The notes beneath the pieces are model-generated. The model had not been told where the DNA came from, ran no database searches, and saw only the letters and a list, made by a program, of their open reading frames with translations. Below are positions 1-64,000 of a stretch of 64,000 nucleotides of DNA, one piece after another (positions within the stretch are counted from its first letter, which is position 1; each line of letters opens with the position of its first letter). The stretch lies in assembly GCA_000091205.1 (NCBI GenBank), contig AP006496.2; one strand, 5' to 3'. The translations under genes were made by a program, and so were the position numbers. Source of the DNA: Cyanidioschyzon merolae (taxonomy: Eukaryota).

Positions 1-960
1 TGCAAGTGAACGGTGTTCGCGCATGAGGAGACGAAGTGTATTCACGAAGCGGAAAACCCAACGAGCACGCTTCGATAACGCTCCTCTTTTCCGATTTTCA
101 TACGCATGCCGAATCACAGCAGCGATACTATCGATAATTAGCAGCTTTGGATCCGGAGAGTGTTCAAGGAACTTTCGAAACGGCCCGCGAATGTAACGTG
201 AAAGCGAGAGCGGTGAGCGCGCCACATGCGCACCCGTTTCCACGAGAATGCGGTTCAGGATGCTTTCCGGTGAACGAGCGATGTCGTTGCCATCGTTATC
301 TGCGGAAGAAGCTGTTGCTCGTGCAATATCAACGAGGCGTTCAGACGGAAAGCGACCGTTTTCTGTGTGCAGATATAGTGTCATTCCACGATTTCGAGCA
401 GCAAGTTGGAGGAGAAACTGTGTCTTCCCACTTCCAGCCTCGCCGTAAACCTCTGTCACTGCACCACAACGTATGCACACAACTTGGTCAAGAAGTGGAC
501 AACCCAGTGAAAGCGTGACGGGTGCGGGTGCGGGTGTCGATCCCTCCAGGGCACCGAAGCGTTCACCCTCCAGTTTGCCGCACAGGGCGCTCGCTGCGTG
601 CCGAGCCACTAGGCTGGTTTCCCGCGCGACGCGCTCGCACGCGCTCAGAAACGAAGCTCGCAGACCTATGTCGCCGTGCGTAGAGCTCCACGCTGCCAGT
701 TCCAATAAGGCCTTTGCATCCAAGTCGCTGTTAAACGGCTTCGAACCCGCAGTGCGGACCCCGGAGCGCGTTTTTTCGCGCTCTCGTGCGACAAGCCGTT
801 GAAGCGCACTTTCCGAACCTTCCGGGGCAAGACGAATCAAACGCTCTGCCAGCGCCAAGGGGAAAGCATCTGCAGGTGGTGTCTGCTGTACAGCAGCGTC
901 CAGTTCACACGGGAGTCTGACGTCTGCACAACCTGCGTCGTCAGTGCTTGCACAGTCCAT
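1..960 (-). CDS. RAD51 paralog, XRCC3/Rad57-like (partial; C-terminus runs off window start)
   Basis: Minus-strand frame open from an ATG (plus-strand CAT) at 958-960 down to position 1 with no stop. It is not in the ORF track because there is no in-window stop. Translation contains ...TLSLGCPLLDQVVCIRCGAVTEVYGEAGSGKTQFLLQLAARNRGMTLYLHTENGRFPSERL...KLLIIDSIAAVIRHAYENRKRGALSKRARW.... The Walker A GEAGSGKTQ and the LSLGCP.LD motif match XRCC3 (RLSLGCPVLDALL...AGRSSAGKTQLALQL); LLIIDSIAA matches the LVVIDSVAA Walker-B-region strand of the RecA fold. Confidence 0.72.
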   Translation of the reverse strand, partial: MDCASTDDAGCADVRLPCELDAAVQQTPPADAFPLALAERLIRLAPEGSESALQRLVAREREKTRSGVRTAGSKPFNSDLDAKALLELAAWSSTHGDIGLRASFLSACERVARETSLVARHAASALCGKLEGERFGALEGSTPAPAPVTLSLGCPLLDQVVCIRCGAVTEVYGEAGSGKTQFLLQLAARNRGMTLYLHTENGRFPSERLVDIARATASSADNDGNDIARSPESILNRILVETGAHVARSPLSLSRYIRGPFRKFLEHSPDPKLLIIDSIAAVIRHAYENRKRGALSKRARWVFRFVNTLRLLMREHRSLA

Positions 961-1650
961 CGAGCAACGTCTGCAAGTGGAGGCTTGCCGTTCCGTTCAC
1001 AGCATCAGGTGCCGGTAGCCAGGTTACTAACGCAACCAATTAAAAGCGACCATATATCAAGCGTTCTGAGCCCGAACTGCGTCCACCAGAGGGGCGTTCC
1101 GCAGTACTTGCCGCCAAGGCTTGTGTCAAAGCGACACGCGCTTGCCGTAGAACGCACCTTTAGTGCAGCGTCGGGCGCGAGCGACACGTCTACAGCGCGA
1201 TACTCGCCCCGCGCTTGTGCTGCAGTACCGGCTTTGTTACCAGTGGGTCTCTCTCGAGGAATACCTCGTGATGCGGTCATGCTCTGGGAGGCTTCACAAC
1301 TGCGCACCTACGCCATATTCATGCATGAAACAGCGGGTGCTTCGCATACAGGGACTGGATCGCATTCGAGTTCCGGGCTCGAGCGCTATTCCCATGAACT
1401 CGTCAGCTTTGTACAGAGGAAGAGGCAGAGACAGCGACTTTGTGCACCCAGTTGGCGATGCATTAAACCTGGCGATCTTGCCGTGAGCTCTGTCGCGCTC
1501 AAATACATGAACAAGCAAGTCCGTCGAGCGCGGAAACCGCAGTTGTGCACGTGCACTGCCCGCAGAACATTGGTCCCTAACAGCGTCTTCTGAGCGATAA
1601 ACAGTTGCTTCCCAGAGTCCGGGCACATCTGTGCTCAGAAGCAGGCTCTT

Positions 1651-2772
1651 TTACGAGACGTCAAGCGCTTCATTGCTCCCGGGTGCTCCCAAGTCCGGTG
1701 CGCATTCACGAGCAGCCGCCATATCATGCGGATCTTCTTCGTTTGCCGCAAGGCTCGCTCCAGGCTGTGCACCGGGAACGAAAGCCAACGGTGCGACTAA
1801 AAACTCAAAAAAACAATGTTGTGAGGCAGGGAAGGCGCCTTCTGAGGCCGCCAGCGCCACCTCCACCACAGCATTTGTCTTACGGTTCACAGAGTTGCGG
1901 AATCCGTGCCCTGTTGGCAGCGGCACTCGAGCTGTCATATGAAGTACATCATTCGCATTCATTCGGAGACGAACAAGATCGGCGCGCTGAAGTGCTCGCA
2001 GACATCTCTTGAGCAGCAGCGCACTATAGGCCACAGTCTGCTCCTGAACGCACTCAAACTCGAGAAAGGCAACGTCCTCAGCGGGTTCGTCGTCTCCTGT
2101 GCCAAAAAAAGGTATCTGGACGCGCACATTGGACACGGTTTGATCGCCGAGCGCCTGCATCCGCAAACCTGGGCAAGGATAGGGTACCATACTTAGTTGC
2201 GCTGCAGCCGCTCCGGTGTAGTCGAGTTCGGCGAGACAGATCGCGAGTACTCGACTCATGATTACAGCATCATTGTAAATCGGCACCTGAAGAAACTCAA
2301 AGTCATGGAGCGGAACTTGTGCTGCTGTCTGCACTTCACAGTCCAGGTAGCTTGTTGGATCGATCTGGAGCAACAACTGCAGCGGGCTTCCCCGTCGCTG
2401 GTACAGCATCCGCAGCGGTGCCCCGAGTGCAGACCTATCCACCGGACCTGTACAACCCACGAACAGTTGCAGACAGGTCAGTAGCTCTGTCCGTGGAACC
2501 TGAAAAGCAGTGTCCTCGACGACATCTGCCGGCGGGTGACACTCGAATAAGGTGAACAGCTCCCGCGGTAGCGTCACACACGCCTGAAAATAACCAGACT
2601 CTTGTACGACAAAGCGCAGTCCGTTCTGGTTGCGTGGAACCACCACAAGAACCAGGTCGCTAGAGAGAGAAGCTGCCGAAGGTAGACTTTGGAGCGCGTC
2701 AACCAGAAACTTTCCGCTTTGTAACTTGCATAAAAGCAACGGATTCGGGCTTTCGATGGCGCTGTCCACCAT
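1651..2772 (-). CDS. RAD1: Checkpoint clamp subunit RAD1 (9-1-1 complex; Rad1/Rec1/Rad17 family)
   Basis: 373-aa ORF; the ATG at 2770-2772 was verified. Segments align with human RAD1: APLRMLYQRRGSPLQLLLQ vs ALRMCYQGYGYPLMLFLEE; HDFEFLQVPIYNDAVIMSRVLAICLAELD vs DFDFCSTNVINKIILQSEGLREAFSELD; TAFQVPRTELLTCLQLF vs VTFRINLTVLLDCLSIF. There is a roughly 70-aa C-terminal extension. Confidence 0.8.
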   Translation of the reverse strand: MVDSAIESPNPLLLCKLQSGKFLVDALQSLPSAASLSSDLVLVVVPRNQNGLRFVVQESGYFQACVTLPRELFTLFECHPPADVVEDTAFQVPRTELLTCLQLFVGCTGPVDRSALGAPLRMLYQRRGSPLQLLLQIDPTSYLDCEVQTAAQVPLHDFEFLQVPIYNDAVIMSRVLAICLAELDYTGAAAAQLSMVPYPCPGLRMQALGDQTVSNVRVQIPFFGTGDDEPAEDVAFLEFECVQEQTVAYSALLLKRCLRALQRADLVRLRMNANDVLHMTARVPLPTGHGFRNSVNRKTNAVVEVALAASEGAFPASQHCFFEFLVAPLAFVPGAQPGASLAANEEDPHDMAAARECAPDLGAPGSNEALDVS

Positions 2773-3409
2773 AGATAGGTTACGGACGCCAGTTTCGGGA
2801 GCGGTCTAGCGAAATCACTTCCCGCCGTTTTGTGTATTGTGCGGACTCGGCGGCGTCGTTTTCGAGCAGCCGCAGCGGCCATGAAAACGTGTGTGCTCTC
2901 CGACACGAGGCCTGAGCTGCGGGACTTTGGTTGCAGAGCTGGCAAACGTTCTGGTGGGACACAAGTACGTTGATGAGAAGGATTTCGTGCGTTCCGAAAC
3001 CTCGTTCGGGAAGCACGCGCCACGCTCAGGGGTCTGAGCGCCGCCAAAGCTGCTCTAAAGTTCGACTGGCCTGGTGAAAGCTCATCACGAGGGAGGTACT
3101 TGTCGCGAACGTGTCTCGCAAACCCAATAATGTTCTTGATAGCAGAAAAATGGTCTGGTTAAATCACATGACGATGGAGACGTCTGGTTCACTAGTGTCT
3201 CGCGAACCCCGCAGTATCCTCATTCGATTCGAGCAATTGTTGCATCCCAGGGACAGAGAGAAGGCTTGAGTTGCGTGCTACATCAAGCGTTCTGCGTTGC
3301 GTTGGAAAATCGAGCGGCACCGAGTCGGGTCTATCTATTCGCGCGTACTGCACCCATCTTTACACGGCGATCGAAGCACACCGTTGGAGATACGCACAAA
3401 CTTGTAAAA

Positions 3410-4549
3410 CTAGAGCGGCGCCACGCTGAGCCGGACTAGTTCGGGAAACTGCGCTATCATATCTTCCTCCGTGAGCGTGTCGTTCGGTCGATCAGGGGTC
3501 CAGAGAACCTCCACCGCAAGCAGGTCGTCTTCCGTGACACCATGAAGCGCCTCCAAGACATGGCCGCTGGAGCGCGCAACACCTGTGAGGTTCCGGATCG
3601 CGACAAGAAGCGCCACCACGAGGAAGCTATCAGGCTCTGTTTCCTCCCCAGGCGCATTATTTGCATCTCCAGTTTCATCTGAATGAATTCGGCGGACGCC
3701 GTCCAAGTTCAGGACGGTGTCTTCACGCCAATTCGCTTTAATCTGCACGCTCATTCGACGAAAGGAGCTTTCAGCAGCCGATTCTTCAGATGCATCGAAG
3801 GTTAGCACATCGTGAGCAGATGCGTACCATCCCTCGCCGGTCTCGCGGGCTCTTTCAAGCAAGAGCGTAGCGTCGCGGAGAAGATGGCAAAGATCTCGTG
3901 GTTGCGTTGTGTCTAGCTCTGCAGCTAGGGCTTGCAGTTTGGGACGGACAAAGTCTCGAGCTTCGCCTCGAAGCGCGACCAATAGTCGAGCGACGGCTAT
4001 GCTTCCCGGCTGGAAGCTTATCCCACGCTTGGTCCGGTCACCGCGACTTTTCAGGGTCGAAGCAGCTATGACGCTACCGAAAATCGCTATCTCCCATGGA
4101 AACGAGTTGCCGGTTCGTGGACCACGAGCCGTAGGCACTTGGACGCTCACTGTTCCTTCGCTGTCAGAAAAGCTCAGGTCGCCAGTGGTTTCCTGTCTGT
4201 ACACCTGGCGACTTGGTCTACCAGGGAGGACTGTATCACTGGGACCAGTGCCAGACGACTCTGAACGGCTCCAACCGCCGACACTGCCGCCCGTTCGACT
4301 GGCGAGCACTTGTTGAACCGCCACTCCGGAACGGTTTTGCACGAACAGTACTTGCGCCGGCACGGGCTGCAGCCACGGAAAAGTCATCAACAGCCCCCGG
4401 CGTGGTTGACAACCCAAACGCGACGCTCTTCTTGTTCTGCGCGCTCTGAAGTGCACGCCTTCCTCCTGAGGAGAAACCGGTACGAGCGTGCGTACTGCTG
4501 CACCAAAACGCCCGCTCGTTGCACCTGGGGCTCCTCCGCAACTGAACAT
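3410..4549 (-). CDS. Hypothetical protein (no recognisable domain)
   Basis: The 382-aa track ORF 3410..4558 begins with GTG; the first in-frame ATG gives 3410..4549. The product is acidic, S/G/R-rich and has no motif I can assign. The overlapping minus ORF 4236..4943 in another frame is probably spurious. Confidence 0.35.
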   Translation of the reverse strand: MFSCGGAPGATSGRFGAAVRTLVPVSPQEEGVHFRARRTRRASRLGCQPRRGLLMTFPWLQPVPAQVLFVQNRSGVAVQQVLASRTGGSVGGWSRSESSGTGPSDTVLPGRPSRQVYRQETTGDLSFSDSEGTVSVQVPTARGPRTGNSFPWEIAIFGSVIAASTLKSRGDRTKRGISFQPGSIAVARLLVALRGEARDFVRPKLQALAAELDTTQPRDLCHLLRDATLLLERARETGEGWYASAHDVLTFDASEESAAESSFRRMSVQIKANWREDTVLNLDGVRRIHSDETGDANNAPGEETEPDSFLVVALLVAIRNLTGVARSSGHVLEALHGVTEDDLLAVEVLWTPDRPNDTLTEEDMIAQFPELVRLSVAPL

Positions 4550-6596
4550 TGTGAACACGGTGTAAACGGTTTACGTCTAGAGCGAAAAGCTTCAGTTCGC
4601 ACAGCGGCAGCAATCTCCTATGGCTCAGCGTCTCGAGGCTGTGCCCAAGTCCGGTGCCAGCAACGGTTCCTAGCGCGCAACTCGCCGCAGAACAGCGGCA
4701 AGCAGATGCCAAAGGCTTTCTTATGTTCTGGAGAACGTTTGCACTGATAAGTGTGGACGACGGAACGAATACATTACGGAGATCGAGTGCGTGTATGCAC
4801 CCACTCACAGAAACCTCCCGGTCATTTTTGACCGGCCGGCTGCATTCGGCTTTAGCGTCTGATTGTACACTTCGAGCGGGAGAGGCTGCCCCACGAAGTT
4901 GGATTGCCCCAGCTCCTCGGGTCTTGTTCTCAGCTGCACACATCGTTTGCTATTGATGGCACTGTTGAAGTGTGGGTTCACGAACTCCTTGCGGGCTTTG
5001 CCGCTGGTGGAACGCACCTTTGCAAGGATTCCTCCACGTCGCGCCCTCTGTGCCACCACAGTCTTGTTATATTGCGTCGGGCAACGAGCTTTTCTCGCTT
5101 GTCTCGCCATTTCTTCATATTCGTCGTTTGCTCTTTGTCTGTCGACGGTCGGCGAGAAGGGGATTGTTTCCGATCTTTTCCCCGCACTCGGCGATGAACG
5201 GCCGCCGAAAGGCTCGACCTCCATGTCCGTAACTGTCCCTTGGATTTTTTATGTTTCCAATATGCACGTACTTGCTTATGCTGTTGGGCGAGGACCTTCC
5301 CTGCGTGAAAATGACTTGTGGAAGATCGACGACATGTGTCCCGATGTGTCGCCGTGTGCTGAGCGCTTCAGCGATTCGCCCAGTGGCGCGAACCTTACAT
5401 TTCGCAACCGAGAACACTTCTTCGGTAGGGTTGAAACACGGAGCCTACGGAGGAATGAGAACCAGCTCTACCCCCGATAGAATCGGCAAAAGCTTGAACG
5501 CATGGGGAATGGTGAGATGCTACATTGTGCAATTCAAGGACGTCGCCATACCTCAGGGAAAAGTCTTCAGTGACTCGACAATGAAGATGCTATTGCGGGA
5601 GCCTTCTCTACGAGCCAAAATTGAGGCCGCCGAATCCATGCACTGCATCTGGAACACTTGATGACGTCGTCGTTCTCTTCGAGACCGATCGTACGTACAA
5701 CGGACTCCCAGCTCCGCGAATGCCCATAAACGCTCCGAGCGTTTCGTACAATGAACGTCTCATCGATGAAAACAACAAACCGACACCTCCCTACTTGATA
5801 TCGATCGTACCTTTCCAGACACGCTGTCGGTACAATATCAGTGGAAGATGACCGAGCGTGAATTAGGACTCTCTTTTTGCGTCTGCATCCTAATGTTGCT
5901 GAGGACTGCACGAACAACCCGCAGAGAAATAGAGACGCGCCTGGCAAACACGATCGACGCTTTTGCTTTCTCCACAGCGATCAACGGACCGCTTTTCTAC
6001 CATTGACCGCACGCACGCTTTGAGCATATCCATTTTTGGCGATGATTGCATACACGAGTTTCTTGCAGTGTTCGTCAGCCAGCAGCGTACTGTGCTATGA
6101 CTGACCTGAAAGAGGAATGCATTCCTCCTCGCACTATCCGGTAAAGCATATATATCTCCTACAATCAATGCATCTACGATCTATACAGCACATTGCATGG
6201 TGATGTCGATCGCCTGCTGGACACCGCAGCGGGGGCGCAGCAACCAAATCGAATCGGAAGACGAGAAGGGAAATGTAGCGCTCACGCTTCTGGGGAAGTC
6301 TGGATCGATTCTCCGATCCGGTCTCATCAGCTCCACGGGAGCGAAAATGCTTGTCGCTGCTTTCATGTCCAACATCAGGTCTGTGTTCGTGACATAGACA
6401 CTCGGCTTCTCAGTACCAGCATTCATCGAGTTGCGGCTCGTGAGCGCTTTGTGCGGAGGAGGTGCTCGTGAGCACTCGCGCGGACACGTCGTCGCGGCGT
6501 CCGCATTCGGCAGCGCAGCGGTACCGGCTGGGCATCTTGGCTGAGGATCGTGTGCTGCCTGCCGGACTGCGCTGCTCGACACAACTTGCACACTTT

Positions 6597-7913
6597 ATGC
6601 AAATGACGTCATCAGAGACGCCTTTATACCCTTTTTCATTCACAATCTACCAGGGCTGTGTAGAAACTTGGTCGGAGTGGGCTCGAGAGCCGGACGTTGT
6701 CGCCCTGGAGACACTGCTCCGAGTGTGCGGCGTACCCGACAGTGCTGTGCAGACGCTTTCCAGCGGTACGCCTTACATGACCGATCGACTGGTGTTTCCG
6801 GTGCTTCACATACGTCGAAACGCCGAGCAGTGTGGTGAAGCGCCGCTTCAGGACTTTGTAGTTAGTGGCTGGTACGCTTGTCGGGGCTTGTTGCTCGACT
6901 TGGGGGTGCTCTCACCAGGGCAGTGCACGCCGGTCGCAGAGTCGCTGGTCTCACTGGTCCGCGATCGACTGGATCTTGGTCGTTTGTATGAATGGTGGCA
7001 CATAGATGCGAACTATTCTAGCTTCACGAAGCGCTACTGGTCGACGTTGTACCAGCTGCCGTGGATGGCGCGATGGACGATGCCCCGGCAGGAACGCGAC
7101 GCGGTGCGTACACGTCTGCTCATGCAGAGCGCAGCGTATCGACAGGTGCTTCGTCGGACTCGACCGACTTCGTCCAGTGGCGGAGCTACTTTCCGCAGTC
7201 CTTTTCCACCGGAGCGACGGCAGCAGCAGGGTCAGGAACGTGACCTTCATTCAGCGTCGTGGTCTGACGCGTCTGCGGCGCCCGCAGCGACGGCAGGGGA
7301 AGCAGGTGCGGCCGCGCTGGAAGCCGCAGCAGATGCTGAATTCTGGTCTCTGGAGATTGAACCTGTCCTTGATGCTCTCGCTGCGATGCTGGGTGAGCAT
7401 CGCTATTTCCAGTGCAGCAAAACGCTAGCGCCCACGACGACTGCGATGGAATCGCAGAATGGACCAACGACTGCACCAGGTTACGTGGACGCAGTGGTAT
7501 ACGGCCATTTGCTCGTATATTTACAGATGGAGCTACCAGTTGCGAGTCGCTTACGGGCGCTCGTAGCACAGCGACCGACACTGCAGCGTTATGTGGCACG
7601 AATGCGAGACACGCACTTACATTCGTGTGCTGAGGAGCAATCTGGGGCGGCGGAAGGTGTGCCACCCAGGGTCGCATCCGCTGGTGATTTGCCACGACCG
7701 CATCCGTCGCATGCTTCGTGGCAGGCAACCGGTAGCGCAAGGTCGAGCAACCGGTCCAAAATGAGCTCGACGCCAGAGGAGGACGCAGCCCAAGAACGCC
7801 AATTGGCGAATCGCACATTCGTCTGGCTCGCTGTTGGCAGCTTTATCTTTTACGCTTTATTCGGGACAGCGCTCGATGTTCGCATCGGAGACAGCTCGTA
7901 CGATGCAACATGA
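6597..7913 (+). CDS. Metaxin/Sam37-like GST-fold mitochondrial outer-membrane protein
   Basis: Track ORF 6462..7913 starts with GTG; the first ATG is at 6597 (MQMTSSETPLYPFSFTIYQGCVETW...). A GST-C-like region, LDALAAMLGEHRYFQCS...PGYVDAVVYGHLLVYLQMELPVASRLRALVAQRPTLQRYVARM, resembles metaxin-1 (LTLLSQRLGSQKFFFGDAP...SLDAFVFSYLALLLQAKLPSGKLQVHLRGLHNLCAYCTHI). A C-terminal hydrophobic anchor FVWLAVGSFIFYALFG matches the metaxin-1 tail anchor. Confidence 0.55.
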   Translation: MQMTSSETPLYPFSFTIYQGCVETWSEWAREPDVVALETLLRVCGVPDSAVQTLSSGTPYMTDRLVFPVLHIRRNAEQCGEAPLQDFVVSGWYACRGLLLDLGVLSPGQCTPVAESLVSLVRDRLDLGRLYEWWHIDANYSSFTKRYWSTLYQLPWMARWTMPRQERDAVRTRLLMQSAAYRQVLRRTRPTSSSGGATFRSPFPPERRQQQGQERDLHSASWSDASAAPAATAGEAGAAALEAAADAEFWSLEIEPVLDALAAMLGEHRYFQCSKTLAPTTTAMESQNGPTTAPGYVDAVVYGHLLVYLQMELPVASRLRALVAQRPTLQRYVARMRDTHLHSCAEEQSGAAEGVPPRVASAGDLPRPHPSHASWQATGSARSSNRSKMSSTPEEDAAQERQLANRTFVWLAVGSFIFYALFGTALDVRIGDSSYDAT

Positions 7914-8407
7914 GTTACACCGACATTTGACGTCTGCCCGAAGCGGGCCGGGAGAAGGGGTCAAAGCATCCTCGGTCGATCATGGAGGCTGTTGTCGTTG
8001 CAGATGAAGCGGGGCATTTTCACTGCTGCTTGCACGTAGAGCGACTGACATATGCACATGCCGGTAACCGCTTGCCTACTGGTCTGCTTGCCTGCCTGAT
8101 GGTCATCATGCTGGCAGATGGGTGTCTATACCATCTAGAGTCTCATGATGAGTTGCGAGTCTGGCAGCTGTGCGTCGCAGATGCGTAATTCTGGACGCAG
8201 ACGCGACGCTCCAAGATCCCGAGATTTACTGCAACGCACACACAAGTGACGGATGGAACGTGCAGATTCAGCGCATGATGCAAACGTTATCATGCACAAG
8301 AGCAGTCTGCACATGGATTGAGGAATTCGTGGACAATGGTATGCAGTAGCGTATGCGTCCACCGCCTGCCTACATGATACCGCTGGACACCTGTATTCAC
8401 CCAGGAA

Positions 8408-9679
8408 TCAGTCCATGAGCGGGAAAAGATACTCTTTGACAATATCACGCAGTAGAATGCGGGCATCGTCTGCCTGCAGATCACGTGTATCTGCAAGCAA
8501 GCACCTGACGCGCTCCGCGGCATTCCTCACGTTCTCGTCAACGACGGCACATGTTTGAGGGTGCTCCTGGTCAGACAAGCGCTGCATCCTGCGTACGCGA
8601 TGATTTGGTGATGGCGGTGGCCGCCTGGATGCACTGCTTGGCGCTGGGGGCGGCGAAAAACTCATATTGACGGCGCTCGTGCCGGCAGTAGCCTGCTGGG
8701 TCCGTTGGGCGTTCGCCTCAGAGGCGAACTCGTCGCCACCAGTGGACGCATGTGCGCTACACGACGCTGCGGAGCGACTGCGGAGACGCTGCATCGTGCC
8801 GGCAGCAGCAGCGTGACGGCGTGAGCACAGCATTTGCCGCAGGGCGACTTCGAAGGCCTCGGTTTTCGCGACAGCATCTGAGAGCGCCTGCACTGTACTC
8901 GCTCGGGTTGCAACCGTCTGCGATGTCGACAGGATACATGGCCAATCGCGCTGTTTGATCCAGGATAACATGGATGCATCGGCAGGCATGCCGAAGTAGT
9001 GGACAGTTAGTTCGTAGTACGCTGGGGCGCCCTGCTCAAACTCGAGGAGGTAGTCGAGAGGCACACGCTCGTGGCGCACCTGCACTGAAGGTCTGCTGCG
9101 CGGGAACGGCCGGTACCCCTGGGGATAGACGCGGAAAGCGCGCAGCGCAACCTGCCCGACTCGGCGGCTCCGGACCGGGTCCACGATGAGGATCACCCAG
9201 GGTCCTTGGCCGCTTTCCTGAACAGCACCGTGACTTGCCAGTTCACTTCGGCTGAGCCAGCAGCCGTATCCGTGATGCGAGCGGTACCAGCCGACAGCGT
9301 TCAAGGCGATGCCCGGCGTCAGTAGCTGCGAGCGGTTCTCGGGCAGTTGAGCGTCGCGCGCTGGTGACACTGGTACAGGCACTGTACCTGGAGGCGCGCA
9401 AGCAGGTGTCGCGTCCCAAACGACGACCGCTCGGCTCGACGCTCCTGGCGGCACGAAACCCCATAAAACCCCTTGTGTTTCTGTTGCGGAACACTGTTCA
9501 AAGCAGTGGCTTGTCACTTCGCTCAGCGCGAGCACCGAAACGTACACGTCGCGAAACGTGGTCGCTGTCGTTTCGGAACCCTGTTCGGACTCGTGCAGTA
9601 GCGTCGCTGTGCGCTCCAGCAAGGAGCCTGTCTCGCGGAGGCGACGCCAACCGCTAGGGTATGCGACGCGCTCGAGCAT
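8408..9679 (-). CDS. CSN5: COP9 signalosome subunit 5 / JAB1-like MPN (JAMM) domain protein with variant metal-binding motif
   Basis: 423-aa ORF; the ATG at 9677-9679 was verified. It aligns with human CSN5: [32 protein letters not shown] vs [49 protein letters not shown] vs [49 protein letters not shown] vs [55 protein letters not shown]...[16 protein letters not shown] vs [25 protein letters not shown]...LLWNKYWVNTLSSS. Confidence 0.85.
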   Translation of the reverse strand: [423 protein letters not shown]

Positions 9680-9989
9680 AGTCGACTAGGTGCAGAAAGC
9701 TTCGACGGGTCCGAGCGTCGTCACCGGACCTTGTTCGAAAAGCATTCTCATTCGTTGGACAAGCTTTGCAACGTAGTGTTCGCCCGCCGTCTGGTACGGC
9801 GTTTCGCCACCACAGCGGGGCGTTCTCGCGAGAACTCGAAAGTCGAAAGAGCCGCCGCGCAGCCGAATAAGTGCACGCTGGTATCGTATTGCGTGGGCTT
9901 TGTTTCGTACCAGGTATCTAGTGATTCACAATGTGTTCAGGAGTCATCGTTCATGAGCAATGAATCTTTAAAATTCCTGGTTCAGCATG

Positions 9990-11137
9990 AAATGGAACGC
10001 TGAACTTGTCGATCTGTTCCTGCGTATCGATTGGGTTTTCCGAACGATTTACCAGAGACAGAGCTTCGAGATTCGCAGTGCAGCAATACGGGATTACGGA
10101 TTCATAGATAATTTCAGGAGTTTCCATCGTCTTGTCGCGGAAATTCAGGATGCCAAGGATATCGGGGTGATTCGCAACACACTCGAACAAAGGCACCTCA
10201 AATAGATGATCGTATCTTCCAGTGCATACGCACGAGGCTCCGCTCTCCTCCAATCCCTGCGGTACCAGCATGCTCTAATCAGGTATGCTTCGGGTTTTCG
10301 ATTTCTGTGGTCCAAGGCAACTCGCGGACGCGACAATGCGCGCTGTTGAATGGACGAGGAAGACAACTCGGCGTCGTCGTTTGAAGAGTTGTTGCATGGA
10401 GAAGGGTCCTGGATGCTGACTTGAGGCATCGCAGCGATCGACTCGAATGGAGTGTCGAAGGAGCAACCCATATCGACCGGATTTCCATACTGGATTTCCG
10501 TCTCGGTTCTTGGTTGTGCATGGAGAACATTGCGTTCAGCAAATCCTCTATTGATCGGAAGGGCGTGCGCTTGCTTGTGAAGCGAACAGCGTACCCGCCT
10601 ATGCGACTGCCCAGAGGAGGCTCGTATCGGAAGTGTGCGGCACTCGGCATTGAGACTGAGGCAGATATCATGGGGCGCCCTCTCTACCAGTCCGGGGCAC
10701 GTACCGGGCGAAGAAGCGAGCGGTGACGCACCCCAGGGCGGCGCTCGGAGGCGGAGGCGGCACGGGAGGCCCACGGGAATACCCTGCGGTAGCCGAACGA
10801 TACCCCGACGAATTCGCTCCCCGGATTCATACAAAGCAAAGGCACGTAGTAAGGGAAACATGTATCGATTGTGACGCCAATGCATACACTGCATGAAGAA
10901 CTGCTGCAGGCGGCGACCTTGCGACTCGAACGCTGCCATCAAAGTCCTTCGACTGCTGCAAACGTAGCCAGTTCGAAAGGAACGACCGAGTTGTTCACAG
11001 CCGGCGCTCAGAGAGAGTCTAAAGGAAGCGGTTGCCGAGAAATCCCGCATATATCGGTGTTGATCACAGTCGAAAGAAGCCAAACCAGTAGCGTATACGC
11101 CCGAGTTGTCAAACTGGACCCATTCCATCTCAGTCTG
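9990..11137. repeat. Inverted repeat copy A (~1148 bp), partner at 21790-22937
   Basis: All ORF-track peptides in this interval reappear on the opposite strand in 21790-22937. Examples: 10635..10874(+) 79 aa is identical to 22053..22292(-); 10145..11152(-) matches 21799..22782(+) with 3 substitutions. Position mapping is posA+posB=32927. The interval is AT-richer than flanking genes. Confidence 0.9.
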
Positions 11138-11443
11138 GTATGGCTCCATCATAACCCTGGACCCCCGGGTGTGCGTGTGCTATCAATAACCATCGGGAGA
11201 CCGCAGTTCCATTTTAGACGTCGCCAGGTGCTGCTCATCCTGGAACCGTGTTCAGCTCAATACCAGCGAGCAAGTCGATGGAGCGATCGCCCTTGGCGTA
11301 CGTTTTCGCTGGCGAGGGCGTTGCAGATGCGCCTCTCGCTGGCCAGCCTGCGGAGATGCAACATTTTTGTAATCGTAGTAGGTAGCGGGTCTGGGAAGTG
11401 GTACCAGGACGGCTCGTTTCTCTTGACTAGACGCGCATGGCTC

Positions 11444-13714
11444 ATGACGACGTACTTCGATCGGCTGCTGGCGTCGCTTTCTTCAGCGCTCGAGATTAAT
11501 GCAGCGACGCTGAGCGGTGCTGCGGATATCATCGTCATCCAACAGCCCGACGGACGCCTGGTGTCGACTCCGTTTCACGTCCGTTTCGGTAAACTGCAGT
11601 TACTTAAAAGTCGCGAGAAGGTCGTGGAGATTGAAGTTAGTCCGCTTGATGAAGTTGAAGCGGTAGCGGTAGCAAAGCAGCTGGAGCGCTCCTCCACGGC
11701 GAGCACCGGGCCACCGCCACCCCAGAGCCTAGAAACATCACGGGGCACGTACAGGGCACCGCTTACCATGCTGCTTGGCTCAGCTGGTGAGGCTTTTTTT
11801 GTAGAAGAGACATCTTCGGAGTCTACCGTCGAACTCGAGGGACAAACCCCCGGCGAGGCAATATGGGTGGAACGCGCCCCCAGTGAGCCACCTTCACCCT
11901 GCAGCGAAACCTTCCGCGACTGGCGCTCAGCAGCTGAGCCCAGTGCCGCGTCAAGCTGCCGAGAAGAGTCCCAGAGCGCCTTTAGCGATAGCGAGCAGCC
12001 CACTGGAGCCGAACGCCTCCAGCTGCCTCCGTCGGACTCCGCAGACCTGAGGGCATCCTCGCAACCAGAGTCGCGATGGAGCAGCCGCTTCGGCAGTATG
12101 CTACGAAGGCAACGTCAAACGGGGGCGGAAACACGCTCCTCATCGAGCACTCCGACAGATGTCATAACTTTGGGGATAGAGTCGCTGACGTCATCGCCAC
12201 CGGCCGCTGCACAGCAACAAGCTGAACTGCTGGCATCGCGGGCTTCATCGCGATCCTCACTAGAGGGCGAGAGGTCTCCCGCAGCTGGCGTGGAGTCGCT
12301 TGTCTTTGAAATGGATGACAGTGGCCAAGCGATGACTGAGTCCAGTGTACCGGAAGTTGCAGCCGCTACCGCACCCGCACCCGCAGCATTCACGAGCGCC
12401 ACGGATGTGCATGCTGTCGGCAAGCCCCCCGTTGCCTTGTCGCTATGTGGGCACTTGATCACACCCCAAATGACCCCTGTACAAGTACATGAGGTATTCG
12501 AAGCAAACCGCATATCCCTTGATTACTTTCGGGGTCATGTTACCATTCTCAATCATCCAGATATTCTGGTACGCATTCATGACCAAATCTACCCGCTACG
12601 AGTCGCAACACCGTTGCTGTACGGCATGTTGGCCTTTAACACGGTGCTTGATCCCCATGCGGTCGATCGACAAACAACAGCACCAAAAGCGCGACCGCCG
12701 AGAGCGCGTTTTACCTGGTTCGGGCTTCGAAGCAGTCAACTAGAGGACTCTAGTACCGATTTGTTGCAGCTGGGTGAGCCACTCACGGAAGCGGAAACTG
12801 AACTCAAGCCACCGATGGAAACAAGCACGACCAGCACCGCCGAAGCGAAGCAACATCTGCTGCCGCTGCACCGACCGCGATACATGCGCAAGTCGTTGTA
12901 TCCGAGTTCTGCGCAGTTGGCGCAACTCGGCCTGCGACCCGGAACTAATCTGATCACGTTCACAGTGCAGAGTCGATTACAAGGAGTTCAACGAGTTTGT
13001 AGTCGAATCTATTTGTGGCCCCATGATGTGCGTCTATGCATCAGCGACGTCGACGGTACCATTACACGTAGCGATGTGCTTGGACAAATTCTCCCGCGTG
13101 TCGGCAAGGACTGGAGTCATCAGGGCGTCGCCAGTTTGTATCGAGCCATCGCTCGGAACGGGTACAAGTTTCTCTATTTAACATCGCGTGCGATAGGACA
13201 GGCGTCGGCTACTCGAAGCTACTTGACAACGCTGCAGCAAGAGGGGGGTCTTGGTCTTCCCGACGGGCCGCTCCTGCTCTCCCCGGATCGGGTGATCGAG
13301 TCTTTCACGCGCGAAGTGCTTCGACGGCGTCCGCAAGACTTTAAGATTGCAGCATTGGAGCAGGTCCGTCGACTCTTTCCACCGGGCAACTACAATCCGT
13401 TTTTCGCGGGTTTCGGGAACCGCGACTCTGACCGCATCGCCTATGCGGCCGTTGGGGTGCCACCAGAGCGCGTCTTTATTGTGAACGCTCGCGGCGAGCT
13501 GCAGGTGGGTAACCACGTATACAGTGCGCTCTCGTCGTTCAACGCGCTGCAGAAACTCGTTGACTCCATCTTTCCCGACATTTCCACCGTTTCTGGGCAG
13601 CAGAAAGTAATGGAAGTTCACGAAGCGCATGCCTTTAATGATTATCAGTATTGGAAGCGACCCTATTCACCGACGGGAAGTAGCAGCGACGCTGTATCGC
13701 GTTTCTTTTCGTAG
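11444..13714 (+). CDS. LPIN: Lipin / Pah1 Mg2+-dependent phosphatidate phosphatase (N-LIP and C-LIP/LNS2 domains)
   Basis: Track ORF 10871..13714 (GTG start) is 947 aa, but lipin homology begins exactly at the ATG at 11444: [65 protein letters not shown] vs human lipin-1 MNYVGQLAGQVF...[45 protein letters not shown]. The C-LIP domain carries the catalytic DxDxT motif: [45 protein letters not shown]...[13 protein letters not shown]...GPLLLSP...FGNRDSD. Confidence 0.93.
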   Translation: [756 protein letters not shown]

Positions 13715-14086
13715 ATGGGTGGATGTTTTCCTGCCTGCGGACTGTACTTGGACGCTTCTGGGTCGATGCGCGGCTGCACGCTGAGCACGAAGCTATCGAA
13801 TAACCGCAGTACGGGCTGCCTGATCACTGCGATACTTGAATGGGCTCGTTGTCGTCCAGAGACGGTTGAGAGGCGCCACCAAGGTTGGTTGGTTGGTTGG
13901 TTCAGTGTCTGGGCACACACTGGCCACAAGCGTGGCGCTGCGCAACGCAGGAATCTTGCACTGGTCGATGTATCCCCGAGGCAAGTTCTCGACGCAATGC
14001 TGCAACTGTTTGAGAACGCAGATAGCCACGGGTTGAGCATTGCTACCCATCAGTACGCCCTCGTTCGTAGCAAATCCCAAGCGGGT

Positions 14087-15340
14087 TCAAGCATCGGACT
14101 GATCACTGTGATGCTTGGTTCGCTCCTCCCAGGACGTTGCCGGGAGGTTGCTCCAGAATGCTGCCGGTCTCTGGACAAAATATCGCGGTGCTCGACGATG
14201 GGCACGCTGACGCCTATTCTCGCGTAGCAGTGTAAAGTACGGCAGACAGCACAGGAGAAAGGCAGCCGCGTTGGACACCAGCAGCATGACCAGGTCGGTC
14301 CACCAGAGCACGTTACTGCAGCAGGGCAGCTTCGACGCGACCGCCGCTGCACTGCAGGTGCAGTCGGGACCACAACGACCAAAAGGCGTTTTGCCCGACA
14401 CGGCATTCACAATGAAAATAGCCTCAGTGATGATGAGTGAAAGGAAATACGACAACAATACCGCGGCGCCGATGATGCCGGCGAGGCCGGTCGCCTCCAC
14501 TGGTCGCTTTGCGATTCTTGTGAAAGCAACAAGAATGAGCCCGTAGCCGCCCACCGAGAGCCATAGAACTGCGGTGGTGTAGAGGGTCACCCCCATGGAT
14601 ACCGAGCACGGAGTCGCGTGACGATAACGATCCGCAGAAATGATAATAATGACGACAAAGGGCCAGACAAAGAGGGCCAATGCCAACATGGTGACCCCAA
14701 AGGCGAACAGCAGCAGACGCTTCAGGTTTTCGCGACTGGAGAGATGGCGCTGGTGAAAGCGACCCAGCATGTCGCCAACGTTGCGGCCCAGGCGACCGGG
14801 CTTGAGATTCCCCGCAAAATGTCGCCAGGAAAAATCCTGCAAGATGAGTTGACTTCCGCGCCAACGTACCGGCTTGGCGGCAACCTGACTCGAGTCCATG
14901 TTCGAACGTTGCATCTCTGCAATCTGCTGAGCGTACCAGTCGGAGGTGAAGAGCTGACCACCGCTCGGAGACGTTCCGGTTTCGGGCACGGAGGTGCCGC
15001 TTCTGTCTTCGTCCAACGTTTCTGGGCGCTGTAATGAGTGCAGACTGAACCCGCTACGCTCTTGTTTCGCAGTCGCTGTGTAGAGACGCTCGGCATATTG
15101 ATAGAGGGCAAGCGTTTCTGGCTCGGCCTCTTTCTGGAGCCAAGTATTATACAGATGCTTTCTGCGGAAAGTACTGGGGTCTGTTTCGTACGAACCAGAT
15201 GGAAGGGTTAATGTGGGCGGATCTCCAGCGATACTGGAGATGTCCGGGCCTGTCGCTTGCGCATCCGCTGACCCCAGCGCTGCCTGCAGCTCCACGAGGG
15301 ACGGAACGCGTCTAGGCGCCCGCTGTTTCGCCGCATCCAT
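14087..15340 (-). CDS. Predicted 4-TM membrane protein with Cys-rich loop (unassigned family)
   Basis: 417-aa ORF; the ATG at 15338-15340 was verified. It has a ~190-aa hydrophilic N-terminal region and four hydrophobic helices: LLLFAFGVTMLALALFVWPFVVIIII, VTLYTTAVLWLSVGGYGLILVAF, LAGIIGAAVLLSYFLSLIITEAIFIV and LWWTDLVMLLVSNAAAFLLCCLPYF. A Cys-rich loop CGPDCTCS...CCS lies between TM3 and TM4. Confidence 0.4.
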   Translation of the reverse strand: MDAAKQRAPRRVPSLVELQAALGSADAQATGPDISSIAGDPPTLTLPSGSYETDPSTFRRKHLYNTWLQKEAEPETLALYQYAERLYTATAKQERSGFSLHSLQRPETLDEDRSGTSVPETGTSPSGGQLFTSDWYAQQIAEMQRSNMDSSQVAAKPVRWRGSQLILQDFSWRHFAGNLKPGRLGRNVGDMLGRFHQRHLSSRENLKRLLLFAFGVTMLALALFVWPFVVIIIISADRYRHATPCSVSMGVTLYTTAVLWLSVGGYGLILVAFTRIAKRPVEATGLAGIIGAAVLLSYFLSLIITEAIFIVNAVSGKTPFGRCGPDCTCSAAAVASKLPCCSNVLWWTDLVMLLVSNAAAFLLCCLPYFTLLRENRRQRAHRRAPRYFVQRPAAFWSNLPATSWEERTKHHSDQSDA

Positions 15341-16387
15341 GGGTGCTTTCAGAGCGAGCCTGCCACTGTCCAGGGCGAGTTCCGTTCATCGTCGTGCTCC
15401 CGCGCGGGAACAGTGACCACCAGCACCGGAGAACGGCGTTGGATTTCGCACCAGTTGCCACAGGTACAGAGGACGTCGCTAGGCGTGAAGTCGCAGTGTG
15501 CGGATTCAGCAGGTGCTGGGGCAAGAGAGCCAATCAGGGCGGGATGGAAACCCCAAACGACAGAGGCCTCCTCGTCGACTCGGCAGATTCGTGACGCACT
15601 GAGCGCCGTGTACGATGCAGCGCCTCTAATCAATACTAGGTCGCTATTCGGTAAGTCAGGTGTAAATATCACCGCTGTTGGAAGCGAGTTCGGCGTTTTC
15701 GCGGAAGCGCCAGGTACTGCACGTAGCTTCCGCGGTGGCTCCTCGTTCAGACCAGTCCCGGGTCACCTGTTGGTGTATCGCTATTCAAAAACACAGGTAT
15801 GCGGCCAGGCTGGCAGTTTGCTCCGAACAACCAGCGTCGCGGTTGAGGGCGTCAGCCACGCTCTCTTCGTGGTGCGTTGCGGCTTCGCGACTGTGGTCTT
15901 CTTGACCAGTTTCCAAGCCCTGGCAGGAGTTGCGACCCTTGTGTACAATACAAATACAGACCAAGCTGACGCCCGAGACCGGTCCAAGGACCCCGTGTGT
16001 GCTTCCCAGGCTCCGGGTGTGTAGGCGCACTATAAGTGCGTCTAGCTAGCCTTGCCTGGGTACGAGCGTGTGTAGCCAGACCTCAGACCAGAGACCTCGG
16101 TGCCTCAGGGGACGCTTCCGTGCTCCAATAACCCCGAGCGGTGTCTTTTCTCAGAAACAGAGGCAGCTTTCAGACTCCGTAACCCAGTCCAGGCTTACGA
16201 GCTGCAGCCCGAATGGCAATGCGAAGTCGAGTAGCACACCGTTGGCGGTTTGATGCCCGGTGCTGGCGCCCGCCGGTCGAGAAACAGCACGGTGCCCGGG
16301 ATTGGCGTCGGAAGCCCAGTTGCTGTTGTTGTTGGGGTTGCGGGTGCACTGGGGTAGCGCCTGGTGCACAGATAACTGCTCGTTGCC

Positions 16388-17875
16388 ATGGAGGCTGTCA
16401 CCGGTTCTGATCCGTCCGATCCTCTAGTTGCAGACGTCCTGGGCTGTGGTCAGCTGGACCTCACTCGAGGGCTCATGCAACGGGCGTCTTCGGGGCCGCG
16501 TTTGCGACCTGGAGGGCGATTCCGTCAACACGCTGCCGCTCTGGAGGCGCTAACGAGGCTGCGGCAGGATCTAGAAGCTGAGGGTCCAGAGTCGAGTGCG
16601 ACTCAAGGGCAAAATACCGGTGTCAAATGGGACGTTCGCCACCCAGCGTTTGATCCTCGAAGCTATCTGTTCGAGGTTCACGTGGACACGTCCTATCAGG
16701 AGCTGGAACGCGGACTAGAGGAGTTAGCGCAGCGGAGGCAGCGTCTGGAGAAAGCGTACCTGCAAGCGGCAGTGCACTCACTTCCTGCGTACCTGACGAC
16801 AATATTCACGCTACTCCCGGAACTGGAACCGTCCGGTTCAACCTCAGGGCGAACGCATCCACTTGAGCAATTAGAGTCAACTTTTCGAGGGGCGTGCGCG
16901 CAGCTCAGAGATTTGTTCGAAACCTACCACAACATTGGGGTTTCGTTGAGCGCTTGGCAGTATACCTCTGTGCGGATGCGTATCGATCCCGAGATCGGAA
17001 TGATGTACAGACGGTTTCTGACTGCGCTGTTCGAGAGCGATGCAGCAGCAGCAGCTGCTGCTGCTGCTGCTGCCGCCGTGAGCTATAATACATTGATAGA
17101 ATTACGAGCTCAGGCACGCAACGGGCTTGCTCAACGTGAAGCGTCCTCGACAGGGACACGCGAGTGGACCGACGTGACTCTCCGCTCGATGGAGTTCCTG
17201 CTTCAGAGGCTGCGTTTCTGCCCGCGATTCCAGAATGGAGCCGCGTCGATTCCGTCCGCTGCTTTCTGGAAGAGCTTCGATGAAACCGTCGAGCAAATCT
17301 GGGCAGAATGCACTGAACCACGCCGCACGGTCGAGACGTTTTATCTCCTGCGTTTGGACGTTGCCAGTGAGACGCTTCGGGAACGTTGTGACGCACATGC
17401 GCTGCGTCTGAAGAGCACCATCTTGCGGAGCGCCTTATCCGCAGTGGAAAACACGAAAGCAGAGGTACCGGCTGCCGAGTGCAAGTTCACATCAGAAATA
17501 CCTTATACGGAGGTTTTCGCGGCGGCAGCCCAACTCGTTCTTGCGTACCTGCGGAAAGAGGTGATTGGAATGAGCCAGTTCGTTGCGAACCTTTTACACT
17601 ACGTGGATGCGGCACGTCAAGCCCTGCTTGGCCCGATTTTGAACGATGCGGAACGCGAAGCGTCGGCTCGACTGGTCCAAGTCCTGCGAGCATTCATCGA
17701 AACCTGCATAGATATATCTAGGGAGGCGATGGACGCAAATCGGTGGAAGCTGCTGGCTCCAGACGCCTTAACGCCAGAGCTATGGGGCTCGGAAGCGCTA
17801 GCAGAGCGTCTGAAGGGTCTTCTGGAGACCAGTCTGCAGGCTTTGGGGCAGATTCCTTCTGGACGAAGCAGTTGA
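16388..17875 (+). CDS. Hypothetical alpha-helical protein; weak resemblance to Vps51/COG8-type tethering-complex N-terminal region
   Basis: 495-aa ORF with a verified ATG start. The N-terminal region WDVRHPAFDPRSYLFEVHVDTSYQELERGLEELAQRRQRLEKAYL weakly resembles the FDP..YL coiled-coil signature of Vps51/Dor1-family subunits. There is an internal poly-Ala tract (A12) encoded by a (GCA/GCT)n microsatellite near 17041-17080. Family assignment is low confidence. Confidence 0.4.
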   Translation: MEAVTGSDPSDPLVADVLGCGQLDLTRGLMQRASSGPRLRPGGRFRQHAAALEALTRLRQDLEAEGPESSATQGQNTGVKWDVRHPAFDPRSYLFEVHVDTSYQELERGLEELAQRRQRLEKAYLQAAVHSLPAYLTTIFTLLPELEPSGSTSGRTHPLEQLESTFRGACAQLRDLFETYHNIGVSLSAWQYTSVRMRIDPEIGMMYRRFLTALFESDAAAAAAAAAAAAVSYNTLIELRAQARNGLAQREASSTGTREWTDVTLRSMEFLLQRLRFCPRFQNGAASIPSAAFWKSFDETVEQIWAECTEPRRTVETFYLLRLDVASETLRERCDAHALRLKSTILRSALSAVENTKAEVPAAECKFTSEIPYTEVFAAAAQLVLAYLRKEVIGMSQFVANLLHYVDAARQALLGPILNDAEREASARLVQVLRAFIETCIDISREAMDANRWKLLAPDALTPELWGSEALAERLKGLLETSLQALGQIPSGRSS

Positions 17876-18580
17876 AATAGCGCAGAGGCACGGAGCAGCG
17901 TTCTCATCAAAGCACTCGAAAATTCATGGATATCTGCATCGCATCGTTGCGGACATGGCGAAAGCGTCTCTGGAGGAGGCACCGCGGCGCTGCGACACAG
18001 CTTCACTACGCCTAACTCAAGCTGATCAAGTGCCCAGTGCGCCATACTCGTTCCAAGAAAAGTCACTGACCGATCGCTCTCGACCTGCGTCACACATGTT
18101 GTTACCCGCTTTTCGACGAAGCGTACTGAGCAGAAGATTGAAGTGCGCTGCGAAAGAGACAGGCGAAAGAAAGCGACTTTTGTGACAAACAGGTCATTGT
18201 GTTGTGCGCCACACGCCAGTAGAAAGATAAAATTGGCACCTTTGCATGCGGATGTGGAAGGGTGCCACTGCCTTACCGACTGGAAAAGTTTGCGGGTGCC
18301 TCAAGTCGCTCATACGGGTCGGGGTGTTTCGGAACCACAGCAGTCCCCGGGTACGATCCTTGAACCCGGGGCTCGATGCTGGTGCTCGTGCAACCCGCAG
18401 TGCGTCTTGGCGAGCGGCCTCTGGGATCGTCGGGGTCTGCGCACCTCTCTATCGCAAGATTTTATCGACGACGGGGATTCGTAAAAGCCTGTATTGAAAG
18501 TATGGAAAGCAAGGGGGGAACACAAGCAGCACGGCAGCGGGCGCGCCCGTGATCCAGTACTGGGCATCCGCCCGTTTTCG

Positions 18581-20617
18581 CTAGTCCGATGACAAGGAGC
18601 CCGCGAGCCGCTGAACGATGCATATATTCGCATCTGGCGGCAAACGATGCCCAGTCGAGTCGAGACGGTCCTCCCAGTGATGACCATCAGCATCGGTGTG
18701 GTACCGAACATGCCAGGTCTCGCCGGCGGTGTTGCGACCCCATCGACAACCGTGGTACTGCGGATGCTCGGCAGATGAGTCGGCGCGGCGGCTTTCAAAG
18801 TACCACTCGTACCATACTTGGGATTCGTGATTGTGTGGCAAGATTCGTGCATCCACACCGAACTTGTCCCCGAAACGGAATAGGACCTGGGGTTGGTTCT
18901 CGAGGCGGTACTCGCCATGACGCTCGAGCCACCAGTTGCCGTCTGGGTTACGTCGTACGCGGGCATCCTGCCACATGAGCGCTGAGAGCAACGGAAGACT
19001 CTGCATCGGTCCTGTGGGGAACGAGTCCACCGGTTTCGCATTGCACTCGGCAGCGGTACTCGACTGGCAAGGCAGCGCCGCATGGACGCCATCCTGGGCG
19101 CCTTCATGTTCAGAGATCGAAAGCGCACTGAGTGCAGTCATCGCGCCGGCGTATCGATCGGGGTGGCGTGCATGTCCGCAGGCCTCGATTTCCAGCGGAT
19201 GCTCGTTCGCTTCGTGGGAACTACGGGTAGAATGCGCACTAGGAGATCCCGAGGGAAAAGTGGTCCCTATGATTGACGCCAGATGCTCCCAGGGGCAATC
19301 GCTGTTCTCCTTTTCGGGCTCTGCAAGTGAGAAGCCAAGCGCCGATAGGCTTCTGCTGCTGCTGCTGCTGACGTTCTCGAAAACGGGCGCGTATAATTCA
19401 GCTCCAGGCATCGGCAACGAATACTGGATGCTATCATCCCAAGACGCTGGCAGAGATGCGCGTTTGCCCATTGGCCCTTTGCGGGGACCTGACTTCGATT
19501 GCTTCTCGGGTACATCTTGATTCCTTTCGCACAGCACTTGTATTTGTGGTTTGCTTTCCAGGCGCGCTCGGAATGGCGCTTGATTCTTCTCTATCTGCCC
19601 GAAAACTGTAGGGAATGCGAGATTCTCAGTTGTATGGACATTGGCGGATCGATGGTCCATCAGTTCTGAAGCAGGTAACTCGCTGCGGTGCGCTGTGTAT
19701 TCTTCATTCGTCGGTATCGCCGCGTCTTCGGAGTCGTCATTGGAATCCGACAAGGCGACGAAAGTGGCGCTGAGGGATAGATCATGCAGATTCGCATAAT
19801 GGCGACTATGGCGTCGGTACCACAGACGCTCGAGACGGTCGGGATCGTGCAGCTTCCGGCACGCGATTGTCTTGAGTGTCGGCCATGCACGCGCGCTGTA
19901 CAGCCGTACTGGCTTGGGTAGAGGCAGCAGCGGCAGCAGCCAATAGCACGGTTGCACATGCCGTATGACAGAAGCAGCCGATGCAGGGCTTTCAGGGAAC
20001 CTGCCTCTCGCAGGAGTGCGCTTGCGGCAGGAGCGGGCGAAGAGCGCGCTTCGCTCCTCACGCTCTCGGCTGCGTCTGCGCAAGCTGATGAGCACCAGCA
20101 CCCAGACGACCATCCAACCAGCTACATGGAGTGCAACAGGCACTCTTGGGAGCTGGAGCGGCGCGTGCTGCGAATGCCATCGCTCAGAAGCGCTCCACCA
20201 TGGGAGCCAAGAGTCCCGTCGAGCAGCGACCGCTCCCGATGGGAACGCCTCCGAAGCTGGAAAGCTGCTAGGTTCATGCAGGTCCACCGATAGCACGCAC
20301 CCAGACTGCGGCTCTAAAGGCCTGTAGAGTGTGCGGCCTTTCGTTCCTGTTGGAGCATCCCCGATCCCGTAAACAGAGCCCGCTGTATGCTCTTCTATTC
20401 CGGTTGACCCGGATGCCTCGCGCAGTTTCAGAGACTCGCGTTTTGAATGCCGCCTATACGGTGCGCGTGTTTCATGCAGCCGAAAATGGTCTTCGTTCAC
20501 GTTCGTTGGCGCATAGAGCGCAGCGTCGCGACCGTCTCGAGTTGCACGACCTCCGACGCCGTACGGATGCATATCCGGGGCGGTTTCCGACCAGGTTTCG
20601 CGCTGAGATCGCTGCAT
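18581..20617 (-). CDS. Hypothetical single-pass membrane protein with W/H-rich C-terminal domain
   Basis: Track ORF 18581..20707 (708 aa) begins with GTG; the first ATG gives 18581..20617. One strong TM segment, VPVALHVAGWMVVWVLVLISL, is followed by RRRSRERE. The C-terminal region NWWLERHGEYRLENQPQVLFRFGDKFGVDARILPHNHESQVWYEWYFE...WGRNTAGETWHVRYHTDADGHHWEDR has no family I can name. Confidence 0.4.
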   Translation of the reverse strand: MQRSQRETWSETAPDMHPYGVGGRATRDGRDAALYAPTNVNEDHFRLHETRAPYRRHSKRESLKLREASGSTGIEEHTAGSVYGIGDAPTGTKGRTLYRPLEPQSGCVLSVDLHEPSSFPASEAFPSGAVAARRDSWLPWWSASERWHSQHAPLQLPRVPVALHVAGWMVVWVLVLISLRRRSREREERSALFARSCRKRTPARGRFPESPASAASVIRHVQPCYWLLPLLPLPKPVRLYSARAWPTLKTIACRKLHDPDRLERLWYRRHSRHYANLHDLSLSATFVALSDSNDDSEDAAIPTNEEYTAHRSELPASELMDHRSANVHTTENLAFPTVFGQIEKNQAPFRARLESKPQIQVLCERNQDVPEKQSKSGPRKGPMGKRASLPASWDDSIQYSLPMPGAELYAPVFENVSSSSSRSLSALGFSLAEPEKENSDCPWEHLASIIGTTFPSGSPSAHSTRSSHEANEHPLEIEACGHARHPDRYAGAMTALSALSISEHEGAQDGVHAALPCQSSTAAECNAKPVDSFPTGPMQSLPLLSALMWQDARVRRNPDGNWWLERHGEYRLENQPQVLFRFGDKFGVDARILPHNHESQVWYEWYFESRRADSSAEHPQYHGCRWGRNTAGETWHVRYHTDADGHHWEDRLDSTGHRLPPDANICIVQRLAGSLSSD

Positions 20618-21789
20618 ATCCCCTGTCAATGATTCAAAGAAAAAGTGTCTACTAGTACACGTCACCAATAGTTCCTGTAGCGTCAATAGAGCAGTTTCGT
20701 TGGTCACTGCTTAGAAACGCAAGGAATATGAATGCCAGTTGCATGTGGCGATAACGGCTGTGCCGTACGCGTGGCATGCACGGATCAGCGAGATCGCCTG
20801 GCGGGAAGCCGCCATACGATGCGTGCATGCGTACGTGCGTGCGCGATTCCGCAATGCGTAACGCCTCGGCGGTGCGCCGCGCGTTGCTGATCGCTATCGC
20901 ATCGCAGTCTTTGCCCTCAAAAGTGTTCCGCATTCAGGTGCATGTCATCAAATGCTTTTTCGCTGCTTACCGCGGACGCATGCAAAGTGCTTTCGTTTGA
21001 AGTGATGAAAAAACCAGGGGAAAGTATGGACATGCAAGTCGGGAATCCTAGGGGGGTCGTCATCGCCGGGTGCAGGAAAAACAACAAAAAATCCTCTTCT
21101 CGTTGACTCTCGAGCGAAGAAGAAGAACAATGGACGAAGAAGAAATGAGGAGATCGTCGAGAAAAGGCGTTTGCCCGATGGAACGATGACGAGACTTTGG
21201 CGCCATACAGGGCACGAGTCCGAGGACTCTTTGTATCAGTGAATTCCACCAGCGAGAACGAACGCATAGAGTTCGTGAACAGAGACTTCAACATCGCCAT
21301 AAAAATCCGACGATGTGCGGTACTGAAGACAAGACCCGCAGGGCTGTGGCTATCTAACTTTATGGAGCAGCCTCTCGGGCTCGAAGCATACGATGAGAAG
21401 CTGAAGCAGATAGCACGTGTACAGTCGCAAAAGGCTGAGAAGCGTCTGCGCCTGGGTAGATATACATCCTCGACATGGTCCTGCGACCTTTACGCAGCGT
21501 CCAACGAGGTACTGGGATCGAGGTGGCACGAGAGAGCGCCCGCGTTCGTGCGAGCTTTAGCGCGCAGCTTCAGTGTGCATGGGGATCCCGCAACTGATGG
21601 CACGTGGGTCAACTGGGCCGCTTCAGCTGCTACCCGAACGCCAATATGCAGAAGCTCCCTGCCTCTTGTGATTCGCTTTGCACATGTATCCGTCTTCTGA
21701 ACAGGGGCATTTCTGTTATTTCCATTCAGAGGCAGATCAAGGAAAGACAGCGAGAGTGAATCAGTGCACAGAAGGGTTTACGCTAATGT

Positions 21790-22937
21790 CAGACTGAGAT
21801 GGAATGGGTCCAGTTTGACAACTCGGGTGTATACGCTACTGGTTTGGCTTCTTTCGACTGTGATCAACACAGATATATGCGGGATTTCTCGGCAACCGCT
21901 TCCTTTAGACTCTCTCTGAGCGCCGGCTGTGAACAACTCGGTCGTTCCTTTCGAACTGGCTACGTTTGCAGCAGTCGAAGGACTTTGATGGCAGCGTTCG
22001 AGTCGCAAGGTCGCCGCCTGCAGCAGTTCTTCATGCAGTGTATGCATTGGCGTCACAATCGATACATGTTTCCCTTACTACGTGCCTTTGCTTTGTATGA
22101 ATCCGGGGAGCGAATTCGTCGGGGTATCGTTCGGCTGCCGCAGGGTATTCCCGTGGGCCTCCCGTGCCGCCTCCGCCTCCGAGCGCCGCCCTGGGGTGCG
22201 TCACCGCTCGCTTCTTCGCCCGGTACGTGCCCGGGACTGGTAGAGAGGGCGCCCCATGATATCTGCCTCAGTCTCAATGCCGAGTGCCGCACACTTCCGA
22301 TACGAGCCCCCTCTGGGCAGTCGCATAGGCGGGTACGCTGTTCGCTTCACAAGCAAGCGCACGCCCTTCCGATCAATAGAGGATTTGCTGAACGCAATGT
22401 TCTCCATGCACAACCAAGAACCGAGACGGAAATCCAGTATGGAAATCCGGTCGATATGGGTTGCTCCTTCGACACTCCATTCGAGTCGATCGCTGCGATG
22501 CCTCAAGTCAGCATTCAGGACCCTTCTCCATGCAACAACTCTTCAAACGACGACGCCGAGTTGTCTTCCTCGTCCATTCAACAGCGCGCATTGTCGCGTC
22601 CGCGAGTTGCCTTGGACCACAGAAATCGAAAACCCGAAGCATACCTGATTAGAGCATGCTGGTACCGCAGGGATTGGAGGAGAGCGGAGCCTCGTGCGTA
22701 TGCACTGGAAGATACGATCATCTATTTGAGGTGCCTTTGTTCGAGTGTGTCGCGAATCACCCCGATATCCTTGGCATCCTGAATTTCCGCGACAAGACGA
22801 TGGAAACTCCTGAAATTATCTATGAATCCGTAATCCCGTATTGCTGCACTGCGAATCTCGAAGCTCTGTCTCTGGTAAATCGTTCGGAAAACCCAATCGA
22901 TACGCAGGAACAGATCGACAAGTTCAGCGTTCCATTT
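21790..22937. repeat. Inverted repeat copy B (~1148 bp), partner at 9990-11137
   Basis: Reverse complement of 9990-11137 at about 99% identity; about 7 amino-acid substitutions across the mirrored ORF-track peptides, e.g. YARVVKLD vs YTRVVKLD and IRNTLEQ vs IRDTLEQ. Confidence 0.9.
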
Positions 22938-25126
22938 TAACCCGGCACGATCGTACAATACACTTGGCACTGTATGCAGCGCGGTGCTGGTCGTCGTTCA
23001 TGGGCCCAGTATGCACCGGCTATAAAAAAACATGAGGACAGTAGACCCTGTCATCGTGCGCGGGTTCTGCGAGTCATACATTGCTGCTACAGGGAAAACG
23101 CCAAGACCTGGATCTTGCATGCCTTGATTTAGATCGTGCTGTAGTTTTTCATCGATATCTAGGATCCATCTACGAGTCTGAAAGTAAGGAAAACTGCAAC
23201 CGATGCGCCTCGAAAGAAAAGTGGACGCCGCAGCATGCACCCAGGTACATCCATATGCACAGTCTGTTGTCTTCATGGGCAACGAAGCACGCACCCGGCC
23301 TTGCATCGGGTTATCATCCACCACGGCAGCCTGTGCGCACATACCTGGCGGCCGCCTGAGGATGCGAGCGTGTTCCGCACAAGTAACCGTTGAATCAAAG
23401 GCAAAGGCACTTGCACAGAATTGAAGGTTGACGCGTCAGTGAGAGCTGGCATCGTCCCACGCGTAAGAGCCTTGTCAGCATCATAGAACCTCTGCCAGGC
23501 ACTCAATGGCGTGACAAGGGCACAGGCGGGCTCCCGGAGACCTCCAACGACCGCCACCCATCCATGATGATGCAGCATCGCTGAATCTTGTCTGAATCTC
23601 ACGGGTACACAGGCGCTGCTGATCGACAGGGCTGGACCAGCACGCGCACCTGTGACCTAACTACGAATTCCGCCACCTCCACAGCGATATGCTCCACTTG
23701 TGAAGAGAACTTGTAGAGCAGGCACCCTGGAAACGTCGTCCAGACACGATGCGGTCTCGTCGTCTCTGTGCGAGCTTCGATGTGACGCTTCGCCAGCGTT
23801 GAATCTCTGCGGACCGGAAGCGGTACCGCTCCAGAGCCACATGCAACAATGCCCCGAATTCGAGCAGAGCGGTATGGCGGAGCTCTCGGAGCCGCCTCAT
23901 CACATCTGCCACAACCAGAAATGTGCAAGTCATTCGGAAGCGTCGCATGGAACGCAGTTCCCAGCGTGGCAGTTGCTTGGAGCGACAAGCAGCGTTTTTC
24001 GCTCCACTCATGGATCTATATCGTATCTGCACTGAGAAACACCTCTATATTACGCGAGATATGCGATCAGTAAAAAATCCAGATTCACTCCATGATACCC
24101 GCGCGCTTCTGCGAACACACATGGATGAACGCTTGGGAAATAGCTCCCTGATGCTGTTCTTCATCGCGCCTGTTGATTATATAGGAATCGGTGCTGATGC
24201 AAGCTCGGTGGTAACTTCCCGTACGGGCGCCACAGACACATCCTTCACGTTCTGAATGAGTTTCTGCTACTCGGGGTGCCTCCTGGGCGTTCAGGAAGAG
24301 GCTGGAAGCCCCTACGTGAGGCGCAGGTTCCACCCTGACACCAAGTTCACACGTTCGCTGTGTCGCAGTTCGACAATCTTCAGCGCCCAGCGCGTGCAGC
24401 GCACGTGCGTTTGTATGCACTGTGGATCGCGAACGAGCCGAATCTCGGTTTGCGTCGACAGCTGGGGTCCGCACTCGAGCACCTGCGCGCAGCGCCTCGA
24501 TTTGGAATGCGCCAGAGACAGCAATGCGCAGCTTGATTCAGCAGCCTTGTTGGCCTTGGTATGCACCCAGTGAACCCCATAGGTCAGGTTACCTGGAGAT
24601 TACCCCATATTCTCAGCGGTACCTGTCATAGGCCACCATGCAGAGCATCGGTGCCCGGATTCCACCACAGTGCGCCGCCCCTGAGACACTCCGTATAAAA
24701 ACTTGTCAGATACCACAACACACGAAGCCGCAGCGACCACTCAAGCGTCCCCAACGACGCCATTTGCGTTGCAGCAGTGCCACGGGTGCGTCCGCCGCCC
24801 TGCACGCATCGTTACGAACGGTACCGAACGGAGCTTCTCTCACAGACGCTCATGGCAAGCTCAGCGAACGATGGAACATTCGAAATGACCAGTATCTCCG
24901 AGGGAAAGCATGGGACATAGAACTTGGAAATAGGACGTGGAACGATGAATGCGCTTCTGATCGTTGACACCAAGCAAGCAATCGGCGGTACTGGGTCCCC
25001 AGCACCATTGAAGGAAACAAGCAACCAGGCACACAGACAGCGCCGCTCGCGAGATTCGAACCTCCAGATGCAGGCACAGGCGAGCCTTCGCGGGACGCGC
25101 CACATCGCCGCGGCACGCACGCAGCA

Positions 25127-25170
25127 TCGAATGCGTGCGTGCGTGCGTGCGTGCGTGCGTTCGCGCGCGC
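25127..25170. repeat. (TGCG)n / (GCGT)n tetranucleotide microsatellite, about 7-8 units, alternating purine-pyrimidine
   Basis: Seen directly: gaatgcgtgcgtgcgtgcgtgcgtgcgtgcgttcgcgcgcgc. It lies immediately 5' of the RhoGAP coding region. Confidence 0.85.
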
Positions 25171-25243
25171 TCCTTCAGTCGAAGCTTCACCAGCGGCACG
25201 TCTCTCGTGCTGCTTCAGCTGTTTGTTGGTGTCGATCAGGAGC

Positions 25244-26581
25244 ATGTTGCCAGACACTGTCGTTCCAGCAGAGATACGTAGAGAAACCTCTTGCACTTGT
25301 GATGCTGAAGCGTTCAACGCGACGACAAGAGATATGAGCGCTGTGTCCCAAGTACCTGAGGTCTTGGCGACTGCATTGCCCGTGGCGGGTAGCGCAGTGG
25401 CGGGCGTAGCTGCAACCCCCGACTCTTTGACACAATCTGATCACCAGGTGATCCCTGGAAGCACATTACCTGTGACGTCGTCAACGACAGCGGGGCGCTT
25501 TCAAAATATCGAAGATGGAACAGAGCCAACTGCGAGTGCGTCGTCAGCACTCCGAGTGACGCTGATTGGGCGCGATAGCCTGCGGCCCGAAGGGAAGGGT
25601 CCCGGGCAGGGCGGCCCACCGGTGCGTACCGAAGTTGCGAACCGGGTGAAAGTGTTGCTTTTCAAGCAGCTGCAGAACGGTATTCATCCTGGAGGTGGGC
25701 ACAAATCTGCGGCATCGCATACTGAGCGCCTGGTCGTGAACGAGCCGGAAGCTCCCCACGGGTGTTTCTGTCGACGAAGTAGCAGTGCGCACCGCACCCC
25801 AAAGCCTGCAGTGTCGGCGCCAGCAAGCGCGTCCCAGGTCGACGACGAATCAGCACCCATTGCTGCCTGTGTTCTATTCGGGACGGACCCACAGCAACCC
25901 TGGAATCGTTCCGCCGTGCACCGCATCAGGCTTTGCGTTCGCCATCTTCGCGAGTGTCGCGGCTGTGAAACACCTGGTATTCTCGGAGCGTCCGGATCGG
26001 CGGGAGAAGTCGAACGACTCCGACTGCAGACTGCACATTCCGGGAGTCTTCCGACGCAGGCAGACCCGCATTCGATCGCGGGGCTCCTGAAGGACACGCT
26101 CCGGCGAACGCGTCCTGCACTGTTGTCATCAGATGGCTACCAGTGCTTCCTCGAAATGGCAAGGAAAAGCGGCCCGGGTACCTCCTGGGATGAGGCCATC
26201 AATATTTTCCGTCTCTGGCAACGTATTAGTGCGAGTCAACCGCATTCCTACTGTCGAGATGTACTTGTAGAGATTTTACTCCTGCTCAACGAGGTAAGTC
26301 GCCTCAACGACATCAACAAGATGACGAGTCGCAACCTGGCGGTGGTCATGGCGCCCTGCCTTTGTGACTGGGACCCGCTCCGGCCGAATGCGCTCGAGCA
26401 ACTGCATGTCATGACGGATATGGTGCAGTATCTGATAGAACGCGCGAAATTCGTCGCGGACATGGAGGGTCACCCCGGTACTGGACACGAGCGCATCAAC
26501 CTCGCACCGGTCTCTTGCGCGTACCATTCGAGCGCCGAGTCGCTCAACGCTGCGACCGTGAAACCGCCATGCTACGCGTAA
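25244..26581 (+). CDS. RhoGAP domain protein (arginine finger replaced by Gly)
   Basis: Track ORF 25139..26581 starts with GTG inside a (TGCG)n microsatellite; the first ATG is at 25244 (MLPDTVV...). The RhoGAP domain is clear: CRGCETPGILGASGSAGEVERLRLQ...DPHSIAGLLKDTLRRTRPALLSSDGYQCF...DVLVEILLLLNEVSRLNDINKMTSRNLAVVMAPCL, compared with the consensus GIFRLSGSAGKVKQL...[20 protein letters not shown]...NKMSVQNLATVFGP. Confidence 0.85.
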   Translation: MLPDTVVPAEIRRETSCTCDAEAFNATTRDMSAVSQVPEVLATALPVAGSAVAGVAATPDSLTQSDHQVIPGSTLPVTSSTTAGRFQNIEDGTEPTASASSALRVTLIGRDSLRPEGKGPGQGGPPVRTEVANRVKVLLFKQLQNGIHPGGGHKSAASHTERLVVNEPEAPHGCFCRRSSSAHRTPKPAVSAPASASQVDDESAPIAACVLFGTDPQQPWNRSAVHRIRLCVRHLRECRGCETPGILGASGSAGEVERLRLQTAHSGSLPTQADPHSIAGLLKDTLRRTRPALLSSDGYQCFLEMARKSGPGTSWDEAINIFRLWQRISASQPHSYCRDVLVEILLLLNEVSRLNDINKMTSRNLAVVMAPCLCDWDPLRPNALEQLHVMTDMVQYLIERAKFVADMEGHPGTGHERINLAPVSCAYHSSAESLNAATVKPPCYA

Positions 26582-28116
26582 AGACACCACGACCTCGTAA
26601 TCGCGTTCCTGTCAGAGGTGACCTCAACTGGAGGCTTCGACCCATTCCCGCCCGCTGGTTGCACTTGCATCACGACCATTTGCAAAAGCGAGACCCACGG
26701 GATGTTTCATTCCGATGGAACGACCACGCTACATACGCTGTTGGTGTGTAATCGCCGCGAATGTCTGGCTTTGCAGTTGCTGGGTTCACGTCGGTAGCAG
26801 GTCCGTCACTTGGCGCTGAAGCTGCAGAACATTCTCGGCGAGTGTGCCTGTCGAGCACAGCAGGCGAGCGAATGCGGGAACATGGTTACCGTGTAACGTC
26901 GCCCCGAAGGTCGGAAAGCCCCAAAGACGCAGTCCTTTGAATGCGGCTGGCTCAGTGACCCTGCTGGTCAGCCTGGTGTTCCAGTACCTAACGCCGTTGC
27001 GCACTGAGCACGCGATGGAAAGGCCGCAAACCATGCTGGGCACCTGGTATCCGAGCGCATGTGGCGCCGAAGTTATGGCCTCTGGCTTGGTCCTATAGCA
27101 CGCCGCGCTGCTCGTTTTAAGCAGCACGCCTTGTCTAATAGGCATGCTTCGGGCGCGGCGAGCACCAGGGACCTGGCGGGTCCGCGGACTCGTTCCAGGA
27201 CCTGCGGGCATGGCGCACATGTGTGGGTTTGTGTGTACACGGAACCCCGACACGAGAGATATCCAATGCCACGATCGACTCTTGGTAGAACATAGTATCT
27301 GCCGGATATTCTAGGCATCCCACAGGCCGCGGAACGGCGCCCAGTGGTCAGTCTGCAAGCCTCGGGGATGCCATGCGCCATGGACAAACAGGCGACGCAG
27401 AGCAGCGCCCTCGAGTAGACGTCCGTCGGGGTAAAACATGAGGTCGCGCTGACCCTGCAACGCGCCTCTGGCAGCGTTTTCAATAGCGGGGTAGGCGTCC
27501 GTTTTGGGTTTGCCTCCTGGAGCGTTCGCGGATCGCTCAGACCCGTATTTTATCGGAGGATACTCCCCGGAAACAGCGAGAGCATAAAAGCGTCGGCAGC
27601 GGAGCTGGGGTCTGTTCCTGGTCGCTTCGCAGGCTCCGTCCATTCATAACGCTCCAGTTCCATGCATTCATCGATCTCACACGACCTACCATGTAAAGTT
27701 TCTGACGGTACTGATTGCCGTCCAGCTTGCAAGCGGGGTCAGATGCTGCTTGCAGCCATCGCGCCTGAACAAGCGACCTGTATACCATGTTCGCACACAA
27801 AAAAGCGCACAAGGTGTTTTTCTATTCATTGGCATGCGCTGCGGTGCTCTCATGGCAAAAGCGTGCAGTACGGGCGGCGCGACTCGAACGCGCGATCTTG
27901 TGCGTGTTAGGCACACGTCATAACCATCTAGACCACGCCCGCGCGACGAATAAGCATGCACAACAATTGATATATAAATGCTTTGGAATCTGTGCGCAAG
28001 GATGGCGAGTATGATTCGGATTCGCAGGGGCGCTGCTCCGAGCCCCGAGGTACTGGACGTCCTCGTTGACTAGCGGAGCGTCTCAGACAGACCCAAGAGC
28101 GTTGTGGGTTTCACTC

Positions 28117-31100
28117 ATGAAAGTCCTCAATAAAAGCGGGCGCGGAGAGCGGCAGTTCAAGTTCTTGTCGCTTCGCGATCGTCTGCGTCAGCTGAACACA
28201 AGCGATGCGGAGCGACTTCGCAGACCAGTCTTGGTCAGCGAAGCGTACGCGTCACGAAAGCACGAGTCGGCGTTGGATACGTACCTGCGGAACGCCATTG
28301 CCGAATGGAGCGATCGTGATCGAACACGCTCATTCCAGGCGTTTGCAAAGTCCGTGGAAGACTGGGTGATCTCACTGCCGCTTTTGCTTCGAAACCGGAA
28401 GCGAGTCTTTCGGCAGTGGGTGCTTGCTGTTCGCGAGCGATCGCCGTCGTCGTTGGCGGCGTTGATAGTTTGCTGGGAGGCTCTCGCACTGGATCTGGCT
28501 GCAGAGTTTACACCCTTCATACGACCGTCCTTAGAGGTTCTAGCAGGCGCTTTGGACTTGGAAAACGCGGATGAGACGAGTGTCTTCTTCTCGACAACAG
28601 CGCGGCTCTTTCGCTGCTGGACCAAGCAACGGCGCTTTGGGCAGCAGCAAGCGCCTCAAGTGTTGCGTTCATGGGCGGCGATGCTGCTCTGTCATCGCAG
28701 CGAATATGTACGTCTACTTGCCGCACAGAGCGCTGGCGTGCTTTTGCGTCGACTCCCGATCGAGGACATACAGCCGCTGGTTGCAACGCTGGTCACTCAG
28801 TCGGGCACCGATGCCGCCACCACCGAGACGCAGCGGAGGATGGCAGACGGCCTAGCGGCAACTTTCTTCTACGGATGCTGCGGCATTCGAGGGGAGCCAC
28901 ACTCAAAGGCCCCCGTCCTGCTTGAAAAGCTTCAACACTGCATCTTGCACCACGAAGCGCATTATGACACATCGGATGCCTTTCCGCAGATGCTCCTCGC
29001 TGCGCTTTGGTGGCGACTAGGGCGAGCGCTGACGCCCAGCGCCCTTGCACAGCTGCAGGAATCCACTTTGCTGGTTTCCCTGGAGCACGCGCACCCGAAA
29101 CGTCTCGTTCATGTCATGGAGGCACTGGGCGCCTGCCTCTACGGATGCTGCCGCAACGCGGTATCGTCGTCCTCGGAGCGTGCATCGCTCCTGAGCGGGA
29201 CGTTCGCTGCAAGCGTTTCGACTTTGCAGCTGGGACGTGGTTCGGAACCTGCGCTGGTGTGGCTCCTGGCGTCCTACGGAGATGCTATTGCCCGCCTCGG
29301 CTCTTTGGCGCAGAAACGACGTTTCCTCAAAAGCCTCACAGATGACTTGGCGGACGTCCGAGTTGCCGCAGCAGTGCTCGAATCGCTGGTTACACAGACG
29401 GAGGTCTGGCGCTCCCCAGAAGCGGTTCCACTGCTCGGCGAAGTGCTTGGCTGCGTCTACCAGCGATTATCCAGAACCAGCCTGTCGCGCAGCGCTCATC
29501 TCTCCTGGATATTGCGACTTGTCACGAGTATCAGGGAGACGGACCAAACAGCTAGTGACGCGCTGTTATCGACTCTGCAACGCTGTCCAGGGATCTGGCA
29601 AGTCTCGGACCTAGAAGACAACGATTCATCAATCCGCTATCTTGCGCTGCAACTGGCAACCATGGTGCGTCTCACAGGTATGGATGACGACCAGCAGGAT
29701 CGATTGCGATGCATCCTGCAGGACGATACCTCTCTAGCTGCGCTCCTGGCTCTGTGTCGGCAGTTTCCAGCCGACAAGCCCCTATTAGACCGCTGCTTCG
29801 AGGCCGCAAGTCAGTACCCAGTAACGCCGGGTACAGAGGCTGGCTTTGACGCACTTGTACGACAGCTACTTGACCGGGACCCTGAAGGCAGCGACTTGGT
29901 GCTCTGGGCGACACAGACAGAGCGCTTCCGTTTGCAACGTGATGCTCTGTTCAGCGCAGCGGAACTTGAGCTGTGTGCGAGGTTGGCGAGGAGCAGTCCA
30001 CATCCGCAGCTGGAATCGTTTTTCCAAGCCATGGCTGAAGTCTATCAAGTCGCTTCCTCGTTTACTCGGGAAATAGACCGAATTGACGCAGCTCGTCTGC
30101 ACCTGAGACGTGTTTTGATGATGTTGCGACAGCAAGGACGTGCGAACATGCCCCAGCAGCTGGTGCGCTTGGAGCTTTTCGCCATTCTGGGCATTCTTCA
30201 ATTACCACTGACGCTGTACTGGGAAGAGGTTCCCGCATTGTGGCGAGCTGCTATGGAGCAGGTGGATCCAGCAGCACTCTTCGAGCAGGTGCTTTTGCCG
30301 GTGTTTCAGGCTACGCAAGCTCGTTGCAGCTGGGTATCCCAGCGCAGTGAGCGATTTGCTGGTGAAGAACGCGCTGGTGCCCTAGGATCACATGAAGATG
30401 CTGCAGATGCTGCTTCGACACCCGAGTCGAGCGCTGCACCAATGCTCCAAACGACTGTATCGGGGGCGGTCTGTTCACCTGAATATGAATCCGCTTCTGG
30501 TGCTGCTGCTGGTGCTGCAGATGCTGCTTCGACACCCGAGTCGAGCGCTGCATGCTTGTTACCAGCCGCAGAGCCAAGCGGGCCCAGCTCTGGAACGCAA
30601 CCTGGCGAGAAGGAGTTGCTCCGAACCGCCAAAACGGCGCGTCTGGAGGCAAAAGCTGCACGACCGGGAACATCTGCACCGACGCATACGTCGCTCGCCC
30701 AACGGAGACGCAGTGATCCGGCCAAGAGAGCCGCTCTGTCGAGCGCGCCTTTATGGCCGTGGCTCGCGAATACCAAGTCATCAAGTGACCGAATATGGCG
30801 GCGACTGAACCTGTTTCAGCCAACCGCAGAAGAAGCAGCAGGTCAGTGGGCAGCACCGCTGAACGCTGCCACGATGACGAATGCAGCTTCAACTGATTCA
30901 GCCGTTGCTACCGTTGCTTCTTCTCCCAGGACCGATACATGCCTGACGCGCTCGTCCGTCGGTCTAGGATCATATCCCTATTGTGTATCGCCGGCACCAG
31001 TTCAGAACGCTTGTCTGGATGACGAATGGAGCTCTCGTCGTCTGGCTCTCGCTCGACAGATCATTCCAGCGGACGCGTTTTACAGGAATCTGCTGCAACT

Positions 31101-34100
31101 GGTGGTACCGGTGCAGCAATCGAATGTGAGCAAAGCACATCAAAAGGTACTAGCTGCTGTGGTTACCGCATATCCGGTTCCAGCGGGTATCGAGACGCTC
31201 CACTGGCGTCAACTGGGTTCCCTGTTGGTTGCCCAAACACAGTCGGATGCTCCGGAAGCGGATCGAGTGCGCTACAAGGTTCTCCTAGAACAAGCGCTTC
31301 GATCGGAAGAGGCGGCTCTGCAGAGAGCAGCACTCGAGGCGCTCTTCCAGTCATCGACCTGGCACCAGCAGCACCGTCGAGCATACCTGCCTCCGTTGCT
31401 GGTACTGTTGCAACCCAGAGCTGATAACGCGCCTGCCAAAGCGCATCGAACGCGACTCGTGGGTACTCGTTTGGCAACGCTTCGGGAGCAGGTCGCCATG
31501 CTCTATGGAGCGCTGGTGGACCTCGCTGCGGTGCAGGCGCCACAAACGAAGCCTTCGGACGATAGGCAGCCGGCCGCCGAGGATGGTCCGAAGCAGCCGC
31601 TGCTCTATCAACTGGAGCAGCGTTTTCAGCAGATCCTGCAGTCACGGTCGTCGGCGATAACACTGGAACGACACCAGGCCGCCTCAGCGGACTCACCGGG
31701 GGATTTCACGTACTCGAGGAGCGGCTCGAAGAGAGCGGCTCGCATCAGGGAGGTACCTCCAGCCGCTACAGTGGAGTCGATCGTTATTCTACCCAATGAC
31801 GCACCAGTGGTCATGCCGCTGGTCGCGAACCTGCTCTTTGGCAGAGCGAGAGCACTCGCCCGCTTTCTGGGTACCGGGTCCACGCAGGGTACGCAGAAAA
31901 AGCGCTATCGTGCGCTCTTTCAAGCGATCATGCAGTGCTACGGTTTCATGGGTCGCTATCCACAGATACTGCAGGATCTGGCCCGGCTGATCCAGCAAGA
32001 GCAACGCGAAGAGACGCGGCTTGTTCTGGCGATCGCAGTAGCGGACCTGATCCAGAGTGGCCTCGAAACGCCCTGGAGCCTATTCGCTAGCATTACTGCA
32101 CTTGCGTGGGCATCGTTTTGTTGTTGGTATGCTCCGGAGCGCGAGGCGAATAAGGGCAAGAGGCGACTTGCCGCTAGACTGCTTCAGCGGATGCTCTGCT
32201 TGTTGGCGAATGACCAGGTTCACGGACGTGTCAACGGATGGGTACCGGTTGCGTCTGCTGAAGCAGCGCACTCGACTGCACCATCCGGCATCGGGGCATT
32301 TGTAGAGAACGCGAGCACGACAATTACGTCCAGGATGGAAGAGCCTGGCGTCATGGTCGTGGACGACGTCGAGGCAAGCGCGGAATCCGCTTCGTTGAGA
32401 GCGGTAACTGGCCAGCGGGTCGAGCACTCGGACGCTTTCGAAGAATCTTCCATTCCAGGGCAAGTTGAGTGGACCCAGATGCTACCGCCAACATGGTTTG
32501 CGGACCTGTTGCGGCTCTTGAACAACGCCTTGGCGAGGCTGAGTCTCGGCGAGGAGACGCAGTCGGCTCCGTCGCTGTTCGCACCGTTGCAGGTATTGCT
32601 CGAAACGGAGTGCTACGTACAAAAGCTTGTCCGAGGATATCCAGTAGAAACAGCGATGCTTTGGCAATACTTGGTGAACTGTTTGCTTCAGGTTAGGCAG
32701 CAGAATTTGCAGTGCCTTTTGCTGCGCTTGATGGATGCACTGCTGCAGCGTACAGCGCGAGGCCAGTGGCCACCAGTGCTCGTGCAGGCCCTCGTGCGCT
32801 GCCTTCTCGTGTCATCGCCTCGGGCTTGGAAAGCTGATGCGAAGCTTCGAGTTGCAAAGCGTCGACCCGAACCGGAAGGCCCGGTCCAGCAAGCTGCACT
32901 CCAGTTGTTGTTGCAGCTTGCGGAGCGCCTGGGAAACGAGCTGGCAATCGACGAGTCGTGTGTTATCGACCAGTGCATGGACGTAAGCGCAAGCGCGTCT
33001 CTTCTGCCAAGCTACGCTCAAGAGCAGCATGCAGCAGTGCCTGCAGAGACGCGGAAAGCGATGCATGCTCAGTCGCTTGCCGGGACGTCCTCGGAGTCCA
33101 GCCCGACGCAAGGCGTTCCAATGGATACCGCAGCGACTGCTCGCGTTACCGGCAGAGGCGCTTTAGCGGAACCCGCAGAAGCTGGGCTCGTCTTTCGGCA
33201 AGGCACTGCCGTACAAGTCCCAGGAGAGGCCGTCCCATGCACATTGCAGCAGGCAGCACTGGTACTCCTGGAGGCACTGCTGATGCTCATGGCACGCAAA
33301 CGTATCCAAGAGGCAACGCGGTGGACGCTGCTGGACAGTTTCCACAGCGTCTGTGTGCGTCTGCAGCATCGGCTGCTTCCCGAACAATGGGAAAGGCTCC
33401 TGGTACTGCTCGTGCAACTCTTTGAGCGTGCAGAATTGTTCCCGCTGGCGAGTCGAATGCGCTGGGAACTCGCTCGTCGTCTGGTGACACTCTGCGACCA
33501 TATTCCCGACCCGAGCTTGCGAGCACGCGTAGGCCCTGTAGCGAGCCTGTTGGAGCGCTTGAATCGCATATCGCCCACAAGCATCGGACAGATAGACTGG
33601 GACAGTGTTCTGGGTGCGTACGCAGAGCGCTTTGATGAGCACCATGACGCCGACTGGCGTCTCCTGGTGCCACACCTCATGGCAGGCATGCAGTTCACAG
33701 ATGCAGCTATTCGTAGCGCTGCAAGCGAGGCACTGATCAAACTGGTTGGTAGCGCTGTATCAACACCAAGGACATGTAGCGGGACAGAGAGCACCAGCGT
33801 CGCCGCTCCTGCAACACGAATAGCGTCAGCGACACCTGGAGAGGCACAAGCCCCGACAAAAGCTACCCGGCAAGTGCCCTGTGCAAGCGAGGCATCCCGG
33901 GTTGTCTTGGCGTCAGGTGTCGCGACGTCGCCGAGAGCGCTGGTGTCGCCCGTTGCAAGTCGCTTGCGGAAACGAGCGCTCACGACGCAATCTATCAGGC
34001 AGCTGGACACCATACTGAAGACCTACGGCCAACTGGTCCGTCTCGCTACACCGGGACTCGACCCGGTGTGGCTCGATGGCCTGCGTCCGCTCACCGAAGC

Positions 34101-35400
34101 CGTCGACGAGTCCGAAGACGTGTTCCAGTGCCTGGTTCACCAGCAACTGGCTACGCGTATCCGCGCATGCAGACTCCTCGATCAAGTCCTGGCAACGGGC
34201 AGTATTCCGGTGCTTGTGCGGAAAGCATTCCTGGTACCACTCGTTGAAAAATTGATCGGATTAGCGAGTACGTCAAGTCGTGTGCATTCCGAAATAGAGC
34301 AACTACAGACGAGCTGGTTGGCGAGCGCTCAGGCGCTATTGGCGGAGCGCCTCCTGGCATCGCTGCCGTCAAGCTGGTGTTGGCAACGCTTTGCGCTGCA
34401 TCTTCATCGTTTCGAACGACTAGCATCCAGCCAGAGGAGCGCAAGCACTCGTGAAGATGCCCATTCAGACGCGCGTATGTCCGCGAATGCACGACGACTC
34501 GGGCAAGCGCAGGTATTGGTGGTCTATGCCCGAGCGCTCGCTGCGCTGCCGAGTATACCGCAGGAGGTATCGGAAGCGCAGCAAATAGATCAAGCACCGG
34601 ATACACAACACGCACCGATTATGGTGCAAAACGAGCATCGAACAGTGTCACCAGAGACACAAAAATCGGGGAATGCTCCCGAGCAGCTGCTCGAGCGACT
34701 GGATGCACTCCTGGTGGCGACAAGTCTCCGTGACACCGCAGCAGTCGAGGCAGACTGCCCAGCGAGTGATCGGCACCTGGAACGAATCGTTTGGGAAATC
34801 GTGCTGCGCCTTCTCCAAGCGCTTCCGAGGCAGCAGCAGCAGCAGCGTGCAGTCTGGGTACCGCGTCTCGTTACCCGCTGGATACGTACGCTCGGTTTAC
34901 GCAACCAGCAACGGCGAGACGACGCACGCGAAGCGCTTCAGTTGTTGCTGCGGATTCTGGGACCTGAATGGCTCTGGTGCATCGCTCGCCAGTTAACGGA
35001 GACGGTGCAGGTATCCGCATCGAGAAAAGCGCTGCAGCATTCGGAAGGCACTTGGCGACTTCACGTCTGGGCGTACACGTTGCACATGTTGCTGCAGACA
35101 ACGCTGGAGTGTGATGCGTACCCCACTTGGCATCTGGATCTGGATACGCTCCAACGTGTACTCGGACTAGTGTTGCTGGTGGAGTTTCGGGATCCCGTTC
35201 TCGAAGCAGAGAAGCGCGTATCCAAGCTCTATGCGGATATCCGCGAGGTTCATGTACACAGCGCGGAGCGTTGTCTCACGCTGCTGGGTCGAGTATGGCC
35301 GATGGATCGGCTAGCGAACATGGTGCTTGCGTTGGAGCTCTTTGTGCGGGCGTTTCGTGAACGACTCGCGTTTGATACCAGTGGGTCGACGACGACGACG

Positions 35401-35466
<66 letters not shown>

Positions 35467-35692
35467 GGCGTGCCCAGCAGTGCCGAGCGGTATCGTGCTG
35501 CCTCTATAGCGGAACGCGAGCAATGGCGCCGTCTCCTGCACGCTTTTGTGGACGGCATCCATCGACAGGAACTGCATGCAGTTGCACCTGAGGATGCCGA
35601 GACAGCAGTCGCATCCCAAGCACTTGTTCTGCGATATTTGCTGACGAAGCCGTCCCCTCGGATGCGTACGGATCCGGGAGCTGATACTGTTA

Positions 35693-35738
<46 letters not shown>

Positions 35739-38706
35739 AGAAAAGACGCCTCGAATGACGACTGGGTCTGGCACCTCTGAAACGATCGGCTTTAGGGATA
35801 CCATGCGGGAAAGCGCGCACTTGTCTGTGAGGAATCGAACGAGTGCTGGACGTACGCAAGTCGCGGCGAGCAAGGACGCACAGTCACCATCTGGAGAGCG
35901 TCACATACAAAAAACGCCTTTATCGATCGATCAAGCGAGATCCAAACACCAGTACGTAAGAGAGAACGTTCCACCTGAGCACCGGAGCCGACAGGCGCTG
36001 CAAGGAGAACGGAAAGCGCGCCTAACCGCTGATCACCACAGAGACAAGAACGCAACAACGGAGAGCAGCGCTCGAGCGGATGCGCTGGGCCTTGGAATAC
36101 TCGACGCCGGGCAACTAGCCATTGTAGAACAAGTGCAGCAGCTGAGCCCCGAACTTGAGACATTTCGCCAAACGAGACGCTCCGAGGCCGCTATTCTCGT
36201 CGAAGTTGCGCTGTACTGGGCCTGGCATTGGCGACTGCTGCGGGAACAGCGTCCGTCGTGTGGCGCGACAACCAGACGCTCTAGCTCGCCTCGTGTGGAT
36301 GTCACTCGTAGGCAGCGGACTGCATCGGAAGAGGCGCACGAGGCGGTGGAGCTAGACGGAACGGCACCGGGGAACGCCAGCCTATCCGTCGAGGCCTCCG
36401 AGGCATCCTTACCGGGGCGCTCACCAGAAGAGGTTGCATGGCAACGTGCCCGACTTGTTGTGTGGCGCCTGCTGGTGGAGCCTCTGGTGCTCGAGACGCT
36501 TCGAGCACGTCACGATGAACTGGTGATTCGTTCCCTGCAGTTGCTGGAACGTTTGTGGCGCGCTCCGCATCTGGTCCAAGACAAGAGCATTCGCGTACAC
36601 CTCAAGAGGCTTGCGCCGACTCTCGAGGAACTCTTGGAGCGGCAGATCGTCTCGAGTAGTGCAGAGCAAGCGGGTGCGGCGCTCCCATGCTCGAACTCGG
36701 TTTGGCGTTCGCATGCATTGCCGGCTTCTGGTACTGCCTCGAACCGCGACCTCTTTACGACGTTGTTGCGCGTCATGGCAACACTCGTGACGCTTCCCGC
36801 TCCGCTACCCACGATCATGGGCGTGCGGAAACGCTCGCAACAGTTGCTCACCAAGGCGGCTGCCAGTGCGCTCACCCTGGACAGTTCTCCGAGTCGTCTG
36901 TCGGCGGGGATGACGGTGTTTCGATTGGCGTTACGTGCTGCTCCCGAAACGAATGCCGCATCGACTGCGGTGGACTGGTGCACCCGGTCAACGCTGTGGC
37001 CCCTGGTCGAGCGTCTGAGCCAACTGTTGATCCAGCGCTCCGATGCAACGCTGCGAGATCAGTGCATCTCGCTTCTGGTGCGTTACTGCTGGAATCGTCG
37101 AACCAGCGAGACAGAAAGGCAGCGTCTCTTGGACCTGATGGTGCAGCATCTAGACTATACGTACGAGGACGGTCGCGTCGCCTGCTTGCTCTTCTTGCAG
37201 CGGCTTGTAGAATCCGCACGAACTAGCAGTAACGGCAGCAGCAGCGCTGATGATCACGCTCGCCTAGAGTCGACTGCGTCGAACGTTGCACTCGGTGAGT
37301 ACCTGCTCGCGCCGCTGGCGGTGCGTTTGGTGAATGAGCACGGAAGCGAAGCATACCAGGTGCTGAGGGCATGTGTACGGGCGCTCTTCGAGCCATTGCC
37401 GTCCAGTTCGACAGGCACGGGTGTTGAACGACCTGTCGCTTTGACACCGGGAGCGCGTTCGCTCCAGCAACTGGTAGCACGCTGGCTGGAACCGGGACAC
37501 GAGCCCGGTGTGCGACTAGCTGCCGCCCTGGTGTTCACATTGGTTCCGGCTGGTTCGCCTCGGGAGCTGGTGACGCTCCTGTTTGAAGCCATGGAGCCCT
37601 TCATCCGGGGGAATGCGTCCGCAGAGCGCGACGACTCGACCCCGGCGACAGCGCGGGCGATGCGGCACAAGGAACCAGCACACGAGGCGCTTCCACTGAG
37701 CGCTTCGTACTCTGAGTACGAGGAGCAGGGCGAAACGCTTGCCAACAACGCGGCTGCCGACGTACACCGGGGCATCTCGCGTTGGTGCCTAGCCTATGCC
37801 GCGAGTCGTGCTCTGGAGCAGACGCTGCAGCCGGAACACGTGCAGTGCTCGCCCTGGACGAAGGCGGACGCAACCAGACTCGTGGATGCGTTGGCGTTTG
37901 GGCTTCCCCAAACCGATCGGGTCAGTTTGTTGCTGCATCCGCATCCATGGGTGCGGGCCTCGCTTACCCGCCTAATGGAACTCATGTGGCAACGCGAACA
38001 GCATCCGCAAGAGCGAGCGTCTGCTCCCGAATGGAGTCCAGCACATGTGAGTGCTATTGCCGCGGCGCTCTGTCGACAGCTGAGCGCCTTCCAGGGACGC
38101 AATACCGAAGCAACTGCGGTCATAGAGCGACTCCTGATCGCGATGGCACTTGTGCTGGGCCAGGAGGCGGGTTCCAGTTGGCGCTGGCTATTGCGGCGCT
38201 TGTCGGGACTTGCTTCTCGGGCTCGAGAGCAGACCAGCACACGTCGAGTGGCGCTTCGCGTTCTCGAGCAGCTGCTCCGGAAACACACCGGTGCTGCGAG
38301 CACGACGGAATCACGGGCTGCACAGTCTACTGAGCATCAGCGTGAGTCTCGCGAAAAGCCAGGTCAATTAGCATGGTCTCGGGCGATAGAGCCGTTCCTC
38401 GCTGCCTGGATATTTCCCGTGTATCGCCTGGATCGGCTGCGGGCAAACGCGGAAAACGCTCATTTGGATGCTGAACTAGAGGCCTCAGCCGAGCGCATTC
38501 GTTCTGAACTTGAGCAACCGGATCGACTCGGTGCGGTGCGCTTCTGGGAGGTCTACCACCGTGTGACTGCTCGCGATCGCCAAGAGCGAGCTGCACGCCT
38601 CGCGGAACGAAAGCGCTTGGCGCTTGTCGATAGCGTGGAAGCTGCGCAAAGGAAACGTCGACGGCATGGTGCTTCGCGAACAGCGCGGACTTTGGAGAAG
38701 GTATAG
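28117..38706 (+). CDS. UTP20: UTP20/DRIM small-subunit processome component, giant form with low-complexity insertions
   Basis: Track ORF 28066..38706 (3546 aa) starts with TTG; the first ATG at 28117 gives MKVLNKSGRGERQFKFLSLRDRLRQLN, matching the human UTP20 N-terminus MKTKPVSHKTENTYRFLTFAERLGNVNIDI. A DRIM-like segment is IDWDSVLGAYAERFDEHHDADWRLLVPHLMAGMQFTDAAIRSAASEALIKLV, compared with yeast YDFPRILSTFKGLIEDGYKSYSELEWLPLLFTFLHFINNKEELALRTNASHAIMKFI. The C-proximal motif LLLHPHPWVRASLTRLMEL matches yeast CLLYPHSWVRQSAANLVHQL and human LRHPHNWVWLTAAQIF. The C-terminus is basic (QRKRRRH). HEAT/ARM-like leucine-rich helices run throughout. Confidence 0.78.
35386..35467. repeat. (ACGACA)n/(ACG)n coding microsatellite encoding a 27-residue poly-Thr tract inside UTP20
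   Basis: Seen directly: gacgacgacgacgacaacgacaacgacaacgacaacgacaacgacaacgacaacgacaacgacaacgacaacgacg. It is followed at about 35692-35738 by (ACT)5(GCT)10-11 encoding TTTTTAAAAAAAAAAA. Confidence 0.9.
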
Positions 38707-39366
38707 AAGAAATCGAATGCCCAGTCGGATGGCGTGCAGTACTTCTGGTACGGTTGAGGGGATACCGGGCTTCCGTGCTTGGCGGAACAGGGCGCGTCGC
38801 TGCCTCTAGACACAGGCATCGGCGCTGGGGATAAAGGTCAGACCGGATAGGGTTTGTTTTCGTTTTTGAAGAGAGCGCGCTGCATCCGAGCGTCTAGGAA
38901 ACGCCCTCGTGTGACGCAGCATGCTACTCGACAGCAGCGAACTGACGCCGCTGGCAAAGTCCGCTGGTGAGCTCCACTTGCCTTGGCTGGACGCTGATCG
39001 CTCTACCAAAGGGCATGATGTCGCTGTATGTGGATAGCATGTTGGGCGCTCGGCAGTTTCTTGACTAGCGAGAACGAGATATTCAGCTCGGACATGAAGC
39101 AAGTGCGCACTTTGTGTGAATGCTTTATACCAGAGGAAACTTGCTCGTTGAAAGCTAGAAAGTTGGACGCGGACACGCCGCTGAACACCAGTTGAGCACG
39201 ACTCTGGTTTGAACGTGTTCGCTACAAAGCGCACAGGTGCTCGCGCGTCTGGCTGAGAGGCATTTTGCCGTGACGCTGTAGTTGGTCTAGTCATCCGGTG
39301 CTGCACCGTTCATTGTGACGCGCCCATGACCCTACACACACGGACATGTATATATGTGTATCCGGT

Positions 39367-40461
39367 TCATGCTGCCGAGGTATCCGACGGGTCCAGGGTC
39401 CACGAGGTGCCTCCGGATACCACCGCCTGTTCCCGCGTTCGCGTACTTTGCACCGAGTCATTGCCATCGGGCAAAGAATCTGGTGACGTGCTTCGTTCAC
39501 AATTGACCTGTGAACCTGTCGCATTCAAGCACGCGACCTCTGCCCGAGACGCAGCTGGCGAACGTTTGCGTTGGGGAAGCACCTCGTTCAGCGCCTGGGA
39601 CCACGACTGACCTGCAGCCACTCGAGCGAGTGCCTCGAACGCATGGCAAGTAGTGAGCACCGGAGAGCCTCGCCACGAAGGTAACAGCTCCAGCGGGAGA
39701 CGGCGAGCTGGCAATCCCAGTGTCTGCGCTCGCTCGAGCATCAGTCCTTTCAGGCGGTTGCGATCTACGATGCCGCCCAGGATGTAGAGCGTATTCGGTT
39801 CTACCTGCATGAGCGTCTGCGTTGCATCGGCTGTAAGAACCACTGCGTCGATAGCACCAGCGGTTTCAGCGAGATACGAGGCCAAGTCGCTGCTGGTCCA
39901 GGTGATGCTGGGCCAACGCAGTGCCTCTTCACCGAAGACCTGGCTCCGGATATCAAGCGCTCGCGTATCTAGTCCGCAAATCGTCACTTGGAAGGTACAT
40001 ATGTGTTCCTGTTTCCGCAACAGGGCTTCACGTACGAGTCGTCTGTTCACAACGTACATTTGACGAAGTTGGATGATGCTCTTGCGCAGTTCTTTGGAGG
40101 TGAGCAATGCGCTCGCTCCCAGATCAACGATGCAGTGAAAGCGTCGAGATATTTGCTGAGAATGTGTGCATTGGAGATAGTCTCGTATCAGGCGTTCGAG
40201 ACCTCTTGTTGAGGCATCTGTTACATGAGTTTCACCAGATTGTCGTTCGCCTGTTGTGTCGAGTCCCGCGAGCGTCTGTGAGGTCTCCAGTTGACGCCGC
40301 TGACGCCTCCGCTGCTTCGCTGCTGTTCGGCGCTCCGCTCGCCTCGCAAGGTACAGCTCGTGTCGAAGACGACGCTTTCTTGCTTTCTTTGACTCTGGTA
40401 TTGAGGCTGAAGGTGTCCGATCCGATTCGAGGTCCGGAACACGAGCCCCTGGAACTGACAT
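39367..40461 (-). CDS. TRM10: tRNA (guanine9-N1)-methyltransferase Trm10/TRMT10 (SPOUT class)
   Basis: 364-aa ORF; the ATG at 40459-40461 was verified. Basic N-terminal region (KKARKRRLRHELYLARRAERRTAAKQRRRQRRQ), then the SPOUT domain: FHCIVDLGASALLTSKELRKSIIQL...TLYILGGIVDRNRLKGLMLERAQTLGLPARRLPLE...VLTTCHAFEALARVAAGQSWSQALNEVLPQRKR vs yeast Trm10 LVIDCAFDDLMNDKEINSL...[37 protein letters not shown]...ILTVNQVFEILSLWLEYRDWEKAFMEVIPKRK. Confidence 0.85.
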   Translation of the reverse strand: MSVPGARVPDLESDRTPSASIPESKKARKRRLRHELYLARRAERRTAAKQRRRQRRQLETSQTLAGLDTTGERQSGETHVTDASTRGLERLIRDYLQCTHSQQISRRFHCIVDLGASALLTSKELRKSIIQLRQMYVVNRRLVREALLRKQEHICTFQVTICGLDTRALDIRSQVFGEEALRWPSITWTSSDLASYLAETAGAIDAVVLTADATQTLMQVEPNTLYILGGIVDRNRLKGLMLERAQTLGLPARRLPLELLPSWRGSPVLTTCHAFEALARVAAGQSWSQALNEVLPQRKRSPAASRAEVACLNATGSQVNCERSTSPDSLPDGNDSVQSTRTREQAVVSGGTSWTLDPSDTSAA

Positions 40462-41793
40462 GCACCAGAGCGCGGCTGCAGCCTTGCCGGTTGCTACGCA
40501 GATCGCTCGCTACGCTCGAGTGTCCGAGTGGTACTGCGCGCTTCGGGTCAGGTAGCTGCTGGGTGCACCCAGATAACGCGCAAAACGGGATCGCTGCACG
40601 ACAAGCAAAACCGGTTGCTTCCCAGGAACGCTGAACGACTCGGCAAACGAGTCTGGCGTTGGAGGCAGAGCGCGTTGCTCCCGACGATATCGTCGTTCGG
40701 TTCGTGCTTCGTGCGCCTGGTTCGAGTTCAAAGCAACACGAGTACCCGATGATACAAGCAAAGAGACGGAAGGTTCAGTCTTTCATCAAACGCAGTTTAC
40801 CTACAGTCCTGATGATTGCGTGTTCGCTTACACCGAAACGTATCCTGAACCAGGGAAAATGTCTGCTGGCTGGAGTGCTCGACCTCGGGGCGGCCTCTAC
40901 CAGCATGCGTCACACGTTGCCGCCCGTGTATTCCTGCAACCTAAATAAGGACGATGACGTAGATGGTGATACTTGCGAACCACTCTTAAAAGGCAAGTGA
41001 ATCACAGAGGCTTCGTAGATACCAAGAGCAGTTCGGGCTCTTTCGAGGAAACCGCCGAACGCTACCTGTGCAACATTTTGTATGCTACCGGAAACACCGG
41101 GGCGACTCGCTTGTCAGCTATGCAGCCTTTCCGCAGGAAAACGGGTACCGTGGGCCAGCCCTTCGTAGCGTGCGCACCACTTGGACGATTATGGTGTTGA
41201 TTCCGAATGTCCGTGTCAGTCGGGTCGCTGTGGTTTCTCGAATGCTGCATCTTGCGTCTTGCACGTATCAGAAAACTATCCCAGGCGACTTGCCCCAAAC
41301 AACCATAGATTCGTCTTTACCGAGAAATATCCCCGGCATCGGCTGAGCCAGCGAGAGTTCTTGTGAAAGCAACGAGCACTGCTAATCGTCTTGAGCAACA
41401 TGAACCGGTGTTGCAGTTCCAGACAACATGGTTTGCCCGAACAGATGCTTCGCAAACAGGTTTCCTCTGAATTCGAGATTCTCCGTCTATGCACCATTGT
41501 AGCCGATGCTTGATTATAACCTTGCAGCTTCGTTGCATGCCATGCACTCTGCTCTCTGTGATTCGTGTTTATGTACGTACCTTGTCGGTGCTTGATTCTA
41601 AGCTTGCATCTCCGTCGCAAGCAAGTTCCTTTTGCATTCTACGATTCCTGTTTATGCACTATTGCAGCCGGTGCGCGGTGATGCGCTCTGCACCCTTGTC
41701 GGAATGCACTGGGGCAGGTTCCCGAACACTGGTGTACTCGTTGAAAATTGGGTCTCTTCCACTATCGATAACAGCAGCTGCTGCACGCTTTTT

Positions 41794-42580
41794 CTGTGAC
41801 TGCATCCTTTTCGACACCCTGATCCTCATTAGACCGGTCTCTGCTCACTCTCGCAGTCCTTTGACAAAAGTCGCCGGACGTTGTTGGCAGTGTTTGCGTC
41901 CCGATTTCAATGTGTTCGGCTATTGTCGACATAATCCACATACAGGCGAACGTTGCAAGCTACGCCTCGCTTGTCATTTTCATCTTCGATGCGTAGAGCA
42001 TCGGTGCACAGGGCGCAGCGATGATTCCTAACGACGATCAACTGCTCCCGTTCACCCATCACAAATTCCTCTTCCCGTTCCATGTCTTCTGGAGCATGAA
42101 CGCTTGTTTCTTCGCTCGGCGCATGCCGCTGACGCCTACGCAGGGTGCACCTCCGACGCCCATACCTTCGTTTCCGCGCCCGGCGCCGTACCCTACGATT
42201 CCAGGCCTCGTCTGGGCAATCCCTCGGGCGGGGACGCTGTCCGCTAGATGCACAGGCGCACGCTTCTCCACTCGATACGTAATTCGTGGAACGGGGTGTT
42301 GTCTGTGGAGAAACACGTGCCACAAGGCGAATCGACGCCGGGGAACAAGGCGCGGAATTGCGATCTGTCTACGCTCGCCTCGTGCAAGGCGCAGTCGCAC
42401 GCTGAAACGGAAGCGATCACTGTGATGACTCAACTGCGAATCAATGATCAGTCTGATGAAGTTGCTGTGGAATTCTGCTTTGCGAGATGCGTTGACTAGA
42501 AGGCGATTTGTCTTTTGAACGGAATCGATAATGTGCTGGGAAAATCCCAATCAACTTTCGGATTGAGCTTATGAACAGGC
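41794..42580. repeat. Direct repeat copy 1 (~787 bp), partner at 47154-47940
   Basis: ORF-track peptides are duplicated with a constant +5360 offset: 42021..42425 and 47381..47785; 42059..42550(-) and 47419..47910(-); 41907..42323(-) and 47267..47683(-). Boundaries from the sequence are ...ctgtgactgcatc at the left and ...gagcttatgaacaggc at the right. Confidence 0.9.
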
Positions 42581-43525
42581 CATCAAACGACGACGACGTG
42601 TTCTTTGACGCACCCGCCTGTCCAGTAGTGCGACTTGTTGCGCACACGACTTGCCGTGATAGATTGAAACGTTGAAGCATGCGTGAATCGCGCACGCTAC
42701 TCCTAAAGCAAGCAGCAGACTGGAACCTTGTTCTGTGAACAAAACAATACTATCGCTTATATTCCGAAATAGAGGTCGAGGGCATCGCGAATCACCTTGA
42801 TTCCGGTGAAATAACGAGTTCGAGGAGCAGCGCTTCGAAGGTGCCTTCGCGAAAAGACGTCCGGGATTCCTAACATCTCACGTGCGCTCCCATAAGCCTT
42901 CTGCTGCTCCACGTTCACATTTCGTCAATACATCTAAAATCAATTCAGAACAAAGTCTCAGTGCTCGAATCGATTGAGCATTTCCGCGTTACGCTTTCCC
43001 CAAGCGCCACTGCAGGCCAACGAGCGCTGCTGTGCCGTACGAGCCCGCAGCGTCGACAGCGGCGACGGTGTCGGGGCGCCCGACAACGCTGGCACTCGCC
43101 CCTTGCATCGGTATGCAAAGCGTACCTCAAGCAACGTCTACTTCGCATAGGTGCACTGCACTTGGGTTTTTGTAGCTTGCTGGATCTAGTTATTCCAGAG
43201 TAGCGCAGCGTGCGGCTGTTTGAGCGCGTTCCAGGCTTGGCAGCGTTCCGCGAAGCCCGAAGCAGAACGTCGCTAGTGGACGACGCGGCTGCGGCAGAGG
43301 CAGGTGCAGGCGCCCGGCGGAAAGCACACCAGTGTAGCAGCTATTGTGTGCGCTTACCCAGGTGAGTGCTGGTTGAGGTTTTAGGTTTGAGTGCGTCGGC
43401 TAGGTGCTCAGAGCATAACCTCTGAGACGCGAACGCGTAAGCGCCAGCTGCACGTGGAAACAGGGGACGTCTGCGGACAGCAGCCTGTGGCATTGCTTCC
43501 GTAGCCTAGGCCGGAGCCACATAGT

Positions 43526-46231
43526 ATGGTGAATATAGTTTGTAGGAGGGGTTTGCTGGGGCAACTTGCTCGGTCTGGAGCAGCACTTTTGCACACGGTA
43601 GACGTGGGGGCCGGATCGTCACGGCGCGTTGCTGTTCGCACTGTGGTTGATTGGAGTCCAGCTGTACAGCAGGCGCGTCTGCCGTTGGAAGCAAACGCTC
43701 AGAGCTCGGTACAAGTTGCAGATGAGCGCCATTTGAGGCTTTTCGACACGTGCCGAAGAACTTGCGAGCGGTGGAGCTCCAGTCAAAGCGGCACGAGCGT
43801 CACTGGTAACGACTTGGCCGGCGTCTCGCTTCGAGTGTTTCCACGAAGGCATCGTGCTGCCAGCACGGCGACGCGCAAGTGTGCCGTGGTAGACGCTGCC
43901 GGCCTCAGAGCGCTGCTGCAGGCGAAACCTAAGCCGCCACTGCTCACCCTGGACTGGACGGAGCGGGTAGCGCGAGGGAGGTCGACGTCAACGCTCGCAG
44001 AGCGCTGGCGTTGCAGCTGGCGGGCGCGACCTCGCATTGAAAAGGCACCCCAGCGATGTCAAAGCACGTCGCCATCACCATCCTCGTCTTCGTCCTCGTC
44101 CTCGTCCTCGTCCTCGTCGTCGTCATCGTCGTCGTCGTCTGCTGCAGGCACAACCGGGGGTTCGTCGCGTCTCTTTACCAATCGATTACGAGGGCGCTCA
44201 CAATACCTAGGAGAGCGACTTCACAGAGCATTGCATAGGGTACGCTCTTGGTTAGCACAGCTTCCAGCACGCACGCTGAAGACCATCGAGTCGTTCGCAA
44301 AGCGGCTCTGGAGAGAGGTCGTGGCCTGCATTCGCCAGCCATCACGCCTTGTCATGCATTATCGTCACGCAAAGCAGACGATAACCGACTTTATTCATCA
44401 TTTCTGGACTGGTACCAAGCTGCTTGCGGCAGATGCTCGCTTGTCCTGGCGCATCATCAAACGCTTGGCGCAAGGCAAACAGCTCACTCGTCGAGAGCGC
44501 AACATTCTGATCGGGACCGGCAGTGATCTAGCGCGTTTGGTTCCATTTTCTTTCTTTATTATTGTTCCTTTTATGGAGTTTGCCCTGCCGTTGGCGTTGA
44601 AACTCTTCCCAAATATGATTCCCTCTCATTTTCAAGACAAGAAAAAGAAGGAAGAGGATATGAAACGCCAGCTCAAGGCGCGTATTGAACTCGCCAAGTA
44701 CTTGCAAGATGTCGTAGAGGCACAGGCGCTGATGATTCGTAACCAAGCTTCAGCCGGTGATGATGTTCGCAAACTGGCGAGTGAGCTTTCCGAGTTTCTG
44801 CAGAAGCTCCGCGAAGGTCATCCAGTGGATAAGTGGGATGTGCTGCGCTTCGCACGGCTTTTCAAGGATGAGATCACGCTTGAGAACGCCACTCGGGAAC
44901 AGCTCGTGGCCATGTGTCGATACATGGGCATTGCTCCGCACGGCAGTGACAGCTTTCTGCGCTATCGTTTACGGGCCAAGCTCGCGTCCATCAAGAACGA
45001 CGACATGCTCATTGCGTGGGAAGGCGGAGTCAAGAGCCTCACCGATGACGAGGTCACACAGGCGTGCCGCGATCGCGGTATCCGAACCGAGGGCCTGCCC
45101 ATTGAGCACCAGCGACAAATGCTTGCCGAATGGATTGAAATGTCGCAGAATCGCGAGATCCCCGGATCGCTCATGATCCTATCACGCGCATTCTTCTACA
45201 CCATGGATCCCGACAAGGCACTGGAGGCGACGCTCACTTCGCTACCGCATGAACTCGTGCAAGGCATGCAGTCCTCGGCTGAGGCGGCGGATGACGCCAT
45301 CGAAGGTGTTGGTACATCTGAAACTGGAGCCGAACACCGGAGTGAATCGGAGCGGCGTCTAGCTGAGGTACGACGCCACGAACGCCTCATGGAGCTTGAG
45401 GAGCAAAACGCTGCGGAGCAGGCAGCAGCAGCAGCAGCAGCAGCTGCTGCTGCTTCAGCGAAGCCAACAACGGATCACGAGTCCGAGGCGGCTGCGGTGA
45501 CGTTGCCAGCTAGCGCCGCTCCCGAGGCAGCTGCGATCGAACGCATACGCGAAGCAGAGCTTGTGCCGCCAAGTCCACGTGAAAGCAGCGTTGCTGCCGC
45601 GTCTGCAGTCGAAACCGAGGCTGTCAAGGCTGGCACCGGGCCCGCCACCTCCTCGGACAAGCTTCTGGACCGGCACCTGGCCGAGCTCAATGTTGCTGAT
45701 CGGAAAGAGGCGGTGGCAATGATCAGCACTGCATTGGAAGAAATGCTGCATCCGATCGTATCAAAAGAGCGGCAGGAAATAGAACAGTTGAAAATGGAGC
45801 TCGCCCAAGCTGTTGCGAACAGCGCCGGACCCAATGCCGCTACGACAGCTGAAATAGAACGCTTGAAGCGCTTCATCGCGCGCCTGGAGGAGGAATGCAC
45901 GCTCGTAGAGCAAAAGGTGGGCGACGCGCTCAAGCTTCTCGACCGGGATAACGACGGCTTCATCTCCGTGAAGGAGATCGCCGATGCGATTGCTGAGCTG
46001 CGCTATGGTCAACCGCTCACTGCGGGCCGAAGTGCAGCGGGCATTCGACCGCCAGGCCTAGAGAGCCGAGTCGACCCCGACTCTGTCGCTGCCGAAGTGC
46101 TCCGCCGGCTTGACCTGGACGCCGATGGTATCATTCAGCCGGACGATATTCGCCGACTGGCAGCTCAGGTTGCTGCGGAGCGACTTGGTCATAGACAAGC
46201 TGCTTCAGCAGCTGCATCGAAGAGCGAATGA
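43526..46231 (+). CDS. LETM1: LETM1/Mdm38 mitochondrial inner-membrane protein (LETM1 domain plus C-terminal EF-hands)
   Basis: 901-aa ORF. LTRRERNILIGTGSDLARLVPFSFFIIVPFMEFALPLALKLFPNMIPSHFQDKKKKEEDMKRQLKARIELAKYLQDVVEAQAL matches human LETM1 [83 protein letters not shown]. Homology continues through SLMILSRAFFY. C-terminal EF-hand-like loops are DRDNDGFISVKE and DLDADGIIQPDD. The roughly 250-aa N-terminal extension contains a poly-Ser(23) tract from a (TCC/TCG)n microsatellite at about 44065-44150, so the true start is uncertain. Confidence 0.92.
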   Translation: MVNIVCRRGLLGQLARSGAALLHTVDVGAGSSRRVAVRTVVDWSPAVQQARLPLEANAQSSVQVADERHLRLFDTCRRTCERWSSSQSGTSVTGNDLAGVSLRVFPRRHRAASTATRKCAVVDAAGLRALLQAKPKPPLLTLDWTERVARGRSTSTLAERWRCSWRARPRIEKAPQRCQSTSPSPSSSSSSSSSSSSSSSSSSSSAAGTTGGSSRLFTNRLRGRSQYLGERLHRALHRVRSWLAQLPARTLKTIESFAKRLWREVVACIRQPSRLVMHYRHAKQTITDFIHHFWTGTKLLAADARLSWRIIKRLAQGKQLTRRERNILIGTGSDLARLVPFSFFIIVPFMEFALPLALKLFPNMIPSHFQDKKKKEEDMKRQLKARIELAKYLQDVVEAQALMIRNQASAGDDVRKLASELSEFLQKLREGHPVDKWDVLRFARLFKDEITLENATREQLVAMCRYMGIAPHGSDSFLRYRLRAKLASIKNDDMLIAWEGGVKSLTDDEVTQACRDRGIRTEGLPIEHQRQMLAEWIEMSQNREIPGSLMILSRAFFYTMDPDKALEATLTSLPHELVQGMQSSAEAADDAIEGVGTSETGAEHRSESERRLAEVRRHERLMELEEQNAAEQAAAAAAAAAAASAKPTTDHESEAAAVTLPASAAPEAAAIERIREAELVPPSPRESSVAAASAVETEAVKAGTGPATSSDKLLDRHLAELNVADRKEAVAMISTALEEMLHPIVSKERQEIEQLKMELAQAVANSAGPNAATTAEIERLKRFIARLEEECTLVEQKVGDALKLLDRDNDGFISVKEIADAIAELRYGQPLTAGRSAAGIRPPGLESRVDPDSVAAEVLRRLDLDADGIIQPDDIRRLAAQVAAERLGHRQAASAAASKSE
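44065..44150. repeat. (TCC/TCG)n coding microsatellite (poly-Ser23) in the 5' part of the LETM1 ORF
   Basis: Seen directly: catcctcgtcttcgtcctcgtcctcgtcctcgtcgtcgtcatcgtcgtcgtcgtc. Confidence 0.85.
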
Positions 46232-47153
46232 GTAAACGACCACGTTCAAATCTGAGGACGGCTGCTCAACCGCCACTGCGTTCACTCCAGGGCCAGAGTG
46301 CTGCCCATTGTCGCTGGCAGTGTGCTAGAATTCGTCGCGACCAGAGCCGTGCACGCGGCAGCCAACGTTGTGGCTGCTCCAGGACGGCAAGTGTGCGTTC
46401 CGCACTGCGCTGGTTAGCTCGAATCGACCGTCCAAGTGCGTCAACCAGGCGGGTGCAGTTCTGGTGAAGGGTCCTCTGGAGGTGCTCCCAGGCCTCTTCT
46501 CGACGCCTTCCCCCGTTCATGCGTAGCGGCAGTGCACAGCGCCACGCCTGTATCGGTGCTGGTGGCAAGTGTGCACGTCCAGTGCACCGGACGCGCAGGG
46601 CAAACCGACGCTGCGGTGGAGGCGCGTGCTGTGTGCCGCCACGCAAGTGTGCCAGCGATACCCAGGTACCGTATTACATGCAAGTAGGAAGAGCGTTCCT
46701 GCGGGGTGAGGGGAAAAGCACACGACGAGACAATGTGTGCAAGGTGAGCAGTCACTTGGTCTGTCCCAGAGCGGTGATCGCGGCAATGTATCTAGCGCCT
46801 GAAGAAGCGCCTGCGACAAGCACCACTCGCTCCGGATTGCCAGATGGATCGTGCCTCTGCTTATGTTGCGAATCCTGATCAGAGGCTCAATGGATATTGT
46901 AGTGTCTGGAGTGATAGAGCGAGGTATGCAGGCCTCTTTCCCGGTTACCGGGAGCGTTCGGCGGACCTCGATGCATCTGGTTCATTCCGTTGACTGTGCA
47001 TTGCGGGGAACAACGGACGCCTTACGCTGGGCGCACTACCACATACATGGCGGAACGAAATGGAGGAGGTGTCACCTGGCGACCTCGAGTGGGCACACTA
47101 ACTTTTGGGTCTCTCTTTGAAAGGTCATCAACATCAGCGATGACGTGCTCGTA

Positions 47154-47940
47154 CTGTGACTGCATCGTTTTCGACACCCTGATCCTCATTAGACCGGTCT
47201 CTGCTCACTCTCGCAGTCCTTTGACAAAAGTCGCCGGACGTTGTTGGCAGTGTTTGCGTCCCGATTTCAATGTGTTCGGCTATTGTCGACATAATCCACA
47301 TACAGGCGAACGTTGCAAGCTACGCCTCGCTTGCCATTTTCATCTTCGATGCGTAGAGCATCGGTGCACAGGGCGCAGCGATGATTCCTAACGACGATCA
47401 ACTGCTCCCGTTCACCCATCACAAATTCCTCTTCCCGTTCCATGTCTTCTGGAGCATGAACGCTTGTTTCTTCGCTCGGCGCATGCCGCTGACGCCTACG
47501 CAGGGTGCACCTCCGACGCCCATACCTTCGTTTCCGCGCCCGGCGCCGTACCCTACGATTCCAGGCCTCGTCTGGGCAATCCCTCGGGCGGGGACGCTGT
47601 CCGCTAGATGCACAGGCGCACGCTTCTCCACTCGATACGTAATTCGTGGAACGGGGTGTTGTCTGTGGAGAAACACGTGCCACAAGGCGAATCGACGCTG
47701 GGGAACAAGGCGCGGAATTGCGATCTGTCTACGCTCGCCTCGTGCAAGGCGCAGTCGCACGCTGAAACGGAAGCGATCACTGTGATGACTCAACTGCGAA
47801 TCAATGATCAGTCTGATGAAGTTGCTGTGGAATTCTGCTTTGCGAGATGCGTTGACTAGAAGGCGATTTGTCTTTTGAACGGAATCGATAATGTGCTGGG
47901 AAAATCCCAATCAATTTTCGGAATGAGCTTATGAACAGGC
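47154..47940. repeat. Direct repeat copy 2 (~787 bp), partner at 41794-42580
   Basis: About 99% identical to copy 1 in the same orientation. Substitutions visible in mirrored peptides include RRGTRRG vs RWGTRRG, ENDKRGV vs ENGKRGV, STPGNK vs STLGNK and CILFDT vs CIVFDT. Confidence 0.9.
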
Positions 47941-48702
47941 GCCCAAGAGAGAACACCCCATGATTTCGTCATCCAATCGGCGGCGCGCATTGCTGCACCC
48001 AATACTTGCTGTGCGTAGGTCGAAAGCTTGACGCATCCGCGATGTGTGCTTGCTGCTTATAAAGAAATGAAACGCGTGGACGCTTTACGTATGATTTACA
48101 TAATGATATCGTCTATTTTGCGACCATTGCCCAAGATTGTCGCGATTGAGAATGATTTCGGTTTTAACGAGTTCCAGGAACAGCGCGTCAATGGAGCCAC
48201 TTCCAAACTTCGACCAAGAATCCTAGAACGACCTGGGAAATGACGAGCCGTCGCTGCTGCTCGCTAAGCAACGATGCTGTACATCAGAGGGATACTTTGG
48301 AAATAAGTCTCGAGCCTGGACTAGAGCGTACAGTTCAGTGCCCCATGTTCATCGGACACGGTATAGCGTCGCCAGGAAGACGCGGCTATGCGCCCGTTGC
48401 AACGCAACAGCAGCGATTGCGTTTCGAGGGTGTCGCCGCATCGGCGCTGGGCGGCGGCGGCGGCGGCGTCGACGACACATGCGTGCACTACGCACGGATA
48501 TCCGTGCATGTCGCGGATACGTGTACGAGGACACTTGCGTGCGTGCATGCGTACTTGCGTCTGAAACTGCCACGAGTTTCACTCAACTTTTTATCTTTGG
48601 ACCTGCTAACCAATTTGGAAACGCTTTCAATCCTCACATTCTACGTCCACGCGTGCTGTCTCGGGCGTGATCTGTGACGATCACCGGTGTTTGGAAGGTT
48701 CC

Positions 48703-49773
48703 ATGGAGCGCGACAGCCGCCGTGGTTACGGCCGGGGCGCTTTCTCTCGCGGTGGTAGTTACAGTCGAGGCGCAGGTCGTCGCGGTGGTGGGAATAGTGG
48801 TGCTGGTGGTGGTGGTGGTGGCGGCGGATCTTTTGGTGGACTGGCACCGCGGGGCGGTGGAGGATTCAAGCCCGGTGCGAACGCTCGTCGTGAAGGTGGT
48901 GGTCCAGGCAGGGGACGCGGCGGCGGCGGCGGCGGCGGCGGCGGCAGCTGGCGAGGCGGCGCCAGTCGAGGCCGCGCTAGTCGAGGACGTGGCGGGTCTG
49001 CAGGTCGTGGCGCCCCGGGTCGCTCGTTGAGAGGTGGATCACGGGTTCTTGTTGAGCCGCACCGTCTCCCGGGTGTCTTCATCGTTCGCGGTAAAGAGGA
49101 TGCGCTTTGCACGAGAAACCTGATTCCCGGCGACACGGTTTACGGTGAGAAACGCGTGTCCGTTGAGGCCGTCGATCCGAACACCGACGAAAAGCGCAAG
49201 ATCGAGTACCGAATATGGAACCCGTTCCGGTCCAAGATGGCGGCGGCGATTCTCGGTGGCATTGAGCGCTTCCCCATCGGGCCCGGTACCAAAGTGCTTT
49301 ACCTGGGCGCAGCGAGCGGAACCACCGTATCACATGTTTCGGACATTGTAGGCGCCAGCGGGGTTGTTTACGCAGTCGAATTCTCGCACCGGTCGGGGCG
49401 GGAGCTGGTAGCGCTGGCACAGCGTCGGCCCAATATTGTTCCCATTGTCGAAGATGCCCGCTACCCAGCGAGATACCGCATGCTGGTGCCCATGGTGGAC
49501 ACCATCTTCGCCGATGTCGCGCAACCGGATCAGTCTCGTATCCTAGCCATGAATGCAGCGTACTTTCTTAGAACCGGAGGATACTTTATGATTTCGATCA
49601 AGGCAAGTTGCATTGACAGTACAGCGGCACCCGCCGCCGTCTTCGCGAGCGAGGTAGAAAACCTCCAGAAAGAGCGATTTCGACCGCTTGAGCAGTTGAC
49701 CTTAGAGCCGTACGAACGAGATCATGCGGTGGTCATCGGCACGTACCGCGTACCACCGAAAAGCAAACCGTAA
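48703..49773 (+). CDS. FBL: Fibrillarin (Nop1) rRNA 2'-O-methyltransferase with N-terminal GAR domain
   Basis: The track ORF begins with GTG at 48667; the first ATG at 48703 gives [30 protein letters not shown]...GGGGGGG, a glycine-arginine-rich domain encoded by GGN repeats. This is followed by [39 protein letters not shown]...[20 protein letters not shown]...[157 protein letters not shown], near-identical in pattern to fibrillarin across the whole methyltransferase fold. Confidence 0.96.
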
Positions 49774-50693
49774 GAGAGCGTGCGTCAACGCGTGCGCTGC
49801 CCTTGGAGCCGAGCGCCCGGATTTCCGCCGCTGCTGGCGGCTTCGAGATACACCAGCGCCCTCATCGAGCGCCACGTGCTTTCGCGTTGGCGTTCGAACT
49901 CGGCACTCCAGCATCAGCGTCTAGGAGAAAGGCACGATCGGGCAAGTTTTCGACCGTTGGGTCAAGGTCGTCGGCGGATTTTACGCATGCTACCAGCCGG
50001 TGAAAGGCAGCGGCCTGATATAGAATTTGCTCAAGCGCGGCGGCAAAAGTCGCCCAAGGAGACTCGCCGGCGCCTGCTGCCGTACCTGCTGCTGTTGGCA
50101 CAGGAACGCATGCCGCGTATCCACAGGCGACCGATCGGTTCACTGAGGCGTGACCACGCCGATATAAGGATGGCATTGCCCGATACCTTGTAGAGGCACA
50201 GGGCGGTGATGGCGCTGCCGCACGGCGTGACGCCCTGGTGGCACCATGCTAGCCTGCCGATTCCAGTTGGTATTCGGTGTAAGGAACGCGACCTGACATG
50301 ATCGCTCGCAGGTTATGTGCACGTGGATGTGGCAATGCCCAGCATTTTCATTGATGATGAGCTTCGCCCGAAAACACCGCCCGAGAAATGGGAGCGTTTC
50401 GCTTCATCGCCGCAGTCCAATACGCAGGATGCGCATGGCGAACAAGGGCGATCCTGGCGCCGTGACGTCTGGCCTCAACTTGGACCGCATACCGGGCAGG
50501 TAGCAGCAGCGCTTATGCGACGAAACGTTCAGACTCCGTGGACTGCATTCAACACCGTGCAGCGCATGCCCTCGCACAGGTTGTCACGCCTGTGTGTTGC
50601 AGTGATCCACGGTACTGCTGCGCTTCGCTGCAAGCATCAACACAATGCGCATACGTAGGCGCTTTTACGCGCAATCGAATAGCGGGCCTCAAC

Positions 50694-53631
50694 CTAGACA
50701 TGGGGTAACCACCATATATACATTCGGGCAAGGTTCCGCGCACTGGTTGCCTCAGCAACCAGACGAGCCACGTCGCCTTCGACGGATAAGGGCGTGCCGC
50801 TCTGAGCGCCGTGCAGTCCGCGGCACTTGCGGTCGACAACGCGGAGCATTTCGAGAGCCTGGGCGTTGCGCTCGCAGCATTGCTGCCGCTGCTGGCGCGG
50901 TGGCATGTCGTTCCCGGGGTGCGCTGCTTTCCCGCGTTTGTCTGCTGGACGTCTGAGGCGCGCCGTATCCGCGGGCTCGCGTGGCAGCCGCATAGCGGCA
51001 GCCGGCCCCGGAAGCAACACCGGTCCACGAGTTGCGCTCGCTTCCATGGCCGCAGCGGTGCGTGCATCGCGAGCCGCAGCCGCCCAGTCGAGAAGCGGAT
51101 CGTGCAAAAACGTTTCAAGGACGCTCAAGAGCGTTTCCCGGTGATTCCGCAGCACAGAAAGCGCGATCTGGGCACTACGATAGAAGACACCCTGGTAGCC
51201 TGCGGTGCCCATGGCATCGATCATATTCGGCGTCAGTCGAAACGGCACCGTCTCCGGCACCTTGAGACGGAGACCCTGATCAAACAGGCAAGCGAAATCC
51301 ACGTGCACACACTCGCCGGACCTGGTATCGAGGAGCACATTCTCGCCGTGCCGATCACCCAAGCCAACCACATAACCAACCATGGACCAGAGCGCGCATG
51401 AACGTGCAAATGCCTGCCGCGCCGCGAACCACGCAGCCGGTGAATGTCTCCGCCCGAAATGAATGCTATAAAAGTGACGGAGCACAGGCGGGAATCGGGG
51501 TAAGAGCCACTCGGTATACCAGCGCACCTGATCTGGTTCGGGACGCGCTTTCGCATGCCGTTCATAGGCCAGACGGATCTCTTCGGTGCTGGAGGTGGCC
51601 GTCTTCTCGTAACCCAGGGCCCGATGCAGCATCGCCACCGCTGCGCGCAACGGCACCAGATGTGGCATCCACTCCAGAATACCACACTCTTCATTCAGTG
51701 GCAGCACAGCGTACGTCCGCAGCACGAGGCGCCGCTGCTGAGCGTCGGCAGTCTTGGCTAACAAACGATTCACCACGTTCAAGAGGTCCATCATTCGAGC
51801 ATCCTTGCGCATGTCGCCGGCATCCTCGCGTTTGCAGAGAAACGGGTACACGTGGCCGTCAGAGGCCAGCAGTCCGATGCGCTTCGGACGCATCAACGAG
51901 TTCATAACCCAGACGGGTTCATCGACATCGACCAGGGTCGGGACGCTCACCGCAAATCCCTCGTGCAGGTCGTCACGAAAGCGTCCACTCGTCGGCAGGA
52001 ACAGACGCAAGTACGCTTGATAGGGCACCGGGATCGCTAGTCCCTGGAGACGCTCTCGCAGCAACCGCCGGAGTGCACGCAAATGCACCGAGGCAGTCAT
52101 CTGCTTTAGACCGCGTGGTGGCACCTGGGTACAGACGCGTGCGAGCTGCGCACAAAGCTCCAACCCGGCATCGAGGAGCGTGCTGAGGCCCAGGTCACCG
52201 CGCTGACGCGCTTGATCCAGTATCGCTCGGGCGGTAGCGGCGCGGTTGGCGTCCAGCGCCCCCGCGAGCGGCACGACGTACCAGACGGCCTGTCCTGGAT
52301 ACGCAACGACACAATCAGCGAGCAGGCTGCATAGTTCAGCGCGAACTGCGGCCGAGTGATGTGCTGTGACCCTTGAGAGCAGCTGCGGCAGCACGACAAA
52401 CCAGATATAGAGCGGAAGACGGGTTCGCAGTCTGCGTACAATAGGCAACAAGTATTCGGCGGCAGAGCGACGAGCGATCGACGGCGAATCACGTGCCTCG
52501 TACGAGTCGATGTCGGGTCTGCTGATGCTGCTGCTGCTGCTGTTGTTGTTGTTGTTGCTATCCAATGCTCTGGTATTCGTGCGAATGGCGCATAGCACTT
52601 TGGATCGCTCGATATGCGACGCTGTATCTGGCGTCATACGCTTATCGCTGCTGCTGCTGTTGCTGCTGCTGTCGTTCGTGTGCTCCTCAAGGACGGGCTC
52701 GCTATCCTCATCGAGCCATAACGTGATGATGCGCGGCAGCGAATGGTAGACGTAACGACATCCGTAACGCAGGGAGCGGGCATAGTGCTCGAGTGCCGAC
52801 TGCCGATACAGCCACTGCTGGCGAGCCTGGATACGGGGTTCAGCATCGCGTTCGGGCGTCAGACTATCGTAGAAACGCCCCAGCAATACGTAAATTTTCT
52901 CGGTCTCTGGTTGTATGGAAAGAGCTCGCTGGAAGCAGTCAATGATCTCCTGAGGTTGTGCAGAGCGATCCTCCTGCATCCACTGGGCCTGCAGGCAGAG
53001 CGCTTTGCTCACGAGCCTTGCAGCCGAGCCACTTGATGAGCGCCAAGTGCCGGTGCTGCTGCTATTGCTGGTGGACGCAGTCTTGCGTCCGAGCTGAAGG
53101 TCAGTTAGCGAGAGCGGTAACTGGGCAAGCGCACGACGTGTTTCACCGCGAGCACGGTAGATTTTGGCCAACTCGATACAGGCCGGGCCTTGGAAAAGCG
53201 ACGCACGCGGAAGCTGTTGCAGGTACGCAATAGCGGCTGCGTGGTGACCCGACTTGCGCGCCAGTCGAGCGAGTCGGAGCGTGACGGCATCGGCAGCTTC
53301 TTGGAAGACAAGTGCGCGCTCCAGGAACTGCTGTGCTGAACGTTCTGGGGTCACGAACGACGCAGGTGGACGCGTTGTTCCGGGGACCAGCACTGCAGGT
53401 TTCGTTGACGCACTCACGAGCCAAGTTTGGTCAGGAAACTGGACGCTCGCTGGCTGACTGCGCCCAGCAGCAAGCACTGTCGCTGGGGCAGGTCGTTCGA
53501 TACCACCACCGCCACCACCGCTGCTGGTGCTGCTGCTGGTGTCGTTGTCGTTCTTTGGCGCTGCCCAGGACGACCCGTTTGCACGTTCGCCACCAGCAAG
53601 CGTCCACGGAACGCGCAAGGATGTGCAAGGC

Positions 53632-53669
<38 letters not shown>

Positions 53670-56600
53670 CTCGTTACGAGCCACCAGGTGACGAGCGCGT
53701 TCTACTTGCACCAATAAAGCTGCCCGCTGGATCGCGAGAATGGGCTCACGTGCTTGCCAGCTCGATGCAACGCATTGGAGACGCGCTTCAAGCCAGTTTG
53801 CAGCGCCCACATCAGCACCACCAGCGAGCCAGTCATGAGCGTAACGCTGAAGCACTGCTTCCAGGTCAGCGTGATCCCCGAGGATGCACTCGACATCCGC
53901 TACCGCATGGAGTTGCACCAACGCCGGATAGGTTCGCGCATATGACTCGAGAGCAGCGGTTGCAACAGTGTCGGATAACCCTGAGCGCGCTCGACGCAGC
54001 GTCTCTGAGAGCTGCGCTCCAGACTCATGGCCCGGTTGTTGTGCCTGGTGCAGCGCTTTGGCGATGTTTGCCAAGGCGGAGCGGGTACCTCGGGCGGCGG
54101 GGTCCTCAACGGACGCACTCAGGGTTTCGAGCGCATCCCAGCGACCAAGCCGCAGTGCTGCCTCAATGCCCAGGTCAGCGACAGCACTGCGCTCTGGATG
54201 TGTCAGAATCGGATGGAGCATCGTTTCCCAGAGGCCGAGCGTCATCAGACTCTGGAGGTAGCCGCGCATTGCAGCGAGGTCTGTGGGAAACGCCCGCAGT
54301 CCCCGCTCATAGCCGATAAGCGCTTCTTCGGTTGCGTGGTATGCTTCGGCATCTAGGGTGAATGACTCCCAGTCCACGAATGCGGATGAAGACGACGGCG
54401 AAGAGAGGCCTTGTTCGTAGCCATTAGCGGCCGTCCCAGGGAGCAGCGATGGCGAGGCGTCCGGGGTGCGCCCGCCCGAAGCCACCACCACCGGTGCTCG
54501 GCGAGTGGTGATCGCTTGCATGGCATCCAGATCACCTAGTTCTCGATAGAGACGCTGCAGGACGCGTCGCTGTGACTCGGAACAAGAACCGGTACACTGG
54601 TCGAGGTACAGTAATGCGCGATGCAGGGCACCGCTCGTGAGTGCTGCACGAGCGAGCAGTGCTGCAGGTAAAGCGCGCTCCAGAGCATTGAAGGGACAGA
54701 TGTGCTCGGGTTGTTGTGCAGCCGCCGCCGCCAAGGCCGCGTACTCGCAGGTGGCTAATGCACATGGATCCAGGCCCCGAACTCGGCTCATCCAGTCGTG
54801 ATCACGCTGTTCCGCCAGACGATCGAGGAGCAGGAACACCAACTGAATCGCCTCCGTCAGGTCGCTGGACAGTACTGCCACCAGATGCGATCGGAGGAAG
54901 GCGCTTATCCTGGTGATCCAGTGCTTTGATCTGTTCGCCTTTGTAGCTGCTGCTGCTGTTGCATGTGTATGGCCTCCGGTAAGCGGCAGTGAATCTGGCG
55001 CTGCAGTCGTCTGGTGCTGTGCAGACGCATCTCGAGGCGCGCTCAATGCAGCTAGTGCTTCAGGTGCGGTTGCGCTTGGCTCGACGTCCAGGTCGGATAT
55101 CGCCAGCTGTGTGTCCATGTTGATGCTATCGAGATCACTAGCGATCTGGAGCATCGTCTGTACGAGGTAGGGTAGCAAGTAGATCGCGGTATGCTGATCG
55201 TGGCCTGTGAGCGTACGGCACGCGCGAAAGAGGCCCCACCAGCACCGGTACTTGCGACTCAGGGTAGCATTTGGGGTAGGGCTACCAGTCGGCGCTATAG
55301 CAGCTGCTGCTTCTGGCTTTTGTTTCGTGCCAGCTGCGGACACCGACTCGGGAACTGCCCCCGTCGAGGATGTAGCGCTTGTTACGCCTGTTGATCCTGT
55401 GCTTGGTATCGCTTCTGGTGCTGCTGGCTCCATGCCGGCTGCAGCGACAGTCGATGCTTCCGGGCCGATTCCGGAATCCATTCGCATGTCGTCGGAATGG
55501 ATGAAGGTTACGTCCACTGCACACATCACTTGATCCAGCACGTCGACAAGATGCACTGCAAAGCCGCAGATCCACTGAGCAGCACTCTTGCCTGGTGCTA
55601 CGGCACAGCGAGCACACGCTGCTCGGGACGTTGCGGGGGATGCGGTGCACTCCATGGAAGCCGGCACCGCGTCACTTGATGCAGCAGCATGTGCTTCGGT
55701 ATTTGTATGCTTGAGGAGCGTTGCTGCTGGCGCACCTGTTTCGACTGTTGTTCCCGATGAGGTGCAGGGCAATAGCGACGCTGCGACGCCCTGATTTTCA
55801 CGACCGATCGTTTCACTGCTCGTTTTCCGCTGTGCGACTGTTCTTAAAATATAGCGGGAGTACAGGAATGGGCGGATAATTTGGCGCGTGTGTTCGGAAA
55901 GAGCTCGCCAGAAGGCACGCTGCTGGATGCGCTCCTCCGTGGACCGTGTTTGTGGACGCTTCGGTGACGACGACGGCGAAGTCGGCAGAGGATGCGCGGT
56001 GCTGGTGATATCGGTGGTATCTTCGAGACTCAGCGCCAATCGCAGGACCTCTTGGATGACAAAACCGATCCGATTCTGCCACTCACGTGCTTGTGCAGAC
56101 TCCACTCGACGCAGTGCCGGGATGAGGCATTGCTCCAGCAGCGTCGGAATGACGACTTGATCGAGTAGGGACTCGCCTTCAGAGCCAGACGACTGCGACA
56201 CGACTGCATGCTGCTGTAACGACGGCAGTGATAGCGGTGGCGGTTGGCGGTGCTCCAGCGAGAGGCGGGCAGGGTCGACCGCCCCCAGGAGCGCCAGCGC
56301 CAGAAGCGCCTCATCGCGACAGTTGGCATCACCGTCGGTGACGGCGAGCAAGAGGCCCTCCTGAAGCAGCTCACTTACGAGCTGGGTACGCTGATGCAAG
56401 ACGATGTCAACGTACAACTGGTTGCGATACTGCCGGAGTACACTGGTGAGCTCTCGCAGAGCCAGCAAGCGTACCAGTCGACTGTGATGTTTTGTGGCGA
56501 TAGGTAAGAGGCGGATCAGCTGCTCTGCGGGTTGGCGCTGTTGCTTGCGCTCGTTCAGCAGCGTACGAATGGCGCCGAGTACTTCGTTTGTACGTGCTGG

Positions 56601-59519
56601 CGCCGGTCGGTGTGTATCTGGGCTGCTTTCACCGGTTGGGATCGACAAGGTTTGAAGCTCGCGCTCCGGACACAGTGTTGTTGTTGTTGTTGTTGCTGCT
56701 GCTGCTGCTGCTGCCGCCGACGCACAGGTCTCAGCAGGGTGCGCTGCCTCGAGAGGCGCACTATCAGCCCAGTTCGTTGGTCTCGCACTACTGGTGCTGT
56801 CAGCTGGAGGCAGGAAAATCTCATCGAGATAGGTGCTTTTGGCAGGTGACGCCGCACAAGCCCTAGTTAAATCCAGGAGTACTTGGGCCAGAGCGGGTTC
56901 ACCTTCCAGGTACGGTCCCAGCACAGCAAATGCCGTACCTAGGTGCGGTGCGGCGCGCTCCCAGCCCAGCTGCTCGAGGAACGTAACCCAGCACTGAATG
57001 ACCAACGCATGGAGTCGCAGGTCAGGGATCTCTAACGCATTCTTCAGCGTCGCCAGAACCTTGGGCACAAATAAATGAAGCTCTGGTGCGATGACCTTAA
57101 ACAGCAGGTCCAATATACGAATCGCCTGGTGATCCTGTCGCCTGAAGATGCGGCGATTCAAAGCGTCGAGGATCCGGAGAAGATCGTGCGCGATGAGCGT
57201 CACCGTGTCCCTGGCGTCAACCAGAATCGCCAACTCGTCGAGCGCGTCTCGAACAACCGCCTCCGGTCTGGTATCCAACGCTGTCAGAAGACGAAGGATA
57301 ACGCGTGTGGTATAGGTGCGAGCAATGTCATGAATCGTCGATCCGGTGTATGTTGCGAGCAGCGCAAAAGCCTTGTCGCGCTTGACTCGATTCGAGAGCA
57401 GCAGAGAATCGGCGAGAGCCTGGACTTGCTCTTCGATGCCCAGGGCTGCAGCTGCTGCCGATACGCGAGCCGAGAGTGCTTCCAAGTTACGCTCATGGAT
57501 GTGGCTGACGAGAAAAGCAAACGAACAACGATAAACAAATGTGAACACCGCGTCCGAGTCGGATAGCTGTAACCAGCTCTGCAAGAGATCTGCTAGCTCC
57601 TCGTGATGCAGCAGCTGGTGCAGCAGAAGCGGAAAGAGTCGCGGGCCCTGCTCACCGAGCAGTCGCGACACGTGGTGTGGGCTCGCAGTGCGCTCCAGCT
57701 CCCAGGAGATCTGATCTATGGCGGGTACTGTAACGCTCTGCGGACTTCGCCTCCGACGACGCCGTTCCAGGGTGCTCGCTTGCTCAATGAGCGCCGCCAA
57801 AGCCACGGTAGCCAGTCGCGAACAAGCGTTGCGAGCGATCACGCCGAGTGCTTGAATGAATCGCCAGTCACCAAGGGATGCATGCATGGCCTGGTCCAGC
57901 TCCTGGACGAGTACCATCACGACAGGAGCATGCTCATCGCCACAACAGTGTTGAATGAGTGTCGCGAGAACCCGCATGACGCAAGCTGTATCCGGCGACA
58001 GCGCTGCTGCCGGTGCTCGCCATGCCCACGAAATACATCTCGCCAGAAACGGAGCTAGACGCTCATCGAGAAGCATCCGCTGCGCAGCTGCACGTTCCTG
58101 GGTATGCAGGAGAAGCGCGAGCAAGCGCATCTGTGGCCAGCTTGGCTCTGCGAGGGTTATCGTCTTGTGAATGAGCGTGTCCACGACATCAGGCGGCATC
58201 TTACGGGGACGGATCGACCCGATGAGCTCTGCTGCGAACGTCAAATGATCCAGAATTCGTTCAGGGTCCACGTATGCGGCACCGGTTCCAGTGATGCAGA
58301 GCCATCGGGCGAGATGGGGCGCCAGGGCCGGATCCTGTCTGAGTTTTGCGACAAACTCACCGAATTGACGATGCTCGTCAGCGCTTTCAGGTTGGACTAG
58401 CCATGGAATGCAGGCTACAGTCGATACTGCGGATATCGTGTGATCAGCTGTAGATGCATTCTCCTGTGCAGCACGTGCAGCGACTGCAAGTCGAGCAGAA
58501 AACGGTGCATGTCTGCCGGCTGCAAATAACGCACCGTAGCGCGCAGCTGCTGGTCGTTCAGCGTCGATCGATGCCGCAAGGACTCGTCCAGCGATGACGG
58601 CAGTCTGGTCGGGGCCCTCGCATGTACGGAGGAGAAGCAGCAGCGCTGCGAGCAGTAGCCAGTGCTCGCCAGCGGCTGCTGCATCGATGTACTCGTTGAG
58701 CGTCTCCCGCCATCCGCTGCATTTGGACCGCTTCGGACCACTGCGTTCGCATTCGATGCTTATCGTGGACGCCGTGGGAGCCCGACTCCTGGTCGCCCGG
58801 GAATCAGGCGGAGCTTCATTGCTCTGCCCTTGAGGAATGCTCGATCCAGGATCGCAGAGGCTCTGGACCACAATCCACAGCGACTTTTCGATCTCCACTA
58901 TATAATGGAATGGGGAGCGCTGCATCACCTGTTGCAGAATGAGGAGCGCATCATCGCTGCATCCGGTCAGAGCGAGGATATACACGCGGTCGAGCCAGCG
59001 TCTCACATCCTCGGCACTGCTGAGTGCGCCGGTTGCGAGTTCCAGTTGCCAGACCCTAAGATCCTCTTGCTTGCGAAATGACGCGGCACGCTCCAGTTGA
59101 ACATGACCAAGAACATTACACCAGATGGTTTCCAGCTCGGGAGCTACGACTGTCTCGTGCCGATTTTTGTGCCAACGCTGAAAGAGCGCCTCCAGCGAGC
59201 GCCAGTCGGCGATCGTAGCGCGGCGAGCGAGCACCCATAACAACGGGGCCAAGACGCGACGTAGCGTCGCTTCAGATTCCAAAATATCGGCAATCTGTTC
59301 ACAGGAACGGCCAAGACTTGCTGGGAAGAATTCCACTGGACACTTACTCGCAGATTCACGCAAGACGGGCAGCGCAACCTGCTCCAGAGAGCTAGCGCCC
59401 GCTGTAGAGCCCGCTGTCTGCTTCTGCAAGGTCGAAAGCACGTGCTCTAATAAACTTGCAAGGTAGGTGCCCACCTGCTCGTTGCGAACACCAACTGAAG
59501 TCTCCAACGACGCTGCCAT
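50694..59519 (-). CDS. ATR: ATR/Mec1/Rad3-type PIKK checkpoint kinase (FAT, PI3K-like kinase and FATC domains)
   Basis: 2941-aa ORF; the ATG (plus-strand CAT) at 59517-59519 was verified. Kinase catalytic and activation segments: [94 protein letters not shown] vs human ATR [94 protein letters not shown]. The FATC-like C-terminus is LVAEATSARNLARMYIWWLPHV. Large helical-repeat N-terminal and FAT regions contain several homopolymer insertions. Confidence 0.95.
53625..53672. repeat. (GCA)12 coding microsatellite inside ATR (poly-Ala on the coding strand)
   Basis: Seen directly: gcagcagcagcagcagcagcagcagcagcagcagcagcgg. Similar coding trinucleotide tracts occur at about 52515-52560 ((CTG)5(TTG)5), 52640-52680 and 56675-56722 ((GTT)6(GCT)7). 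Confidence 0.85.
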
Positions 59520-62500
59520 GAATAGGTTACCCTGGTATCAACGGACGCGTCCAAGGAGGCCTATGGCGTCACAGAGCTTCCCCAGAGGCAGCGTTTCTCC
59601 CCCCGTGGAAGCAACCCGAACAGACGCGAGTCCGTGCCGCTCCGACTCGTTTCGCGCCATGGATCGAGCGCTCGCATGTGAGGCATCGATGGCTGGGAAT
59701 GAATAGGGAGGATATTGTATTTGATTGTATAATGGTGGACTCTGAGGACAGTGCATGCATGATCGCGAACGGCAGCGGCACATGCGCACGCATTCGCGTT
59801 CCTTGAATGAAGTTCGAGGATGGAGGAGCTCGTACGGCACCACAACGTTGTTTTGTCTGGCGTACAGCAAGTATGGCTGTGGCGCAGTTGTCGTTGTGGC
59901 GGGCCCGCTGCTCTACGGATCGGTGGATAATGCGAACGGCCAGTCTTGGTGGGAAGGCTGCTCTGTCTTCAGGGGAGCTCCGAAGCGTCGGGAGCTGAAC
60001 GAAGATCGCTCTCGCTGACTGCGGATACAAACTGATTAGAACAAGTTCGGAACGAGTACACTGTGCAAACAAGGACGTACACCCAAAGGTTTTCGTGTAT
60101 TCCTACTGTCGCCAGCAGAAGACCTTGCGGGCGTTTTCTACGACTGCTCCTTTTCTGTCTCTGTGATCTCGGGGTTTCAAATCGCTGGGCACTCCTTTCG
60201 TTCCAGCCTTCTTGGTTACAGTCGAAGGACGTTAATGACAGCGGTTGTGTACTGATTTCGTTGTTCCAGGATGTCGCGGGCGCAGGTAATTCCCATCGTT
60301 TTCGGACGCAGCCTTTGTGCGCACGCCGCAGTGGTTGCGCTTCACTGTGGTAAAGCGTTCCCGGATGCGCGCTGCATTTTCTCCTCCGAGGGCCGAGGCC
60401 TGCCCTGTGGCGCGTCAAGGCAGGCTTTATCGCTCGGTACACGCCCTTGGTGGATGCAGAAGGCACGGTTCGATGCCCTGCTCCGTTGCCGTGCCCGCTG
60501 CCTTACCCGATCATCGTGGGCTTCTTCTGGGCGATATCCTCGGCGAGTACGCTGTCCTCTAGATGCACAGGCGTGCGCTAATCAGCTCAATAGCTCAACA
60601 TCCGCTTCCTAGCGCGCCTTTTGTTTTCTGCAGACGCCGCCCAGAAAACTTGTCGATGGGCGCAACACGCCTCAAGATACGTAAGCCAGTCTTCGGTATT
60701 GTATCCACGTGTACAAGTCGACTGCGATAATTCAGCCGCAGCTTTTGGTACATTCGTCTGTTTCGCTCGCAGGCTTATCGGAATATGCTTTCAATTCGCA
60801 CACTCTGCTGAGACGAAGATAAGAGGCGTGCGAGTAGAAGCTACCGCTGTGGCGGGAAGGCGCAGGGCTCGAACCTCGTGCCTCCAGAGCATCGGCGATA
60901 ACCACAGGGAGGTTGCAATGCGCTTTGGGGCTCACGGAAAGCGCAAGTGTTGAGGTTCGCGCTCCGTGGGTCCAGGCTGATGCAGATCGCATTGGGGAGC
61001 ACCTTCTCGCGGCCATGCATCGGTGTTGATCGTTGTTCCGCCGCGTAAGACCTCAGATATTGAGCAGGGCTTGGTTTGAGCGCTGACGATGGTGTGAAGC
61101 ATGTGTATGACGTTCGAAGTTGAAGTTGAAGTTGATGATGATGATGATGATGCTGGATGCGCGAACGCTGTCAGTCTCGTTGAAAGTCACCATGTGTTTT
61201 CGTCGTGGAGCAAACCTTGCTTTCCACCTCTCTTCCTTCACAATCACATTTATCGATCACGAGAGAGGTATCATGATGCTGTCGAATGCACTCGCATCGA
61301 TGCCAGAGACGCAGGAGTTTGTGCACCGAACGGAATCGAGCATTTGGCGTGCGAAGTTTTAGTGAACGCGCCGCATAAATATGGAATAAATTCGTCAAGG
61401 TTCGAGCTCGCTTATTCTCCCTCGTCAATAATGCGGCACGAAAAGCCTGTCTCATGAGATACCTTGAATCAGGGAGATCGAAAACGTGAAGCGTGCGAGA
61501 TTCGAGCTCGCCATACGTAACAAAGGAGCAGCATGGAGGCTTGAACGCCTATATTGGATAATGATATCGGTGATGTTGCGAACTCTGGTTCGGGACGTCG
61601 TGATTCATCTTGATTTCGGTGTCGCAAAGCATACCAGTAGCAGAGCGCTGGGAAAGCCTCCGAAATCACGCCCGAGAATCCTAAAACCACGTTTGAATCT
61701 GTAAGTGCTCATTGCTGCGTTGGGAGTGTCGAGACAGTGCATCGAAAGCAAGTTCAAAAAACTATTCTCAATCCAGGAGCAAAGCGAGCAGTTTAATGCT
61801 CTATTTTCATGTCAATCGGGTGCAGCGCTCACGCAGCAGGAGCATTACGATACCCGGCGCATCGATGCCGTTGTGAAGGAGAGAAGAACCTTGCACAAAC
61901 TTGGATGGCGTATGCGCATCCAACAATTCATGAGCTCCTTCGCTCCCGCATGCCGTAAACTGTTGCCGTCGACGGGTATGCCCGGTGTCGGCTGGCGAGA
62001 GTACGTGATCCTCTACGGTGCTGCGTTCAGTTCGCTTCTTGCGGGAGCTTCTCTTGTGCATAACTGGTTGCGCCCAGACTTGACCCTGCCGAACCTGGCG
62101 GCAACAGTGACCCGAGACGCTGCTGGAGCCGTCAAGCGGACGCGGGCCCAGGAACCTCGGGCTGACACAAACGTGACGCCGTGAGGTGCGTCTCCCAGCG
62201 ACAGCGACCGGCGTGAGGGATTCAAGCTGTCACCAGGTCGTGTGCGAAAACAAGTTCTCGAAACAAGCGGAGGTCTAGCGTTCGGTTTTGGGCGCGGAAA
62301 CTATGTGTTTCGGCATGCGCCCAACTGTATTCAGGACTAGCGAAGGACGAAACATTAGAATCGTTCATGAATCGCCGAGGTGAATCGCGTTCGATGAACG
62401 TGGAGAGTGGTCTGGACTTTGCGGACTGCTGAACCGTATCATACTCGTGCTTTGGTACCAGCCGGACTCCAATGCATGCTCTCTTGGCCACTGGTTTTCT

Positions 62501-64000
62501 ATCAGAAATATTCTTCGTTTCAGTACCATACCCCCGCTGGGCACGAAACGATATCCCGGAACGGACTTTCGACATAGAGCCGTTGGACGATATAAACCAC
62601 GAGATATTTCCGAACGTTGACTGAAGCGTTCAAGTCTCTGTTCAGTACGCGCTTCCGCGCATTGTCGCTGGTGGAATCACACCGCAGCAATGCGCTCATC
62701 TTCCATTACCTCGCCATCTGACACTCGGTTAACGTATCGTACAGCATCTCGTAGAACTGTCTCTGTTTCACGCTCTTCTTGTCTACCGGTTTCAGCGTGC
62801 ATGTGTCGAGATGACGCGTATGTCTCGTCCTGAACTGATTCGCGAGCATCGTACGGAATCGATTCCTGCGTTCGTTGCACGCTGCCGTCGAGAGAGCAGG
62901 ACTACAGCCCTTGCTCTGGAAAGCGAGCCCAGTGTCATCGGATACCCGAAGAACGACGCGACTTGTCGACCGTTTCCATTCTCAACGCATCCAACAAGTT
63001 GGCGAATGCATGGTTCTTGCTTCCGTAGAATAGAAACGACTGGCGACCTCAGCGCGCGGTCTGTTGTACCGTGTGCCAACCATCGATCGCATGAGCCGCT
63101 TGGACGCTGCTGTGCACTCAGCATGAAGTGTACAAAGCGTCCTGCTCTGCTCGATACGGTGCAGAGGGTGTGGTGACGGGTCCTGACGCAATCCATCCAT
63201 TTGCTGGTGTGCATTCTGATGTCTATGATGCCCGACGTGCGCTTATACCGAGCACTGGAAAAGTTTCGCAGATGCATTCACTTCCGATTGGGTCGTTGTC
63301 TCCGTCGTCTCGACTGACTGACACATCGACGGGCGTGACGTCCCTCATTCGGACGTCGACGACGACCAACAAATCTTTCTCTTGACCTGCCTTGGACGGT
63401 TGAAAATGAGTCTCATTGCGCGACTCTGAACCAGGTTTTGCAAAGTGCATGCAGATGGATGTTGCGGCGTCGTCCGTGCTCGAGACAGTTTTTCTCCACG
63501 CTCTACTGGTAAACGAGAATCCTTGAACGAGCTTCGCCAATGCGCCACGTCGCGTTGGTCGAATGCTGGTTGCTTGCACACAGAAACCAGCTATTGATCG
63601 CTGAAGAGGTCGTACATTACCGTGCACAATTGTCTTTGGTGATAGCATATGCCTTGGAATGACTGATCGCGATCATGACGTATAGACGCTAGAGGAGACA
63701 CCGATGCTGGGATTCGGGGAGCGAGTCTGCATTGGCCTGGACGGCACTGTTCCCGAAAACGCAGTAATGCGAGATGTATGCAAGGCAGGCATCACGTTTC
63801 CGTCACAATTTGGATATGACGTGGGTTGGTCCAAGGCCCAGAGAGCAACACGACAACCTTGGACGATCTGGAAGGACGCCTGCTCGTGTTGCGATATCTT
63901 TTGCGAGTGCGCCAGCGCTTCGAACGCGTATGTCACCAGCTCAACATATGCCTCCATCGACACCGCGAGTATCCCTTCTGTCAGTGTCCAATGATCCCGG

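Follow-up and report, generated by a model that had tools for sequence, protein, structure and literature searches.

The 64,000-nucleotide stretch of Cyanidioschyzon merolae 10D chromosome 14 analysed here (the window) carries two near-identical copies of a repeat in inverted orientation, one on either side of a four-gene block, and this arrangement raises the question of whether the copies have turned the genes between them around, and by which mechanism. Cz. merolae is valued for a genome that ranks among the simplest of any eukaryote, and largely conserved synteny has been described between it and its sister genera. A micro-inversion of this kind is too small for the published synteny analyses, which relied on blocks of at least five genes (Cho et al. 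2023, PMC9812998) or on whole-genome dot plots, and the repeat pair and the inversion are described neither in that paper nor in Nozaki et al. 2007 (PMC1955436). In addition, the rearrangements published for 10D versus MS1 Ha3 lie on chromosomes 3 and 19, not 14 (PMC13353863).

The two arms, copies A and B, are reverse complements over 1148 nt with 7 mismatches and no indels (99.39% identity), and their limits agree across the repeat search, the MAFFT alignment and the self-BLAST (Table 1). Because of its length and identity, the match is not a chance one. The repeat edges are sharp, and the DNA right outside both ends is unrelated between the copies. Numbered along the element, position 1 of copy A lies at window 11137, on the lipin side, and position 1148 at 9990, on the side of the JAB/MPN gene; in copy B, position 1 points toward the 708-aa gene and position 1148 toward RhoGAP. 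A preliminary description of this DNA had proposed an inverted pair of about 99% identity, with paired positions summing to 32927 and a self-BLAST as the check, and all of this was borne out, as were its distances from copy A to the lipin ATG at 11444 (307 nt) and from copy B to the 708-aa ORF start at 20707 (1083 nt). Two of its points stand in part. The copies had been called AT-richer than the surrounding genes, which is true of the outer ~500 nt of each (GC 0.50-0.51) and not of the remainder, which is gene-like (0.57-0.58); and copy B had been placed between the 708-aa gene and RhoGAP, of which the former does lie on one side, whereas RhoGAP does not adjoin, its ORF starting about 2.2 kb past the copy.

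The element ends are CAGACTGAGATGG...GCGTTCCATTT, and the sole pairing between them is a 6-nt internal ATGGAA/TTCCAT match. Our own comparison agreed with the preliminary description in finding no terminal inverted repeats at the element ends and no target-site duplications in any pairing of the flanks, whether under in-situ insertion, insertion before inversion or replicative inversion. A class II (TIR) transposon or MITE was rejected on these two absences, together with the lack of a Pfam transposase match and of a confident fold.

Table 1. Features of the repeat pair, the block between its copies and the surrounding window
Feature	Coordinates	Strand	Basis or remark
Copy A, 1148-nt repeat element	9990..11137	-	repeat search, MAFFT, self-BLAST; family homology stops within ~10 nt of both ends
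Copy B, repeat element	21790..22937	+	repeat search, MAFFT, self-BLAST, family homology
335-aa ORF, identical to hypothetical protein CMN060C (BAM81192.1)	10145..11152	-	first 5 codons in lipin-side flank
327-aa ORF, identical to hypothetical protein CMN065C (BAM81197.1)	21799..22782	+	
Segment between copies, 10.65 kb, four genes	11138..21789	.	reversed vs Cyanidiococcus; gene order comparison
Lipin	11444-13714	+	Pfam, synteny
417-aa membrane protein	14087-15340	-	inner block
495-aa Sec5-like protein	16388-17875	+	inner block; weak Sec5 Pfam match
708-aa protein	18581-20707	-	inner block
JAB/MPN-domain protein (CSN5 of the preliminary description)	8408..9679	-	Pfam; left outer neighbour
Tom37/GST_C-like gene	6633..7892	+	collinear left flank; orthologue of gene after 688-aa gene in Cyanidiococcus
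RhoGAP	25139..26581	+	collinear right flank; lipin's divergent neighbour in both outgroups
UTP20	28066..38706	+	after RhoGAP here as in both outgroups
Diverged copy c42	41689..43076	+	upstream of LETM1; ~50-55% identity to A/B over full unit
Diverged copy c47	47040..48429	+	LETM1-fibrillarin spacer
Diverged copy c60	60040..61827	+	parts 60040-60596 and 61270-61827; ~670-nt interruption (60597-61269)
Member of second repeat family R2	20967..21476	-	708-aa gene/copy B spacer; ~71% identical to 4780-5261, inverted

Gene order in the sister genera shows that the block has been reversed. The order is UTP20(-) RhoGAP(-) lipin(+) 430(-) 485(+) 688(-) Tom37-like(-) in Cyanidiococcus (L002-L006) and UTP20(-) RhoGAP(-) lipin(+) in Cyanidium (L013), so that the adjacency of RhoGAP and lipin is kept in both; in the window it is Tom37-like(+) JAB(-) copy A lipin(+) 417(-) 495(+) 708(-) copy B RhoGAP(+) UTP20(+). 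The lipin/417/495/708 block is thus reversed relative to Cyanidiococcus between collinear flanks, namely the Tom37-like gene on one side and RhoGAP/UTP20 on the other, the latter collinear because UTP20 follows RhoGAP in the window and in both outgroups. This four-gene inversion therefore took place in the lineage of Cz. merolae, with copies A and B at its two breakpoints, and the earlier suggestion that the inverted repeat acted as inversion substrate for the block of lipin, the 4-TM protein and the 495-aa and 708-aa proteins gains support from comparative gene order. At the syntenic position, the loci of Cyanidiococcus and Cyanidium lack a counterpart of the JAB/MPN gene. The arrangement that preceded the inversion, with any element copy beside the JAB gene, is out of view in these data, which weighs against recombination between two pre-existing copies. 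Pfam, applied to every ORF in the block and in the repeat, matched lipin, JAB and, weakly, Sec5 only; as no recombinase gene was among them, a recombinase-driven site-specific invertible segment was discarded. Exact sequence look-ups of the fibrillarin and LETM1 ORFs gave no match, probably because gene models differ.

A third correction to the preliminary description is that three diverged relatives of the pair (c42, c47 and c60) lie in the same window. The A/B unit represents, at full length, a repeat family dispersed over intergenic regions, with units at unrelated sites, and our census comprises five copies in the 64-kb window and one diverged copy in the metagenome locus L018. In an nhmmer comparison with 1.5-kb flanks, homology to the three diverged window copies begins and ends within about 10 nt of the A/B repeat ends. 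Units measure 1.15-1.39 kb (1.79 kb where an insertion is included) and occupy about 6.3 kb of the 64 kb, which we regard as matching the published repeat content: repeats make up 12.7% of the Cz. merolae genome, with expanded intergenic regions, versus 0.59% in Cyanidiococcus (Cho et al. 2023, PMC9812998). We did not detect the element in the loci examined from Cyanidiococcus and Cyanidium, which, for Cyanidiococcus, agrees with its reportedly low repeat content. The best explanation is that the family belongs to the repeat fraction expanded in Cz. merolae, as a dispersed intergenic repeat of ~1.15-1.4 kb that is non-coding or only vestigially coding. Members other than A and B are about 50-55% identical to these, too diverged for homologous recombination with them, which is awkward for a recombinational origin of the inversion. 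Only two copies at 90% identity or more seem to exist: in the 90% ORF cluster, every member among those listed has a lipin-side or a 708-side N-terminus. Neighbouring family copies also exchange sequence, as in the case of c42 and c47, which share a 787-nt tract at 99.4% identity (41794-42580 = 47154-47940) amid ~50% identity elsewhere. A known RNA gene or tRNA-derived SINE was excluded, because Rfam at gathering threshold gave no match over the whole window and the one tRNA called by ARAGORN, a tRNA-Val, lies outside the element. We also gave up the notion of an element that always points at a downstream gene: three of the five family-bearing spacers sit between divergent genes, where any orientation would face a gene start.

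Copies A and B also appear to exchange sequence with each other, given that, of 25 variable sites, 10 are polymorphic within A-type as well as within B-type copies; most of this evidence derives from short-read consensus, in which the two copies could be mixed. A wild B copy (L014) has 4 differences to wild A copies versus 7 to the B copy of 10D. The divergence between A and B, 0.61%, is about equal to that between strains, 0.71% (PMC13353863), with the same sites for both copies in all strains sampled, and 10D is capable of homologous recombination between short repeats on one chromosome (PMC13353863). The alternative offered in the preliminary description, copies of a mobile or promoter-associated element that gene conversion keeps identical, was thus largely right, as to both the full-length family member and the polymorphisms common to A and B, and it is compatible with the role of the pair as inversion substrate. 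It had also considered a common transposon family with target-site duplications and no structural role; what we find is dispersed copies that lack such duplications and for which a structural role is indicated.

We consider it moderately probable that ectopic homologous recombination between the inverted copies made the inversion and that gene conversion keeps the copies alike. In non-allelic homologous recombination (NAHR), a crossover between A and B would flip the intervening segment, and non-crossover recombination between them would hold the ~99.4% identity. Each inner gene would keep its own flank of 0.3-1.1 kb and meet the same 1.15-kb element either way, so that a flip should change the promoter-proximal context little and be nearly neutral. 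Two of the hallmarks of NAHR are present at the locus, namely inverted homologous sequence at each breakpoint and a reversed segment between collinear flanks; under NAHR, both copies would have predated the inversion. Since two old copies could not recombine unless already alike, a recent duplication of an A/B-type copy would be needed in any case.

The main rival, possible though not probable, is an inversion that was itself duplicative: a single element stood in the ancestral RhoGAP-lipin spacer, and one event, with intramolecular replicative transposition and break repair (through template switching or fill-in) as candidates, inverted the segment and made the second, inverted copy. The near-identity of the copies would then date the event, with no need for an earlier second copy. 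Metagenome data agree with such a starting point, for two contigs (L016/L018 and L017), which come from two samples and differ in element haplotype, run from the lipin flank into the RhoGAP flank with the element as their exact junction; in this haplotype of ancestral orientation, the lipin-RhoGAP spacer is exactly where a single A/B-type element lies. Copy A retains the left junction of that spacer element and copy B its right junction, both copies have the extent of one complete family unit, and, with apparently only two copies this similar, the divergence of the other members is far too great for any of them to have been a recombination partner. The reverse-complement target duplications of a replicative inversion are, on the other hand, absent from the flanks as read by eye: outer-left ...CAGCATG is not complementary to inner-right ...CTAATGT, nor is inner-left GTATGGCT to outer-right TAACCCGG. 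The element encodes no recognisable transposase, and the shared polymorphisms show that A and B recombine in any case. Duplication of breakpoint DNA through staggered breaks was rejected, because the duplicated piece is one complete unit of a dispersed family rather than arbitrary unique DNA, and a staggered-break duplication is not expected to coincide with the ends of such a unit.

It is rather improbable that the repeats had no causal part, with unrelated breakage in two repeat-rich intergenic regions and copies inserted or homogenised later. The family is dense locally (five copies in 64 kb), so intergenic breakpoints will often fall near a copy, and the patch copied between c42 and c47 demonstrates homogenisation in the absence of any inversion. 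Yet at gene-order resolution the two breakpoint spacers are exactly those occupied by the sole near-identical pair, in inverted orientation, and the contigs with the alternative junction change flanks precisely at the element.

Both copies contain an annotated ORF (Table 1), which leads to the very unlikely reading that a protein-coding gene, CMN060C/CMN065C, was duplicated recently and is maintained by selection, the repeat being merely the gene duplicate. None of the 17 aligned sequences, of which 15 belong to a 44-member cluster, has a break in the 327-335-codon ORF, the motif CRTL..SGR..RRVRC.LH.QAH.VPFDRGFVERDV recurs in ORFs on other contigs, and a codon-position test among family copies gave a slight, marginal third-position excess of change. 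Against this, the 335-aa ORF has a codon-usage score of ~0, compared with +0.04 to +0.23 for the real genes of the window; Pfam found no domain in either ORF; AlphaFold2 on CMN060C, with an 11-sequence alignment, yielded no confident fold (mean pLDDT 45, pTM 0.25); c42, c47 and c60 carry stops and frame breaks; population variants of the ORF comprise ~11 replacement versus 7 silent changes by our own count; and the identity of A and B extends past the ORF out to the element ends. An exhaustive HMMER search returned 12 weak, unnamed matches only, a profile search of the protein database with the motif family returned two already-known clusters only, and our literature search found no paper on CMN060C or CMN065C. 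Both are probably repeat-derived ORFs rather than genes.

An assembly artefact, in which the reference would have collapsed or mis-joined the repeat, is ruled out with near certainty, because all four 10D junctions recur in independent metagenome assemblies (15 contigs from more than 10 samples, 13 of them lipin-element-JAB and 2 of them 708-element-RhoGAP, with L021 covering copy B and the entire block and reaching into copy A) and the reference is finished telomere to telomere (PMC1955436).

The same metagenome contigs bear on whether the block still changes orientation. The lipin-element-RhoGAP contigs carry the ancestral junction, which suggests that block orientation is polymorphic; they could also be short-read assembly switches inside the repeat. 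No reciprocal of this junction was seen among the metagenome contigs. L018, the sole long contig with the ancestral-type junction, and L019 carry an identical 8326-nt block haplotype with different junctions, so an assembler switch within the repeat is possible, and a very recent flip fits equally well. To the left of its 708-aa gene, L018 has different DNA, consisting of an NHL/arylesterase gene, to which no close relative was named from 10D, and a diverged family copy; its homology to the window ends at the end of R2, at window 21449. Either this contig is not a simple two-copy flip, against which the missing reciprocal junction also speaks, or it is chimeric. The haplotype shared by L018 and L019, and the possible mixing of copies in short-read consensus, likewise count as cautions for recombination between the copies. 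That the 10.65-kb segment is a currently active flip-flop, with both orientations within single clonal Cz. merolae lineages and frequent recombination between A and B as the putative driver, is suggested by the occurrence of the identical 8.3-kb block haplotype with a JAB-side or a RhoGAP-side junction, and we think it unlikely. If true, the locus would be a natural reporter of the ectopic recombination rate in a haploid, homologous-recombination-proficient model alga, and a hint that local gene order is under active remodelling by the expanded repeats of the alga. The strain, a clonal haploid, can be transformed by homologous recombination, and a second strain has long-read assemblies.

At the resolution of single genes, this locus shows lineage-specific intergenic repeats to be more than inert filler, and a repeat-associated inversion is a known, textbook kind of event. 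Inversions by NAHR between inverted repeats are familiar from Ty elements in yeast and from inverted low-copy repeats in human. The present case resembles these in having highly similar inverted sequences at the ends of a lineage-variable segment and in the concerted evolution of the copies; it differs in that the repeat is a 1.15-kb unclassified one, in a 16.5-Mb genome almost free of introns and transposons, and in that the pre-inversion state and the crossover are inferred rather than observed. Intramolecular replicative transposition, as by IS26, Tn3 and Mu, yields an inverted segment between two inverted element copies. The product here has the same form, with the old left junction at one copy and the old right junction at the other, whereas transposase, terminal inverted repeats and reverse-complement target duplications are missing and the host is eukaryotic. 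In Drosophila, inverted duplications at inversion breakpoints were reportedly traced by Ranz and colleagues, in 2007, to staggered breaks; inverted duplicates likewise lie at both ends of the derived inversion described here, but consist of exactly one complete unit of a dispersed family, unlike the arbitrary unique breakpoint DNA of that model. With units of 1.15-1.4 kb, the A/B family falls short of the size of the WSV486-like interspersed repeat, which averages 3.2 kb and carries a truncated ORF of weak similarity to the WSSV protein WSV486 (Nozaki et al. 2007, PMC1955436). It is like that repeat, and like those of Cho et al. 2023 (PMC9812998), in being interspersed and intergenic and in containing truncated or hypothetical ORFs that have been annotated as genes.

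The two copies of the element, a 1148-nt repeat unit, are reverse complements with 7 mismatches and no indels, a result on which a repeat search, MAFFT alignment with 100-nt flanks and self-BLAST of the window agree; the flanks just outside either end, as aligned by MAFFT, are unrelated to each other. The coordinates of the preliminary description, and its rule that mirrored positions sum to 32927, are therefore correct, as are its distances of 307 nt from copy A to lipin and 1083 nt from copy B to the 708-aa ORF; it had also reported neither terminal inverted repeats nor target-site duplications, and when sought in the element here none were found. Two of its statements hold in part: each copy is AT-richer than the genes over its outer ~500 nt and not in the remainder, and the RhoGAP ORF, named as the neighbour of copy B, begins ~2.2 kb beyond it. 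The features of the region are listed in the table, together with some of the many GCA/GCT/GAC trinucleotide runs within coding regions, which give rise to poly-Ala, poly-Ser and poly-Asp tracts in the window proteins.

Coordinates of the repeats, genes and other features discussed in the text
Feature	Position	Strand	Remark
R2 repeat family, first copy	4780-5261		~480-510 nt, ~71% identity, inverted relative to second copy
Tom37-like gene	6633-7892	+	
JAB/MPN-domain gene	8408-9679	-	in Cz. merolae, flanked by Tom37-like gene and copy A
Copy A	9990-11137	-	lipin side
Family core in copy A	10486-10687		
Trinucleotide runs	17033-17085, 35377-35472, 35695-35747, 45416-45468, 53632-53675 and others		within coding regions
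R2 repeat family, second copy	20967-21476		between 708-aa gene and copy B
Copy B	21790-22937	+	RhoGAP side
Family core in copy B	22240-22441		
RhoGAP ORF	25139-26581	+	
tRNA-Val(AAC) gene, single	27868-27942	-	between RhoGAP and UTP20
Diverged family copy c42	41689-43076	+	nhmmer
Near-identical tract in c42	41794-42580		787 nt
LETM1	43526-46231		
Diverged family copy c47	47040-48429	+	nhmmer
Near-identical tract in c47	47154-47940		787 nt
Diverged family copy c60	60040-60596 and 61270-61827	+	nhmmer; split by ~670-nt insertion
Interruption of c60	60597-61269		~670 nt; no match elsewhere in window

Comparison of gene order with the sister genera showed that the block between the copies is inverted. 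The window reads Tom37-like(+) JAB/MPN(-) [A] lipin(+) 417(-) 495(+) 708(-) [B] RhoGAP(+) UTP20(+), against UTP20(-) RhoGAP(-) lipin(+) 430(-) 485(+) 688(-) Tom37-like(-) in Cyanidiococcus and UTP20(-) RhoGAP(-) lipin(+) in Cyanidium. With the orders read the same way round, the four-gene block runs in reverse between collinear outer genes, and both breakpoints lie in exactly those spacers where copies A and B are found, which supports in substance the earlier reading of the pair as an inversion substrate. Because the RhoGAP-lipin adjacency is common to Cyanidiococcus and Cyanidium, the 10D arrangement is, judged from gene order, the derived state. The window lipin matches a JGI metagenome protein at 100% identity, lipin of Cyanidiococcus yangmingshanensis at 68% and that of Cyanidium caldarium at 53%. 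A second Cyanidiococcus lineage, sampled by four loci (L003-L006), has the same order up to the contig ends, which lie in the 3' end of the 688-aa gene; three independent assemblies (L003, L004 and L005) share a common end there (near locus position 17600-17626), suggesting a repeat or an assembly-breaking feature. Neither the Cyanidiococcus nor the Cyanidium loci contain a counterpart of the JAB/MPN gene, previously called CSN5, at the syntenic position, pointing to a second local rearrangement or gene relocation alongside the inversion. The element itself was not detectable in the loci of either genus.

Look-ups with variants of the element ORF and with the 417-aa protein, together with one metagenome scan, yielded 17 contigs that span the whole element (E) and both flanks. 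The lipin-E-JAB junction of copy A was found in 13 and the 708-E-RhoGAP junction of copy B in 2, both of 10D type, and one locus with the copy B junction (L021) starts on the RhoGAP side and continues across copy B and the entire block into copy A; mis-assembly of the reference is excluded by these 15 contigs. The other two, Ga0078972_1002912 (53.9 kb) and Ga0080006_1118312 (59.3 kb), carry the lipin-E-RhoGAP junction expected for the ancestral orientation, the lipin-side flank meeting the RhoGAP-side flank exactly through the element; the reciprocal 708-E-JAB junction was seen in none of the 17. Since their element haplotypes differ at 6 sites, these two contigs are not the same molecule. On the first (loci L016 and L018; JGI 3300005573) the whole block stands in the ancestral orientation, 708(+) 495(-) 417(+) lipin(-) E RhoGAP(+) UTP20(+), and is 99.2-99.4% identical to 10D; the second contig is locus L017.

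The L018 contig lacks the reciprocal junction: its homology to the window ends at 21449, the edge of the R2 repeat, and directly left of the 708-aa gene (L018 1-3875) stand an 816-aa NHL/arylesterase gene and a c42-like member of the repeat family, the sixth copy found. The best named relatives of the NHL gene are other Cyanidiales proteins at 50-51% identity, none of them named from 10D; either the contig is chimeric or this part is gene content specific to the strain. Moreover, L018 equals another metagenome locus, L019, at all 8326 aligned block positions, yet the junction of L019 is of 10D type. All junction contigs are short-read assemblies, in which a 1148-nt repeat with distinguishing sites 200-270 nt apart could be mis-threaded. 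Given these three observations, the possibilities are polymorphic orientation, a very recent flip in one lineage, or a copy switch in ~2 of the 17 assemblies. Published differences between 10D and MS1 Ha3 were reported on chromosomes 3 and 19 at dot-plot resolution (PMC13353863), a comparison that is thus uninformative about a 10-kb inversion on chromosome 14.

Three further copies of the element, all on the + strand, were detected in the window at only ~50-55% identity to A and B. In searches with A or B extended by 1.5 kb in both directions, the matches to these old copies started and stopped within ~10 nt of the ends of the repeat. On sequence grounds, then, the 1148-nt arm is one complete unit of a dispersed family and not an arbitrary duplicated stretch. 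The element has no Rfam family, no tRNA inside and no Pfam domain in its ORF. The family density of ~6.3 kb per 64 kb fits the published repeat share of 12.7% of the Cz. merolae genome versus 0.59% in Cyanidiococcus, repeats that explain the larger intergenic regions of Cz. merolae (PMC9812998).

CMN060C (BAM81192.1) and CMN065C (BAM81197.1) of Cyanidioschyzon merolae 10D are exact matches of the 335-aa ORF of copy A and the 327-aa ORF of copy B, respectively. The window accordingly lies on chromosome 14 of 10D, whose genome was finished from telomere to telomere (PMC1955436); judged by numbering, the four genes between should be CMN061C-CMN064C. This long ORF has a codon-usage score of ~0, is disrupted in the diverged copies, carries ~11 replacement versus 7 silent population variants (manual count) and gives a poor AlphaFold2 model (mean pLDDT 45). 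An exhaustive HMMER search recovered only a short motif, recurring in ~12 unnamed ORFs. The best-conserved family core (~110-200 nt) encodes CRTL..SGR..RRVRC.LH.QAH.VPFDRGFVERDV, which also occurs in short ORFs (P0122-P0131) of many metagenome contigs and may reflect an old protein or else a conserved DNA or RNA element. Our interpretation is that the ORFs CMN060C and CMN065C derive from the repeat and may be what is left of a former coding sequence.

Sequence exchange between the copies is indicated by 19 element sequences with 25 variable sites, 10 of which (29, 226, 348, 444, 447, 726, 744, 746, 935 and 1002) are polymorphic in both A-type (lipin-side) and B-type (RhoGAP-side) copies. Within 10D, 7 sites distinguish A from B, and 8-14 distinguish 10D A from wild A copies; the wild B copy L014 is 4 sites away from wild A copies L011 and L012, but 7 from 10D B. 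The A-B divergence of 0.61% is no larger than the genome-wide 0.71% between 10D and MS1 (PMC13353863), even though A and B are each found at the same position in every strain sampled. These patterns are a signature of concerted evolution, with the caveat that short-read consensus may mix the copies. The direct pair c42 and c47, which flanks LETM1, shares a 787-nt tract at 99.4% identity and only ~50% outside it, and so looks like a sharply bounded copied patch, or conversion tract; a crossover between the two tracts would delete LETM1.

The best supported reading is crossover and non-crossover exchange between copies A and B: within the Cz. merolae lineage, a crossover between two inverted near-identical copies would have flipped the block, and exchange without crossover would maintain their similarity. 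Short-repeat homologous recombination is efficient in Cz. merolae (PMC13353863). The inversion should be close to neutral, since in either orientation every inner gene would retain its own flank and meet the same 1.15-kb element. The main rival is duplicative inversion, in which the ancestral RhoGAP-lipin spacer held a single element, and one event both inverted the segment and gave rise to a second copy of that element. In its favor, the ancestral left junction is retained at copy A and the right one at copy B, there are apparently only two copies at 90% identity or more among the cluster members listed, and the remaining family members have diverged far too much to have been recombination partners; however, the reverse-complement target duplications expected of replicative inversion are absent from the flank sequences, which were read by eye, as is any recognisable transposase. 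The exact match of the duplicated piece to one family unit makes duplication at staggered breaks unlikely. Coincidence, a selected gene duplicate and an artefact of assembly are all much less probable.

Among described repeats, the 'WSV486-like' interspersed repeat of Nozaki et al. (253 copies; PMC1955436) averages 3.2 kb and so differs in size from the 1148-nt arm. The present instance in Cz. merolae was not found in the literature searched, and it would be of greater interest if the segment flips within clonal cultures. As a kind of event, an inversion flanked by repeats that evolve in concert is well known; here it is set in a model genome noted for its simplicity.

Follow-up and report, generated by a model that had tools for sequence, protein, structure and literature searches.

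Interlocus gene conversion has been described for Ty and delta elements and duplicated genes in yeast, and for segmental duplications and palindrome arms in humans. In these systems a near-identical tract lies within diverged homology, derived states and polymorphisms are common to the paralogs, and no crossover product is seen. Gene conversion at the marker locus is also a concern in the design of transformation experiments in Cyanidioschyzon merolae 10D, where homologous recombination is efficient (PMC3764038), and meiotic recombination, marker excision between direct repeats and the experimental use of homologous recombination between direct repeats have been described for the Cyanidiophyceae (PMC13353863). 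In the C. merolae genome, a WSV486-like 'novel interspersed repetitive element' is present in 253 copies with a mean length of 3.2 kb that make up about 5% of the genome, and no LTR retrotransposons were found by Nozaki et al. in 2007 (PMC1955436). Here, we describe two 787 bp direct repeats that flank LETM1 in a 64,000 bp stretch of chromosome 14 of C. merolae 10D (the window). They have the features of interlocus conversion listed above, but here a highly compact algal genome supplies a short, apparently non-functional repeat of ~1.3 kb as the substrate, the gene flanked by the tract is single-copy and probably essential, and we infer the mechanism from sequence patterns. With a probability of roughly 0.8, the repeats represent the centres of two old members of a dispersed family that have been homogenised through ectopic gene conversion.

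The repeats, at 41794–42580 (copy 1) and 47154–47940 (copy 2), are both on the plus strand at an offset of 5360 bp. Without gaps, they are identical at 782 of 787 bases (99.4%), with mismatches at 41807, 41974, 42339, 42555 and 42563. Chance is excluded as the source of this match. The pair had been reported in an earlier note made from the sequence alone, and as identity drops to background within a few bases of both ends, the coordinates and offset given there are exact. The identity of about 99% given there also stands and is well clear of the 90% set as the floor for a genuine repeat, though the substitutions number five rather than about six. Apart from this pair, the window has one long self-match, a separate inverted pair of 1148 bp.

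As proposed previously, the repeats bracket a complete LETM1 gene (43526–46231, plus strand). Its longest ORF encodes 901 aa (Pfam LETM1_RBD, E = 1e-76), the protein is 77% identical to that of Cyanidiococcus, and metagenome gene callers place the start at 44318. Upstream of copy 1 is TRM10 (BAM81200.1; 39367–40461, minus strand), and copy 1 ends 945 bp before the start of the long LETM1 ORF. Copy 2 ends 762 bp before the ATG of the fibrillarin gene (BAM81202.1; 48703–49773, plus strand; Pfam E = 8e-103), the product of which matches the 10D protein of C. merolae exactly. Both distances agree with the earlier estimates of ~945 and ~760 bp. A small conserved ORF (46266–46646, minus strand) is convergent with LETM1; it matches the Cyanidiococcus contig L006 (tblastx, E = 6e-34), and its conservation has a clear three-base periodicity and extends to a shared C-terminus. 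As this ORF is on the minus strand, the interval that contains copy 2 is a divergent intergenic region.

Each 787 bp tract is internal to a longer element, here named C (41685–43002, plus strand), between TRM10 and LETM1, and D (47031–48377, plus strand), between the small ORF and the fibrillarin gene. Both are full units of a repeat family, and match positions 6–1197 (score 1107) and 2–1222 (score 1118), respectively, of its nhmmer profile. To the left of the core, C and D are identical at 54 of 94 positions (57%) across ~100 bp of element, and to the right at 221 of 408 (54%) across ~400 bp. These values are equal to the 47–58% identity of C or D to family members B or E, and outside the core C and D are no more similar to one another than either is to A, B or E. 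Local alignment of the right flanks gave a score of 54 (shuffles 12.8 ± 1.6, maximum 21). For the left flanks, pairwise local alignment was not significant by itself and homology was visible solely in a five-way alignment of the family, which is colinear across both core boundaries. The core is therefore a tract of 99.4% identity inside older, more diverged homology (54–57%). A simple recent segmental duplication of intergenic DNA was rejected, as homology runs past the ends of the identity.

The earlier note had called the repeats loosely LTR-like and suggested that they might be solo LTRs, which are also direct, highly similar intergenic repeats of several hundred bp. The termini, which start CTGTG and finish ACAGGC, are in keeping with this suggestion, as are the direct orientation and the high identity. 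However, the flanks of copy 1 (gcttttt and catcaaa) and copy 2 (ctcgta and gcccaag) include no matching pair, either at one copy or across the two, and no target-site duplication was found. The core boundaries lack inverted repeats and LTR termini, and they are not element ends, as the longer homologous unit extends leftwards for ~100 bp and rightwards for ~400 bp. The copies are separated by a syntenic host gene, related copies have an ORF-like body spanning the unit, unlike the architecture of an LTR, and the published search for LTR retrotransposons in this genome was negative (PMC1955436). We consider the likelihood that the 787 bp repeats are solo LTRs, or the two LTRs of one retroelement, to be negligible.

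The window contains five members of the family. Elements A (9962–11155, minus strand) and B (21776–22969, plus strand) carry the ORFs CMN060C (10145–11152) and CMN065C (21799–22782), respectively. They form an inverted pair 11.8 kb apart in which almost exactly one whole unit (9990–11137 and 21790–22937) is 99.4% identical. Element E (60023–61838, plus strand), found between ATR (minus strand) and a small plus-strand gene, is diverged and consists of two pieces, 60023–60593 and 61389–61838, that are split by an unrelated insert of 795 bp. Its matches have 60–67% identity by blastn (E = 1e-13 to 1e-19) and nhmmer E values of 9e-145 and 1e-112. More members were found in C. merolae-like metagenomes at two unrelated loci, SNF2–RabGAP (L030 and L031) and GAPDH–SQS_PSY (L032 and L033). 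The unit ends are consistent among copies in the window and at the unrelated loci, and the unit length is 1.15–1.4 kb in seven independent copies; E reaches 1.8 kb only through its insert. A 35-residue motif has been kept in frame by at least 12 diverged copies, and the motif CRTL..SGR..RRVRC.LH.QAH.VPFDRGFVERDV.H is common to ten additional ORF clusters.

Neither a family member nor the LETM1-flanking repeat was found in relatives with conserved synteny (Cyanidiococcus L005, L006 and L007), and both intergenic regions are 1.1–1.6 kb shorter where the same neighbouring genes are kept. The search for repeats flanking LETM1 covered Cyanidiococcus and two other relatives. When the intergenic regions were compared with these relatives using blastn and tblastx, no counterpart of the repeat was returned, only the small ORF 3' of LETM1. 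The family thus appears to be specific to the C. merolae lineage. When CMN060C was the query in a word-indexed protein search, only its own cluster was returned, and the family profile returned only two clusters that were already known; the matches to both queries were unnamed metagenome ORFs only. No mention of CMN060C or CMN065C was found in the literature, and the supplements of an H3K27me3 study (PMC5405695) include no entry with a CMN05 or CMN06 prefix and, under CMN07, only CMN075C. Like this family, the WSV486-like repeat is dispersed, C. merolae-specific and intergenic, and has a truncated, degenerate ORF without known function. By description, which is the basis of this comparison, the units differ in size (1.15–1.4 kb versus 3.2 kb), and two copies of the family found here are annotated as ordinary hypothetical genes.

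Elements A and B retain ORFs of 335 and 327 aa. Stops interrupt the CMN060C-homologous frame in C, D and E, including one within the best-conserved block and many in C, and no plus-strand ORF that overlaps the repeat is longer than 180 aa. Functional CMN060C-like protein genes in C, D and E were rejected on this basis. Pfam returned no match for the family or for the four ORFs inside the repeat. Codon-usage log-likelihood, a measure that discriminates poorly in this genome, gave no coding signal in the repeat. Identity by codon position in the family ORF frame (0.64/0.67/0.59) is a weak signal, and strain variants in A and B are distributed 4/4/7 over the three positions. The AlphaFold2 model of CMN060C has no confident fold (mean pLDDT 45, pTM 0.25).

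A structured non-coding RNA was also rejected. Rfam at E < 1 over 40–50 kb returned nothing except chance matches inside LETM1, a tRNA scan returned nothing relevant, and RNAalifold on the conserved block gave a covariation term of +4.2 with many broken pairs and no supported RNA fold. These results bear on the proposal that the core is functional, for example as a regulatory or non-coding RNA module for LETM1 and fibrillarin kept by selection plus conversion; an upstream regulatory module common to the two genes had been raised in the earlier note. Each copy is indeed upstream of, and in the same orientation as, a plus-strand gene, this arrangement holds for four or five of the five copies in the window, and the core has been retained though its flanks are near saturation. 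Yet the copy in L030 sits between two convergent 3' ends, neither an Rfam match nor covariation was found, the core varies freely among strains (26 sites in 787 bp), and it is absent from relatives with the same gene order. The shared module is unsupported, with family members elsewhere in other contexts, and we find a functional core highly improbable.

When the ends of seven copies were aligned, neither terminal inverted repeats nor target-site duplications were seen, and a DNA transposon or MITE was rejected. Processed pseudogenes or retrocopies are closer in that homology within the family extends from 8–10 bp before the ATG to 160–190 bp past the stop, as if a transcript-sized unit had been copied, and in that most copies have stops. 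However, copies of this family end without a poly(A) tail and lack target-site duplications, and the parent ORF lacks both a confident fold and homologs beyond the lineage. The most suitable reading is that the family is what remains of a decayed gene or mobile element that was specific to this lineage. The A and B pair, inverted and 99.4% identical over nearly one whole unit, resembles a recent whole-unit copy, and it is conceivable but doubtful that the family is an unclassified mobile or duplicative unit of ~1.2 kb with continuing activity in C. merolae.

Fibrillarin-bearing contigs were retrieved from metagenomes by pattern scan. Both copies are present at the reference spacing in L011 (from a 43.6 kb contig) and L016 (32 kb). 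L002, L003 and L017 run across the left junction of copy 2, and L008, L009 and L010 across its right junction. Assemblers at times duplicate or homogenise repeats this long, but the 10D reference is described as 100% complete, with its contig gaps and the ends of its chromosomes filled (PMC1955436), its two copies disagree at five sites, and two environmental contigs span both copies while at least six more cross a junction. As both copies and both junctions are found in independent environmental assemblies, the pair is not an assembly artefact; the chance that reference assembly or polishing created or homogenised it is vanishingly small. Both copies have identical boundaries in strains that are 0.6–2.3% diverged from 10D, and we conclude that the copies are older than the strain split. 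No deletion or amplification of LETM1 was seen among the contigs crossing a repeat junction. That the direct repeats could act as a substrate for such events, as suggested in the earlier note, is plausible.

Five of the 26 variable sites in the core are informative, which is a small sample. In the metagenome contigs, which are short-read assemblies, variants more than ~150 bp from unique flank may be mis-phased or collapsed, and assignment to a copy is safe only near the boundaries (42476, 42555, 42563 and 41807–41854). At 42119, 42395 and 42476, both 10D copies have G, T and T, and both copies in L011 and L016 have A, A and G, which is also the state in nearly all other environmental contigs of either copy. 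As 42476 is 104 bp from unique flank, copy assignment there is reliable. At 42563 (A/T) and 41974 (C/T), both alleles occur at copy 1 and at copy 2, and they are swapped between 10D and L011 and L016; at 42563, unique flank is just 17 bp away. A T at 41847 was found at copy 1 and at copy 2. At no site was the pattern of orthology observed, in which copy 1 sequences agree with one another and differ from copy 2 sequences. The sharing of states within genomes, together with alleles segregating at both copies, points to recurrent ectopic gene conversion after the strain split. The ongoing homogenisation that had been proposed from the high identity is thus borne out by the strain comparison.

Alternatively, a single recent template switch during repair or replication could have pasted the 787 bp shortly before the strain split, with drift only afterwards. 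Such an event fits with the boundaries, which are sharp on both sides and the same in all strains, with a divergence between the 10D copies (0.64%) close to that between strains 10D and MS1 (0.71%; PMC13353863), and with the ~55% identity of the flanks, which suits classical conversion poorly. However, without later exchange, the three sites at which both 10D copies differ from both copies elsewhere and the two sites with swapped alleles, one of them almost at the unique flank, would require parallel identical mutations, and we consider the single event unlikely.

Under ectopic gene conversion, C and D, which have the same orientation and are separated by 5.36 kb, one in each of the intergenic regions next to LETM1, would have undergone interlocus homologous recombination with no crossover, in which an internal tract was copied from one element into the other. 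This copying would predate the divergence of the sampled strains, and smaller exchanges between the copies would have continued since. Flanks at about 55% identity would be too diverged for further conversion, leaving the boundary sharp, and the identical core would remain a good conversion substrate. It counts against this explanation that sequences sharing only ~55% identity are expected to convert very inefficiently. Hence, the tract may have begun at a time of greater similarity between C and D and then been maintained, or it may have arisen from a rare template switch.

Gene conversion is an ordinary process, and the repeat pair leaves general understanding unaltered. It provides a clean, small case of ectopic gene conversion from a model alga that is valued for its simple genome, with base-exact breakpoints and support from natural populations. 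To those who target genes in C. merolae, it means that LETM1 is bracketed by 787 bp direct repeats able to recombine. These repeats also confuse short-read assembly, and most metagenome contigs break there. At least five copies of the ~1.2 kb CMN060C/CMN065C family lie within 52 kb of chromosome 14, and as most family copies are unannotated and pseudogene-like, the CMN060C and CMN065C models are doubtful as functional genes. If the unit were still active, promoter-side intergenic DNA would be reshaped by its copies, which would also recombine with each other around essential genes, and the 'simplest' eukaryotic genome would contain a class of transposing or retro-copied element without a recognisable enzyme.

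The 787 bp repeats on either side of LETM1, copy 1 at 41794–42580 and copy 2 at 47154–47940, are real. In a self-comparison of the window they were identical at 782 of 787 positions, ungapped and offset by 5360 bp throughout, with mismatches at 41807, 41974, 42339, 42555 and 42563, and identity fell to background within a few bases of both edges. The coordinates in the earlier note were correct, as were its gene distances, with the long LETM1 ORF starting (43526) 945 bp beyond copy 1 and the fibrillarin ATG (48703) 762 bp beyond copy 2. Many hot-spring metagenome contigs match the window at 97.7–99.4% identity. Two environmental contigs, L011 and L016, each carry TRM10, both repeat copies, LETM1 and fibrillarin with the spacing seen in the window, while three (L002, L003 and L017) cross the left edge of copy 2, reaching 13–149 bp into it, and three more (L008, L009 and L010) start within copy 2 and run on into fibrillarin. 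These contigs span the copies or their junctions, and most short-read contigs stop at the repeat, which is how a genuine repeat should behave, so an assembly artefact is excluded. Recombination between the repeats that deletes or amplifies LETM1 is mechanistically possible, and neither outcome was found among the contigs that cross a repeat junction. The 5497 bp MEGAHIT contig L021 (ENA k141_19654) corresponds to 41867–47367, beginning in copy 1 and finishing in copy 2. The contig is not evidence of a circular LETM1 molecule, although it may look like one: its 141 bp terminal overlap reflects a loop in the assembly graph where the repeat was collapsed.

Exact protein look-ups matched the window to C. 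merolae 10D, on an 852,727 bp record assigned to chromosome 14 by its CMN locus tags. They identified TRM10 as BAM81200.1 and fibrillarin as BAM81202.1, and by this numbering LETM1 is the sole annotated protein between them. The LETM1 ORF includes 264 codons (43526–44317) upstream of the start at 44318 used by metagenome gene callers. Part of this stretch, 44081–44317, is conserved in the same frame in Cyanidiococcus (53% over 79 aa), so the 634 aa LETM1 models probably lack N-terminal residues. A small conserved protein-coding ORF (46248–46646, minus strand; up to 126 aa, C-terminus ...HCQRQWAALWPWSERSGG*) converges on LETM1, its stop codon lying 35 bp from that of LETM1. It has no match in Pfam and is apparently absent from the proteins annotated for 10D. 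Compared with syntenic relatives L005 and L006, its identity is 0.35–0.41 at every third base and 0.68–0.76 elsewhere. The window also contains a tRNA-Val (AAC) gene (27868–27942, minus strand), a 40 bp exact direct repeat with 114 bp spacing (30399–30552) and a short tandem array with a 6 bp register (35389–35465).

When the repeat and its flanks were used in a sensitive search, three more diverged relatives were found in the window. The five elements, A–E, align colinearly over about 1.2 kb, and a profile built from them finds exactly these five in the window. Its matches place A at 9962–11155 (minus strand), B at 21776–22969 (plus strand), C at 41685–43002 and D at 47031–48377, with copy 1 in the middle of C and copy 2 in the middle of D. 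Element E (60023–60593 and 61389–61838, plus strand), detected by both searches, has ATR on one side and a small plus-strand gene on the other and is interrupted by 795 bp of unrelated sequence (60594–61388) in place of about 157 profile positions. Two of these relatives of the LETM1-flanking repeat, A and B, carry annotations as hypothetical proteins (CMN060C and CMN065C, respectively). They share an inverted 1148 bp block (9990–11137 and 21790–22937; 11.8 kb apart) that is 99.4% identical, with seven mismatches, and covers almost exactly one family unit. As approximately 13 bp of family sequence beyond this block is present in A and not in B, B may be the derived copy.

The colinear alignment and the profile extents indicate that the 787 bp repeat is only the middle of C and D. 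Outside this core, identity between C and D is 57% over 94 aligned bases to the left and 54% over 408 to the right, in the same range as C or D compared with B or E (47–58%). Taken by itself, the right flank shows significant homology (local alignment score 54 versus 12.8 ± 1.6 for shuffles). The proposal that the copies are solo LTRs was rejected, as there are no target site duplications, the boundaries of identity fall inside a longer element rather than at its ends, a syntenic host gene occupies the interval from one copy to the other, and LTR retroelements have not been reported in the C. merolae genome. Judged by sequence, a 99.4% identical tract with base-sharp ends, in elements otherwise only about 55% identical, is the hallmark of non-reciprocal transfer from one paralogue to another.

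Copies 1 and 2 of 10D and of L011 were compared as four sequences, bearing in mind that central variants of metagenome contigs are possibly mis-phased. No site supported orthology, i.e. grouping of copy 1 with copy 1 and copy 2 with copy 2. At 42119, 42395 and 42476 the two copies of each genome group together, and at 41974 and 42563 the alleles are swapped between loci. Positions 42563 and 42476 are 17 and 104 bp from unique flank, so copy assignment there is reliable even in short-read assemblies, and in a dozen contigs taken together each locus has both alleles of 42563. The shared within-genome states and swapped alleles support homogenisation, the part of the earlier interpretation that survives. 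Every strain has the repeat boundaries in identical places, so the internal tract would have been copied non-reciprocally between C and D before the strains split, with at least one or two exchanges later. An identity of 55% is too low for classical gene conversion. The tract may date from a time when C and D resembled each other more, with the core maintained thereafter as the flanks diverged, or a rare template switch may have made it. The divergence between the 10D copies, 0.64%, is close to the 0.71% published for 10D and MS1 (PMC13353863). The mechanism behind the identity of the copies is of a known kind. In C. merolae, transformation by homologous recombination is efficient, and gene conversion at a marker locus had already been a concern in its design (PMC3764038). 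In Cyanidiophyceae meiotic recombination has been reported and direct-repeat recombination is used for marker excision (PMC13353863).

An exhaustive HMMER search with CMN060C returned ten more clusters of short metagenome ORFs (69–291 aa), none of which is annotated in 10D. All ten include the motif CRTL..SGR..RRVRC.LH.QAH.VPFDRGFVERDV.H, and one also shares the N-terminus. For two of them, contigs of the same C. merolae-like samples gave the genomic position: the loci are unrelated, and the unit length and ends are those of the window family. One (L030 4929–6089; also represented by L031) lies between the convergent 3' ends of an SNF2 helicase gene and a RabGAP gene, and the other (L032 5844–7229; also L033) lies between GAPDH and a squalene/phytoene synthase gene, upstream of the latter and in the same orientation. 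Family homology starts 8–10 bp before the ATG and stops 160–190 bp after the stop codon, and no terminal inverted repeats, poly(A) tail or clear target site duplications were found at the unit ends. Cyanidiococcus and two other relatives lack family members and have no repeat flanking LETM1. All three keep LETM1, fibrillarin and ATR in synteny, with a LETM1–fibrillarin interval approximately 1.1–1.2 kb shorter than in the window; TRM10 is upstream of LETM1 only in L005 and L006, where the TRM10–LETM1 interval is approximately 1.4–1.6 kb shorter. A regulatory module shared by LETM1 and fibrillarin (a possibility in the earlier note) and kept by selection is unsupported, given the copy between convergent 3' ends, a core that varies freely and is missing from the relatives, and the lack of an RNA signal (no Rfam hit and no covariation in the family).

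Codon-position conservation in the family is weakly coding-like. The frame homologous to CMN060C contains stops in C, D and E, the family has no Pfam match, and the AlphaFold2 model of CMN060C has a mean pLDDT of 45. The family is possibly the 'novel interspersed repetitive element' of C. merolae with a WSV486-like ORF (253 copies, mean 3.2 kb; Nozaki et al. 2007, PMC1955436), but the unit size of about 1.2 kb argues against this. What is new is a family of mostly unannotated repeats, together with doubt about two gene models, CMN060C and CMN065C.
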